Shown in pieces: positions 1 to 64,000 of a DNA stretch of 64,000 nt. This DNA comes from Podarcis bocagei (Eukaryota), in NCBI GenBank assembly GCA_964188305.1, contig OZ076900.1; one strand, written 5' to 3'. A program made the translations under genes and the position numbers. The notes under the pieces are model-generated. The model was not told the origin of the DNA and ran no database searches. It saw nothing but the letters and a program-made list of their open reading frames with translations. Every line of letters starts with the position of its first letter. The first letter of the stretch is position 1.

Positions 1-197
1 TGCGGGTTTCCTACGTTTCCAAGGAACTGCTCACACAACTGCTGCCTATATTGCATTATCAAGCAGAGTTTTCTCCACGTGGCTTTTATTTCATTTTAAT
101 TTCTGTCAGTTTTTTGTTTCTTTTTAAATCTGAAGTGCGTGTGTGTTGGTTTTTTTTTTTTTTTCAACGCCATTCTGTCCTTTTTGTTCATTGACAG

Positions 198-269
198 GTA
201 TGGTTTCACTTTTCTAGGACAAGAAAATAACTTCATGAATGTACAGAACCGAAAAAAGGAAATCGAAAG
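198..269 (+). CDS. ATP11C: ATP11C exon ([24 protein letters not shown])
   Basis: ttgacag|G...AG|gtaggt; 72 nt, phase 2-2. Confidence 0.9.
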
Positions 270-3200
270 GTAGGTGCGACCGCGGCTAGGCCTCCCGATA
301 TCACACAAGGCAGCTGAAGCCTGATTAGGGAAACCCTAATACTGGGCGGTGGTGATGGAAATGATTGGCTCATTTCGAGGCATGGTTTTTTATTAAAAAA
401 ATTCACTCGCCTGCCTTGAATCTAGCGCCTGGTTCCCATTGCTGTTTTCCCACATTTCTGCTTCTGTTGAGCCATCGGGGCTGTGACAGATACCTGTTAG
501 AGCACTACAGAAATCAGCAGGTGTACCTGGGCTGCATCCCCCTTCCTCTTTTTTATATCGCTTAATTGAGGTGGGGCAGCTCCAGCCTTGCGTTTTGCAA
601 GTCTTCTCTGTGATCCTTGCCTGACGCTGTTGGCTCCACATTAGAATTCCAGAAGTACCAGCATCTTTTAAAACCCATCATTAATGTACTCAAAACAGTT
701 TTCTCTTTTTTGGGAGGGTGGGGGAGGCATCCTTAAGTGGGCTAAGGCTATTAAAGGAGCTGAAGGACAAGGGTTGGCTGGCTGCACGGCCAACAGTTGC
801 TCCTCCTGCTGCTTTTAGACATGCCCCCTTTCTTCCCAGAGGCCAGATAAGCATCCCTTAGGAGGGTGGATTTGACTTAGACACCCCTTTTCATTTACAC
901 AAGTTACAACCCCTAAATACCTTCATAATAGATACAGAGTGTTATCCTTTCCAGAGCAGCGGCTAACTGAAGCTTATGCAGGGCTCTTGTTTGATTCACT
1001 TGTGTAGGGTTTGAGTGTAATAAGTGGTTTGAGTTTCCCAGCCACCTTCCAAGACCCTAAATGCTCTTTGTCCTTCTTGCCTCAAAAGGTACGAACTGCT
1101 GAATGTTCTAGATTTTGATTGTGTCCGTCGCCGAATGAGTGTTCTCGTGAAATCGCACGATGGTGAGTTGAAGCTCTTTTCTCTCTTCACCATGAAATTT
1201 ATTATTTTGGCTTTTCCAGCAGCGGCCTGTTAGTTTAACTTCTTCACTGCTTTAAATAATAATCAATCTCTTTTCTTTTTCAAATAGTTTTTATTAAAGT
1301 TTTCAAATACACATTTCCACCATTAAATATCCACCATTATAATAATACATTCATTGACTTCCCTGCTTCCTCTTCCATGGGTCTTTTAATTTTCTCATAA
1401 TTAATGCATATTCTGTTAAAATCATTTAATCCCCCAATCGTATTTCCTCATTCTACATTACATTGTAGAGTTTACCTTAATCCTGTTAGCATTTTCACTT
1501 GTTTACTGTTATTTTCCATATATTCCACAAAAAAATTCCACTCCCCTTTATGGACGCGATCTTCTTGTTCTCTTATTTTACTGGTTAGGCCTGCGAACTC
1601 TGCATATTCTATCATTTTAAGTTGCCATTCCTCCTTCTTAGAGACCTCTCTCACGCTCCATTTCGGGGCTAACAAAGTCCAAGCTGCTGTAGTTGCATAC
1701 ATAAATAATTTTTTTCTGACTCATGGGTACCTCCATCTGAACTATTCCCGAAAGGAATGCTTCTGGTTTTGGGGGGAATGTTTTTTTAAAACTTGTTTTC
1801 ATCTCATAATATATCATTTCCCAATAATCTTTAACTATTTTGCACGACCACCACATATGAAAAAAATGTGGCTACTTCTTTACATTCCCAACACAAGTCA
1901 GATTAAGATTTATACATCTTGGCTAATCTACTCAGGGTTAAATACCCTCTATGTATCATTTTTATATGGTTTTCTTTCAATGTGTAGCATGAAGATCTTT
2001 CTTCCATAATTACTCCCAGAGATCAAATTCTGTGTTATGCCCTAGATCTCTCGTCCTACAAATTACTGATTATTTTACCCACCCATCCTTTTTCAAACTC
2101 TGTTTCTAGGAAGCATATACCTGTTCTGCAAGGGAGCAGACTCTGCAATTTTCCCCAGGGTCCCAGAAGCTGACGTCCAAAAAACAAGGATACATGTAGA
2201 ACGCAATGCAATGGTAAGAACACCGACTTTGACTGATGAGTTGTTTTGTTTTGTTCATAGAGAGAATGCATAGTCCAGAATCTTGGCATTTGGAAAATCA
2301 AATGCCGTTAAGCTTTGCCCAGATTGGCTGTTGATTTTTAACAGGGATCATGTTTGGACTAAAGTCCCAAAGGCTGGTGGCAGTGGCTCTTTCCACCAGC
2401 TCACCCTTTCAGGATCACCTTTACTGCTGACTCTCCAGGATAAATAGTGCAGAACTTGCAAGATCATAGCAATGGCCACCAACCTGGATAGCTTTAAGAG
2501 AGGGTTAGAGAAATTCATGGACAGAAAGGTTTTCAACAACTGCTAGAGGCAGTATGCAGTTGGATAACAGTTTTGGGGGAATCTGAGGAGGAGAGAGCAC
2601 AGTTGTCCCCAGGTCCCACTTGTGAGCTTCCCAAAGCCATTTGGTTTGGTTCTGCATTTTGTGATAGCGAATCCATTAGTACTAATGACATGAATCCTAT
2701 TTGCATCACAGTTGCTGTTCCCTTGGAGAAGGGGTGCTGTCTCCAAAAGAATTGCATCTTGGCTTGTGTGGTAGAAAACAACTGATGACTAAGGGTGATG
2801 TTAATTTGTAAAGGGGCGGGATTGGGCTCCCAATTGCCTATTCCTAATCAAATGTTTTAATGGGTTTCATATTGGTGGCCCCAACCTTAAACTTTTTAAA
2901 TTTTGTGCTGTTAAATGGGAGCCCCCAGCTTCAGTACAGTGGTACCTCTGGAAGCGAATAGGATCCGTTCTGGAGCCCCGTTCGCATCCTGAGCAGAACG
3001 CAACCCGCGTCTGCGCATGCACGGATCGTGATTCGCCACGTCTGTGCATGCTCGTGATGTCATTTTGAGCATCTGTGCATGCGCGAGCGGCGAAACCCGG
3101 AAGTAACCCATTCCGTTACTTCTGGGTTGCCACAGGACACAACCTGAAAACATTCAACCCGAAGCTACTTTAACCTGAGGTATGACTGTATTCTGAACAC

Positions 3201-6200
3201 TGGCTGGGGAGCAGCGGCAAGTAAGGCCTGTTGATGTAATGCCTTGTATCTGGCTGGCCACTGTGGGAAACGGGACGCTGGACTCTTTATTGGCCTTGCT
3301 TATTCTGTGGATAATAAACTTCTTTTCCATTGTGGAACACAAGCTGGTGTGCATGGGGTTCCCAGGTTGTCTCCTGAACCCAGGCACTGACTAGACCTGC
3401 ATCTGCTCAGCTCCAGCAAGGTGGCTACCCCCCTTACCCACCTCATACTTTTAGACAAGGTCTTGGAACTCAGTGAATCTCTTGGTCTGATCCCACAAGA
3501 CTCTTAGGTTTTTGAGCACCTGAAGGGTCACTCTACTTCTACCAACTACACTTAGCATCAGTGGATTTACTGCAAGGAATGCTCTAAGAATCATGGCCGT
3601 CAAACCATGACCCAGCAATCTTTTTAAGGCAGCTTTGAGAGGCTACCTATGACCAGCGGCCCAGCAGGTTGAGTCTGGGGTTTTTTGCAGGTGCCTGCGA
3701 GCAACTGAACCCTTCTGTTCTAGAGGGAAGTTGGGTGGGAGACCTGAGGTTTAGAAAAATGCACTCCCTTGCTTGTTTTTTTAGGATGGGTATCGAACTC
3801 TCTGTGTGGCCTACAAAGAAATATCTCACTATGATTACCACATAATTGATACCCGGGTTAAGGAAGCGACGATGGCGCTACAGGACCGGGAAGCAAAGAT
3901 GGCCCAGGTTTTCGACGATATTGAGAGGAACATGCATTTGATTGGGTCCACTGCTGTGGAAGACAAGTAAGTGTCCCAGGAAAAGAAATGTGACCTCCGC
4001 AACTTGGAAAAGGAGATTGGGTGATGTTTTTGTCCCTGCCTTTCATCACAAGATCCCAAGGCAGGCTACATATATATGGTTAAACGCCAAGGTAAAGAGT
4101 GCATCCATACAGCTCCACCACATGACTGAGAACCCAGATGTGCCTAGGCACATCCCCCTCCATGTGTGTTGGCCTCCTTTCACATTTTATGGGAGTGCAT
4201 TGTGAACATGCACGACCCCGCTTCTTTCATGCGCTCACTGAATGTGGGGTGGCTGGCTCTCCTACATAGCCCTGTTGTGGTTCTGCCAACCAGTTTAGAA
4301 TGCCAGCTAGCCAGAAGAGCACCTTGCTGAATATTATCACCAAATGCCACCGGTGGAAAAATAATGCCAGTGAGGAAGCTTGCCACAGGGCTTGAACTTA
4401 GGGACCAGAGGGACACTGTAGCATGGAGGTGTCAGTGCACCAGTAGGCTTTGATCTCTGTTGCCTGTCTGAGCAACTTCAGAACCTGTCCTCCTCTTTCA
4501 GCTCTCCTCTGCCTTTTTCCTTCTCAGCCATACAGTGCCCAGCTGCTCTCCTGATAGCCTTATGTCAGATTTTTGTGGTGGCCTCGGGACTAAAGGGGTA
4601 GCAAATGTAGTTTGCATGCAGAAGGTCACAGGTTCAATCCCAGGAATCTCCGTTTGAAGTGATCAGGGACCAGGTGACAAGGAAGACGTTTCTGTGCCTG
4701 AGACTCCTGTAGAACTTCTGCCGGTCAGAGTAGGCAGTACTGAATCACATGGACCAACAGTCTAACCCTAAGGCAGTTCTTATATTCCTACTGCCTGCCT
4801 AGAAAGTAAGTAAAATCAGAAATCAGCCCCTGAACTGTTAGAACAGAAGGGAGAGTGAATTATTCTGGAAAATATACAGTTGTCTTTTCTTTTTTTGTAA
4901 TAGTGGAATTGTTGACTGGAAAATGCCTTATCTTCTCTTTCTCATCCCCACCAGTTTTACTGGGTTCCAATTCATTAATTAATGGTTGTGAGGGTGTCAT
5001 TATCTCTCTCCTGTATCCTTTTTTACCCATTACGAATTCTGGATCATTTAAAAAAAGAAAAGAAAATTGTAGAGGGGAAAGAACATTTTGGCACACCAGC
5101 TGTTTCGTTTGATAAGCGAAAGGTGTCTCTGCCCGTAGGCTCCAGGACTTTGCTGCTGAAACCATTGAGGCCATGCACACCGCGGGCATGAAGATCTGGG
5201 TGCTGACAGGGGACAAGCTGGAGACGGCTCAGGCCACCTGCTATGCCTGCAAACTCTTCCAGACCAACACGGAGTTGCTGCACCTGACAGCCAAAATCAT
5301 GGAAGGGGAAGACCGGAAGGAGGACCGGCTGCACGAGCTGCTCGTGGATTATCACAAGAAGCTGGTGAGCGACGTGCCCCCAAATGCAAAGAGGTAAGTG
5401 TCAAACAGGCAGCTTCTAAGGGTCTGTGGACAGGCAGCCCTGAGATAACTTTGCAGCCAAAGAGGAGAGACTGGACTTTGTTCAGCCAAGGGCATTCTGT
5501 AGTCGATTATTTTCCAGAAGTGCTCTGGAATGCAACCAGTTTTAACCTTTAGCACTATTTGCTGGTGACTACAGATTAAGTTTCTTTTAAAGAGTGCCCA
5601 GACTTTGAAATAAAGTTCACTCCTGTGTACCTCAAGGCTGCCACCATGCCTCTGTTATCCCTCCTCTGTTGGCACCTGGCTGGCTGCTGTGAGAAATGGA
5701 TGCTCGACTGGGTGGGCCGCTGGCCTTGATCCATGAGGCTTGTCTTATGATGTTCTTTTCCCTGTATTGGTTCCTTCCTGATTTCCCTCACCCCACAACT
5801 TGCAACAAACTCCAACAATCACTGTTGGCAAGTTTGCTGCAGATGGAAATTGGGAGATCATACCAGGGCAAGTAGACAGTAGCTAGATCCCATGTCCCTT
5901 GACCTTTCATTCCATGGATATTGTACTAGGATGCTCCTGTCTCCGAATCTTCTCCAAACCCCTAGGACATGCACACAGAAATAAATCATGCAAATATTTA
6001 GTTGATCTGGCTGGTTTCTTCCAACTGTCTTTAACACCAGAGCGTTCTGCTAAGGGATGGGTGATAGAGGTCATGGGGGGGGGGGGCGGCAGTGGGAAGC
6101 AAAGGGTGAGTTAGCAGGAATGTGACTGCAGAGGATTGCAGTAGGGAAGATGAAGAATGTCAGCGGTACACTTTCAAATTCCAAACAGTTAAACAGGCTC

Positions 6201-9200
6201 AGCACAAAGTCTAGAGTCCATGGCAGTTCTTTTTCCAAAACTCTTCCAGATACCCAGTAAAAAAACTAGGAGCCATTTGAGCAACAGCAGCTTAACAACT
6301 GTCCCCAGAGTAGCTTACTTGAAGGGTTGCAACTCAGAGCTAGAGCATCAGATTTGCATTTGAAAGGTCCTATGTTTGATCCCTGCCATCTCCAGATAAG
6401 GGGGTGGGGGAACCAGCATGAAACCCTGGAGGGAGCCCCTGCCACTCAGTATAGACAAGAGGCAGTTATGTCCACAGCAAAAAGCAAAAGTCCACATCCT
6501 TTTGTTCCATTATGTATGCAGTAGTGAAAACAGATAATGCAACCAAAGGCACACAGCTTCCTGTTTTAGCTGCTGTTAATTTCGGCTTTCTGATTATTTA
6601 GCTGTCTGTCTTGTAGTGCCTTGTGCCAAAGCAGCAGCTGCCCTTATCTTCTTCCAGGATCTATGTCAGGAGAGGTGTATTTAATTATTGCAAGGCTTGT
6701 TGTCTTCTGTTTTAGAAGCTGGACACTAAGTCACGAGTATGGACTGGTTATCGACGGTGCCACCCTGGCCCTGATACTTAACCCTTCCCAAGATTCACGT
6801 TCCGGCCACTACAAAAGCATCTTCCTCCAGATCTGCCTGAAGTGTACAGCAGTCTTATGTTGTCGGATGGCTCCCTTGCAGAAAGCGCAGGTGTGTGTGT
6901 GATGCAGGGCCTTTGACCAACAAGAGAACCACTGGCACTCGCCCTGTGGAACGCCCTCCCACCAGATGTCAAAGAGAACAACAACTACCAAACTTTTAGA
7001 AGACATCTAAAGGCTGCCCTGTTTAGGGAAGCATTACTGTATTTTAATATTTGGTTGGAAGCCGCCCAGAGTGGCTGGGGAAGCCCAGCCAGATGGGCGG
7101 GGTACAAATAAGAAATTGTTGTTGTTGTTGTTGTTTTAACTGCTATGTTTACACACCTCTTTACCCTGGCCTTTGGCCCTGAGAGGAGTGTTGTGTTTTA
7201 GGACCCACCAGTTTGCAGTTTTTTAAAAACTGCTTTCACTACTGAATTTCAGATTGCTGAAATGCATCTCTGACTTGCTGTTGAAGGGCATGATATGACA
7301 TTCTGTCTTGCTCTTGTTATTTATTGGTTGCAAGCCGCTTTGGGATTCATTTGAATGAAAAGTGGCATCTAATAAACCAAATCAAAAGGTGATAAAGGTG
7401 AAGACAACGACGGGCAGGTAATAAATATTAACAGTAATAGGGTTGTATGTTTGACGACGATTGATAATAAATTACCTCACCTGGATAACAAACAGGAGTT
7501 GTAGAAGTAAATTCTCACCAGGCAACTGACTTGTAGCGCAGCAGGACTTTTTTTGGGGGGGTTGTGGCATCTTTTCCTGTTGGGTCTCAAGTCCAAACCC
7601 ATCCCCCCCTTTTGCGCTACACTAAATGTAATGCTCGTGAGCAACACAAGAGAGGTTCATGGACTTTGCTCCTTTTTCCTTCTCGGTCTGCCTTCATTGC
7701 TTCTCTTATGCCCATTTAGATTGTCCGGATGGTTAAGTGTTCGAAGGGCAGCCCAATAACCCTGGCGGTGGGAGATGGGGCCAACGACGTCAGCATGATC
7801 TTGGAAGCTCATGTGGGCATAGGTGAGGCATATCTTGAAGCGCATAGCTTTGGGCAACTATTTGGGGTATTCTTGTCTTGCAGGGTGAGTGGGGGAGAAA
7901 TCTAAGAGTGTGGGGAGCATGATAGAAGTGTACGTATGGCAGGGGGGGAGGAAGAGCAACTGGGGTTTTTATACAGGACGTATTGGCCAGGGATCTCCTC
8001 ACCCACCAATTCTTCCATCTCTGCTTCCAGGTATCAAAGGTAAAGAGGGCCGCCAAGCAGCCCGGAACAGTGACTACGCCATCCCAAAGTTTAAAGACTT
8101 GAAAAAATTGCTGTTGGCTCATGGGCATTTGTACTACGTGAGAATCTCACACCTTGTACAGTATTTCTTCTACAAGGTAATGGGCTTCATCTGCTTGGAG
8201 GGCGCATTTAGTCACTTCCCAATCATTGGTTAATCCCAAGATGAACTGCTGGTGGGCTTCAGGGAAGGTGGAAATTCCGAAGCCCTGATCCTAGATGAGT
8301 GGCCCACGGCACCCTTCCTGGCTCACGGATATGTCGGTTCTTCCTGGCCTCTTCTGTCCTTCAGCCACTCCTGGCTTTGCAGTCCCATAGCTGAGCGATG
8401 GAGCAAGTGTTTCGCACGCTGGAAGCCCACAATTCAATCCCCGACACACACACACACACCCCAGTTTAAACTATGAGCTAGCAGGTGATGAGAAAGGTCT
8501 CTGCTTGAGACCATTGAGAGCTACTGCCACCCAAAGTGGACAGTATTGGGCTAGGCTTGCAAACAGTTTGACCTGGTATAGAAGACTGCTTCCTATGTCC
8601 TGTCTTACCATGGTTGTTGGTATGCATGCCGAGGGAGGAGGTGTGTGTTAGTGGGTTGGCAGTTGGCCAACAAAGACCTCTGTTTGTATTGCCATGGGTG
8701 GGTGTACAGGCTAGGGCCATCTCAATCACTGCACCATTGTGACAGAATTCCCTTCCAAGAGAGGCTGGCCATTTGGTCTTCCAGCGTACTGAAAATATAT
8801 GACTCTTCTGTAGAGCATTCGTGGGCAGGAAAATTGGCAGTAAGCATGTGATGCAGTGCACACAAACACACACACACACCTCCCTGAAATAAATAAGGCT
8901 CTTCTGAATTTGTTGTTTTATGTTTGTGATTGTGATTTTTAAATTTGTTTTATTGAGTTGTAGCCTTTAAAAGACTGCTGAGATCCAGGGGGCTGGACTA
9001 GATAACCCTCAGGATCTATAGAAGACAAAACAAGTGGCACAAAAAAAGAAGCCGCTCACTTTGTGATGCTGGGGGCAAGCTGCGCACTCTCAGTCTAACC
9101 TACATACAAGCCTGTCTCCCTCCCCACTCCAAGGATAAAATGGGATCACCTGCATATATGCCACCCTGTGCCTCCTGGGAGGGAGGGCAAAACACGTTGC

Positions 9201-12200
9201 TGCTCTTTTGAAGTGAGGATTTGGAGCAGAGCTTTGTCAGCAAATCTGAAAAGGGCAAGAACGGTTTTGTGAGGATAGCTGTTTCTAATGCAGTGGGTCC
9301 CCAGTGCTCTCTGCTGTATAAATTAAAATAAATTAATAAAGTGCTTAGGTCTCCCAAGTAACATGGCTTTTGCTTTTCTGTTTCATTTTTAGAATCTTTG
9401 CTTCATTTTCCCACAATTTTTGTACCAGTTCTTCTGTGGCTTTTCACAACAGGTAGGTTGCTGCTATCGGTGATGACTTTGTGAGCCGAATCGCGACTCA
9501 CAGTTTGGGCTGAAGTTCTAGGCTTGCTAATTTTTTATTATGGTGCTACCTCCTTTTCTGCGACCAGAATTCTCAGACTGCTTGTTTTTATCGAATTACG
9601 TAAAGCTATTTTGTTCCTTTCAGTGCTTGCTAGAGAAAAATGCTCTTTTCTCCCACCTGTTCCATACGCATTGCCTAGGCTTGCGCCCTGGAGGACCACT
9701 TAGGTGTTTCAGTTGCAGCAAAGACAGCACAGGAGGCACCTTTTACTTCAGTTGGATTTCCAGATAGATGCAGATATATATGGTGAAGGGATGAGTGACC
9801 TTCCATCCTACGCTAGGGCAGGAGTTGGGATAAAGGTCCAGTGGAAAGATGGCTGGCTCCTTTGTGTGTCTTCTCTTGTTCTGCTCTGTAAACCAGACAG
9901 CTTTGGACCACCCTCTACCATTCTTCCACTCCTGCTTTTATTTCTTAATGCACCCCTTGCAAAATGCAGAAACATAGGCACTTGCCAATCGAGCTAACGA
10001 CCTTCGCCAGGAACACTCCTGTGCTGGAGGTTTTTAAAGAAAGGACTTCGCAAGGGGCAGGGGCAGGCGGGGAGTTCCATTGTGCAAAAAAGCCCTTGAA
10101 GCCATCTGGGTGGGCAGCTTTTTAAATTAATCAAAAGTGAAACTGTTTGGCAGCTGTCACCGTCATAGCAAGTAAGCGTCTGCAACTTCTGTCTAACGGT
10201 TTGGTTTCCTGCCCTTTGCACCTCAAGATGTTTTCCGTGGTACGTGAAACCCACTTCTAACCCCTGTTTGCGGAATTGCTGGCTCGTCTCCAGAGGCTCA
10301 CAAACTACTCGGTGTTCCTTGAAACCAGACTTTGGGATATATTGAATGAGTACAATGTCCAGTTTCTCGAGTGTTCCATTCAAGCACTGGTTTTGCCGTA
10401 ACCAATTCTGCTAATGAGCTGAACCCCCTCGCTTTGAATGCAGCTGTTCTCCATAAGCCTGCTTCCTTTGACTCTCCTCTTTTCTCCCTCTTTGGCTTGT
10501 GGTTACTCCCCCCCCCCCCCCGGCAACAGTTCAATTTTGTGTTTGGTGTAGAAGTTCAGAGTGAGGTTATGCTTGAGTTTACAGTTCTACGAAGTGCAGG
10601 ATTTGCCTTTGCATCCCATGTTCCTTCTGGCTGAGTAGGGCTCAGCCCTCTTTTTGAAACTGTAACATTGCATTACGACTGTGATCTCTTGCAAACCAGA
10701 AGTCCAGAATGGCATGTTGACAGCCTAAAGCGAGCAGGAAGTGTGCCCCAAAACTGCATAAAAGCTTTCCCCACCACAATCAAGTGCAGTTTGCTAAACC
10801 TGAGGTTCAGTTGCCTCTTGAAGCCGTAGGGGAGGCTGCTGCAGCGGGCAGCATCATGAGTATTTTGGAGAGGGCAGGAGCAAACAACGCCGCTGCTTTC
10901 TCCTCCTGACTCCCCTTCTCCCTTCCTTGTCTTTTTAAGCCTCTCTATGATGCTGCTTACCTTACCATGTTCAACATCTGCTTTACATCTATGCCAATCG
11001 TGGCCTACAGTCTGCTGGAGCAACACGTCCCTATTGACACTCTGATGGCCTTCCCAAAACTATACCTGTAAGTAACCATCAGCACTTTTTCTGTTTTATC
11101 TGCCTTTGGCTGCTGGTGACAGAAGTTGAGCTGGATTGTGGACAGGGATTCAGCACTCCCTTCCCTCTGCTTGTAGCCTTAAGCAGCCAACTCCACTCCC
11201 AGGTGCAATGTTTTGATTTGCTTTTCTTTGTTTATGGCATTTATATCCCACTCTTTATCAGCAGTGACAGCAAGCCCTGCTGGAGTCAGCTGGGCTGCTG
11301 AGTCCCCCATGGGGAGAATTCCATAGTTCAGCCGCCCTCCCACTAAAGAAAGCAGGGCTTGACGTCAGTTCTGCTCAGCTTGGGTCTCTGCCTGCTGTGC
11401 AGCTTTGGCTCAAGCTGCACTATAAATGAAGAATTAGTTACCTGATATTATGGTCACCTCCAGTGATTGACAGGTGGGCAGAGTGCCCGTCAGGGGTCAG
11501 TGTCATGAGCTCCTCAGCTCCATCGGGGTTGGGGTCAGGTTGGCAGATCCTGACACGAGCAGGAAGAAACTGGGGTGGTGGTGCTCATTTTGGGGGAGCA
11601 TGGCCGGTGGGGAGGCTCTCCCCAATGTGCCTCAACTTCCCCCTGCTTCAGAAAGGGGAAGCAAGGATGCTGGTTCCTCCCGGACAACCTCCAGGGGGAG
11701 AACAGAGAACCCCAGTGGAGCACTTGTTTTCAATTCGGGCATTCTCACAAAATCAGCAAGTCGCACCTTTGCAGCTTGGGACAGTTGCTTCCTTGCAGAT
11801 CTTGCCTGATTCCTGAACTTCTGAATTGTGAAGAATTTTTTTTAGACCAGTGCTTGTGGGTCTTTTGACTACCCTGACTCAGGGTGCTTTCAGAAAGTTC
11901 TGACTGCAACGAGGATTGCGCCGTTACCCAGATTCCCAGTTCCAGCAATTAATACCTTCTGGTTCCCTTCAGTGGGCTGTTGCTTCTCAGTCTTCACCAC
12001 TGTCACAAACCAGGGGAGGATTGGTGCTGCTGGAAGCTGTCTCTCCACCTCTCCCTGAGCTGTACAGCAACAGATGCTTAGCCTCGCATCTGTGGAGTGC
12101 TCTGCTAACCTGCTCCAGCAAATGAAAATCTTCCTCTGGCCCTGGTCCAGCAAGCCAGCTGTTGTTATCCGTATTGGGTGCTTGATGCTAGTGTAAACAT

Positions 12201-14025
12201 CCTTGTTTGCATCCAAAGGATTTGTGTATGTAGCAAAAGGCTGGGCGGGGGCTTGTTGGGGCCACGGAAGCAGAGTTGCTCCAGAATGGGACTAACCACC
12301 CCTGCCCCACTTCTCCCTCTGCCAAGCGCCTCAGCATTCCCCTCTGCCACTATTTATAACTTGATAGGAGCTTGTTGAGCTCCTGTGCTTGCCCGGCAGT
12401 CATAATTGCATGAGCAGAGTAAGGAAAACAAGCTAATTGCAAAAGATGAGATGGCCTTGCTTTGAATATTCATCAGCTGAAAATGTGTCCCTGAATACAA
12501 AGCGGTTTTGCAGGCTGCTGCCTTTTTCAGCTCTCCCATTTTCTGCTCTGCTACTTAGGCAGTTTATCACTGCTGTTTGGGCAGGCGGGATGGTCCGACA
12601 GCAGAATCCCAGGCGGGGCTTGCAACAGTGGGCTCCCTATGGTTTCTCAGTGGGATAGTTAGCCCTGCCATCATTACGGTCTGTCCTGAAGCACATTCCC
12701 TTTCCTAAATCTTAGTTCAGCTCTGCCTGGTTTGGCTTTGTCTGTGAAACGGCGTTGCTGTAGCAGGTGGGAGGGGCTTTTGCCCAGCCTGCTATTACAA
12801 TAGGCCCTGCGTTATCAAAACAACACGAGAGGGAAGGTAGCCTCGCCTTTCTCTGCGTCATGCACATTTCCAGAAGTAAAACATTCCTGATCATGGCCCT
12901 GTCAAAGCTAAGCACTTTTAAACCCCATTGATTCTTTCAGAGGGAGGTACTTAACCACGTGCCCAATTCAGTGGGGCCCAAACGTGCTTGACTTCATACC
13001 ATACCATTCCAATTTCATATATCCCAAGGCCCATATCACCCTTCGTGGTAGTGGTGCCCTCCCTGTGGAACACCCTCCCTTCAGATGTCAAGGAGATCAA
13101 GAACTACACAACTTTTAGAAGACATCTGAAAGCAGCCATGTATCTGGAGGTTTTTAATGCTTGATGTCTTGCTGTGTTGCTGTGTTGCTTCATGTTACGT
13201 TCTTTCAGGTTACGTCCCGCGGCGACCTGGAAGTACCAGAAAGGGTTACTTCCGGGTTTTGCCGCTTGTGCATGCGCAGAAGCGCAAAATGACGTCATGT
13301 GCAGAAGCAGCAAGTTGCAACCTGTGCATGCGCAGATGCGCTGCTGCGGGTTGCGCTCTTTTCATGTTGCGAAGGGCCTCCAGAACGGATCCCGTTCGCA
13401 ACCAGAGGTACCACTGTATTTGGTTGGAGGCTGCCCAGAGTGACCGGGGCAACCCAGCCAGATGAGCGAGGTAGAAATAAAACAACAACAACAACAACAT
13501 ATAATAAGATGAGCTGGGGTAGTTGTAGCAGAACAGCTGGAATTGGGAAGGGAACAGTATTTAAAGGGGGGGTGAGGGGAGCTTGATCCCCACAAGAATT
13601 GGTCTGCTATTTATTGTATAACAAAGAAATATGAAAGACTAATTGTGTTAGCTCATCTTTGCTATTGTAATAGCCATATTTGCATGCCATCTGCTGTGCA
13701 GCAAGAGGCCGTGGCTCAGCAGTAGCTGTGTGCAGGTATGTGAAAGTTAAAAGGAGACGATGGGAGAGACCCTTCCTCTGGTGAGATCGTGGAGAGCAGT
13801 TGTCAGAGAAGACGAGGCGGACACTGATGGTCGGCTGCTGCCTGGGCCAAATCCTGCTGCTGTCCCACTGCATTCCTTGCATTCCCTTTTCAGTCTTTTC
13901 AAGAACTCTCTTTTGGAAAGAGAGTGTGTTTCAAGTCCAGTAGAGGGAGCCCATGTCTTACGTTCCTCAAAGGAATGATAAGGACAGAGCATTAAAGCAG
14001 TTTGAGGTATCAGATCTGTGTTTTG

Positions 14026-14094
<69 letters not shown>

Positions 14095-14997
14095 TATTAA
14101 TTAAGCCACCAGAGCAATACAGCTAGAGTAGTTCGGACATTTTCCTCACTTCTTTTTGGAGCGTGTGGTTGGCTAAAAGATGATTCTGTCGGGCCAAACA
14201 AAAGAAGAGCAAGACTCAGACTGGGCAGAGAATAAGTACTGAAACGGAATGACAAACTGTGGAGAGAAGTGTCTGAAAGTTATACAGTCACCTTGTTACT
14301 GTCTTTGCAAATTAACTCTTCTTGTTTCTTTTTATAACCTGCTAGTCTTACGCATCCTTCTTTTCCACTTCTAACGCAGGAAGGGGATTTCATAGATTTT
14401 ATTTATTGTATTTTTTTAATCCTATGTTCCCTCTACAGAGCTCAAGGTTCTCCCCCTCGCCAAATAAAATGTATCTTTACAACAACCCTGTGAGGTTGCA
14501 TGGTTGTGTAGGGATTGTGCTGCTGTTGTAATCTTCAAGGTCACCTTTTGGTCTCCTGTCTGCTTTGAGGCCCCGCAGAACACCATCTGGCAATTGCGTA
14601 CGTGCACACACACACACACACACACCCCTTCTTGCTTTTCGTGAACACAGTTTTAAACCCTTTTCTTTCTGTTACATTTTCCTTGGCAGGAACGTTTCCG
14701 ACAACGCCATGTTGCAGTTGAAACCTTTCATATACTGGACCCTCCTGGGCCTTTTTGACGGCTGTGTGTTTTTCTTTGGGACTTACTTTTTTTTCATGAA
14801 CTCTTCTATAGAGAACAACGGAAAGGTAAGAGGAACAAAGCCTTTTAAACCAACAATCAGGCTGTGCCTGGAGTTGCTGAATGGTGCAACTCATTCCACG
14901 CACCCACGGGCTCATCAGATGTGTGTATCTAAAAGAGCGTGCCCCTGTCGTGCAGGAAACCACTTTTGAAACTGTGTGATTGTGGCAGGAAATGTTT

Positions 14998-15049
<52 letters not shown>

Positions 15050-18000
15050 TGCTGGGAGGTGGGATTGAGGATTAGTACTGTGTTGTCCACAGGAGGGTTT
15101 TTTAACCTTTCTCCTTGTGTTGTTTTCTCAGTTAACTTCCCCCACCCCATGAGTGGAATGGGCAGTGTACTCATTTTGTTGTTGTTGTTTTTGTGTGTCT
15201 TTTTTCGTGCAAGTTAATAGAAATGCCATTGGGGGAGGGGGGAAGGATTATAAAACCTCTCCCCATGCTCCATGTCTTGATCTGAATGTTCACCTCCCCC
15301 AACCAACAGCTGCAATTGTCACTTCAAAAACCTGTGGGGAATCTTGCGTGTGTCTTCGTTTGCCCTCAGGTGACTTTGTGTAAATGTTAATTGCAAATTA
15401 TGTATTTGACCATTGCAGTGGTGCATCTCTTCTATCAAACCTGTTTATTTGTGGCCTCTGTGCAAAGGTTGTTCTTACTGCCAGTGAATCAAAGCCTCTT
15501 TCAGATTTTGCAGTGTTCCATAAACTCTGTTGTACAGTGTTTTTTTTGGAAGCAGCAGTGGTTGGCAGCTTCCAAAAGAGAGATCCACGTAGATCTACTT
15601 TGCTGCATCCTTGGTGTAGTGGTTAAGAGCGTTAGACTTATAATCTGGTGAACTTGGTTCACTTCCCCGCTCTTCCACCTGCAGCTGCTGGGTGACCTTG
15701 GGCCAGTCACACTTCTCTGAAGTCTCTCAGCCCCACTCACATCCCAGAGTGTTTGTTGTGGGGGAAGAAGGGAAATGAGATTGTTAGCCACTTTGAGACT
15801 CCTTAAGGGGAGTGAAAGACGGGATGTCATGTCCAGCCTCCTCCTCCTCTTCTTCTTCTTCTTGCAAAGTTGCTTCTTGTTGACCATTTAATCACGTTCC
15901 CTGGCTTTCTGCACCTTGACTTTCTGCCTGTTTGTCATTAAGTGCAAAAGAATTTAAAAACAAACAAACAAAAAAACACACACTTTTTACATGTCACTTT
16001 CTGTTTTAATGTATGCATTCAGATCTTGACAGAATTTGGTAAGCAAATTGTCCCATTTGTTGCCATTGTTCTGACTTTGAAACACAGCCTGTTGCTTTTT
16101 CTTCAGTGCAGGTAGAGCCGAAAAATAAGAAAGAAGGAGATGCGTGAAAAAGGAGGGATAGGCTTGTCCATGTGGGTGTTGAACCAGGCTCCTGTTTAGC
16201 ACTGAACCAGAGGTTCAGGAATTGGATCCTAGGGACGGGATTCAACTTAAGTTGCTGTATGAGCAAAGTAAAGTCCGCTCACGCAGTGGGACTCCAACCC
16301 TCAGCGTGCCCTCTGCACCCCCTAAATCTGCTTTGGAGAGTGGTAGGGGAGCTCCACTTAGCACCATATTGAATTCCACACCCCATGAAGGCAGGGGTGA
16401 TGCAGGCTGCATCATCCCATGATCGAAAAACGCAGATCAGTTATTGTTTTTTAATTTGCCCTCTCCTCGACTTAGTGCATGTTCGGGAACATTACACAGA
16501 ATCCTCTGCAGAGACTGTACCTTCCTTGCAGTGCCAGTTCTTCTGTCATACAATCGCAAAGCATTCTGAGTTTCTTTCATCTGGATCCCTTACCAGCCAA
16601 CATATACCTTTGTGGAAAGGAATGCTAACCTTGCTTCCTCACACCTGTGGTTGTTTTGTTTTTTTAAAGCAGGAGACCACTATGGTTGCATTTTCTTTTC
16701 TTTTTTTCCTTTTTAAAAAAAGAATCATTGAGCAAATTGCAGTAGATAGCCATAAATGTTACTTGTTTGATTTTGTTGTGCTCTGCAAGGTGTTTTTTTT
16801 GTTGTTGTTGTTGTTTTTTGTTTTTGTTTTTTGGTTAGGGGGAAATGTTCTATTGATGATTGCAGTATCTTGCTCCTGTGGGGTGGGGATGAATTATTCA
16901 GTTCATTGTAATCATCTGTTTAATTCCTCGCCTGCCCTCTTTCAAAAATCTGAACCAGCCAACTCTGTTTTTCAGATGTCTGGGAACTGGAGTTTTGGAA
17001 CAATGATTTTTACCGTATTGGTGTTCACCGTCACTCTAAAGGTTAGTGTCCTCGTTTGAATTTTTAAAAAAGCCACCTCTCAATTTAGTTGTACAGGGGA
17101 GTTCCTGATACTGAGCTTGATGTATTGATGTTACTGGCAGTGATTTTCTTCCTATTGCTCCAACTGCTGTAGTAATTAATGATAATTATGCCCTACAACA
17201 TATTGTATCTAAAGCTCCCCATTCTCTTTTATCTCTTTCTCTTTTTCAAATACTCCAGCTGGCATTAGACACTCGGTTCTGGACGTGGGTGACCCACTTT
17301 GTCATTTGGGGTTCTTTGGTCTTCTATGTGTTTTTCTCATTCTTCTGGGGAGGAATCATTTGGTAAGCATTTTATTTTCAATTTATATTATTGTGCTCCA
17401 GCGTAATCTGCACCGATTGCACCCTGTATTTGGGGGGGTGGCTGTTTGGGTGTTTGTTTTTATTCTTATTATGTATTTTGTGGTTTTATATCTTGATTTT
17501 ACTCTGTGAACCGTCCTGAGACCCCCAAGTATAGGGCAATATATAAATTCAACTAATAATAATAATACCAAAAGTTTAGGGGGGGGTGAATTGCGTGAGA
17601 ACAAATACCTTAATAAATATGAGGTGCCTCCTTCTTTAACATAATGAGATTGATGGTGGGAGGGGGTTATTCACTGCTTCTAAAAATATATTTTTAAACT
17701 TTTTAGGGACATGGGAACATAGAAAGTTGCCTTCTGCTAACTAAGGTCATTAGTCCATGTAGCTCAGCATTGTCAACAATGGCTAGCAGCGGCCTTCTCA
17801 GGCAGGGGCCTCTCTTTTACACCCCACCTGGAAATGCCTCCTGGAACCTTCTGGATGCAAAACATGTGCTCTCCTACCACTGAGCTATGACCCTTCCTCA
17901 GGACGAGGTAGTGGGAAGACCTATGCTCAGACTCTCAATTGGCCATGGAATTCACTAGCTGACCTTGCTAGCAAATGAGTCCACCTACAGCACAAGACTG

Positions 18001-21000
18001 CTGTGGCAATAAATTCTGTGTAGGGAGTGGCCCTGAGATCCAAAGGGAAGAGTCTGTGCCTTTGTGGTAGAGCACATGCTTTGCATGCAGAAGGCCTCGG
18101 ATTCAACCCCTGGCATCTCCAGTTGAAAGGTGCTGGGGAATGACCCCTTCCTAAAATCTTGCATAACTGTGGCTAAACAAGAGTGGACAGCACAGGTCTT
18201 GGTGAACCGGTGGCCCAACTCAGTGTAAGTTAGCTTCATAGGGATAGCTCAGCTGGTAGAGCACAAGACTCCAAATCTCAGGGTTGTAGGTTTGAGCTCC
18301 ACGTTGGGCAAAAAGAGTCCTTCACTTCAGGGGGTTGGACTAGATGCCCCCTGTGGTTCCTTCCAACTCTGGTCTGTGATTCTGTGTGCACAGATGGGGC
18401 TGGAGTATAAAATGCATTACCGTATTTTTCCATGTATAACATGCCCCCGTGTATAACATAACCTCTATTTTTGGGGACTCCAAATAAAGAAAATGGGGGG
18501 AGATTGCCCAGAATTGTTAAGCTTTTTTTGGGGGGGGGGGTTGCCCAGAGTTGTGGTTTGGGCAGGGATTGCCAAAAATCACTCACCCGCCTGACCGATG
18601 CTGAAAAATTGCTCATGTCGCCAAAGCCACCGGTTGTCTGCAGGCTTTCTGCCAGCAACCACCGATTGCACGCCCAATTTCCACAGCGGATGCCAATCGA
18701 CCGCAGTCATGGCCACAGCCACCAATCACCCACCCAATCGCTGCTGACAATCTGCTCGCGACAGAAACCAATTGCCAGTCCCCCATATGCACTATGTACA
18801 AGTGAACCCCCCAATTTTAAACTTGAAAAAATAGGGGAAAATATAGTCTAATACACAGAGAAATATGGTAATCCTATATTATAATAGGGGCCTCAGGTCT
18901 CCCATGTGCCAATCCTTGCATGTGCATGCATAGTTTTTTAAAGACTCACCTGTCTACTTACAATCCCAGACCACTAAAATAACAGTAGAATGACAGTCCT
19001 CGTTAGAGTCACAAATACTGGCACCAGAGCCTACAAACAGCCACTGGAACGTAAGACATTGAAAACAAACTAGCAAAAGATTTGTGTGGGCAAAATGGCA
19101 TGATCCATGTTCAGTGAAGGGGCTATCGGCAGATTTGAGAGAACAAGATGGGGGGTGGGTTGCAATGGCTCAGTGAAGGCCCAATGGGCATTGGGAATAC
19201 TGAGTGACTGTTTAGGAGGGGCATGGAAAACCAAGTGGTTAGGAGGGAGAATGTAATGGAATAGCCTGGGAGAGGGCATGGCTGGCTGGCATCATGAACT
19301 GGAGCACTCCATGCTACTTTCTGTTGCTTGTAATAAGTTTTCACATTCATATTACAGTGGTACCTCAGGTTACATATGCTTCAGGTTACATACGCTTCAG
19401 GTTACATACGCTTCAGGTTACAGACTCCGCTAGCCCAGAAATAGTACCTCGGGTTAAGAACTTTGCTTCAGGATGAGAAGAGAAATCGTGCTCCGGTGGC
19501 GCGGCAGCAGCGGGAGGTCCCATTAGCTAAAGTGGTGCTTCAGGCTAAGAACAGTTTCAGGTTAAGAACAGGCCTCCAGAACTAATTAAGTACTTAACCT
19601 GAGGTACCACTATATAGTTGATTTATATATCATAAATCTTGATGCTTTGGGATAAATAAAAGAATGAGGCAAGCCTGTTTGGTTGAGGGGTGGTTTTTTG
19701 TTTTGTTCTGTCTTTTTAAATAAATCTAATGTGTGCCTTTCTTTCTCCCTTCTTCTTTGTTGTTCCGGCCAGGCCTTTCTTGAAGCAACAAAGAATGTAT
19801 CATGTCTTTGCCCAGCTGCTGACTTCTGTCTCAGTCTGGTTGGCAATATTTTGCCTGATCTTACTTGCCCTTCTCCCCGAGATCCTTTACCAACTCTTTA
19901 AAAGCATGAAGAGAAAACGCCACCAGGTAAGGAGCGAACGGAAGAAGCCTGACACTTCTGAACCCGAAGAGTGGATCCCCCTCTTCTAAGCGATCTCTTT
20001 GGCAGGCAGGCTGTTTGGAACATTTGGAAAGCTCTGCCCAGATTATCTAGCAGTGCCTCTTAGACAGCCAATGGCTCTTTGTCGAGATCAGCAAAGAGGA
20101 TATCTCTGGGATATGGAAGGGCAGCTGGCAGTGCATAGCAGACAACAGCTTCATCCATCTAGCCTGTCCAGACCTGAACTCATAGAGGCTGGACCAAGAC
20201 GAGTGAGAACGCAAGCAGGGGTTTCCAGAAAGAACTTTCCCCCCAAACTCCAAATCAGACCCAGACTCCATATTTTGAGGTTTTCAGCTGGACCTTTGCT
20301 TAGGGCTTCCTGCATCTCTTTCAGCAGTTATGGAAGGTGGTGTTTTGTTTTTGTTTTTTATGAGAGGAGATGTCCAATTTCTTTATGTCCCTTTATGTCT
20401 GATGAGGGCTGAATTGCGTACCTGTGTGAATCTGATACTGCAAGGAGCCATTTGTGCTGGAAGCATAAATCCCATAGCATACCTGTTGGGACCAGCAGGA
20501 TGGGAGCTTGGTTTTCCTCTGTGATGCTTAACAAGCACTAAACCCCAGCCGTCTTAAGTCCCTCACTTGGGCTAGTTGAATAGTACTTAGTTCTCAGTTT
20601 TTCAAAAACACTAAGAGTCTGCTGCTCAGAAGCTGCGACTTTGACCCACTCACCCCCAGCAGCCACCATCCATGACAGATTGGGCCTGCCAGCTGAATCA
20701 TCCTTTGTGTCAGTGAGGCCTTGGCAACAGTCGCCTGCTGCAAATGTACCTCCCTGGAAATCCTAGCCACGGGTGAGGAAGTGTGTGATCTGTGAGCTCA
20801 TAAGCTCCGTACTTCCCCCTTGAGCATAAGTAGCCCCTCCCTGCCTTTCTAGCCTTAAACCTGGATTGGGAGGGAATCCTGGATAATGCTAAGCACTGTA
20901 AGTGCCAGTGCAGATGGTAAACTGGGATTGCAGCTGGGCAGGGAACAGGTAGCTGATTTCTTAGTTGACAGACCAGCAGTATTACATCTGCATCAGAACT

Positions 21001-24000
21001 CCCATATAATATTTGTTTCATATGGTTCTAGCCCATAAACCATTTCGTGAATTGCAGGTCTCCCTTTTCTTATTTGTCTTTTTAAAAAACTGCTGGAGTT
21101 GGCATTGTTTTAACAAGGATTTGGTGAGTTCTAAGTGATGCCTTCAGAAATATTTCCCGTTGGTTTTTTTTATACAGCGTGTTGAAAAATGTTGCCGTGT
21201 GCATTATGTTAGATTGTACTTTCATGCGGTTTTACAGTAAACTTTATACACAATTAACATGTCAAAGAGTTGTCTTTGCTAAAGTATAAAAAAGGCACAA
21301 TAGCATTATTATTAAAGTACCCCAAAATAAATAGAGGAGGCTGTAGACGCTTTTGATGGGTACCTGTCAGTCGAAGGAGTACTATGCAAGGTAGCTTTGC
21401 CAGCAGAGGGCAGTGGCTAAAACTGAGCAAAGGTTTCCAGTTCAGACTGCAGTTTCACAGGACAGCCTTTGGCTCAGCTCCCCACCCATATGTTTTTGGG
21501 GTGATTGGTACAAACATTGGTGTGATGTGAAGTGCTTTGAACACTCCACAGTAAGTTTTTGTTGTTGTTATTGCCCTTGACACATTGAATCCACTAATTC
21601 TGCTGTGTTTTCTGACCGGCAGATGGCCGGGGGGGGGGGGCAACATTTCCCTCTTTCAAGTTACATTAACAGCACATTTAGGGGCAAATAGTAGGCAGGT
21701 CCCCTGACAGTTTCCTAAGGGGTTTAAAAGGTGGGGAAATTGCATCAGGGTTCCAAGTCATGTGGGCAACCTTTCCACATAGAGTTGCCTCTCCAGGCAC
21801 AGGGTTTTTTGTGGGGGACACAGGGCATTGTGTCCTTCTTGGCTGTTCTCCAGTGGCATGCTCCGGCACTGCTGCTCCCTGCTTCAAACCACACCATCCA
21901 GCCCATGGAAGGAGGCAGGACCAGGCAAGAGCACTGCACCAGAAGTGGTGGGGTTGATGAGCAGGCAGTTGCAAACCCTGTAAGGGTTAATGGCCAAATA
22001 GGACTGCAGACTTGTTGCACAGCAACATCCCTGCACCCTGTAGAGCCAGGGTGGGGACCTGTGACCCTCCAGATATTCCTGACTCCCACCAGCCCTGGCT
22101 GAATTGGGAGGAATAGATTGTTTAGTGATTTTGGAGGTCAGATTAAATACTTTCCCCCCAAAGGCATGGATGTAATACAGTCATATCTTGGTTCTCAAAT
22201 GCCCTGCAATTCAAACGTTTTGGCTTCCAAACGCCGTAAACTAAGAAGTGAGTGTTCCAATTTGCAAACTTTTTTGGAAGCCGAATGTCTTATGCAGCTT
22301 CTGCAGCTTCCAATTGGGTGCAGGAAGCTCGTGCAGCCAATCGGAAGTTGTGCCTTGGTTTTCAAACTTCCGGAACAGATTCCATTCAAGAACCAAGGTA
22401 CGACTGCAGTCCGTTGTGGGCATCACAATGTATCCAGTTCACAAAAGAAAACCTCAGACCTTCCCCTTTCATGAAAAGGCCAAAACACTGAAACACACAC
22501 AAACAAAAAGCCAGGCATCACCCCGTCTTGATCCACCAGACCAAAGGAGGGGTTGTGGGAGTGGTTGGGTGCAGGGGTATCAAGGATGGATGCCAAAAAC
22601 GCCAGAGAGATCAGTTCTAGTGCTTTATTAAAAGAAAGGTGTAGATCAACAGCAAATCAGCCTGCCAGCCTTTACAGACATGGAACTGTCACCGCAGCAA
22701 GGAGATGGCTTGTCCGTGCCCAAGTAAACGTGCATATGTTTCTTTATACACCAAGTAGCATACGTCACTTTGGCCAGGACTTCCCGTCACTTCACCTTAC
22801 TAGAAGAGGACATAGGTGGCAAGCACCCAAATCTTACAGAGAGTTCCTGTTTCTGGGCTCAGAGCCCAGCACCCGAAGCCCACAGATAAGGATAGCATCA
22901 AAGTCAGCCAATTAGCGTATATCAAAGCAAGTGAATATAAACATATATGAGCTCCTTGCTACAGCAACTACCAGTTAATTGTGGGGTTATCTTGACTACC
23001 AAGATGGCATTAGCAAAGCTTCTGGAGTGGTTCACCTTTGGTTCAGCACAACCCCAACTAGGGATGGGGAAGAAGTTCAGCTCAGTTTGGGTTTAAGTGC
23101 GTACCTACCTATTTTGCACTTTCTGAAAGAATAACTAAAACTCCATCACCCTTTGAAATTTGCAGTTCTCTGCATTTTGCAATGCAGTTACCCAGTCAAG
23201 TAACGTATTTAAAAAATGCGTAACGTAAATTGTGCATGTGAAATGCTGTATGTTAGGGGCGATTGCTTTGCAAAATGTGTGTATTAGGCAAAATTGCAAG
23301 CATTTGTATATCATGGTTGCAATATTGCAAGTGACACTGCAATATTGATGAATTTTCACAAAGACAAGTGAGGAGAACTGAAAATATGACTGGGAGTATG
23401 CGAAACTCAGAGAAACTGCAATTGGCTTATTCATCCCTAAGCCCAACCAAACACCCTTTCCCCAAAATGAAAATACTCTTTGAAAAGAGAGGGAGAGAGG
23501 AGTGGGTGGGTGGGATAGTGGGTATTGGCAGACACCAAGAAGGATCCGTGGTGCCCCCAGGCACCAAGTTAGGGTTCCCAACATTAAACTGGGATGAACA
23601 AATAGCACAACTGGCTTTGTTGTGTGCTTGTGTTCTCTCTTGGTGTGGAGTCCAAGAGAGACAGACAGTTCACTTCCCTCTTAAAATCTGTGTTCTAGTT
23701 CTTTTTATTACAGTCAGTTCCTTCAATTTATTTTTTATACAGAGCACAGTTGAGCGGGGAGAAGACTTGCAAAACTGCTCTGGGAAGAAAGGGGGTGTTC
23801 ACAATGTTCCAGGTTCCAGCCAATCAGTGCTGTGCACAGCCAACTTCTGCAAACCAGGATTTCCTGTGAACTTAATGAGATGATTGTTCATTGGAACAAA
23901 ATTCAATGACGGTGCCTCCAGAAGCAGACTACCTAAAATTATATGCAACTGTATATAACCCTGTATGGAGTCTGAGGCACTTATGGAAGGAGAAAGGAGG

Positions 24001-27000
24001 TTTTTCAGTTCAAAGGACAAAATCCTTTTCTCATTTTACAGCTTGAATAAATATTATATGTGGCTGTTTTATTCAAGCTGTAAAATGATAAAAGGGTTTT
24101 GTACTTTGATCCTCGAATTTTTATGCAGTCTGCCCAAGAGAAATGATCAGTTCTGCCAATTGAGAAGATTTTCTTGTGAAAGATTTATCTGGGGGAAAAA
24201 GAGACAACTGGTATCACAGTATAGTATTGTGTGACGTATTCAACTTCTTTGGTTGGCCAATCTAAAAAAACAAAGGTGTGTGAAAATGCAACCCAAGTGA
24301 GTGGGAACTGAGGTGGTAGAGCATTTTCCCTCTTGAAAGGCTAAAGCAAAGATACGAAATCTGTGGCCCTTCAGATGTTGGTGAACTATAGTAGCTCTCC
24401 TCATCCTTGACCGGCTGGCCATGTTGACTGCGTCTGACAGCAGTTGAATTCAGTAACACCTCAGTGTACCAGCTTCCTCTCCCCATGTTCTAGGAACATG
24501 GCAGAGTTTTACAAAAATTGGGAGAAGAGAGCAAGTGAAGTTTGATACACCTTTCTTCTGCCCCCAGAAAAGAGACAGAGTCACCCAATGAAATCGACTT
24601 GACGGTAGACAAAAGAATGTTCCTTCCTCTGTGGCAGCACCTTCCATATGAGAGGCGTAGTCAAAGTGGCACTCTCTAGGCCAGTACTTCTCAAACTTGG
24701 GTCTCCAGCTGTTTTTGGACTACTAATCCCATCATCTCTAGCTAGCGGGACCAGTAGTCAGGGATGATAGCAGTTGTAGTCCAACAACAGCTGGGGCCCC
24801 CAAGTGTGACAAACGCTGTTCTAGGTGTTGCTAGGCTGTAGTTCCCATCACCGACCACCATAGCTGTGGTTGATGAGAGCTAGAGTCCATCATCTGGAAT
24901 GGTAATAGGTTACCTTATGGCAAAGTTTGCTAGCTATCCTGCATTTCTTTTTACACTGAAACTCTTAAGGGTTAGACAAAATCTTGGAGGGGAGAGGTCC
25001 TTTATTTTATTTTGAAAAATAATAATATTTTTTGTCATGTTTACATTCCACCTTTTTGTCTGTCGTGGAACCCAACCAAGGCAGAGGATATGTGGTTCCC
25101 TAGTGATCACCCACCCTGACACTGACATGTCCCAGATCCATCAGACGAGGCGATGATGCCATGTGCCTTCGGACCATGCTCTGGCCAATGGCACCAAGAG
25201 TTAAATGCAGCCCCAGGGAAGCGCCCATATTCAGGTGCACGCATAGATGATCTATATAGATCTATATAGATCTATATAGATCTATATAGCTATCTATATA
25301 TCACACATATACATATACATATACATATGCACACACACCACCAATAATTGTATTAGCCCTCCACCCCCGTTCAGGAAACGGAAACAATCCAAAAGTATTT
25401 GGCTGGTCACCTTTGGAAACAAGATGCCTGGAAACGAGATGGGCGTTCTGCTGGAGCCAGCAGGGCTGATTCCTGAGTGTAAAAGATTACATACACATTT
25501 TTTTAAAATGCAATACAGATAAAGGTTCCCTCCCCTCCCCTTTTTTTGCCTGCTCTGGATAAACTGATTTTTTTAAAAGCCTCCCCTCCTCCCTCTGGCC
25601 TATTTCAGAACAAATCAGCTTCAGTCGCTGTGCTTTTGTTCCCCAAGTCTTCCTGTTTAAAAACTGCTGCTCTCTTGTCTCTAACTCTTCAGTGCTTCTC
25701 TATCTCAACATATTCTGTTTTCCCTGGTTTTTATTAACAGCGCCTTCCCCCATGTTGAGGAGATATTTGAGTGGAAAGTTCATTTGTAATTTCTCTCTCT
25801 CTTGCTCCCCCCCCCCCCGCCTGTCCCCGCATTCCTTTCTGCCCCCACCTACCCCCCTGCCTCTTTGAAATCTCCCCCTTTTTTCTTTTGTGCCCTTCTG
25901 AACCAGGTAACGCGGCGCCTTCCTTCCTCGGGAACATCTACTATCTTCGTGCTCTCTCAAACTTCCAGCAATCACAGCTTCTCTGAATGAATAAGGTGAT
26001 CTTTCTTCTCTAATAATTGGAAACCCTTGAGCCACTTAGCTGCTTTCCTTTCTCTCTACGCATATAACCTCCTTGATAATGTGTGTGTGTGTCTTGCCTT
26101 TTCCTTTTGAAGATGCATCTCCTTGCATTTCTGCTTTTCACTGTCCATTGCTTCCTCCTGTCGTTCCATCTCTCCCCTTCCCCAAAGGCATCCCAATCTC
26201 CCCCCTCCCCAATAGCCCAGCTGTCTTTGTGCCTGACAAGGCTCTGAAGCTGACTGCTTGGAGATTGCAGCTGCCAGCATTGACCAGCTTTTGTGACTGA
26301 ACCATCCATGGAAGAGCCCGTGGTGGTGTAATGGTTAGGGTATTAGACTTGCATTCAAATCCCCACTCCCGCCAGGAAGCTCACTGGATGACCTTGGGCC
26401 AGTAACCAGTATCATCGACTTCATCATCATTATCAATTTATTTCCACCCCAGCTTTTCCCCTAACGGGACTCAAGGCACTTTACACATAAACTCACCACC
26501 TATCAGCCTAGCAGTTGCTAACAATAGTGCTGACAATGTCAAGTTTGCAGGTTCGAACCCTGTGTGTGCCAGCTGCATTGCATGAAGTTGGACTAGATGA
26601 TACCTCAAGGTCCCTTCCAACTCCACAATTCTCCACAATTTTACATTGCAGGGTTGGTGGGTTGAGGATAGCATGGAGATAACAGAGCCAAATGCGTCAC
26701 CTTGAGCTCCTTGGAGGAAATACAAAAACTAAAGCAAATACCACAGATAGGACCATTACCCCTGCCTGTCCAGTGTTTTCTCCTCCCTACCTCCACCCTC
26801 CCTCATTGGTGGAGTCAGCTCACCCAGGTCGGCTGCCAGACGGCCCTTTCAATGGGATGCAGTGGTGGAGCTCCGGGGCGGAAGATAATGTACCATTTCA
26901 GACTGAAGGTGGGGAAACACTTTTTTTTTTTAATTGCATTAGTTTGTTGTTGGCATGGATCTGTCTCGAGAGACAGTGGAGCGCACCTCCAGGGTGTGTG

Positions 27001-30000
27001 TGTGTGAAATCAAACCACTGGAGAAGCACAGCGCCTGCCAGTAACTCATAACTGCTGCCTCCCATGTTGTTTCTTCTGCACTAGCATCACCAGAGAGTGA
27101 CCTCTCTGAGGCGCAAGCCTGGGCAGTGTACATGGAGGCCCTGGGCTGCCCAAGCAACAAGCCCCGCCTCCCTCAGCCTCCCTGATGTGGTCCAGGAAAA
27201 AGCAGAGCAAGACATTTGGCACCAGCTTGGCTGCAGAAGTTGCCAGAAGGAGGTGTACAAGGTGCTATCCAACCATCTTAGGGTCTCCACTCTGGATTAG
27301 TGTAGGGTTTACTCCTTAGCTTTTTGTTCTCCCAAAGTTATCCCACAAGGCAGCAGAGGTTTAGGATCAAGAGTTTTCCTTCCCAGACTGATGAGCTAGT
27401 CCCTATCTCACTGAGGGCTTGGGACCCATCAGCTGCCCTCACCTGGTTTTGCTGGCCGGTTGAAGCCATTCTCAGGGTGTGGACACTCTCACGTGCTGAC
27501 AACTTCTAGGAACTCCTCATAATAATAAATTTTTATTTGTACCCTGCCCACCCCAGCCAGTATACAAAGAACATATAAACAGGCAATCAGTTAGCTAAAA
27601 TACATCTTAAAATGAGTTCAGAGCAAATTAAAATCTGGACAGATGGCAGTCCACGGGTAAAATTGAGCAGAGTGGGGATGAACTACCCCGGAAGCAACAT
27701 GACATGTTCCCCCACAAGAGGTACAACCCCTCCCCTAACACCCCATTTACTTCAGTGCTATTAGCTTAATTCCTAGACTGCTCTTCATCTGATGATTGCA
27801 GGGCAGGATTGCGCAGTATTCAAAATCCTAACAAAAATAAATGTATATATGCTATTAAAATGCCACCCATAGCTCCATAACATAGTTCCATACAGGAAAC
27901 CAGGCAGAGGGCCTTCTCAACAGTGGCACCCGCCCTGTGGAACACCCTCCCATCAGGTGTCTAGGAAATAAGCAACTATCCTGACTTTCAGAAGACATCT
28001 GAAGGCAGCCTTGTTTAGGGAAGTTTTTAATGTTTGAAGTTTTATTCTGTTTTTGGTGTTCTGTTGGTAGACACCCAAATGGGTGGGGTATAAATAATAA
28101 AATTATTGTTGCTGTTATTACTCAGTTTTGTGAAAGGCTGGCCAGGAAGCTGCTAGATAATGGAAAATTCAGCCGCTAAGCTACTTACTGGGGCAGCCTA
28201 TCACTCTTAAAGGAATTAACACTGATTGTAGATAAGCTACTGGGCCAGGTGTTGGTACTGACCTATAATGTCTTAATTTGTTTTTGCACCACTTCAGGTA
28301 TCATTGCTGTTCATCAGGTGTGGGGGGACCTTCAGCCCATGGGCTAGACTTGGGTCACCAGGCCTCCCCATTTGGCCTGTGAGGCAGATTCCCCCTAAAC
28401 CACACTTGTGTCAGATGTTGGGCTGGTAAAGATGCGGCTTCATAAAGCAGGAAAAAACTTCCTGCATGTCTGCTGATGCAGGGAGTTCACCCCTTTTCAT
28501 TTCAGGTGAGCTAGTGAATGCCTGCTGGGAACTGGCTGGCTCAGCCAAGCCCTGCACAAAGCAGGGCTGAACTCCCTGCCATCAGGTAGCACACAGGGAG
28601 TTCAAACCTGCTTGAGCAACATCTCCCCCACCCCTTTGACAGTTGGGTGTCCCACCCACCTGACAAAGTTACCCCGCCAGGGTGCGGAAGATGAATACCT
28701 GGCCCCCTGGGCAAAAAAAAACAAAAAAAAACTCTCCACCATTACAATTACTTGGTGAGGCCTGCCTTGTCATGCCGAAGCCTATGGGAATATAGCCAGT
28801 GGTCGCTAGAGGGAGGGCCTTTTCTGTGGTGGCCCCTGTAGTGGAACAGCTTTTTCCCTAAGCTTAGGCTAGTGCTTGCATTAATGTTGCTTAGACACCT
28901 TTTCGAAATATAGACATGAACCTTTTTGTTGAGCTGGAACGGACAGCCGCAAGACTGCAGCAATATAACTTCCAGCACATTTGCAAAGCTAAGCAGAGTC
29001 TGGTATGGTTTCAAACTGGATTGTAGGGGGTTGAACTAGATGGCTGTCAGGGTCCCTTCCAACTCCACGATTCTATAGGTGGCTGATGGCCTATACATTT
29101 TACAAGGCCTGGCCAGTCCAGAGGCTTCATATCTCTAGGTGATAATGGGGGCCAGTGTTGCACCCTGACATTCCCTCCTATCCATGAAGGGGCCTGTGAG
29201 GCTAGTACACAGAGAATCCTAGTTAATTTACTAGGCAGGTCCTTAAGAAGATGGAACTCAGAATCAGTGAGGCCTCTCAGGTGGGGGATAGCAGGTAGTG
29301 GTTGAAGGCATGTAACCTGTATTTCCCCCACACTCTGAACGGAGCAGAAAGCCAATAGGGTGAGGCTTTCTTTCTCTGCTGCATTGAGTGGAGTTGTGAA
29401 AATGAACCACATGCTTCTCAGTTGATATCTGGGAAGGCGATTTTCTTCTTCACAAACTGGTCCGCTTTTCTCACAGTAAGTTGTGTGCTGTCTCTCCACC
29501 CCCCCACCCCCACCCCTCCCCTGCCACCCTTTCCTTTTAACGTTTTTTGTTTCCATTTTAGCTTCCGGAGCTCAGTTGCGTTGCCTTGTTAACCTCGCTT
29601 TGCCCAGATCATCTGTTGCATTTTCACGTGCTTTATACTCTGTTTGCCTCACCCTTTGCAGAAAAGAGGGCGCCCTAGGATTGCAGCCAGTTCAGTGCCG
29701 ACCAGACCGTCAGTCAGACCTCTCCTTTTAAGAACCTTCTCAGACGAATCTAATGTATTGTGACAGGTATCCTGTTCTCGAGAATTAGGGCCTGGGAAGG
29801 CATGGATTAACCAAGTGATCCCTGAAATCAATTAAAATGTGATTCTTGTAATCTCAGCCACTGGGGCTGGCGACCCTCCTTGCCAAACATCGCCAGGTAC
29901 AATGCCTGCCATATGGGTTTTGGGTGCCATTTGGGAGTTTTGGATTTTCTTCTTCTTTTTTAGTGGAGATGTTTTTATTAAAAGCAAGATAACCAGAAGC

Positions 30001-33000
30001 GGGAGGGAGGGGTGTTCCCCTCTTCTCTTTTTAACCTAATATCTAGCACAGGCCAGAGCACTGAAAGCTTTTCGTTCAGTAAAAGCTTTGTGGCCATCTT
30101 GAATGAGGTTTAGAAGGTGTTTGGAGATGCATGGATATTTTTTCTGCAAAAGGGCCCAGAAGCCAGAGGAGCCTGGTTTGCTTCTTGACTTCTGCACACT
30201 TTTGTGTCTTTGTTGCCCTTTTCCACAGGTCCCTCAACCTGTGGCTACTTCTCTCATTCCTGGAGCCATGAAAGCCTGGGGAGCTGCCAGATACCCCCAA
30301 CCCTGGCCATAAAAACCGTGAGACATCCCCAGTTCCCTGAAACCTTTGTTGTCAAAACTGAAGTACACAGATGAAGGGATGGACAGAATTTGCATGCAAT
30401 TGTTATTATTATTTTACTATGTAAATGCTTTCATTTGATTTTTCCAGTATAACAACATGAGAAGCCCCCATACAGTAAAAGGGGGAGGGAAAAATCCTCA
30501 TCTCTCACGAGAATAAGGTGCAGAAGTTAGCCTAATATACCCTGCCATAATTCCCGAAGATTGCATGCCTGAGCCCATTTCTGATATGCATGCTATAAAG
30601 CAGGGGTTGGCAAGGTTTACCTCGCCTGGGCCGGTTCACTCCAGCGGAGAACTCTCCACGGGCCAGATCGCGCACGCTCGTGATTTCCGTCGTCTGCGCA
30701 GACACAATTTCTGGCGCCATGGAAGCGAGTCCCTGAGCTGCGCCAGTTTAGTGCAGTGCATGGGAACTCGCCGAGCGGGCGGCTCGGTCAGGGGCAGCTC
30801 GTGGGCCGGTAAAACAACCCTCATGGGCTGCTTGTGGCCCATGGGCAACTGCAAATTATCCAAACCCTTCCAGTTTTTTGTGCAATCAGCAGATGAGCTA
30901 CAGCCAGTGGAAGTGGGATCTGTTCTTTATGCAGAAGGTCCTTCTGTTTGTCCTTTTTTTTCTCCCCCCCCCCCTTAAAAATGTTAATAAGCCCAACTCA
31001 TTTTGCCTTCGTTCATTCTGTCTTGACTGTGTCAACATCCTGAGCCACAAGATTGTAGTTACTGTGTTTAGGATATCGGTGGCCTTTGTACGTGAATCCT
31101 TTTAGAAAGAACCTTTGTATGGTGATAGTTATTCAGCAGCTGGTTATACAGGAAGGCTGCTTTTTGAGGAAAGTTAGCTCCTTTTTCACCCAAGCCTTGG
31201 AGACCTTTGGGATTGTGGGATGTGTGGCTTCTATTCCAGTTGGGTTCACTCGCGGGTGGCACTGTGGGTTAAACCACAAAGCCTAGGACTTGCTGATCAG
31301 AAAGTCGGTGGTTCGAATCCCTGCGACGGGGTGAGCTCCCGTTGCTCGGTCCCTGCTCCTGCCAACCTAGCAGTTCGAAATCACGTCAAAGTGCAAGTAG
31401 ATAAATAGGTACCACTCTGGCGGGAAGGTAAACGGCATTTCCGTGCGCTGCTCTGGTTCGCCAGAAGTGGCTTAGTCATGCCGGCCACATGACCCGGAAG
31501 CTGTACGCCGGCTCCCTCGGCCAGTAAAGTGAGATGAGCGCCACAACCCCAGAGTCGGCCATGACTGGAGCTAATGGTCAGGGGTCCCTTTACCTTTACC
31601 TAGCTCCTTTTTCACCCAAGCCTTGGAGACCTTTGGGATTGGGGGATGTGTGGCTTCTATTCCAGTTGGGTTCACTCGCGCAGGTTTTATGGCAGACACC
31701 ACTTCTACTGCTTTTTCTGTTACATTAAGTGCACTTAATGTGCCAGTGTGCAAAGTGGTGTGTAGAGCCTTGGAGAATTGTGCTCAGTTTTAAGCATCAA
31801 TGAATCCATGTTGGTTTCTTGGTGACTTCAGAAGTGAACATTTCAATTGGAAGGAAAGAACAACTGGCTTCCATTGACTTCCCAAGTATTCTGGCATTGC
31901 ACTTGTGAGGTGTTTAAATGATTTGATGGTGTTTAACTGCTAGCTGCATGCTGGTCCTATCTGAATAAGACTTGCAAAATCTCTGTATTTTGACATCACC
32001 TGGCTTTGATTGCCTGTTGATATAGAATAACATGAGTCCATCTGTCTGTGGATTCTGTGTCTGTTGTGTATTCCTCACACACTGCACGCAACTCCTTCCT
32101 AAATGTTTTTGATTCTCAAAAGTGTGTTAATTGCCACATGTAACGAAGAGGGAAGAATGCCAAACCAATCACCTTCCTATTTCCATTTAAAATATCACCC
32201 TGTAGATGCATATGGTCCATTTCATGCCCATGATAGTCATCTCTGTTTTCAAGTTTTTCCTCTGTTACATAATATGGGGGCATGAAGCACCAAGTCATTG
32301 TTTGTTTGTTTGTTTGTTTGTTTGTTTGTTTGTTTGTTTGTTTGTTTGTTTGCTTGCTTGTTTTAAAATGTATTTATTATAAAATGCTAGAATCTGCCTT
32401 CCAAATGGAAAACAAATCAAGAACAGCTAAACACAACTATAAGAATATCCATTGATAATTAAGAACAATAATAAATAATGGACTTCATTCTTTTTGTTAA
32501 TGCAAGGATTATTGCGTTTGCAGACAGGTGAGTTTTAATGTTGCACAACAGAGGAATCCAACACAAAAGCTGCATTGGTGGGAAATGGTTCAGCAAAGTT
32601 GCCATCCACCTGCTTATGTATTCCCTTCTGCAAAATGACATCCAACAACAGAACAAGTATACTGCTCTACATTGGCCACAACCCAATACATTGGCCTAGT
32701 GAAGCTCAGTTTGTTGTGCTTTCCTTAGGCCAGCATCACTGCAAGGGAGTGGAGCAATGAACATGAAGCCACTTTTGTGCCGTGCTCTAGTTTCTACACC
32801 CAACCCTCTCTATCCATCCAGGCAAGCAGGGAGGTGTTATGGGAGTTCAGGACACATTCCAGCCAGGCAGAAACACCAGAGGAAGGTGCAAAGTCAGAAA
32901 TATGCAACAGTGACTGAGGAGAGTCCCAAGGATGCTCCATCCCTGTTACAATTTCTGAAATTCCCGTCTGTCCCATCAGTTAAATATAAAGTGTGGGGAA

Positions 33001-35335
33001 AGAGAGAGACCAATACCAGAGTTCAGTCATTGCAGGCCAGCTGGGAGAATCTCCTTGTCTGTGGATGGTGCTGTTTTGGCCAAGTAAGGATTGGTACCTG
33101 GGAACATGGGTTTGCTATTAGGGAAGGCGTGGGGGGTATTTTGGCCTTCCAGATGTTGCTGAACTCTACAACTCCCATCAGCCCAAGCAAGCATGGCCAG
33201 TGGACAAGGAAGATAGGAGTTGTTCAGCAGCAATGGCAGGGCCCAGTGTTCCCCACCTCTAGAGTATTGTTGTTGTTGTTAGTTGAATTAATATACCGCC
33301 CCATACCCAGGGTCTCAGGGCAGTTCACAGAGTAAAATCAAGATATAAAACCACAAAATACGTGGAGGACACCCTGTCATTCTACAATGTAACTTGGGTG
33401 ACTTGCACTGAGCAATAAAATGACATACCATCATTTGTTGATCAGAGAGCAGATAGGAATCAGTCTCATAAAAGTTAAATAGCTCCACCATTGCCTCTTA
33501 AAACAAATAAACACAAAGGAAACCAGTGAGGCAGATTTGCACAGTGACATCTTCCTTAAAATAAACTCTGTCTTTATTATTTATTTATTTATTGAATATA
33601 TAGTATACAGTATATGAATATACAGTATACAGTATATGAATATACAGTATACAGTATATATATATATACAGTATACAGTATATATATATATATATATACA
33701 GTACCGCCTTATACCAGCAGGTCTCAGGGCATCTTCACAGAAAAAAATCAAAATATAAAAACACAAAATTCATAATCAAAATACAGTGGTACCTCTAGAT
33801 ACGAACGGGATCCGTTCTGGAGCTCTGTTCACATCTAGAGGTAAACGTAACTAGCGACGGCACGTCTGCACATGCACATGATGTCATTTTGAGTGTGCGC
33901 ATGCGCAAGCGGCGAAACCTGGAAGTAACGTGCTCTGTTACTTCCGGGTTGCTGAGGAGCACAGCTCGAATGCGCTCAACTCGAAGCATATTTAACCCAA
34001 GGTATGACTGTAAAAACAACAACCACCCAATAGCACCCCCCCAAAAAACCCCCACATTTTAAATGGGCCTAGGATGTCAATCAAATCAACCAAAAGGCCT
34101 GGTTAAAAAGGAATGTTTTTGCCTGGCGCCTAAAGGTGTATAATGAAAGCACCAGGCGAACTTCCCTGGGGAGAGCATTCCACAGACGGGGAGCCACTGC
34201 AGAGAAGGCCCCATTCTCGTGTTGCCACCCTCTGGACCTCTCAAAGAGGAGGCACATGAAGAACTGTAGATAGAACTGTAGATAGCTTGCATTTATATCT
34301 GTAGATAGCTTGCATTTATATCTAGGCAGCTTTGTTAAGTGGGCAGTGTGGAAAGCTGCCGTGGTTAGCAGAAAGGTGAGGTGAGGTGAGATTTCATACT
34401 TGGGGAAAAAACAAGAGAGCAAACCTTCCCTTCAACGCTAGGTGGCACCCAAGCTTTTTATTTTCTGGCAGTCTCAGGCGTTCCCTCCTCACCTTGCCCC
34501 TCAGCTTGGCGAATGAAAGAATCCCATCCCATCCCATGAAGGGGATGTGGCTGCTCACAGAGGCATGAAACATCCTGTGATAATCACAGCAAAGCAAAGG
34601 AGCATGCGAAGCATGTGTTTTAGCACTGTGCGGAGGTCCTTCCCTAAACGGAGTTGCACAATTAACCCGTTTGAATGCACATGATGCTCTGCTAACCCCA
34701 CTAGCCACACCCCCAGCGTACGTCTAAAGTACTAGGATGCCACTTTAAAGAGCAATGGCTTTCCCCAAAGAACTGTGGGAACTGTAGTTCACCAAGGGAG
34801 TAGAGGTTTGCTGGGAGACCCTGTTTCCCCTCACAGGGCTGCAATTTGCAGAGTGCCCTGAGATTGACTGATAAAACACATGGGGATGTGTAGGTCTGGG
34901 AGTGGGGGGGAAGCACCCTTAACAAACTACAGCTCCCAGAATTCTAATCATAGCGCTTATCTGCTTAATTACGAATTTGGTTTGGCATTTTCCCTCCCCA
35001 ACCCCTTTCCAAATCATGTAGCTCTTTAACTCCTTGCAAATTCTAAGCCTTGATTTCTGACATGGTGCCACTCTGCTGTATCTGTTTCTTTCCCTTCCTG
35101 GTCCATGTTGACAACAATAACAACTTAAGCTGAATTTCTCTCTCTTTCTTCCCAACCCCTGCCCTCCTTCTCCCCCCCCTTTCTTTTTTTACAGCCTAAC
35201 CCCCTGGAGCTGCCGATGCTGTTGTCCTACAAACCGCGGGGGAACAGCTACACCTCTGAAGGAAAGCCAGGGAGCTCCGTGACTAATTTTGCAGAACGTT
35301 GCCATCTCAGGATACTTCAGATGCAAAGATTTTAA
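198..35335 (+). CDS. ATP11C: ATP11C phospholipid flippase (P4-ATPase), 3' half of a multi-exon gene; the 5' part lies upstream of the window
   Basis: 14 AG/GT-bounded exons splice in one continuous frame. They carry P-type/P4 motifs ([64 protein letters not shown]) and the ATP11C-specific tails [17 protein letters not shown] and [10 protein letters not shown]. Confidence 0.96.
1089..1162 (+). CDS. ATP11C: ATP11C exon ([24 protein letters not shown])
   Basis: aaaag|G...G|gtgagt; N-domain F-D-x-x-RRRMSV motif. Confidence 0.93.
1275..2000 (-). mobile_element. L1-clade LINE 3' fragment
   Basis: ORF2 C-terminal peptides (HMWWSC..V..YW, PEAFL.GI, YATTAA...APKW...EW) with frameshifts. Confidence 0.8.
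2110..2213 (+). CDS. ATP11C: ATP11C exon ([17 protein letters not shown]...HVERNAM)
   Basis: ttctag|...|gtaaga; KGADS motif. Confidence 0.95.
2937..3188. mobile_element. Tc1/mariner (Tigger-like) MITE
   Basis: TA|CAGTGGTACCTC...GAGGTATGACTG|TA. Confidence 0.85.
3785..3966 (+). CDS. ATP11C: ATP11C exon ([12 protein letters not shown]...[10 protein letters not shown])
   Basis: ttttag|...|gtaagt. Confidence 0.95.
5139..5393 (+). CDS. ATP11C: ATP11C exon ([26 protein letters not shown]...PPNAKR)
   Basis: ccgtag|...|gtaagt; overlaps ORF 5173..5397. Confidence 0.95.
6716..6890 (+). CDS. ATP11C: ATP11C exon ([14 protein letters not shown]...[11 protein letters not shown])
   Basis: ttttag|...|gtgtgt. 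Confidence 0.95.
7720..7822 (+). CDS. ATP11C: ATP11C exon ([34 protein letters not shown])
   Basis: atttag|...|gtgagg; GDGAND hinge motif. Confidence 0.96.
8031..8176 (+). CDS. ATP11C: ATP11C exon ([16 protein letters not shown]...VQYFFYK)
   Basis: ttccag|...|gtaatg. Confidence 0.96.
9393..9452 (+). CDS. ATP11C: ATP11C exon ([20 protein letters not shown])
   Basis: ttttag|...|gtaggt; 60 nt. Confidence 0.95.
10940..11067 (+). CDS. ATP11C: ATP11C exon ([30 protein letters not shown]...PKLY)
   Basis: tttaag|...|gtaagt. Confidence 0.95.
13045..13500 (+). mobile_element. L2-type 3' tail with a nested, partial Tigger-like MITE (~13190-13416)
   Basis: ccctgtggaacaccctccc...ttttagaagacatctgaa tail (also at ~6940-7140 and ~27900-28120), interrupted by a MITE ending GAGGTACCACTG|TA. 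Confidence 0.7.
14031..14095. repeat. (TTA)n microsatellite
   Basis: Direct reading. Confidence 0.95.
14690..14825 (+). CDS. ATP11C: ATP11C exon ([16 protein letters not shown]...IENNGK)
   Basis: tggcag|...|gtaaga. Confidence 0.94.
14996..15050. repeat. (TTTC)n microsatellite
   Basis: Direct reading. Confidence 0.95.
15608..15862 (+). mobile_element. tRNA-derived SINE (Squam3-like)
   Basis: tggtgtagtggttaagagc head, CTT tail; a close copy lies at 62572-62815. Confidence 0.8.
16976..17041 (+). CDS. ATP11C: ATP11C exon ([22 protein letters not shown])
   Basis: tttcag|...|gttagt. Confidence 0.94.
17259..17362 (+). CDS. ATP11C: ATP11C exon ([35 protein letters not shown])
   Basis: ctccag|...|gtaagc. 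Confidence 0.95.
18241..18380 (+). mobile_element. tRNA-head/CR1-tail SINE (Squam2-like)
   Basis: gatagctcagctggtagagc A-box head followed by a ggttggactagatg...ccttccaactct tail. Confidence 0.65.
18420..18868. mobile_element. Tc2/mariner-type MITE
   Basis: TA|CCGTATTTTTC...GAGAAATATGG|TA; a related right end lies at ~56000-56137. Confidence 0.7.
19355..19612. mobile_element. Tigger-like MITE
   Basis: CAGTGGTACCTC TIRs with TA flanks; same family as 56477-56698 and 58543-58784. Confidence 0.85.
19773..19926 (+). CDS. ATP11C: ATP11C last constitutive exon ([12 protein letters not shown]...KSMKRKRHQ), ends in phase 0
   Basis: ggccag|...CAG|gtaagg. Confidence 0.94.
22178..22406. mobile_element. 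Tigger-like MITE (older)
   Basis: TA|CAGTCATATCTTGG...CCAAGGTACGACTG. Confidence 0.65.
23059..23439. mobile_element. hAT-type MITE
   Basis: TAGGGATG...CATCCCTA TIRs; 8-bp TSD ACCCCAAC/AGCCCAAC (7/8 match). Confidence 0.75.
25907..25990 (+). CDS. ATP11C: ATP11C alternative C-terminal exon [27 protein letters not shown]
   Basis: Long pyrimidine tract + cag, phase 0; resembles a remembered vertebrate ATP11C alternative tail; probable donor 5 nt after the stop (AAG|gtgatc, 25996). Confidence 0.75.
   Translation, partial: VTRRLPSSGTSTIFVLSQTSSNHSFSE
29662..29763 (+). CDS. ATP11C: ATP11C-a type C-terminal exon [33 protein letters not shown]
   Basis: tttgcag| phase 0; SVRPLL di-leucine motif; donor CAG|gtatcc 3 nt after the stop. 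Confidence 0.92.
   Translation, partial: KRGRPRIAASSVPTRPSVRPLLLRTFSDESNVL
31251..31600 (+). mobile_element. Sauria SINE (Squam1/POMSINE-like), near full length
   Basis: gcgggtggcactgtgggttaaacc head, gtgcaagtagataaataggtacc core, (ACCTTT) tail; flanked by an 80-bp direct repeat. Confidence 0.9.
32298..32361. repeat. (GTTT)n/(GCTT)n microsatellite
   Basis: Direct reading. Confidence 0.9.
33784..34010. mobile_element. Tigger-like MITE nested in a minus-strand L2 tail (~33700-34260)
   Basis: TA|CAGTGGTACCTC...AAGGTATGACTG|TA; flanks translate as [14 protein letters not shown] (L2 ORF2 end). Confidence 0.8.
35195..35335 (+). CDS. ATP11C: ATP11C-b type terminal exon, coding part [20 protein letters not shown]...MQRF*
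   Basis: Strong pyrimidine tract + acag|, phase 0; LLSY motif. Confidence 0.9.
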   Translation, partial: PNPLELPMLLSYKPRGNSYTSEGKPGSSVTNFAERCHLRILQMQRF

Positions 35336-38300
35336 CCCCAGCACACAGTTCTAAACGGACAGCACTCTCGGAGTCAAAAATGAACGCTTGGAAGCAAATC
35401 AGGCCCACCAGAAAAAGAAAAAGAAGAAAAATACAAATGGTTCTATATTTTGGTTAGGCTTTTTTTGCTTTCTTTTTTTTAAGAGGACCTTTGGTTTGCA
35501 TTGTGATTTTTTTTTTAGAAAAAAAAATCAACATAAACGGGGGTGCCATCCTTTTCATCTGTTCCTCCCCCTTCCTAATGCAAGTTTTGAGAAAGCAACC
35601 CGGCTGTTTTGATGACAAGAATTGTGTGAGCTTTTTGCCCACTGCAATGGATGATCTGTCCTCTGTTCAGCCATCTTCACCCTTGTCCAAGGAAGAGGAA
35701 GGGCTGTGCATGGCTCTCCCAACCAAAGATATAGAACAAGTGGTATGTTACAGTTCCCCCAAAATAGCACTAGGAATTTTTGGTAGGTAACCATTCTGTT
35801 GCTAAGCCATAAACGATGTTTGTTGGTGGAATCTTAATTTCCCCCATTGCCACCCCAGTTCCTCTAATGAGAAAGTTGTGCCATACCCTTTTAAAGGGAC
35901 AATGTGGACATTTAGAGAAAACACACACACCCCATTTTTTTTCTCCCATCCAATCCGACCCATCAGGAACACCTGAAAAACAAAACAAGTGAAGCACCCA
36001 TTCTCCCAGACATCTACATCCATCTCAAAACCTGAGGTTAATTCCCACCTTTTTGAAATGTGTCCTTTGTCCAGGCTCTCTCTTCTCCCACCAAACAGGT
36101 ATCTCACAGCCAAAGTGAACATGCACCTATTCCCCCCACCCACCCAAACTCTAGATTGATGTCCTTTGGCTGTGTGAAAATGTGGGACCTGCGTTTTCTG
36201 ACCTGCTTTGACTTCTGCTGTGATGGGCTTGCGCACCTGCCTTTTGGATGGAGGTTGCCACATTGCCTAGAATGTATGACTTCTTCACAAGCTCAAGTCA
36301 GTGTCCCGAGCACCGTCGAAGGATGCAAGCCATGGGTTCTTTGCTGTGCTAACCTTGTCCTCCTCTTCCATATTCTGTTGAGCGGGTGGCAGGTCCAACC
36401 CATGGGACATCAGCCCTCCCTCCCTCTTTTTTTGAAAGAGTGTGGGATGCAGAACCTAAAACAGCCTGTACTGTTATCCCTTCTGTTCTGTGAAGGGAGG
36501 CAGGAGACGCATCACCTTCAATCTCCTCCAAAGTGTGGCACATCTTAATGGCCAATTCCAACAATAGGTTTCAAAGACGTCCCCTGCAGAATCCTTTCAA
36601 TGTGGGCACCTGGCGCTATTTTGCATGTGCAACGCCAAGCATGCCTTTAGCTGCACGTGTCTAGTGGGTGCATGCGTTTGCCGCCATGTAGTGTCTGATG
36701 TGGCTCGTTTGGGCACATGCAGTGGACACAGAGCACCACGGGTTCCCCCCCCCCCCCCGCCCTCTCCTTTACCGTGAGTGTTGCACACAACTTCAGCACT
36801 TCCTGCAACGGTAGAAGAGGCCCTGTAGAAAACTGGTTTGGAATTTACGATTCAAGTTAAAAGAGTGTAAGCTTCGGTTCACACATTGCTTCTATGCAAG
36901 GCAAAGGATATTCACCAGCAGCAAGCAATTCCACAACAGTAGGGCATATGTATGGGCCAGTTAAAACGTTTTTGTAGCAGATCTGAGCCTGTGATGATGT
37001 GGCATGTGGCGACTGGGGCTGCTCCTAAAACTCCCCAGCATTTAATCGAGGTTCAGTCTTCCTTTGCTCATTCTTTCCCCATTGCCACCTCTTTTTTAAA
37101 AAAACGGGGCCAGTAAATCAGAACTTCTCACTTCCGCTGTGCCTACAAAGGACATATTGGAGAATTGCTAGATGTTACTGGGGAGGCTGGCAATGACCCA
37201 CATCTCTCGGGAAAGAAACCAGTGGTGTGGCTCTTGCCACTCTTGGAATAACGGTTCTTAATTTGACCCATGTCTCACCTGCAGTGCCCAGATAGGTCCC
37301 AAAGGTATCTTGAACGGTGGCCTGAGTGCCAAACCATTTGGGAGGGATGTTTATATGCATATTTCAATCAGTGCTTTTGTGACTTCTCCAGTGCTAGTGC
37401 TGAAATGTTCAGCTCTAATGTTCTCTGTATCAGGGAAGGAGAACCTTGAAGCCCCCCAGATGTTATTGGACCAAAGCTGCCATCAGCCCCAGCCCACATG
37501 ACTAGTGATAAAGGATTATGGGAGTTGTGGTCCACAACACCTGGGGGGTGGCAGGCTCCCTACAGGCAGCCTTTTGCCTAGTGGTTGTGATGAGGATTCA
37601 CTCTGCACCTCCCATTTATTTTAGTTCGAGGAGTGTGGTGGTTTTATTGTGGTTTTGTTGTTGGGGTTTTTTGTTGTTTTTTTTTGAGGGGGGGATGCTT
37701 TTTATTCAAAGTGAGTCAGGAGAAGCCTCAAGCTTATCACCCTTCCAACCACCCTCCCTACCCCCAAGTAACATTAATTTGGTAAGTTTACCAAAGTACG
37801 GTTTCTGCATTTTGTTGCTTTCGAAAATACCAAGCCGCCTCAGAGACAGTTTCATTTCAGCCCAGTCCACCCGAAAGTAACGTGAACCTAGCAGTTCATT
37901 GAGATTTATGCAAAGCCTTGGAGGAAGAAAAGAGGAAAGATGGCTTCTTTGAAATCCCATTTGTAAAATGATGGGTTTGGTCTGGCCTTCAACACAGAAA
38001 AGATGGGGGTGGGTGCTTAAAAAATGGACTTTAGATAGGAGATGGGGGATCTCCCAATTGAATCCCCATCCATTGTGTCCTCCAGTGGGATGGTGGTCAG
38101 ACTTGCTTCACATGGAAAACTGGATTTTAGAGAGAAATGGCCTAAACAGCTCCCTGATGTGCTCCTTTTCATGGGAAACTCATTCTAACATGGTATAGTT
38201 CTGCTGCAGTTTTCCCAGGTGATCTGCTCTCTGCATAGACCGGGCCTTAATCAATACTAACCTTCTCTGCACTTCATTCTGTATTTTCCAGCAACTAAGT

Positions 38301-38790
38301 GTGGCTGGTGGCTTCTCTCCCTCTTCCCAAGGCAATATAATTGTTGCTGAAAATTTGCATATGGTCAGTGACACAGAATAAGCAAACAAAAAATTAAATT
38401 CAGCTTTGCACCTGTGCCACACCAGTCCAAAGAGACTTGTGTCAATATCTTGAAACTTGCCTGACTTAAATCTGAAGCAGAACTTCTGGAAAATACATTT
38501 GTTCATTTGTTTTTGTAAATACAGGGTGGGGGGGAGGGTGTAAAATTATATATACAGATTTTAAGATGCATTTTTCAGCTTCTTGCGAAAACCCAGCAGG
38601 ACTGCATTCTTAATTTTTATCACTTCAACTGCAATTTTATACGTTCATGTTGCTTTATATAATGACAATGGAATGTGAATGTTAACTTTTATGAATGCAA
38701 CTCGCTCCTTTTTTTCCCTTATGAAAACAAACCTTTTTTTTTGTTTTGTTTTGAAATAATCAATAAACTTTGGTATGTTCTGATTGAGCT
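35336..38790 (+). other. ATP11C: ATP11C 3'UTR with probable polyadenylation signal AATAAA (38762-38767) and a Pumilio-type TGTAAATA site (38514-38521)
   Basis: Repeat-poor, U-rich stretch ending in AATAAA followed by a GT-rich downstream element. Confidence 0.65.
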
Positions 38791-38813
38791 TGGTGAAGTT
38801 TGTTGTCTTAAGT

Positions 38814-39941
38814 CAGGGGTCCTCAAACTATGGGACGCGGGCCGAATCCAGCCCGCCAGGGTCCTAAATCCGGCCTGCCCAGCCATTGCAGAACCCGCTG
38901 CGATGCCATTGAGGAGACTCAAAGCACTTTGGAGAGCTTGCTCCACGGTGCCTTTAAGCAGAGCAGGCGGGAGGGAAAGAGGCAGGTCAGGATTTCCCCC
39001 TCCTGGCCCTGCCTTGCCTTGAAGCCTGTCTCTCCCCACGTGTCCGCCTCCCTCAATCACCAGCCACCATGCTGCTCGCTCATGCCCTGTGCTCCGCCGC
39101 CCTCTCCACCTGATCCAGCCCTGTTATCCTTGCAGCCCAGCTCGGCGGCCCCAACCACCGCCTCCTCCAGCCAGGCTCACCCTCCGTTGCCTGCGGCAGC
39201 CTGCACAACAATGGTGAGCTATGCTCAGAAGGCAGGGAAAGGGGGAAGAAGGTCACTCACAAGGAGCGCAGGGCTCCAGTGCTTGCTCATGAGGAAACAC
39301 CCTTGGGGCCACTGGGGATCGCGTCCGAGGAAAAAGACGGCGGCCATCATCCTAGCGAGTTTTTGTCCTGGGAAAAGTGCTTGGGAGCTGGGCTGCGATC
39401 CAAGGCACGCTAGCTCGCAACTCCTCAGCATCGGGTTGCTTGCAAGTAAACGTCTACCTGCCATCCAAGACGAGCCCAGGTGGAGGCAGGCTTTGATGGG
39501 TTCATCCGAATCTCCGCTCCCGAAGTGGGACTGAGCAGTTACTGAATTTCCACCCCAGATTTTTTCTCCCTGGAGCTTAAGGTCTGTGGTTCCCCACAAA
39601 CCTCAATGAGACGCATTCAAATCAAGCTCCTCTCTGAGACATATCTTAATCTCAGAACCATGCACTCAAATTTGCAACCATCTTTGGCAGCACCTATGTC
39701 TGTGAACAGACTTTTTCCCGAATGTAACATCTGAAATCTCCAACCAGATCCAGACTAACTGATGAATACTTGCATCACTTGCTGCAACTAGCAGTGACAA
39801 ATATGGAACCATCTCATTTGCCAAAAGCAGGCCCATACTTCCCATTGAAATACTTATTGGTCTGACACAGTCGAAATAATTTAAATTATATGTATATATA
39901 AGTATATGTTGGTCATTGACCATATTAAAGATACTTGAATT

Positions 39942-39998
<57 letters not shown>

Positions 39999-40158
39999 TA
40001 TGTTGATTTAAATCGTTCTTCATTTTAAATATTGTATTTTTCCTGTTTTTTGTGCACTAGAAATAAAATATGTGCAGTGTGCATTGGAATTCATATTTTC
40101 TTCAAAGTATAGTCCGACCCCCAACAGTGTCTTAGTTTAAAAAGTCTGAGGACCCCTG
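38814..40158 (+). mobile_element. Non-autonomous hAT-Charlie (OposCharlie1/OC1-like) DNA transposon with internal CpG-rich cargo
   Basis: TIRs CAGGGGTCCTCAAACT / AGTCTGAGGACCCCTG; perfect 8-bp TSD TCTTAAGT; transposase C-terminal remnant FGSTYVCEQTFSRM*HLKSPTRSRLTDEYLHHLL at ~39670-39830. Confidence 0.88.
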
Positions 40159-40973
40159 TCTTAAGTGAACCTGACTTTTCTGTGTAATAAGCACAAATCA
40201 CACAAAAATGCTATTTTTGAGCTATTTTAAGGGAAAATTGGCAAAACAGGCACTGCTGACATGGGCAGCCATATGTTCAGATTTTCCCAGACGTTTAGCT
40301 GATTTCCACTTGGACGCTGCTGATGAATGCGGTATTCTGTATATGCCTGGGAAATTCCAGATATATGGCAACCCTAGCAAAGCATGTGGGGGGTGGCAGT
40401 GGGTAATGCTGCTCCCCCTTCACTTTACTCTTTCGCTTGCAGACCCAGACCATAATCACATCTTCCAGCTTGAAAATAGCTTCTTGTCCACAGCCAGGTA
40501 AAATCACTTATCGGCACAGAAGCATTGAAAAAATGCTTCCCCTTCCTCCCCATTTTTAGGTTGCAGGTCAGCCAGCTAAGCCAATTTCTCTTAGGGGGTC
40601 TAGCAATTTTGCAAATGTATTTGTAAGACTACAGGCAACACTTGCTGTGTCCTTTCATTTCTCTCACCTTTTTTGCAGCTGTATATAGGGGCTGTTTCCA
40701 CAGCATTTTAACTGCATGAAAGAAAGCAGTATCCCCCAAAAAACAATATTTAAAAACCCAGAGAAGTATCAGTGGTTCAAAAGCCAGGAGCAGTTGGGAG
40801 GATGGAACTAAAATCATATTTTAACAGGGCATTGGGATGCTCAAATGCAAAATACTCGGGGGGGGGGGGGAGGAGTACCTATTTCTACTCCAGTTTCAAA
40901 CAAATACTACAGTGGCTCAGCCACATGGTGTATTCCATGGACACAGTAGTACAAAGAGACTGGAGTAGCAGTA

Positions 40974-41223
40974 CAGTGGTACCTCAGGTTGCGAACAGGA
41001 GGCCCGTTTGCAACATGAAAAGAGCACAACCCGTAGCAGCGCATCTGCGCATGCACGGGTTATGATTTGGTGCTTCTGTGCATGCGCGTGATGTCATTTT
41101 TGCATGTCTGCGCATGCGTGAGCGGCGAAACCCGGAAGTAACCCTTTCCGGTACTTCCGGGTTGCCACAGGACGTAACCTGAAATAACGTACCATGAAGG
41201 AAACGTAACAGGAGGTATGACTA
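40974..41223. mobile_element. Tigger-like MITE
   Basis: TA|CAGTGGTACCTC...GAGGTATGACTA. Confidence 0.8.
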
Positions 41224-43334
41224 TTTGGTAAAATGAACACCACCACCCCAAATCCAATTTGGTAGAGGAGCAGCTATGTATATCGCTTCAATAGATTGAA
41301 AGCTTCTTCAGGAAACAGGATCAAAATTCCATCCCTCCTCCATTTGAATAAGAACAAAAAATGATAATAACTTTCTCTAAAAAGAATGAGGGCAGTGTCT
41401 GCCTGTCAAATTTCCGAACCTCTAATGTAAAAAAAGAAGCAGCAGCATAATTATACAGCCCACGCAGGACATAAGTGCCTTTCCCCCACAAACTTTTTTG
41501 ATGTGAAATGACAGCTTACATAGAACTTGGAACAAAGCTGCTATATACAGTTAACATTCCACCACACTCAACATGCGCATACCTAATTGAAAAGCAGAGC
41601 AGTGATTCATCTGGCTGTTCTACTTCCTTCTATCACTAAACATGCATAGGACTGCACTGTTAAAAGCAGGGATGGTTGGTACTTAAAAAAAACCCAACAA
41701 TAATATTTGTTGGGAATTTTAAATACATTATCCTTCATTATTTTTGTATGCTGCTAAACATGGTTCTAAGGTTACGGAGTGGCAATGTGAAAGTGCTTTG
41801 TTTTTTTTAAAGAAGGAGAAGTGTGTTTTAGGGCATTCTTTCTCTCTTTCGTTGGACTGACACAAGGAACGTCCAGTATGCGATGAACAGATGGTGCTCA
41901 CTGCCATAAGCTGTCTTCCCTTTACTGGCAGGAGTTCTGGACTTCTATAACAGCTGAGAGTGCCAGGCAGAAATCCTGCAGGTGAATCTCCCTACAGTGC
42001 TGAACTGAAGTTATTTGCTTGCAGATAATGTTAAAAGTGGAAGGAGGACCAGAGCTCAGTGGTTAGAGCACATCCTTTTGGATGCAAGGAGCTCAATCCA
42101 GGTTAGACTTTGGGGAAAGGCTGCAACTCAGTGGCAGAGCACCCTCTTTGCATCCAGAAAGGCACCAAGGTTCAACCCTTGGCATCTCCAGGTAGGTCTG
42201 GGACAGTCACCCTGCCTGGAACCCTCGAGAGCCTCTGATAGTCATAGACAGTTCTGAGCAGATGCAGATTTAGGGTAGCGCAACTGGTTCGGTCTTACTG
42301 GGTGCGAAGCCTCGAGGATGCTGCATATATGATGTACATAGAAAGAGATTATTAAAAAAAACTTTATTCGCATTAGCCAATGGACATAGCAACAGTAAAA
42401 CATTACAGTATATGCAGAAAATGAAATTTGATATAAAAGCACAATTTAAAGTTCTGAATATGATGTACATAAAGTGGAAGGCAAGAAGTGGAGGTAGCTG
42501 AATTTTGGCAGCCCACAGGGCGCTGCTGACTCCAAGGTCCACCACTGTACTGAGCTAGATTGTCCCATGATCTGGCTCTGCATAAGGCAGCTTCTTAGAT
42601 TACTTAAATATTTCCCCTTTTCAGCATTGTGAAGACTAGAGTCTAAAATTATCATTTAAGGGGTGCGTGCTGGTGCATCACAGGTTCGGTTTCCTGGATC
42701 TCCAGGTAGGGCTGACCTAGGTGAGCCAGAGATCTGACATAGCCTAAAGCAGCTTTTAACCCCCTCCCCAGCCTGAAACTCTTGAGACACACAATCCTGT
42801 TAGTACAGACAGTCCTGAGCTAAGTGGACAAAGTATCTACCTAAGAAGTGCACCTTGCGTTTCTAGAGGCGCTTTGAGAGCTGGCACAAGGGGTGCCAAT
42901 TTGAATAAAATGGGGGTGGCAGCAGGTAAGCCCCGTCCCACATAATCACATGACACAGTACACACACAATTTGAATGGTAATGCCCATCAACTGGGGGGG
43001 GGGCTGCCCCCCTCATATTTTATTGGGAGGGGAGATCTCTTGTTGGTCTGTAGGAGTTGGCTTCTATGGCAAGGTGGCTCTGATGCACGGTTAGCCCCTT
43101 ACAGTAAAGGAAAAGCCATACACTCACAGCGCTATGCAACTCTCCGCTGCATAAGAGCCAAATCAGCCTGGAGACGTCTTGCAGGCCTCCCCTGAAGATC
43201 CAAGCACGTCCTCTCCCCAACACCAACCTGTCCCCAAGCCTGATGTAAAGAGGGGTTCTCAGGCATGTGTCTTCAGCATTATACATGAACAGGAACAGCG
43301 TTCCGGTTTAAAGCCAGTGGCGGTGCAGTGCCTA

Positions 43335-43515
43335 TGGCTGTGTCTCACATACAGGTGAAAGTGCAAAAGTTCATCAAGAAGTTTCAGGTCAATATCTTCA
43401 GGGTAGATATTCCATCAACAGTTCTAAACCTTGCTGAATTTCTTGCTTTGATACTTTCAGGATAGCAAGAATGGAAAACAATTCTGCAACACAGTACCTC
43501 TTTTTAAATTGGCTT
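43335..43515 (-). mobile_element. Degenerate hAT transposase fragment
   Basis: VAELFSILAILKVSKQEIQQGLELLME/IYPEDIDLKLLDELLHFHLYVR (one frameshift); resembles ZMYM1-like hAT transposases. Confidence 0.55.
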
Positions 43516-43628
43516 TTCTTCTATCGGTTGGACCTGAGTCAGGTTTTATATAAAAAGAAACACACAATAAGTAAGTTCTGCTTTCTTACTCAGTTTTATG
43601 AAGGGTTTACCTAAAACCTCCACGCATT

Positions 43629-43972
43629 CAGGGACGCGGACTTATAAAAAATATTGGGGGGGGGGGCCGGGACAGCTCATGAATAATAAATAAGCTCATG
43701 AATATGCAAATAAAGTGGCGCCGCCTCCTCGTGAGCGAATAGGGGAGAGCGTGCTGCACCTATTAATCAGCTCCGAAGGAAATTGGGTGGAGCTTTTGCT
43801 CGGGAGGGAGGGCAGGAGGCATGCAGCCCGACCCTGTGCATTTTGGGCTGGGGGAGGGGCGGCGATGGCGCTCTGCTGGAGGGGCGTCGGAGATTATTGG
43901 GGGGCGGAGCCCCCCAAACAAATTTTTGAGGGGGCTCGGGCCCCCTCAAGCCCCATGGAGTCGGCGCCTATG
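43629..43972. mobile_element. Young CpG-rich hAT MITE
   Basis: Perfect 8-bp TSD CACGCATT (43621-43628 and 43973-43980); imperfect TIRs CAGGGACGCGGACT / AGTCGGCGCCTATG. Confidence 0.8.
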
Positions 43973-44779
43973 CACGCATTGGAAGGTCCTTTTCTGCAGT
44001 GACACCCTTCTAGTCATTCCCAAGCTTCCCTCGCCCCATTTGATTACTTAATAACAGCTGATACAAGAAATGTGGAAGAGCCACCAGTTTTCCATCAAAG
44101 GTCCCACAACACTTCAATTTTTAAATATTACCTTGAACTCTTGCGCTGATGCAAGAGAAGCTGACGTCACCAGCATCTCAGTGAGATTCTTTATTTTCTC
44201 CTGCAGCTCATTTTGAAGAGCATACTTCTCCAACAATCTCTGCCAGCTGGGATTGTGATGAGATCTACCAAGGGAAAGCATCAATACCAAACGTCGAAAG
44301 GCACAAAATGTTGTTCATAGTAAGGTGTACATGATTTCCCAAGCAAGGAAAATCCATTATGAGGGGGGATTTTGTACACGACCTGCTGAAAACTTACACA
44401 CACTTTTGGGAATACTTTACTACCCAAAGCCAAATTTTCAATCTATTTTGGGGTAGTAAAATCCCTTAAAACAAATCCATGTGTGTGGTGCCTGGAGAAG
44501 GTATTGAAGTTTACATTACAGAAAAAATTACCCTGACATGTTACATTGGCTAGGATACCCATGTGCTTTTGTGTAGACCCCTCCATGCTTGTGAGGATTA
44601 TGGCTGTTAATCTGTATATTACTGTGATGATAATAATGTACTGTAAGTACTAACGGCTGTGAAGGTTAAACATCAGCAAGAAACAATGAAAGCATTTAAG
44701 TTTCTCAGTCATTTCTGTGAAATTGAGTCTGCACCCCCCAGTGTGGAAAGGGTTGCATACAAGCAATGACCAATACTTT

Positions 44780-46590
44780 GTATTCTTTGGTGATCACTCG
44801 AAGCCAAGTAAGATTGTCTTCCATAAAGACGGTTTTAACAACGAGTCCGTAAGTGACTGTGGAGGCCAATTCTGGATCCACACATCCTTCCACAGTGCGG
44901 ACATTGGTTTCCGGGTGGGAGTTGATCACGGTGTGGATTTGCCAAGCATGCCTTCCTCTTAGCACTTTTCTCCCTTGAGTCCTGAGTTTGAGTGTCTTCA
45001 AAGCCCATGACACCTTTAGTAAAGGCTGTTCTCCAACTGGAGGGATCGCAGGCCAGCGTTTCCCAGTTGTCAGTGTCTATACTACATTTTTTTTTAGATT
45101 TGCCTTGAGACAGTCTTTAAACCTCTTTTGTTGACCACCAGCATTACGCTATTTTTAAGTTTGGAATAGAGTAGTTGCTATGGAAGACGATGATCAGGCA
45201 ACCGCACAACATGACCAGTCCAACGAAGTTGATGTTGAAGAATCATTGCTTCAGCACTGGTGATCTTTGCTTCTTCCAGTAAACTGATATTCGTTTGCCT
45301 GTCTTCCCAAGTGATGTGTAAAATTTTTCGGAGACACCATTGATTGAATCTTTTGAGGAGTTGGAGATGGCGTTTATTAGTGGTCCATGTTTCACAAGCA
45401 TACAGTAAGGTTGGTAGTACAATAGCTTTGTAAACAAGCATTTTGGTTTCCCTGCGAATGTCCCGGTCCTCAAACACTCTGCACTTCAATCGGGAGAAAG
45501 CTGCACTTGCAGAGCTCAGGTGATGCTAGATTTCAGCATCAATGTTGGCCCTTGTGGAAAGATAACTGCCCAGGTAGGAGAAGTGATTGACATTTTCCAA
45601 CGTTACACCATTGAGTTGGATTTGTGGCGCTGCAGAGGGGTGATTTTGTACTTGTTGGTGTAGCACTTTGGTTTTTTGGATGCTGAGTGATAGGCCAAGC
45701 TTTTCGTAATCTTCTGCAAAGATATTTAGGATGGTTTGGAGGTCATCCTCTGAGTGTGCTGGATCTCTTGAGCTTATTTTAATAAACCAGTGTTTTTTAG
45801 TTCTCTGGTTCTTCTTTGAACCTCAGCCTTAGCACTGGCACAGGTTTTTTTCTTAGTGGCACAGTTTCTATCTCTTTGCCAGATCTGAAAGGCCTTCCTT
45901 TTCTTGTCAAATATGTGTTCAATCTCACTGTCATTCTCATCAAACCAGTTTCTGGTGTTTCTTGGTTTGCTGTCCAATAGTTTGTTCACAGGCTGAAATA
46001 ATGCATGTTTTTAGCTTGGTCCAGTGTTCCTTGATGTTATCAGGGAATTCTGAAAGCAGATGGTCCTTAATGGGATCTTGAAGGGCTTGAGTGTTCATTT
46101 TGTGCCTTGGTTTCCTTTCTTGAATCCTGCGTCAAGGTATAATCTTGATAGCCATCGTGGAGCGTATTAGTTGGTGATCTGTCCAGCAGTCGTCGGCGCT
46201 CGTCATAGCTCTGGTAAAGAGCACATCACAGCAATCTTTAGCACGGATAATAACATAGTCTAAGAGGTGCCAGTGGTTTGACTGAGGATGCCTCCATGAA
46301 GTTTCAAATTTATTTTTCTGCTGAAAGAGTGTGTTGGCAATAACAAGGTTGTGCGCTACACATATTGTCAAAAGTAAGATTCCGTTCTGGTTGCTGTTAC
46401 CAATTCCTTTTTTCCCAATAATCCCAGGCCACAGATCAAAATCTCACCCAACTCTTGCATTAAAATCACCCAGGAGGATAATTTTATCTTCCTTAGGTGT
46501 CTCTGATAGGACGGTATCCAGCTGAGAGTAAAATCTTTAATGTCTTCATCGGCATCCAGTGTTGGTGCATAAGCGCTTATACTAGTAGCA
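44780..46590 (-). mobile_element. RTE-clade LINE, 5'-truncated and internally deleted, inside an intron of the CENPE-like copy
   Basis: APE endonuclease motifs (ISAYAPTL, GDFNARVG, WHLLDYVII), RT tail (VYKAIVLPTLLYACETW, LRWTGHVVRL) and a C-terminal C2H2 (CPHCGRMCGSRIGLHSHLRT). Confidence 0.88.
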
Positions 46591-49018
46591 TCCAAAAAAC
46601 ATGCGATTGCATATGGCGATGAACCTGGAAGTGACCTAAAAACATTGCTCAGCATGTCACGAAAAGAGTGTAACAGGGCTGGGATACACTTATACATGCT
46701 ACTCCAGTGTATGTGGGAGCCGGGAATGGAACCCCCGCATGAAATGGTTGTCAACTTTATTAAGAGTTGCCATTAAAATTAGGCCAGACTCTTAAAATGG
46801 AGACTGCGTCTAAACAGAGATTATGGCCCCCTCACTTGGAATAGGCAGTTGTCTTATAATCCAAGTCACCAACTAAAAGAATGCTATTGCCACCAGCATT
46901 CGAGATTACCACGGATATTTGAACTTCTAAAAGATAAATGTGTTGTGCTTTTAAGGTATAATTGCTGGCAAAATAGAGCATGAATCCTATTTCAAAACAA
47001 AACAAAATATAGATGCAATTTGACCTGTTCCAGCCTAGAACAATCAGATTTCCAAGAAGACAACTTACATCTTCAATTTGTTGTTTCAAGCTGTCAATCT
47101 CTAAACGATACCTCTTTAGAAGGACATCCTCATCTGTAACGTAATTTATTATAGGGCGGTTTTTCATTTTTTTGGCTGTATTCGCAAACTAGGAGAGATA
47201 GGCACATGGAGTCAGAACCGCTCTTTGAAGGAGTCAGAAAAAATGACATTTGTGTAAAATCTCTTCGAAAATTACAGAAGTATGGATCATAAAAATCAAC
47301 ATTTGCTATTACAGTAAATACAAATGGTACCCATTAAACGAAATGTTGCAGCGTACCTTCACCTCCCCACAGAAGGGATAAGCCTAGGTTACCAACCCGG
47401 TGTCTTCCAGATGTTGTTGAACTACAACTTTCATCATCTGACCATGTTGACCATGGCTGATGGGAGCTGGAGTCCTCCAACATCTGGAGGGCAACAGAGA
47501 AGCTGTCAGGAGCTCAAGTAGGCCTTTCCCCCCACCCTTCCTTTCCCACCTGATATTCAAGACTCCATGACTACCATGTCTTCACAAGCTCTCTTTTTAA
47601 GAGTTTGAGGGTTTGCCGTCAGTATCCAACCCACTTATTGGAGGAAGTGCTACACTACTTCCCTTCGAAGTGGAAGTCTGATTTCTGATAGTTCTATAAC
47701 TGCAGATACATATACCAGAACAAAGCATGCCAGTTTAAAGAGAGGGAGAAAATACCTTCTTGCCTACTTGTTACTTGGGGCAAAACTTTTGGGGGAAGGA
47801 AACGGACCTGTATAGTTTTACCTGGAGAGTTTGAAGCGTTTCTTCGAACGATCTCAGAATGACCGTGAAGATGATAACAGTCTTAGAATTGTCACCAAGT
47901 GATTTGTGCAGAAGCCATGTTAACGTACTGTCTCTGTAGTTGACGTAGGCTCTGGTGAAGGAGGATGATCAAAAAGGAGTAGGAAAGTTTTTAATATTAA
48001 GTAGAGGAAAAACTGGCCCAAGAGCCAATCTTTTACATCTAGGACAGAGACAGCCAATGTGGTGCCTTCCGAAGGTTGTTGGATGACAACTCCCATCAGG
48101 CCCAGACAGATGACCAATGGCCTGGCAGTGGAGGGAGTTGTAGCCAAACAACCTAGGAATGGCACTACCTTGGCTGCCTGGCCTAAGATCAAGTGAGAAC
48201 ACTTTTCAATACAGCACAAACTAAAGAACTGTTAAGCTTAACTGAATTGTCCTTACCCACTCTGCTCTTCACAAAGGTTCTTGATAACTTGGCCCAAGAT
48301 GGAGAGGCTCTGGTTTACACTGCGGCCTTCTTGGAGATGGATTCCTAGGCATTAAACATCAGTTTTTTTATTTTCAGACAGTTCCTTCTACAAAAGTTCT
48401 TTTGCTACCATATTGGGAGTTAACATAGTCAAGAGTTCCTGAATTTGGTTGATTTCTTCTTCATTCTCCATTATCCCCCCGCCTTCTGTATTGTTTTTAC
48501 CTGCCCTTTAGGCACTTTATACGTGTGAAATAACAATACTGGTCATTATCCTGACAGAAGGCAATATCAGCAGAATGGGGGAGGCAATTTTAAGCGATTC
48601 CCATTCTGTCCTTAAATCTGCTCTGGGTGATTCCCCAACCCTCTGCAGCAGATCAAAGAGAGGCACAGGGTCCTGCGTAGGGTGAATGACCCGAAAAATA
48701 TTATCTCCCCTGTTCTGCCAACAGATTCCTTCTGTCAGTGAAATGACAGCATTGGAGACACCCAATAAGACTTCAGCATTTTTAGTGGTATGATGAATTA
48801 TGCCATTTAACTCAGAAACATTGAATAACTTCAGCCAAAAGGAGGACGATAACGCTAGAAGGCCTATAACCAAATATTATATTCATTAAATGTATATACT
48901 GTTGGAAAAATGCCCTGGGGGTGCCAGCAAGCCCCCAAAACTCTGAGTGTCCTCCGGTACACACAGCTCTGGGAAAGGCATCTCCCTTCTCTTACAGTGC
49001 GCTTCTAGCAACATATAC

Positions 49019-49295
49019 TAGCTGGTATATGCACATTAATCTTCCGGCATAACACAACAAGAGTGAGTGAGTCATCATAGAGCTAAGCTACTATTTATTT
49101 ACACACTATGTACAGACAAAAGCATAATGGCGTCCCTTCTCTCCAGCTCCAAGAGAACAAACAAAGAAATAAAAGCAAAAGTACAGTGTAATAGTACCTG
49201 CAGCAGAAGAGGTAAGACTGTCTTCCTTCGTCCCAGACAGGCATGTGATTTACAACAATCTCATCTGCAGCGTTGGAGGAGTGAAGTTGCTAACA
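49019..49295 (-). mobile_element. Probable solo LTR
   Basis: 5-bp direct flanks TATAC; TA(for TG)...CA ends; AATAAA on the minus strand. Confidence 0.5.
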
Positions 49296-50864
49296 TATAC
49301 CACCCTTCATTCAAGGATCATGGGGCGGTTTTACAATGGTCTCTGCAGAAGCAGAGATGAGGAATTTGAGGCCCTCCATGTGTTGTTGGAAGACAACTTC
49401 CAGCATTGCTGACCACTGGTCATACTGGCTAGGATTGCTAGGAGTTCATATGCAACTTATACAGCACTACAGGTCCCTCATCCTTGCTGTAGAGAAGTTA
49501 GATTTTTGTGCAAGAATCTACCAGTTGGGAATGTAACATCTGCATCAGTCTTGTGTTCCAAATGTGATGAATTTTACTGTTAAGCTGTAAATGGCTTACA
49601 TAAATAAGAGCAAGCATGCCCAAGAACCCTGGAGGTGGGAATTACTTGTGGGTTGTTGTTTTTTTACATGTTTTACAAGTTAGGATTTAGCAGATTACCA
49701 GAAAAGCTTGATCATCATCAGCTACATACCTTCAGCACCTGTTTGGGTAGCTCTTTCACTTCCTGCCAAATCTACCAAATTCTGAAAATTCAAGTAAGAC
49801 TGTGTTAGACACCATTCTCACACAAGATCTATTCAAATCATCTATTGATTGAACAACAATTCCAAACAGTGGCAGATGAAAGCCTGAGAAAAATAAGTTC
49901 CTGAGACTGTACATGAGCAGAAAAAGGTCTTTGGCCAGGAGTTTAAATCAAAGGAACAACAATAATTTTGTGCAGCACTGGTCACTACATCTGGGAGGAA
50001 ATACATTCAAATGAACAACATTTAGCATTTCATGAAAGCGAAAAAACAGAGGAAATGTGTGTTAAAGAGAGCCAGTCATTTGTAGATTGCATCTCAGATC
50101 CAGGATGGTCTACAACAGAAGAAAAAGGTAGAAGGATGTGCATACTGTGTGATTTGATGTTTTGACCACTGAATTTCTACTATAGTCCAAGGACCCAATG
50201 TGGCATAGTGGTGAGTGTGTGGCTAGGACCTAGGAGGCCAGGGTTCAAATCACCACACAGCCACAAAGCTCCCTGGGTCACCTTGGTCTCTCAACCTAAC
50301 CTACTTTGTAAGGTTGATGTAAGCATAAAATGAAGGGGGACAAAATCAAGCAGGCCACCTTAGCTTCTTGGAGGAAAGGTGGGATATAAATGCAATAACA
50401 ATATGGATGTTGTTTAGTCTGCACCTCTTCAGTATGTTCCAGCAATGTCAATGGAACTTGATTTGAATAAGCATTAGGAATGCTGTGCCAAACAGACTTG
50501 AAACCCAGAGCAAATGAATTTCTGCTGCTGCTATTTCCCAGGCAGAAACAGCCCTATTAAACACTTCAGAAGTTAATTAGCCTTCCACAATCCCAATATA
50601 TATTTGACTCTGCCAGCCAGATCTCAAACAGAAAGCACACAAGGCTAGCCCAATATATTTTGCTGCCTGAGCCAAAGCAGAAGATGGCACTCCTCCCCTC
50701 CCCACCTCTTTCTGTATAGCAAAGTCAACCAGATTGGTGGCAAAATAATATCTTCTACTTCATCTCAGGGCAGCAGCCTAGCTTAGGGGGAAGAGTGGGT
50801 CATATGGTACACAAACCTCTTTCCTCCAAATGTCAAAGCATTTGGGGCTTTCAGAGGAAAGGCA

Positions 50865-51305
50865 AGCTTAAGGAGGGACCCGACAGAGGTGTATAAGATT
50901 ATGCATGGTAACGAGAAGGCAGATAGGGCTAAGTTTCTCTCAATTTCTCTCTCTCTCATGTAATACTAGAACTCAGGGCCATCCAACAAAGCTAAGATTC
51001 AGGACAAAAGAGAAAGAACTTCTTCACACAGCACATAGTTAAACTATGGAGTTCACTCACCCAGTACATAGTAATGGCCACCAACTTGGAAGCCTTTAAA
51101 AGAGGATCAGACAAATCTATGGAGTACAAGTGTATCAAGGACTACTAGCTAAGATGGCTAAGTTCCACCTTCACTACCAGCTGCTGTGAATCACAAGTAG
51201 AGAAACTGCTTGGGTCTCAGGCACCTGGTTCACCACTGTGAGAACAGGATGCTAGAATAAACAGGCCATTGGTCTGATCCAGCAGGGCTCCTCTCATGTT
51301 CCTAT
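50865..51305 (+). mobile_element. CR1 LINE 3' fragment
   Basis: gaggtgtataagattatgcatgg...actagaactcagggccatcc...aggatgctag...ggtctgatccagcagggctc; a similar CR1 tail lies at ~54630-54915. Confidence 0.8.
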
Positions 51306-51599
51306 AACACACACAAGCTGCATCATCCTTCAATAGTAGTTTTTTCTACCAACCCCCATTTACGAACCTCAGTTCTCTATTTCAGTGTTTCCCAACCTTT
51401 TTTGGGCAAAGGCACACTTGTTTGATGAAAAAAATCTCGAGGCACACCACCATTACAGCCCCGTGACGTCAGCGCGCAGCCTCACGCCGGGAGGGACGCA
51501 CGAAAGTGTAAGTTTCAATTTTTTCCCCTCCCCCTTGCCGGGGAACCTCCAAGCTTTAGGGGTGGGGGGGAGGAGGCAGCAAAGCGAGGCAGGAAGGAG

Positions 51600-52640
51600 A
51601 GCGCGGCTTGGCTGGGTGAGCTTTGGCAGGGGCAGGGAATGAGAGCCGCGAGGCGGGCGCTGCGGACGGAGGAGAGTGGATATGCAGGGCTGGAAAGATT
51701 TTCATGATTACATCAAATCTATTAAGCCGCCCTTCACCATCAAGCCAGGCTTACAGAAATTTAAAAGCCCAGATCCCCCCCCCCTTTTAACCCACGCGCA
51801 TATAAAACAGCTGCAGTCGAGGCGGGGAGGCGAGGAGGGGGAGTGAAGCAGTTAAAAGCAAATAGAAATAGAGTCGCAGGAAAAAGGTGTGCGCCCCGAT
51901 CCCGAGTCAGGCTTCCTTCTCGGGGCTTCGCGCGCAGGTCTGGCCAGCCTGTTAAGGTCCAGCGCTTACATCGGAGTAGACGACTTAGAAACCGCGGAGC
52001 AACATGCGGGGGGCTTCGCCTGCGCCTCTGGAGAACGACTCCCCTTTCCCAGCCCCAGCAGCTCACCTGGCGGGGAGCGGGCGCCCCCGAACGCAGTGAC
52101 AGCACCTTCCTCGCACATCTCGCCGAAGCACAAAAGACGCCGCTGCTGCCCCCGCCCCCCGGGCCTTTTTCTATTGGTCCGCGGGTGACGTAGGCGCGCA
52201 GTCCCCGCCCACAAGTTGGACCGTAGTAATGCGTAAGGGAGTGGGGGGGCGGGCGAATCGATCTCATGCGCCTGGTCGGGGGGAGGCGATGAGACAAAGA
52301 GCGCCCGATCCTGCATAAAGAGGGAGGGAGTTTCCAGAGGGAGTTTCGGGGGAATCGAGCCTCCTTCTTATCTCTCGGGAAATGCGTGAAAAGGAAGGGG
52401 GAGTATTCCCCTGGCTTCCCCCCTCGCCTTGTTTCCCAAGGACCGTGGTGGTGTTAGGGTTAAAAAGGTCCCTTCGTTCTTTCCCCCCCTCCCCTCCGTC
52501 GTCTCTCTTCGGTGGTGTCAGGCCAGGAGGGAAGCCGCTTGCTGATTGGCTGGATCGGATTCTCAGCCTTCCGAGCGCGTTGATTAAATGCGTGCCCTTT
52601 AAAGCGCTGGTGTTCTTCGCGGAAGAAGCTGAGAAGCCTC
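51600..52640. promoter_or_regulatory. CpG island / promoter of the CENPE-like copy
   Basis: CpG-dense; CCAAT (attgg) at ~52173 and ~52545, a CRE-like TGACGT at ~52186 and GC boxes just upstream of the minus-strand ATG at 52118. Confidence 0.7.
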
Positions 52641-52805
52641 CGTCCTTTGCCCCTTTTTGATTGAGAGAAGGGCCGGATTTACGTATAAGCCAGACAAGGT
52701 ATAGCTCAAGGCCCCACTCTCTTGGGGCCCCAAAAAAAATTAAAGGAAAAAACACCTGGATGTACATTTCCAAAATATAAGATAAAAAATAAAAAATTAA
52801 AACCC

Positions 52806-53850
52806 AGCCCATCTAATCTTTGTATTCTCTGTATTCTTCACAAGCACAACCAAACTTTTGTGTTTGATCCCTGTTTGTGTAAATATTCATTTAAACATTC
52901 CCATTGTTTCTGTACCATAGTTTTAATTTTATGCCTTATTATATCCGTCAATTTTGCAAATTCCAGATACTCACATAGTTTAACCATTCCCTTTTTGTTG
53001 GGATGTTATTTCCTTTCCAGTAACTGGCCACCAAAGTTCTCACTGCTGTTGTTGTGCATAGGAATATGTTAATTTTATCTTTGGGGATATCCTTACTCAA
53101 AATTCCTAATAATTATGCTTCTGCCCTTTTGTTATATGAAACCTTTATTAATTTTTTAAATTTCTTCATGGATCATTTCCCAGGATTTTTTTATCTCTGA
53201 ACATTTCCACCACATATGGTATAGAGTGCCCTTCATCTTACTGCATCTCCAACATTTATTACTAATCAATCTATTCATTTTTGCTAGTCTGTCTGGTGCA
53301 TCATCTGTGGTGCATCTTCATATAATTCTCTCTTATTGAATTGCAGGCCATAAAATTTATGTTTCCCCCAAAAAACTTTTCCAGTCTTCCATATCAATTG
53401 TATATCCTAGATCACATTTCCACTTTAGCATATTCTCTCCTTTTACTTCTTGGTCTATTAAACTATACAGTTTCAAAAGTGTTTTTTGATTATTTTGTAA
53501 TACCTCTCTTTCTAATTTTGATGTTTTATCCCCAAATCCCCTAATTTTTATATCTTTCTCATATGTAGCCTTAAGTTGGAAATATTCTAGCCAATTTTAA
53601 TTCTCATTCTTGATCTTATTTCTTCCTTTTCTTTATCTTCTTCTTCTTCTTTTCTTTTATATTTTACCTTTCATTTCTTTTCTTTATTGTGAACATTGTT
53701 TTGTAGAGGTGCAAATAATTGTAAATATCAGAAGAGGTAAAATGTTTTCTAATTTTCTATTGGTTACATGTATTTTCCTTTTTTTGTATATTTGTATTTT
53801 TTTCTAATTTGTACTCAATAAAATTAACAATAAATAAATAAATAAATAAA
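52806..53850. mobile_element. L1-clade LINE fragment: ORF2 end on the minus strand abutting a plus-strand 3'UTR/(TAAA)n tail
   Basis: Minus strand KCWRC...GTLYHMWWKCS..., LCEYLEFAKLT; plus strand T-rich UTR with AATAAA and (TAAA)n to 53850. Confidence 0.65.
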
Positions 53851-53855
53851 GCTCA

Positions 53856-54125
53856 TCACGTGTCCATCTCCTCGTCCCACTTGGCGGCGTCAGGCAACTT
53901 CATGTTTTGTCACATGAAATCAAGGAACATGGAGGCCTGCAGTAACCGGCCCAGCCTCTGGAAGTGCCGTGTATGGTAGGAGAGACTCCACAGCTGCTTT
54001 GATCCCTTCGTATTGCAAGAGGCTCTCTGGCGTCTCATGCTTGAGGAGGGTTTCCACCACTGCCTGAGCCTCGAGGTAGTTCCGCGAGTTTGTGTTCCAC
54101 ATGATGGAAAACTTCAACACAGCCT
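53856..54125 (-). pseudogene. TBL3: TBL3 (UTP13) C-terminal fragment, disabled
   Basis: Reads AVLKFSIMWNTNSRNYLEAQAVVETLLKHETPESLLQYEGIKAAVESLLPY, then after a frameshift RHFQRLGRLLQASMFLDFM*QNMKLPDAAKWDEEMDT*. WNTNSR and LLPYT-RHFQRL are Utp13-domain signatures. Intact acceptor (cttcttccag) upstream. Confidence 0.85.
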
Positions 54126-55008
54126 CTGGAAGAAGCGGTTTGGGGAAGACACGTCAGGAAGGAGTGCAAGTTGCAGGCAGCGTGGCCACCTTGAACCAAC
54201 ACACCTCTCTTGCGAAGCGTGGCCAGGTCTGGGCACACATCTGACCTGCGCCTTTCTTCAAGGCAGGGAAGCAGATCCAACACCCCTCCCCCCCAGTAGA
54301 AACAATTAATGATGCGAGGGGTGACTGAGTTTATTCCAGACTACATGGCTTGCAGGAATGGGTTTTATAATATTTATAAAAGTACAACAACAACAACAAT
54401 ATGCATTATAATCTCTGCTCTAGTATTACAGAGCTGGTGGAGCTAATCTGAGGCTGTATACACACCATACATTAAAAGCATTATCACTTCTCCCCTGTAA
54501 GAATCCTGGGAACTGTAGATTACCCTTCTACCGCATAGCTACAATTTGTAGCACCCTTTACAAACTGCAATTCCCAGGATTCTTTGGGAGAAATGTGCTT
54601 TTAATGCCTGTTTTTCCTGCAACAGGCATGCTCAGCTACCCCTCTGGAAGCTCAATCCCACAGAAAGCTGTGACGGCCACCAACTTGGATGGTTTTATGC
54701 AGGAAATGCTATCAATGGCCACTAGGCACGATGGCTATGCTCTACCTCCACAGTCAGCGGCAGTAATGTTTGTGAACAGTAGTTGCTGGAAGATGCAGGA
54801 AGGGAATACAGAATGCTCTTGTTTCCACAGGCCTCTGGTTGGCCACTGTGAGAACAGGATGCTGGACTAGACAGGCCAATGTGGCCTCATCCAGCAGGCA
54901 CTTCTTATGTCCTTACGTGGTTCAAGGGTAGAGATTGTGAGAAGGCATCTTCCAAAGCAATCCCACCCTGCAAATAGCTTTGGAGCCTTCTTGCCTCTAG
55001 CCTAGCCC

Positions 55009-55332
55009 TCACCCCTTTTCCTGTTCCCGCTGGAGTCTTCTTTTGCTTGCCATGCTGCGGGCTCTCTTCCGGCCAACGCTGCCAATGACAGATCTTAAAA
55101 ACTTGGGGTCGGTGAGATTCGGCAATCGCAGCACCTTGCGTCTGCTGGACCTCCTGAGCAGAGCGGGTTGTGTCTTGCTCCTCGTGAAGTAGGGTGAAAT
55201 GTGAGGAGTGTTGCAAGCCGGTGCAGAGGCAGAAGGTCTGGCCGAGATGGTAGAGCACGGCTTCTCTGACAGGGGCTTCTTCCTAACCCAGTGGAACACC
55301 AGTATCATATGCCTCTTAGATGGGTTGGACAT
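55009..55332 (-). CDS. Hypothetical 107-aa basic protein (unrecognised)
   Basis: ATG with A at -3; 26 K/R versus 4 D/E; CpG-rich relative to flanks; no recognisable repeat. Confidence 0.3.
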   Translation of the reverse strand: MSNPSKRHMILVFHWVRKKPLSEKPCSTISARPSASAPACNTPHISPYFTRSKTQPALLRRSSRRKVLRLPNLTDPKFLRSVIGSVGRKRARSMASKRRLQREQEKG

Positions 55333-56139
55333 GCTGAAGAAGGTGCTGGAGGCCCAAAGACCAGGGTGACTTCAAAGCGGAGGATGCAGCAGGCAGTTCC
55401 CTATCAATGGTGCCAAATCCAAGCAAATGTTAGCTCCAGTACTGTTAAATCGATCCAGCAATTATGAACGTTAAAGAAGGGATTAATTCCTCAGGCAGTA
55501 GGAAAAGACTTTCTGTGGCTTTTTAATAGATGGGAGCCCCCAACTACTGCCACTGTTGACAGCCTGTTGCCCCTTCACTCTGCTTGAATGGGTTATGTCA
55601 TAATGGTTCCTTCATCAGGTGTTTGTGAGCATGAAAATGCTGTTGGGAGTTTCAGCAATGAAGGCTCAGGCATAACATAGTTTGAAAGTCTGAACATTTC
55701 CTTTTTTTATTTAACAAAATGTATATACCACTTTTATCATTTATATACAAATTATTAGAAGAGTAAGTTAAAAATATACTGTAGTTTATTCACTTATAGG
55801 CTAGTTTCCATACTTTATTCCTTCTTATACTTCTATCCCACCTTTCCTCCACAGAGCATACACACTTCAGCCTCCACCTTCTCCATTTTATCCTGACAGC
55901 AATATTGTGAACTAGGGCCATAGCTCAGTGGTAGAACAACTGCTTAGCATGCAGAAGGCATCAGGTTCAGTCCCCAGCATCTCCTGGTGGGACTGGGAGC
56001 GCTCCCTCTGCGCTTCGGAGGCTTCGCGTTGCTATCGCTGAAGCCAAGGAGCCTGCATTTGCTCCATAGGACGCACACACATTTCCCCTTAATTTTGGAG
56101 GGGGAAAAGTGTGTCTTATAGAGCGAAAAATATGGTATA

Positions 56140-56782
56140 TCCAAAACCCATGTAAGGGTGAGAAAAACATAAATTTTACAGCGTGTGACCTATTAAGGGA
56201 GAACTACAGAAAAATTCATCATAGATGGTACTTAACTCCTGACAGATTGTCAAAAATGAATAAAATGAACAACAATAAATGCTGGAAATGTAATAGGACA
56301 AAAGGCACATTATACCACATGTGGTGGACTTGCTCAAAGATTAAAACCTTTTGGGACATGATCCACGACGGGATAAAAAAATTTATAAGGGCATCACACA
56401 ATAAAAAGGCAGAGGCATATCTACTAGGAATTCTTGATAAAGATATCCCAAAGGATAAAACTAACATATTCTTATACAGTGGTACCTCAGGTACTTAATT
56501 CGTTCCGGAGGTCTGTACTTAACCTGAAACTGTTCTTAACCTGAAGCACAACTTTAGCTAAAAGGGGCCTCCTGCTGCTCCCGCTCCGCCAGAGCACGAT
56601 TTCTGTTCTCATCCTGAAGCAAGGTTCTTAACCTGAAACACTATTTCTGGGTTAGCGGAGTCTGTAACCTGAAGCGTATGTAACCTGAGGTACCACTGTA
56701 CGTGACAACAGCGGCAAGAGTTTTGATTGCTAGCTATTGGAAAAAGGATAGCATTCCAACAAAAAGAGAATGGCTGCGAAAA
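56140..56782 (+). mobile_element. L1 ORF2 C-terminal fragment interrupted by a Tigger-like MITE (56477-56698)
   Basis: HRWYLTP...KCWKC...YHMWWTC...IFLY[MITE]VTTAARVLIASYWK...EWLRK. Confidence 0.85.
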
Positions 56783-57119
56783 TGGACCTCCGGAACGAAT
56801 TAAGTACTTAACCCGAGGTACCGCTGTACATGAAAAGAATGTGTGCTTTTATTTAAAATGCACCTCTGGAATATTTGTGGGGCATAGGAATTCGTTCATC
56901 CCCCCCAAAAAAAATATAGTCCAGCCCCCACAAGGTCTGAGGGATAGTGGACCAGCCCCCTGCTGAAAAAGTTTGCTGACCCCTGGCTTAGGGCCTCATC
57001 AAACCTAAATCCAGCCCTGCTCACAGGGTTGTTGTGGGGATACTAAATGAGGAAGGGAGGACCATGCGCCACATCGAGCTCCTTGGAGGAAAAGGCGGGG
57101 GGCTGATGCAGAGCATTTA

Positions 57120-57780
57120 AATAAATAAAACAAGCCTTCGGGAAAAAGAAGCACAGAGCGAGGCGGACCCAAAGCACGGGTGCCCAAAGCAGCTGCCGGG
57201 CAGAAACTCATCCAGGCGCTCCGCCCAGCCCGTGCGCCCTCCTCTCCAGAGCGCGAAGGTCCTTGCGCCTCGCCGTCGTGGAGAGACTTCGCGGGCCGCC
57301 GAGGCAAGAGAGCGCCGAGCTGGGGCGCTGGGCTCTTCCTGTCTCCCGATCGCCGGGAAGGGAAGGAGGGAGCTGGAGCCGGGAGCGCCCCGGGAAGAAC
57401 TCCTCGACGGAGGCGGGCTATGGAGGGCGCAGCCTCCGTCTCCTCCGGCCGGGAGTAGCCGCCGAGCCGGCATGGCCCTGTCCGGCTCTTCGCTGGAGCT
57501 GCGCCTGCCGCTGACTCGGATCTCCGAGGCGGAGATGGAGCTCTACTACCGGCTCCTGCGAGCCGCAGTCAGGGCCGAGTCCTTGGCCGCCGCCGGTAAG
57601 TCGCCGCCTCTGGCCGGGCAGCAACAGCAGCTGCAATGCAGCGAGGGTCGGGGGCGGGTGTCCTCCCTCTGCCCGCTCCGCTGCCATTTCTACCGGCGAT
57701 CTCCCTCTCCCCCCCCCCCCCCCGCCCTCGCCAAGGCACAGAAGTTACCCCGCGACGGGGGGTGGGGGAGTTACAGAGGG
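57120..57780. promoter_or_regulatory. CpG island promoter
   Basis: Very high GC and CpG density around a first coding exon. Confidence 0.85.
57472..57595 (+). CDS. MCF2: First coding exon MALSGSSLELRLPLTRISEAEMELYYRLLRAAVRAESLAAA, probably the long isoform of MCF2 (Dbl RhoGEF)
   Basis: ggcATGg Kozak context; strong donor CG|gtaagt, phase 1. Identity is inferred mainly from the conserved co-oriented ATP11C-MCF2 gene order; no further exons recognised in the window. Confidence 0.55.
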
Positions 57781-58542
57781 GCTTCTCACGGACCCCCTCT
57801 TCCCTCCCAAAGATGGGCTGCATCGGTACAGCATTCAATCTGCTAATAATAACATTTTGGGGGATGGACGCATGAGGGTTGCCAACTGACCTGCCTTGCG
57901 TCTTAAAGAAGGGTCGAGTTGCAAAAATCAGCAGGTGCACCGGTGCCCTTCCTCACTCAGGCCCCTTCGCTCCATGGAGATAACCGTGGTTTCCTCTTGC
58001 TGGTGCATGCAGAGCAAGTGAGGGCAATTGAGAAGTTGGCAATGCTATGTATTCACTGGTGGGGCTTCTTTCTGTGCATACAAGGACAATCTACAGGTGT
58101 TGCAGCCTTGGAGGGAGGAGCAGCTTCCATTCTGATGGATGCAGAGTGCTGTGAACAGAAAGGGATGAGGGACTTTAGGCCTAGCAGCCAAATGTGGCCC
58201 CCAAGACACTCAGACTGGTCCTCTAACTCTCCCTGGACCACCCTTTTTAATAGCCATGCTCTGTGCACCTTCCTTGAGTTTTCTCTAGCTAGAATGTGAC
58301 CTTGAACTGGAATCTAGGAACGCAAACTCCTCATACCGAGTCAGAAGCGTTGGGCCATCTAGATCAGTATTGCCTACACTGACTGGCAGCAGGATTTCAG
58401 ACAGGTTTTTCTCCCAGCTCTACCTGGACGTGCTGGGAAGATGCTGCTGCTGCTGCTGGTGGTGGTGGTGGTGGGTGGGTGTGTAAACTAGCCTACTCTA
58501 CTAAGGATAATAGTAGTAGTAGTAGTAGTAGTAGTAGTAATA

Positions 58543-58783
58543 CAGTGGTACCTCGGGTTACATACACTTCAGGTTACATACACTTCAGGTTACAGACTCT
58601 TCTAACCCAGAAATAGTACCTCGGGTTAAGAACTTTGCTTCAGGATAAGAACAGAAATCGTGCTCTGGCGTCGCGGCGGCAGCAGGAGGCCCCATTAGCT
58701 AAAGTGATGCTTCAGGTTAAGAACAGTTTCAGGTTAAGAACGGACCTCCGGAACGAATTAAGTACATAACCAGAGGTACCACT

Positions 58784-58784
<1 letters not shown>
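58543..58784. mobile_element. Tigger-like MITE flanked by (TAG)n and (TAA)n
   Basis: Perfect CAGTGGTACCTC TIRs; TA TSD. Confidence 0.88.
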
Positions 58785-58834
<50 letters not shown>

Positions 58835-61167
58835 TGTACAAATGTAAAACTTACATTTGTTGTCCTTCCCACTTTTTTTCTGGTTCCACCCAGCGCTGGC
58901 AAGTGGCCCTTTGAAAGCTGCCAAAAAGGGAATGTGATCCTCAATGTTCTTCTCCCACTATGACATCTTAGCATTTTAGGAATGTGAAAGTCCTGAAGCA
59001 AGTAGTGTATCCTACTCATTCAGTGACTACCTTCGCTGATAGATCATTCTGGGAACTGGGCAGGGATGGGTGGTCTAGGGACGCCTTGCGTCCAAGTGGC
59101 CCACAGCCCCCAACTCCTTCAGTAGCCCTCTTTCACTACCAGCAGATGAATGGATTTGGCCCAGAGGCTGATAGTTCCCAACTCCCTTGTCATTCCAACA
59201 TTTGTTCTGCAGTGGGGGGGGGGGGGCTTGCAAAATCTCCAGCAATCATCACTGGCTTTGGGAAATAAGGATGTATGTGTTCCTGTGCAAGTGAGAAGTT
59301 TGGGGGACCCTGGGCCACAACCATTGGTGTGCAGCCTTGCTGGTGGTTCAGTTTTCTATGTGTTCGGTTGGGAATGACCCCCCCCAAGCACCTGAAACCC
59401 CAGAGAGCCACTGACAGTGTAGACCTGGGGTGGGCTGCTGGCCCATAGGTCACTCTTGACCTGTTTGTGGTTCTGTTTGGCCCATAAGGCCATTAACCTC
59501 CCACCCACATCCATTTGTCAATCAGCTGACATCACTGGGTCACATCAGTTGATGGATGGGAGGCAGGGGTTTAATGCAGCTTGGTGCATCTTCTCCAATG
59601 TACAGTATTACCTGCAGTGAGCACACTGGGGAAGCAGACCACCCACCCCATGAATTAACTCTGACAGGTAGGAGGGACCATTCACTTATGGTGTCACCAT
59701 GATCTCAGGTGGCTGGTCCCACCCAGCTGCCAAAGTGGACCCTCTGATCTGCTGGGCCAGAAAGATTCCTCATCCCTGTTGTAGTTGTTTGGTGTACTAA
59801 TGGTTTGAGTTGGATTGAATGAAGCAGCTACCTGTGTACTGTACTGGGGCTGCAGCTAGGTGGTTGAGAGGGCCCAGGTTCAATTCTCAACATCTCCATG
59901 TAGGGCTGGTACATATCCCCTTCCTGTTGACTGAGCTGCTAACTCCCTCCGTAGTCCACAGCTGTGAACTGATTCATATACGCATGTAAGTGCGTCGTGT
60001 GAATGTGTGAACAGACTCATGTGTTGGTCACTGGGAGTTGGGGTCTCCCAACATCTGGAGGGTCACAGGCTCCCCACCCGTCCTCTAAAGAGAGATCTGC
60101 TTGCAGCCATCAAAACAGTACTCTGATCATGGGTGGCTTTGGGGAATCATAACATACCTCCCTGGGAGTCGGTAGCAATTAACCTGAAGCAGCAACATTG
60201 ACCTTAAAAGCAGGTGAATCAAGCTGTTGGAAATGCTGGGGCTTGTTCTGGAGCAGGTGTGGCAGTGAGACATGTAAACTGCTAGAGCAGGTGACTTGTC
60301 AGGCTGCATCCTTCTCGGTGGGAGAAAGGATGCTGTGGTGGAACTTGGGCAATTGCGAAAGGATGTAATGCAAGCAGCTATCGACAAGAACTGGGTTTTT
60401 ACTCTAGCAAACAGCAGCTGAGTGAGGTTTGTCCAGAGGCTGTACTGTTTCAGGCTGCAGGTGCTGGCTTGCATTGTGAAATGCTCATCCTTCACACAAC
60501 ATTTTCCTGCATGGAGGAGAAAAGCAACAACAGTGCGCCACAGGCTTCCTTGCTTTCTATCATGCAATTGTATAAGCTCTCGAGTCTGGTGCGATGCTGT
60601 CTGCCAGACACAGGTCTGCCACTTCAGCTGCTGTTTGTAAGAAGGAGGCTTTCGTGCAGGGAGGGGAAATCTCCATTCCTCTGGCCCTGGGAGGATTCCC
60701 ACCATGACCCTATTCCTCCTCAGCTTCCTGATGGCAGGCATGAGGGCTTGACCTGGCTCACTGTGCTATTCAGTAGTAAATTTAGTTGGGGTTTCCTAAC
60801 CATGAAAGTTGAGAAATTATGTTATCTCTGTGTGTGTTTTGAGCATTCTGAACTATTGTATAAATATTGTTCTGTTTATGGTAAAACTGACCTAATTTTA
60901 GATGTAGACATAGTAATAATAACAATTTTTCTTACTGTGTTTTTTGCACTATCAGGAATGGGGAACCTCAGACCTAGGGGACAAGTACAGTCCTCCGAGT
61001 CTCACTCTCTGGCCCTTAGAAGCCTCTTGGGGCCACACCCCTCATCCTTCTCACTTCAAACCCTCCCTGAGTGTTTTTGCCTGGGTGGAATGTGTCCTTG
61101 AACTCTCATAATGATAAGGCTTCTTGCTTGCCTTTAAGAAAAATACAGAAATAAGTGTGCTGAGTGT

Positions 61168-61745
61168 TGTCAGGAGCCAAGTGGGCAGTAAATCACACTG
61201 TGCAAGTTGGAATTAACTCTTCATTAGCAAAAACATGATCTTCACAGATGTGGCAGAGTGTCAGGCCTAATGACCACAACAGCTCACCCCTGGTAGGTTT
61301 TGTCCCATGGATCAGTTGCTGAGACTGAAAGCTCCCCCCCTCCCCAGCTGCCTAAGTCCTCTCCTCTCCAGGGGTTTCCCCAGGCAACCTGAGACTGCGC
61401 CTGCATGAAGCTAACTTCTCCTCCACCCTTTTCATGCCTCTTCTGGTTCTGGGACAGAAGTGGGGAGGAGATCTTGTTGCAGCAGGAGGGGGAGATACCC
61501 GTGGCTCTTCTCCAGCCAGACTCATCTCTGCCTCTTGGCCTCCCTCCTCTCCTGCTTCAGCTTCTGCCTCTGATTCTGGACTTCTCTCTGCCATAGATTC
61601 TCTCTGCTCACTAAGCCCTGCTCCCCCTTCAGCTTTTTACACCTCCTCCCAGTCTTCTCCATCTGACCAGTCATCATTGTCCCACCACCAATCCCTGGGC
61701 TCTGGTCTTCCCAACCACTCTTCTATGTCCAACCGGTCCATGACA
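61168..61745 (-). mobile_element. Probable solo LTR (Gypsy-like)
   Basis: TGTCA...TGACA termini and purine/pyrimidine-skewed interior; no TSD found. Confidence 0.45.
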
Positions 61746-62571
61746 AGCAAAGCAGAAAGTAGCCTGCTCTTTAAAGCTCTGGTTCACATTCATTGCTCCA
61801 CCCATTTTTACCTCTGACCCCACCCGCCTCTGGCATGTGGCCCTTGAAAGGTTGCCCAGAAGGAAATATGGCCCTCAGGTTTTTGCTTTCTGTCCTTGCT
61901 TATTCTCTTCCTGGAGATATCTGTTTCTTGGGCCACTGTGGAGAGCACCCAATGAAAGGAAAATGATTCAGTGGCTGCTATTATTATTGTGCTGCTATAA
62001 CTTTTTAAGCTTATTGTAAATGCAGGAACCTGCCTTAGACCAAGTCAGACCATGGGTCAAACTAGCTCAGTACTGTCAACACTGGCTGGCAGCATCTATC
62101 AAAGATTTCAGGTAATGTCTTTTGGAGAAGCTGGCGTTTGGACCAGGGATCTTCAATATGGAAAGCATTCTCTTCACCACCGAACTATGGATATTCTTAA
62201 TGAACTCCGTATGCTGCCTTATCTTGACACAGACTGTGGGCCCTTGTATTGTCAACACTGGTTGGCAGGAGCTCTGCAGGCTTTCCAGCCCTATTTGGAC
62301 ATGCTGGCGACTGAACCTAGGATTGATCCTGGGACTTTCTGACTGCAAAGCAGAGGCTCTGTCACTGAGCTTCATCCCTTTCCCAACTAAACCAGAGTTG
62401 GGGGATTCTGAGTGATGGGACCCCCTTTGTGGGTCCCCAGGACATTTGCCTGGCACCACCATTGCTACCTTTTAGGTGTCTGCTGAAGCCAATTTTGCTT
62501 TTCTATGACTAATGCTGTCTTTCCTATTAAACTCCCCAACCCCCTAATTAGCAGTTTTTTCTGGAGTGTGA

Positions 62572-62815
62572 CCAGTGTGGTGTAGTGGTTAAGAGCGGTA
62601 GACTCATAATCTGGTGAACCGGGTTCGCATCCCCGCTCTTCCACATGCAGCTGCTGGGTGACCTTGGGCTAGTCACACTTCTTTGAAGTCTCTCAGCCCC
62701 ACTCACCTCACAGAGTGTTTGTTGTGGGGGAGGAAGGGAAAGGAGAATGTTAGCTGCTTTGAGACTCCTTTGGGTAGTGATAAAGCGGGATATCAAATCC
62801 AAATTCTTCTTCTTT
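62572..62815 (+). mobile_element. Squam3-like SINE
   Basis: Near-identical to 15608-15862. Confidence 0.82.
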
Positions 62816-63689
62816 TATTACTGCATGATTGGTCTTTTAAAATGCTGCTTCTTGAATATTTTATTTAGTTGTATTTATCACCACACCTCTATTCTACCCA
62901 ATAAACAAGGCGCAAGGTTTTGCTTTTCGTTTGTTTGTTTTTGTGTTCGAATTACACTTTGCTGCTTTGGAAGCCTGTCTCTATCCTAAAAAGTGTTTTT
63001 AAAAATAATTGTAAACACATTTGATTTAATACTTTAGTATGGATACACTCTGTCCAGATTTAGACTGCTCCATATGGAAATATGATGTGATTTCTTGTAG
63101 TCCTACCTTTTTAAATCCCCCCCATCTTCCAGATTGCCCTTCTAGATTATTTTGTCTCTCCACCCACCCTGCCCCACTGCAAAAAATATTTTATCCAAAG
63201 CTCATAGCTGTGCATCCTATTAAAAATAGATGCTTCAGATGCCGTTACAGAGCTTTCAGAATATAGGGCAACAACGTCCCAAAAGGCTTTGAATGCTTTC
63301 ATAAGCTGAAGAGAGTGTTTCAAGGAGAGAGAAGCAGATTGAAACAGCCATACTGGACGTTTAAAACCCTACACATGTCACACCAGAATTAACTGGTGTG
63401 GTGGGTCCCAGCGTCCTAATTGTTTACTGTAATAATTATAAAAAGTGACAGCAGGTGTGTGTTGGGTAGAAAGATTTGTTTTGGATTGTAAATTGGGAAG
63501 TAGGGAGTGCCATTTAATTCCATGGTCCCTGTATATCTGCTTTTATTGCTAGTGTGTTTTAGGATCATTTCTTCATTTCAAATATTTGGACCCTTTGGCT
63601 TCTAGGAATAGGATTTTATGGTTCTCCGAAGAGTCCCCACTGTCACCCTTAACAGCCCAAAAGGCACAAAAGGAAACAGGACTAATAAT

Positions 63690-64000
63690 AATAATAATTT
63701 TTATTTATACCCCACCCTCCCTGGCCAAAACCGGGCTCAGAGCAGCTAACAGCAAACGTATAACACATTAACATAAAATCAGGCAATCAATTAAAATCAG
63801 ATCAGGATCAGAATAAAATCCAATCAGATGGCAACCCGCAGTTTAGGGTTGGGGACCTTAAATGCTCCCCAGGCCCAGCTGTTTGTGCTGAACTTATATG
63901 AGCCTGTGAGAAAAACTGGGAGGTCACTTTCATGCAAGTTCTTATGAAAGGGGAGAGGGAGTCAGACTGAACCCCGACCAAAGGCCTGTCGGAACAGCTT
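63690..64000 (-). mobile_element. L2-type LINE 3' end
   Basis: Minus-strand tail with (ATT)n and gggtggggtataaataaa. Confidence 0.55.

Follow-up and report, generated by a model that had tools for sequence, protein, structure and literature searches.

One of the closest described systems to the locus reported here is vertebrate CENPE, a kinesin-7 (P. raffonei P0191, Pogona P0041), whose motor and neck have the same intron positions as the copy found beside MCF2 in Podarcis bocagei; for lacertid CENPE, the promoter and introns can be aligned to the copy as well. However, CENPE proper has a stalk, a kinetochore-binding region, and a tail, whereas the copy lacks the long stalk and both other regions and lies on another chromosome. 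The copy also resembles non-processed transcribed pseudogenes in that it includes copied introns and promoter, has an intact parent elsewhere, bears disabling lesions, and gives rise to spliced RNA (here in relatives). Unlike in the usual members of that class, one species kept the frame for an unusually long time, and the exons diverged more than the introns. This species is P. lilfordi, where a 484-aa ‘centromere-associated protein E’ (CAI5793438.1; OX395140.1) is annotated beside MCF2. The P. lilfordi locus and the window (the whole stretch of 64,000 nucleotides analyzed) share their position, exons that are 83–100% identical in amino acids, flanking DNA that is 92–96% identical, a TBL3 piece, and a LINE in intron 12. 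However, all 16 exons are in frame in P. lilfordi, while the window lacks exons 2–8 and 14–16 and carries two frameshifts; conversely, P. lilfordi lacks approximately 1 kb (window 54968–55971) holding most of an orphan open frame. For the TBL3 piece, other 3′-end copies are the P. lilfordi ‘beta 3’ (P0286, 123 aa, Utp13; OX395137.1) and short P. muralis models named ‘transducin beta-like protein 3’.

In the window, the minus strand between ATP11C and an MCF2-type gene carries six CENPE-like exons (52118–44132), the TBL3 C-terminal piece (54127–53857), and an open frame (54905–55332). An earlier note on this DNA had named ATP11C and a probable MCF2 as the flanking genes, and both assignments were confirmed. 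The upstream exon matched human ATP11C with an E-value of 1.3e-35, far better than other P4-ATPases, and the gene on the other flank encodes CRAL_TRIO, spectrin, RhoGEF, PH, and SH3 domains in the orthologous P. lilfordi locus, which is the architecture of MCF2 (DBL). The locus is probably situated on the lacertid Z chromosome. The CENPE-like and TBL3 pieces are foreign to this interval, as had been proposed, and a misjoin of the overall arrangement is excluded because the independent P. lilfordi assembly is collinear at the identity given above. The transposable element fragments said to join the pieces are present, but their Pfam support is weak, both matches staying under the cut-off. One is an L1-like ORF2 3′ fragment on the minus strand between the TBL3 piece and the boundary of the CENPE copy (52841–53596; zf-RVT, E 6.4e-4), over which DNA depth was raised and several variant contigs were found. 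The other is a LINE-like insertion in intron 12 (44775–46587, minus strand; RVT_1, E 0.024), which is common to the window and P. lilfordi and not in the parent, being flanked by parent positions 20330 and 20337 of the P. raffonei CENPE locus (L003); by our own reading, its translations appear endonuclease- and RT-like. Taken as a whole, the block consists of two unrelated parts of different ages, namely the CENPE copy and the TBL3 piece with the orphan block.

The intron-bearing, minus-strand CENPE-like exons described in the earlier note were borne out by tblastn with the P. lilfordi protein (P0001) and by canonical splice sites throughout. Exon 1 (52066–52118) reads MCEEGAVTA and ends at the donor GTGAGC, exon 9 (49729–49781) holds the switch II motif DLAGSE, and exon 10 (48257–48343) is 83% identical to P0001. 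Alignment further supported exon 11 (47831–47951; NYRDS...GDNSKT, acceptor CAG, donor GTAAAA) and exon 13 (44132–44264), the start of the coiled coil. Exon 12 (47069–47188), comprising the motor end and the neck, is 95% identical to P0001; used as a query among 1.84 billion proteins, it found squamate proteins named CENPE as its best full-length matches; its identity to the top full-length CENPE matches from squamates and turtles was 62–65%. Exon 1 with its promoter CpG island and two further motor exons had been overlooked previously.

A complete kinesin motor in one frame is absent from the window, where only exons 1 and 9–13 remain. The P-loop and switch I exons are lost, and of the catalytic motifs only switch II survives. 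The disabling lesions comprise two multi-exon deletions and two frameshifts, the latter caused by a 4-bp deletion in exon 1 (GTCT missing relative to P. lilfordi) and a 2-bp deletion in exon 13. In place of the first gap, P. lilfordi has 5.3 kb (L001 10475–15773) holding exons 2–8, and the junction in the window is occupied by a very high-copy repeat (51385–51669; DNA contig depth of 1e5 or more) without a match to the P. lilfordi locus. The second junction (43514–43972, minus strand) consists of a 343-bp unmatched insert and 99 bp left over from a distal CENPE intron (parent L003 35808–35906), and nothing else is left beyond exon 13. The window here lacks P. lilfordi L001 23216–30635 with exons 14–16, and the junction falls at a segment present in L001 as a direct repeat. 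The copy in P. bocagei is a pseudogene.

With regards to its origin, the copy (52657–43514) aligned, exon after exon and through the introns between them, to the genuine CENPE locus of P. raffonei, and its exon/intron pattern is that of Pogona CENPE exons 1–15. For the P. lilfordi copy, the match to P. raffonei CENPE starts 555 bp upstream of the ATG and continues beyond the 3′ end of the gene, with internal gaps (parent regions L003 25663–33149 and 35959–46883 are missing). The aligned positions comprise 12,258 in introns (p 0.095) and 516 upstream (p 0.13). Since introns, upstream sequence, and 3′ end all align to the parent, the copy is a whole-gene DNA duplicate. The earlier proposal of DNA-level copying thus holds for the CENPE part, but the ‘pieces’ it spoke of began as a whole gene. 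The introns likewise rule out a processed pseudogene or retrocopy. P. raffonei, P. muralis, P. lilfordi, Lacerta agilis, and Zootoca all have an intact full-length CENPE, in P. lilfordi on a different chromosome from the copy. The neighbor of CENPE is a radial-spoke gene in Pogona, P. raffonei, and Lacerta agilis, joined by adh_short in the first two; it does not lie beside TBL3 in these three species, in agreement with two separate donors.

Over 4302 gap-free columns, K2P distances were 0.114–0.126 between the copy and either parent, 0.066 between the parents, and 0.036 between the two copies. Judged from these distances (K 0.12 vs 0.066), the CENPE copy is older than the Podarcis/Lacerta split. 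It shares lacertid-specific residues and an indel not found in Pogona CENPE, its introns are approximately 88–90% identical to lacertid CENPE, and it is therefore lineage-specific at roughly the family level. The mosaic had been called lineage-specific, which is correct at about this level, but the CENPE copy is neither recent nor species-specific.

The copied CENPE promoter (52119–52657, minus strand) aligns to P. raffonei CENPE from position −556 relative to the ATG onward; it contains two CCAAT boxes and one GC box and is still a CpG island. Between 51900 and 52700, the GC content is 0.605 and the CpG observed/expected ratio 0.87, and a DNA contig of the same species (51946–52731) differs from the window only by two nucleotides inserted into a run of G. 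The CENPE copy would use this copied island of its own, at 52.1–52.7 kb, and not the one of MCF2 at 57 kb, which had been suggested as a start. Expression was followed in four sequencing runs compared over 48230–54200, with RNA from relatives (X15 and X17 presumed RNA, X23 raw RNA). In X15 and X17 contigs from the related species F and G, exon 10 is joined to exon 9 at canonical sites (48343 to 49729, CT..AC ends), and likewise in an X15 contig of organism F, which covers 52093–52132, exon 9 is joined to the exon 1 region (49781 to 52093). On exon 10, the X15 contig differed at 5 of 87 nt (approximately 94% identity), compared with only about 80% for the parental exon. On the transcription start side, exon 1 of the copy begins near 52132. 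The raw RNA run X23 gave almost no depth on the CENPE exons. Close relatives, as judged from these probable RNA runs, transcribe and splice the copy. The promoter appears to be still active, and by extension from the relatives the best reading of the copy in P. bocagei is that of a duplicated pseudogene which is transcribed.

The TBL3 C-terminal piece (53857–54127, minus strand) extends from the end of the Utp13 domain to the stop codon. Its identification in the earlier note agreed with matches to Pfam Utp13 (E 6.5e-12) and to human TBL3 residues 712–765 in PDB 7mq8 (E 1.5e-15). It has lost 5 nt at 53968 and carries a TGG>TGA change, and P. lilfordi has the same lesions; RNA of organism F carries the 5 missing nt. 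The piece is multi-copy and differs from expressed TBL3 mRNA by approximately 2.3% over 260 nt, and by this divergence it is much younger than the CENPE copy. A second P. lilfordi copy (L005) is 94.7% identical to it. This copy is intronless further upstream, has kept its frame, and has about 100 nt of 3′ UTR and an A run, whereas in the window the piece has an intron-like acceptor, the 5-nt loss, and the TGA, and similarity stops 9 nt past the stop codon. Despite the upstream acceptor, no intron follows LLPYT, where a contig of another species (P0288) has a donor. A-rich sequence lies downstream, and no target-site duplication was found around the piece.

A 1-kb block (55012–56005, minus strand) contains the head of a tRNA-type SINE and most of the orphan open frame. 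It occurs together with the TBL3 piece at a further locus, being 92.6% identical to L005 8538–9546 and collinear there with the TBL3 piece. This shared donor unit had been overlooked. The orphan open frame itself consists of two overlapping frames of 117 and 107 aa (54905–55332, minus strand); stretches of at least 117 codons without a stop occur 63 times in the window. A Pfam search gave no match, an Atlas search returned only unnamed clusters, and the L005 counterpart shows a 1-bp indel and scattered replacements. We read it as a chance open frame. The frames do exist, but they are not a third element, as they lie within the block that travels with the TBL3 piece, and their length does not go beyond chance.

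A chimeric transcript running antisense to the flanking genes had also been suggested, in which the TBL3 piece and the CENPE exons would form one transcription unit started upstream, e.g., at the divergent MCF2 CpG island. All parts indeed lie on the same strand, an X17 contig with a depth of 92 is identical to the TBL3 piece of the window (without the 5 nt), another contig extends past 54200 towards MCF2, and short multi-exon P. muralis ‘TBL3’ models splice into this exon at some copy. However, not a single joint from 53857–54127 to exon 1 or any other CENPE exon was found over 48230–54200 in the four runs, whose RNA is from relatives, RNA-type depth was zero at 53630–53829 and near zero at 52230–52629, and the CENPE copy has its own promoter. 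Of the RNA reads covering the TBL3 piece, most include the 5 nt and therefore stem from the true TBL3 gene, and since the piece is multi-copy, the X17 depth may come from other loci. The chimera is thus unsupported, because no TBL3–CENPE joint was seen, and we regard it as highly improbable. Only slightly less improbable is an assembly collapse at repeats, by which the copy in P. bocagei would be as complete as in P. lilfordi. Both junctions do lie in or beside high-copy or direct repeats, and independent contigs bridge neither of the window-specific deletions, owing to the high-copy repeats at the junctions. However, the window contains no N runs, both frameshifts are located in unique sequence, and a 794-nt contig, obtained from a different study's run, confirms the exon 1 region. 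In addition, the room that the spliced organism F contig allows for the 666 nt of missing exons is about 457 nt at most.

A more serious, though still doubtful, alternative is that the locus is or recently was a functional, lacertid-specific truncated kinesin-7 (motor, neck, and short tail, with a copied cell-cycle-type promoter), which P. bocagei lost. In P. lilfordi, the 16 exons have canonical splice sites and encode a full kinesin domain (Pfam Kinesin, E 7e-88) with the P-loop GxxxxGKT and DLAGSE kept. Considering stop codons alone, the probability of this intact frame under pure drift with random substitution is approximately 0.0015, an improbability from which we conclude that the copy was not always a pseudogene. 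The retained CpG island and the spliced RNA in relatives point the same way. Omega was 0.46 between copy and parent and 0.16 between parents, and for the copy branch we estimate approximately 0.6, i.e., below 1. However, switch I reads SNQSH instead of SSRSH, NYRDS became NCRDS, SYMEI became LYMEI, and many invariant motor residues were altered; in total, 86 amino-acid changes (478 columns) are specific to the copy, compared with 8 on the stem of the parents. After the two species separated, exons changed as often as introns, and the exon differences are spread evenly over the two lineages (9:10), with conserved residues struck in both; this recent divergence looks neutral in either lineage. 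Other lacertid annotations contain no similar protein, and the joined contig of organism F has no room for all of exons 2–8. Against the parent, the exons diverged more than the introns (p 0.155 vs 0.095), which simple neutral decay explains only partly. One could go further and speculate, with somewhat less confidence again, that lacertids acquired a CENPE paralogue reduced to its motor, probably Z-linked and changed in switch I, whose frame was kept by selection for tens of millions of years, with an active promoter and spliced RNA, and which is now being lost lineage by lineage, P. bocagei representing a fresh loss and P. lilfordi a retainer.

We favor a decayed CENPE duplicate, still transcribed in relatives, plus an unrelated, younger insertion of a TBL3 unit. 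In the Podarcis/Lacerta ancestor, CENPE would have been copied whole at the DNA level, presumably as a segmental duplication, to between ATP11C and MCF2, landing head-to-head with MCF2 and bringing its own CCAAT/GC-box CpG-island promoter. Internal deletions would then have removed stalk and tail, leaving a motor-plus-neck gene, possibly functional in the past, of which P. lilfordi still has the 484-aa frame. In P. bocagei, the copy is dead, with exons 2–8 and 14–16 lost and exons 1 and 13 frameshifted. The TBL3 piece and orphan block (56005–53848) would be a much younger insertion of a multi-copy unit made of the last TBL3 coding part and the 1-kb upstream block. Building on the homology, collinearity, and lesions observed, on the relative ages, and on the splicing found in relatives, this account as a whole is very probably correct. 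On this view, a gene was duplicated and decayed in the ordinary way, and no new chimeric gene arose.

The locus is a well-resolved case of a common process, in which a gene was copied to a new chromosome, trimmed, and decayed at unequal speed in sister species, with an unrelated fragment later added beside it. For annotation, this means that the P. lilfordi ‘centromere-associated protein E’ entry is not the CENPE orthologue and that the short entries named ‘TBL3’ and ‘beta 3’ in Podarcis represent only fragments. A function of the motor-only paralogue, if it had one, would lend it modest evolutionary interest, and if the loss lineage by lineage is true, lacertids would offer a natural series in which the birth and death of a truncated mitotic kinesin can be followed. 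As the CCAAT and GC-box promoter was kept, the CENPE copy could be informative about the movement of genes to sex chromosomes and about the tolerance of truncated kinesins.

The minus strand between approximately 43.5 and 56 kb of the window carries recognisable gene pieces, which very probably represent a duplicated, eroded CENPE pseudogene, transcribed in relatives, beside a TBL3 fragment that is younger and multi-copy. Loci of this kind are known, and the P. lilfordi orthologue stands in databases under the name CENPE. CENPE-like exons with canonical splice sites were located on the minus strand at 52118-52066 (exon 1), 49781-49729, 48343-48257, 47951-47831, 47188-47069 (exon 12) and 44264-44132 by tblastn of the 484-aa P. 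lilfordi protein CAI5793438.1 (P0001) and squamate CENPE. The exons were queried singly, and for exon 12, searched against 1.84 billion representative proteins, the first matches comprised P0001 at 95% identity and full-length proteins named centromere-associated protein E at source from a snake, Pogona, a gecko and turtles. The TBL3 piece (54127-53857, minus strand) was recognised by the Pfam family Utp13 and by human TBL3 residues 712-765. One flank matches human ATP11C with an E value of 1.3e-35, and the opposite flank is an MCF2-type gene, so that the pieces and flanks described in the earlier note are borne out by tblastn, protein and Pfam matches.

P0001 is encoded in P. lilfordi head-to-head with the MCF2-type gene (OX395140.1, locus L001). 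Collinearity between the window and this locus, at 92-96% identity, shows that the arrangement is genuine and common to two species, and rules out a misjoin, which the earlier note had named as a possible refutation. The 16 exons encoding P0001 are separated by introns at positions matching those of Pogona CENPE exons 1-15. In P. raffonei, a different chromosome carries the true CENPE (L003), which has a radial-spoke gene on one side and an adh_short gene on the other. Pogona shows the same setting, and in Lacerta agilis the same radial-spoke gene is found upstream. A single donor, in which the 3' end of TBL3 adjoined the parental CENPE promoter, was rejected: at these three loci TBL3 is not a neighbour of true CENPE and the upstream position is taken by the radial-spoke gene, which upholds the proposal of two donors. 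The alignment of L001 with L003 spans promoter and introns (-555 to 25663) and resumes at 33149-35959 and then 46883-47330, beyond the gene end, and thus the CENPE copy was made at the DNA level from the whole gene. Internal deletions followed later. In the window, CENPE-derived DNA extends over 52657-43514, broken up by other repeats besides a LINE-like insertion (44775-46587), and on this sequence comparison the copy reads as an eroded whole-gene duplicate. Directly after the CENPE-like gene, the P. lilfordi annotation holds a further 116-aa gene (L001 28533-29503), which matches no Pfam family and lies inside DNA from distal CENPE introns; the window has no counterpart of this stretch.

The age of the copy was estimated from K2P distances over 4302 gap-free columns, mostly intronic. 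The copy differs from the Podarcis parent by 0.122-0.126 and from the Lacerta parent by 0.114-0.121, the two parents differ by 0.066, and the copies of the two species by 0.036. As the copy is equidistant from both parents, at approximately twice the distance between them, the duplication is older than the Podarcis/Lacerta split. The copy also carries lacertid-specific residues and an indel, which Pogona lacks, and hence arose within the lacertid line.

In the window, the copy is a pseudogene. The segments corresponding to L001 10475-15773 (exons 2-8, including P-loop and switch I) and L001 23216-30635 (exons 14-16) are missing, and exons 1 and 13 bear deletions of 4 bp and 2 bp, respectively. 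A very high-copy repeat (51385-51669) occupies the junction of the missing exons 2-8, and that of exons 14-16 lies at a segment directly repeated in L001. Neither junction is bridged by independent contigs, whereas a 794-nt contig from another study confirms the exon 1 region. The repeat at the first junction, located precisely at the missing exons, begins with CAGTGTTTCCCAACC on the plus strand; further very high-copy repeats were found at 50230-50430 and 52630-52830, and DNA contig depth over the three is 1e4 to 3e5.

The P. lilfordi copy has kept its frame, with SNQSH at switch I and many invariant motor residues altered. Omega is 0.46 for copy versus parent and 0.16 for parent versus parent, and 86 replacements are copy-specific versus 8 on the parental stem. 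Since the split of the two species, exon differences are distributed 9:10 between the lineages, and exons have been conserved no better than introns. When 187 random substitutions were simulated, the P. lilfordi frame remained stop-free in only 0.15% of outcomes, which speaks against pure drift, and selection therefore probably kept the frame during part of the copy's history. Positive selection was considered, prompted by exons that have diverged more than introns between copy and parent (L001 versus L003, p 0.155 versus 0.095), but was set aside, since the parental genes likewise have synonymous sites that evolve approximately 1.8 times faster than their introns. The greater exon divergence of the copy is accounted for only partly.

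The copied promoter retains CCAAT and GC boxes and is still a CpG island (GC 0.605, obs/exp 0.87). Expression was followed in runs from related species. In X15, a probable RNA run from the close relative organism F, a 767-nt contig with a depth of 31 contains two spliced joints, one between exons 10 and 9 and the other between exon 9 and position 52093 of exon 1; both omitted stretches have CT..AC ends, equivalent to GT..AG on the minus strand. The exon 10-9 joint is present as well in X17 (organism G), likewise a probable RNA run. On exon 10, the X15 contig shows 5 differences from the window in 87 nt (approximately 94% identity), whereas the parental exon is only approximately 80% identical, and the RNA thus derives from the CENPE copy. 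The contig leaves room for at most approximately 457 nt, less than the 666 nt of the missing exons, and organism F probably also lacks exons 2-8, at least in part. In X23, a raw RNA run, depth on the CENPE exons was almost nil. The chimeric transcript envisaged in the earlier note is unsupported: over 48230-54200, no joint in four runs connects the TBL3 piece to the CENPE exons, and in the RNA-type runs, which come from relatives, depth falls to zero in between. X17 holds a contig identical to the window's TBL3 piece, without the 5 nt, at a depth of 92, and another contig extending beyond 54200, so some copy of the TBL3 unit is transcribed in organism G; owing to the many genomic copies, this RNA is not assignable to the present locus.

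Two lesions mark the TBL3 piece, the loss of 5 nt at 53968 and a mutation of TGG>TGA, both shared with P. lilfordi. In organism F, the five letters are carried by the RNA contig and by 14 of 16 raw reads, which are true TBL3 mRNA mapping across, and as only 6 other differences were found in 260 nt, the piece is young. Over 53.0-54.2 kb, several variant contigs occur and DNA contigs reach 7-20 times single-copy depth, and Podarcis annotations contain other short TBL3 fragments. Exact-sequence look-ups of the window's TBL3 ORF and of P0003, P0004 and P0051 gave no match. The reading that the piece was simply copied at the DNA level from the final exon alone is weakened because P0288, a contig from another species, has an intron after LLPYT, where the window copy has the 5-nt loss instead of a donor. 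An intron-like acceptor upstream of the piece resembles an intron end in P0288.

A second P. lilfordi locus, L005 (OX395137.1), matches the TBL3 exon sequence (window 54127-53848) at 94.7% and, approximately 0.5-0.9 kb upstream and collinear, window 56005-55012 at 92.6%. This block contains most of the orphan ORF stretch (54905-55332, minus strand), and orphan ORF and TBL3 piece hence form one multi-copy unit. A TE protein or gene was rejected for the orphan ORF, which matches no Pfam family and only unnamed Atlas clusters, and whose length is ordinary among the window's 63 open stretches of at least 117 codons. Most of it is deleted in the orthologous P. lilfordi locus. A species-specific TE insertion was rejected for 54968-55971, as the same block occurs at the second P. 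lilfordi locus; moreover, a SINE motif present in full in the window is interrupted at the P. lilfordi junction, making a deletion in P. lilfordi more likely. In the L005 region of 9632-9829 and 10001-10372, an ORF lies just upstream of an intronless TBL3 3' part, and an AT-rich insert is flanked by the 15-bp direct repeat GGACCTGCTATTCTT. The ORF may resemble the GFER/ALR N-terminus (motif CRTCTDF); PDB, Pfam and Atlas returned no match. In the window, the unit is bracketed by two L1-like ORF2 3' ends in opposite orientation (56109-56700, plus; 52841-53596, minus), which are approximately 75% identical to each other at the DNA level.

On human Xq, ATP11C and MCF2 are flanked by MBNL3 and GAB3. 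The chicken 4p orthologues of the latter two genes have been among the candidates tested for Z linkage in lacertids, whose Z corresponds to GGA4p+GGA17, or HSAX+HSA9 (PMC6534595). Taken together, this placement and this correspondence suggest that the ATP11C-MCF2 locus, and with it the CENPE copy, is probably Z-linked.
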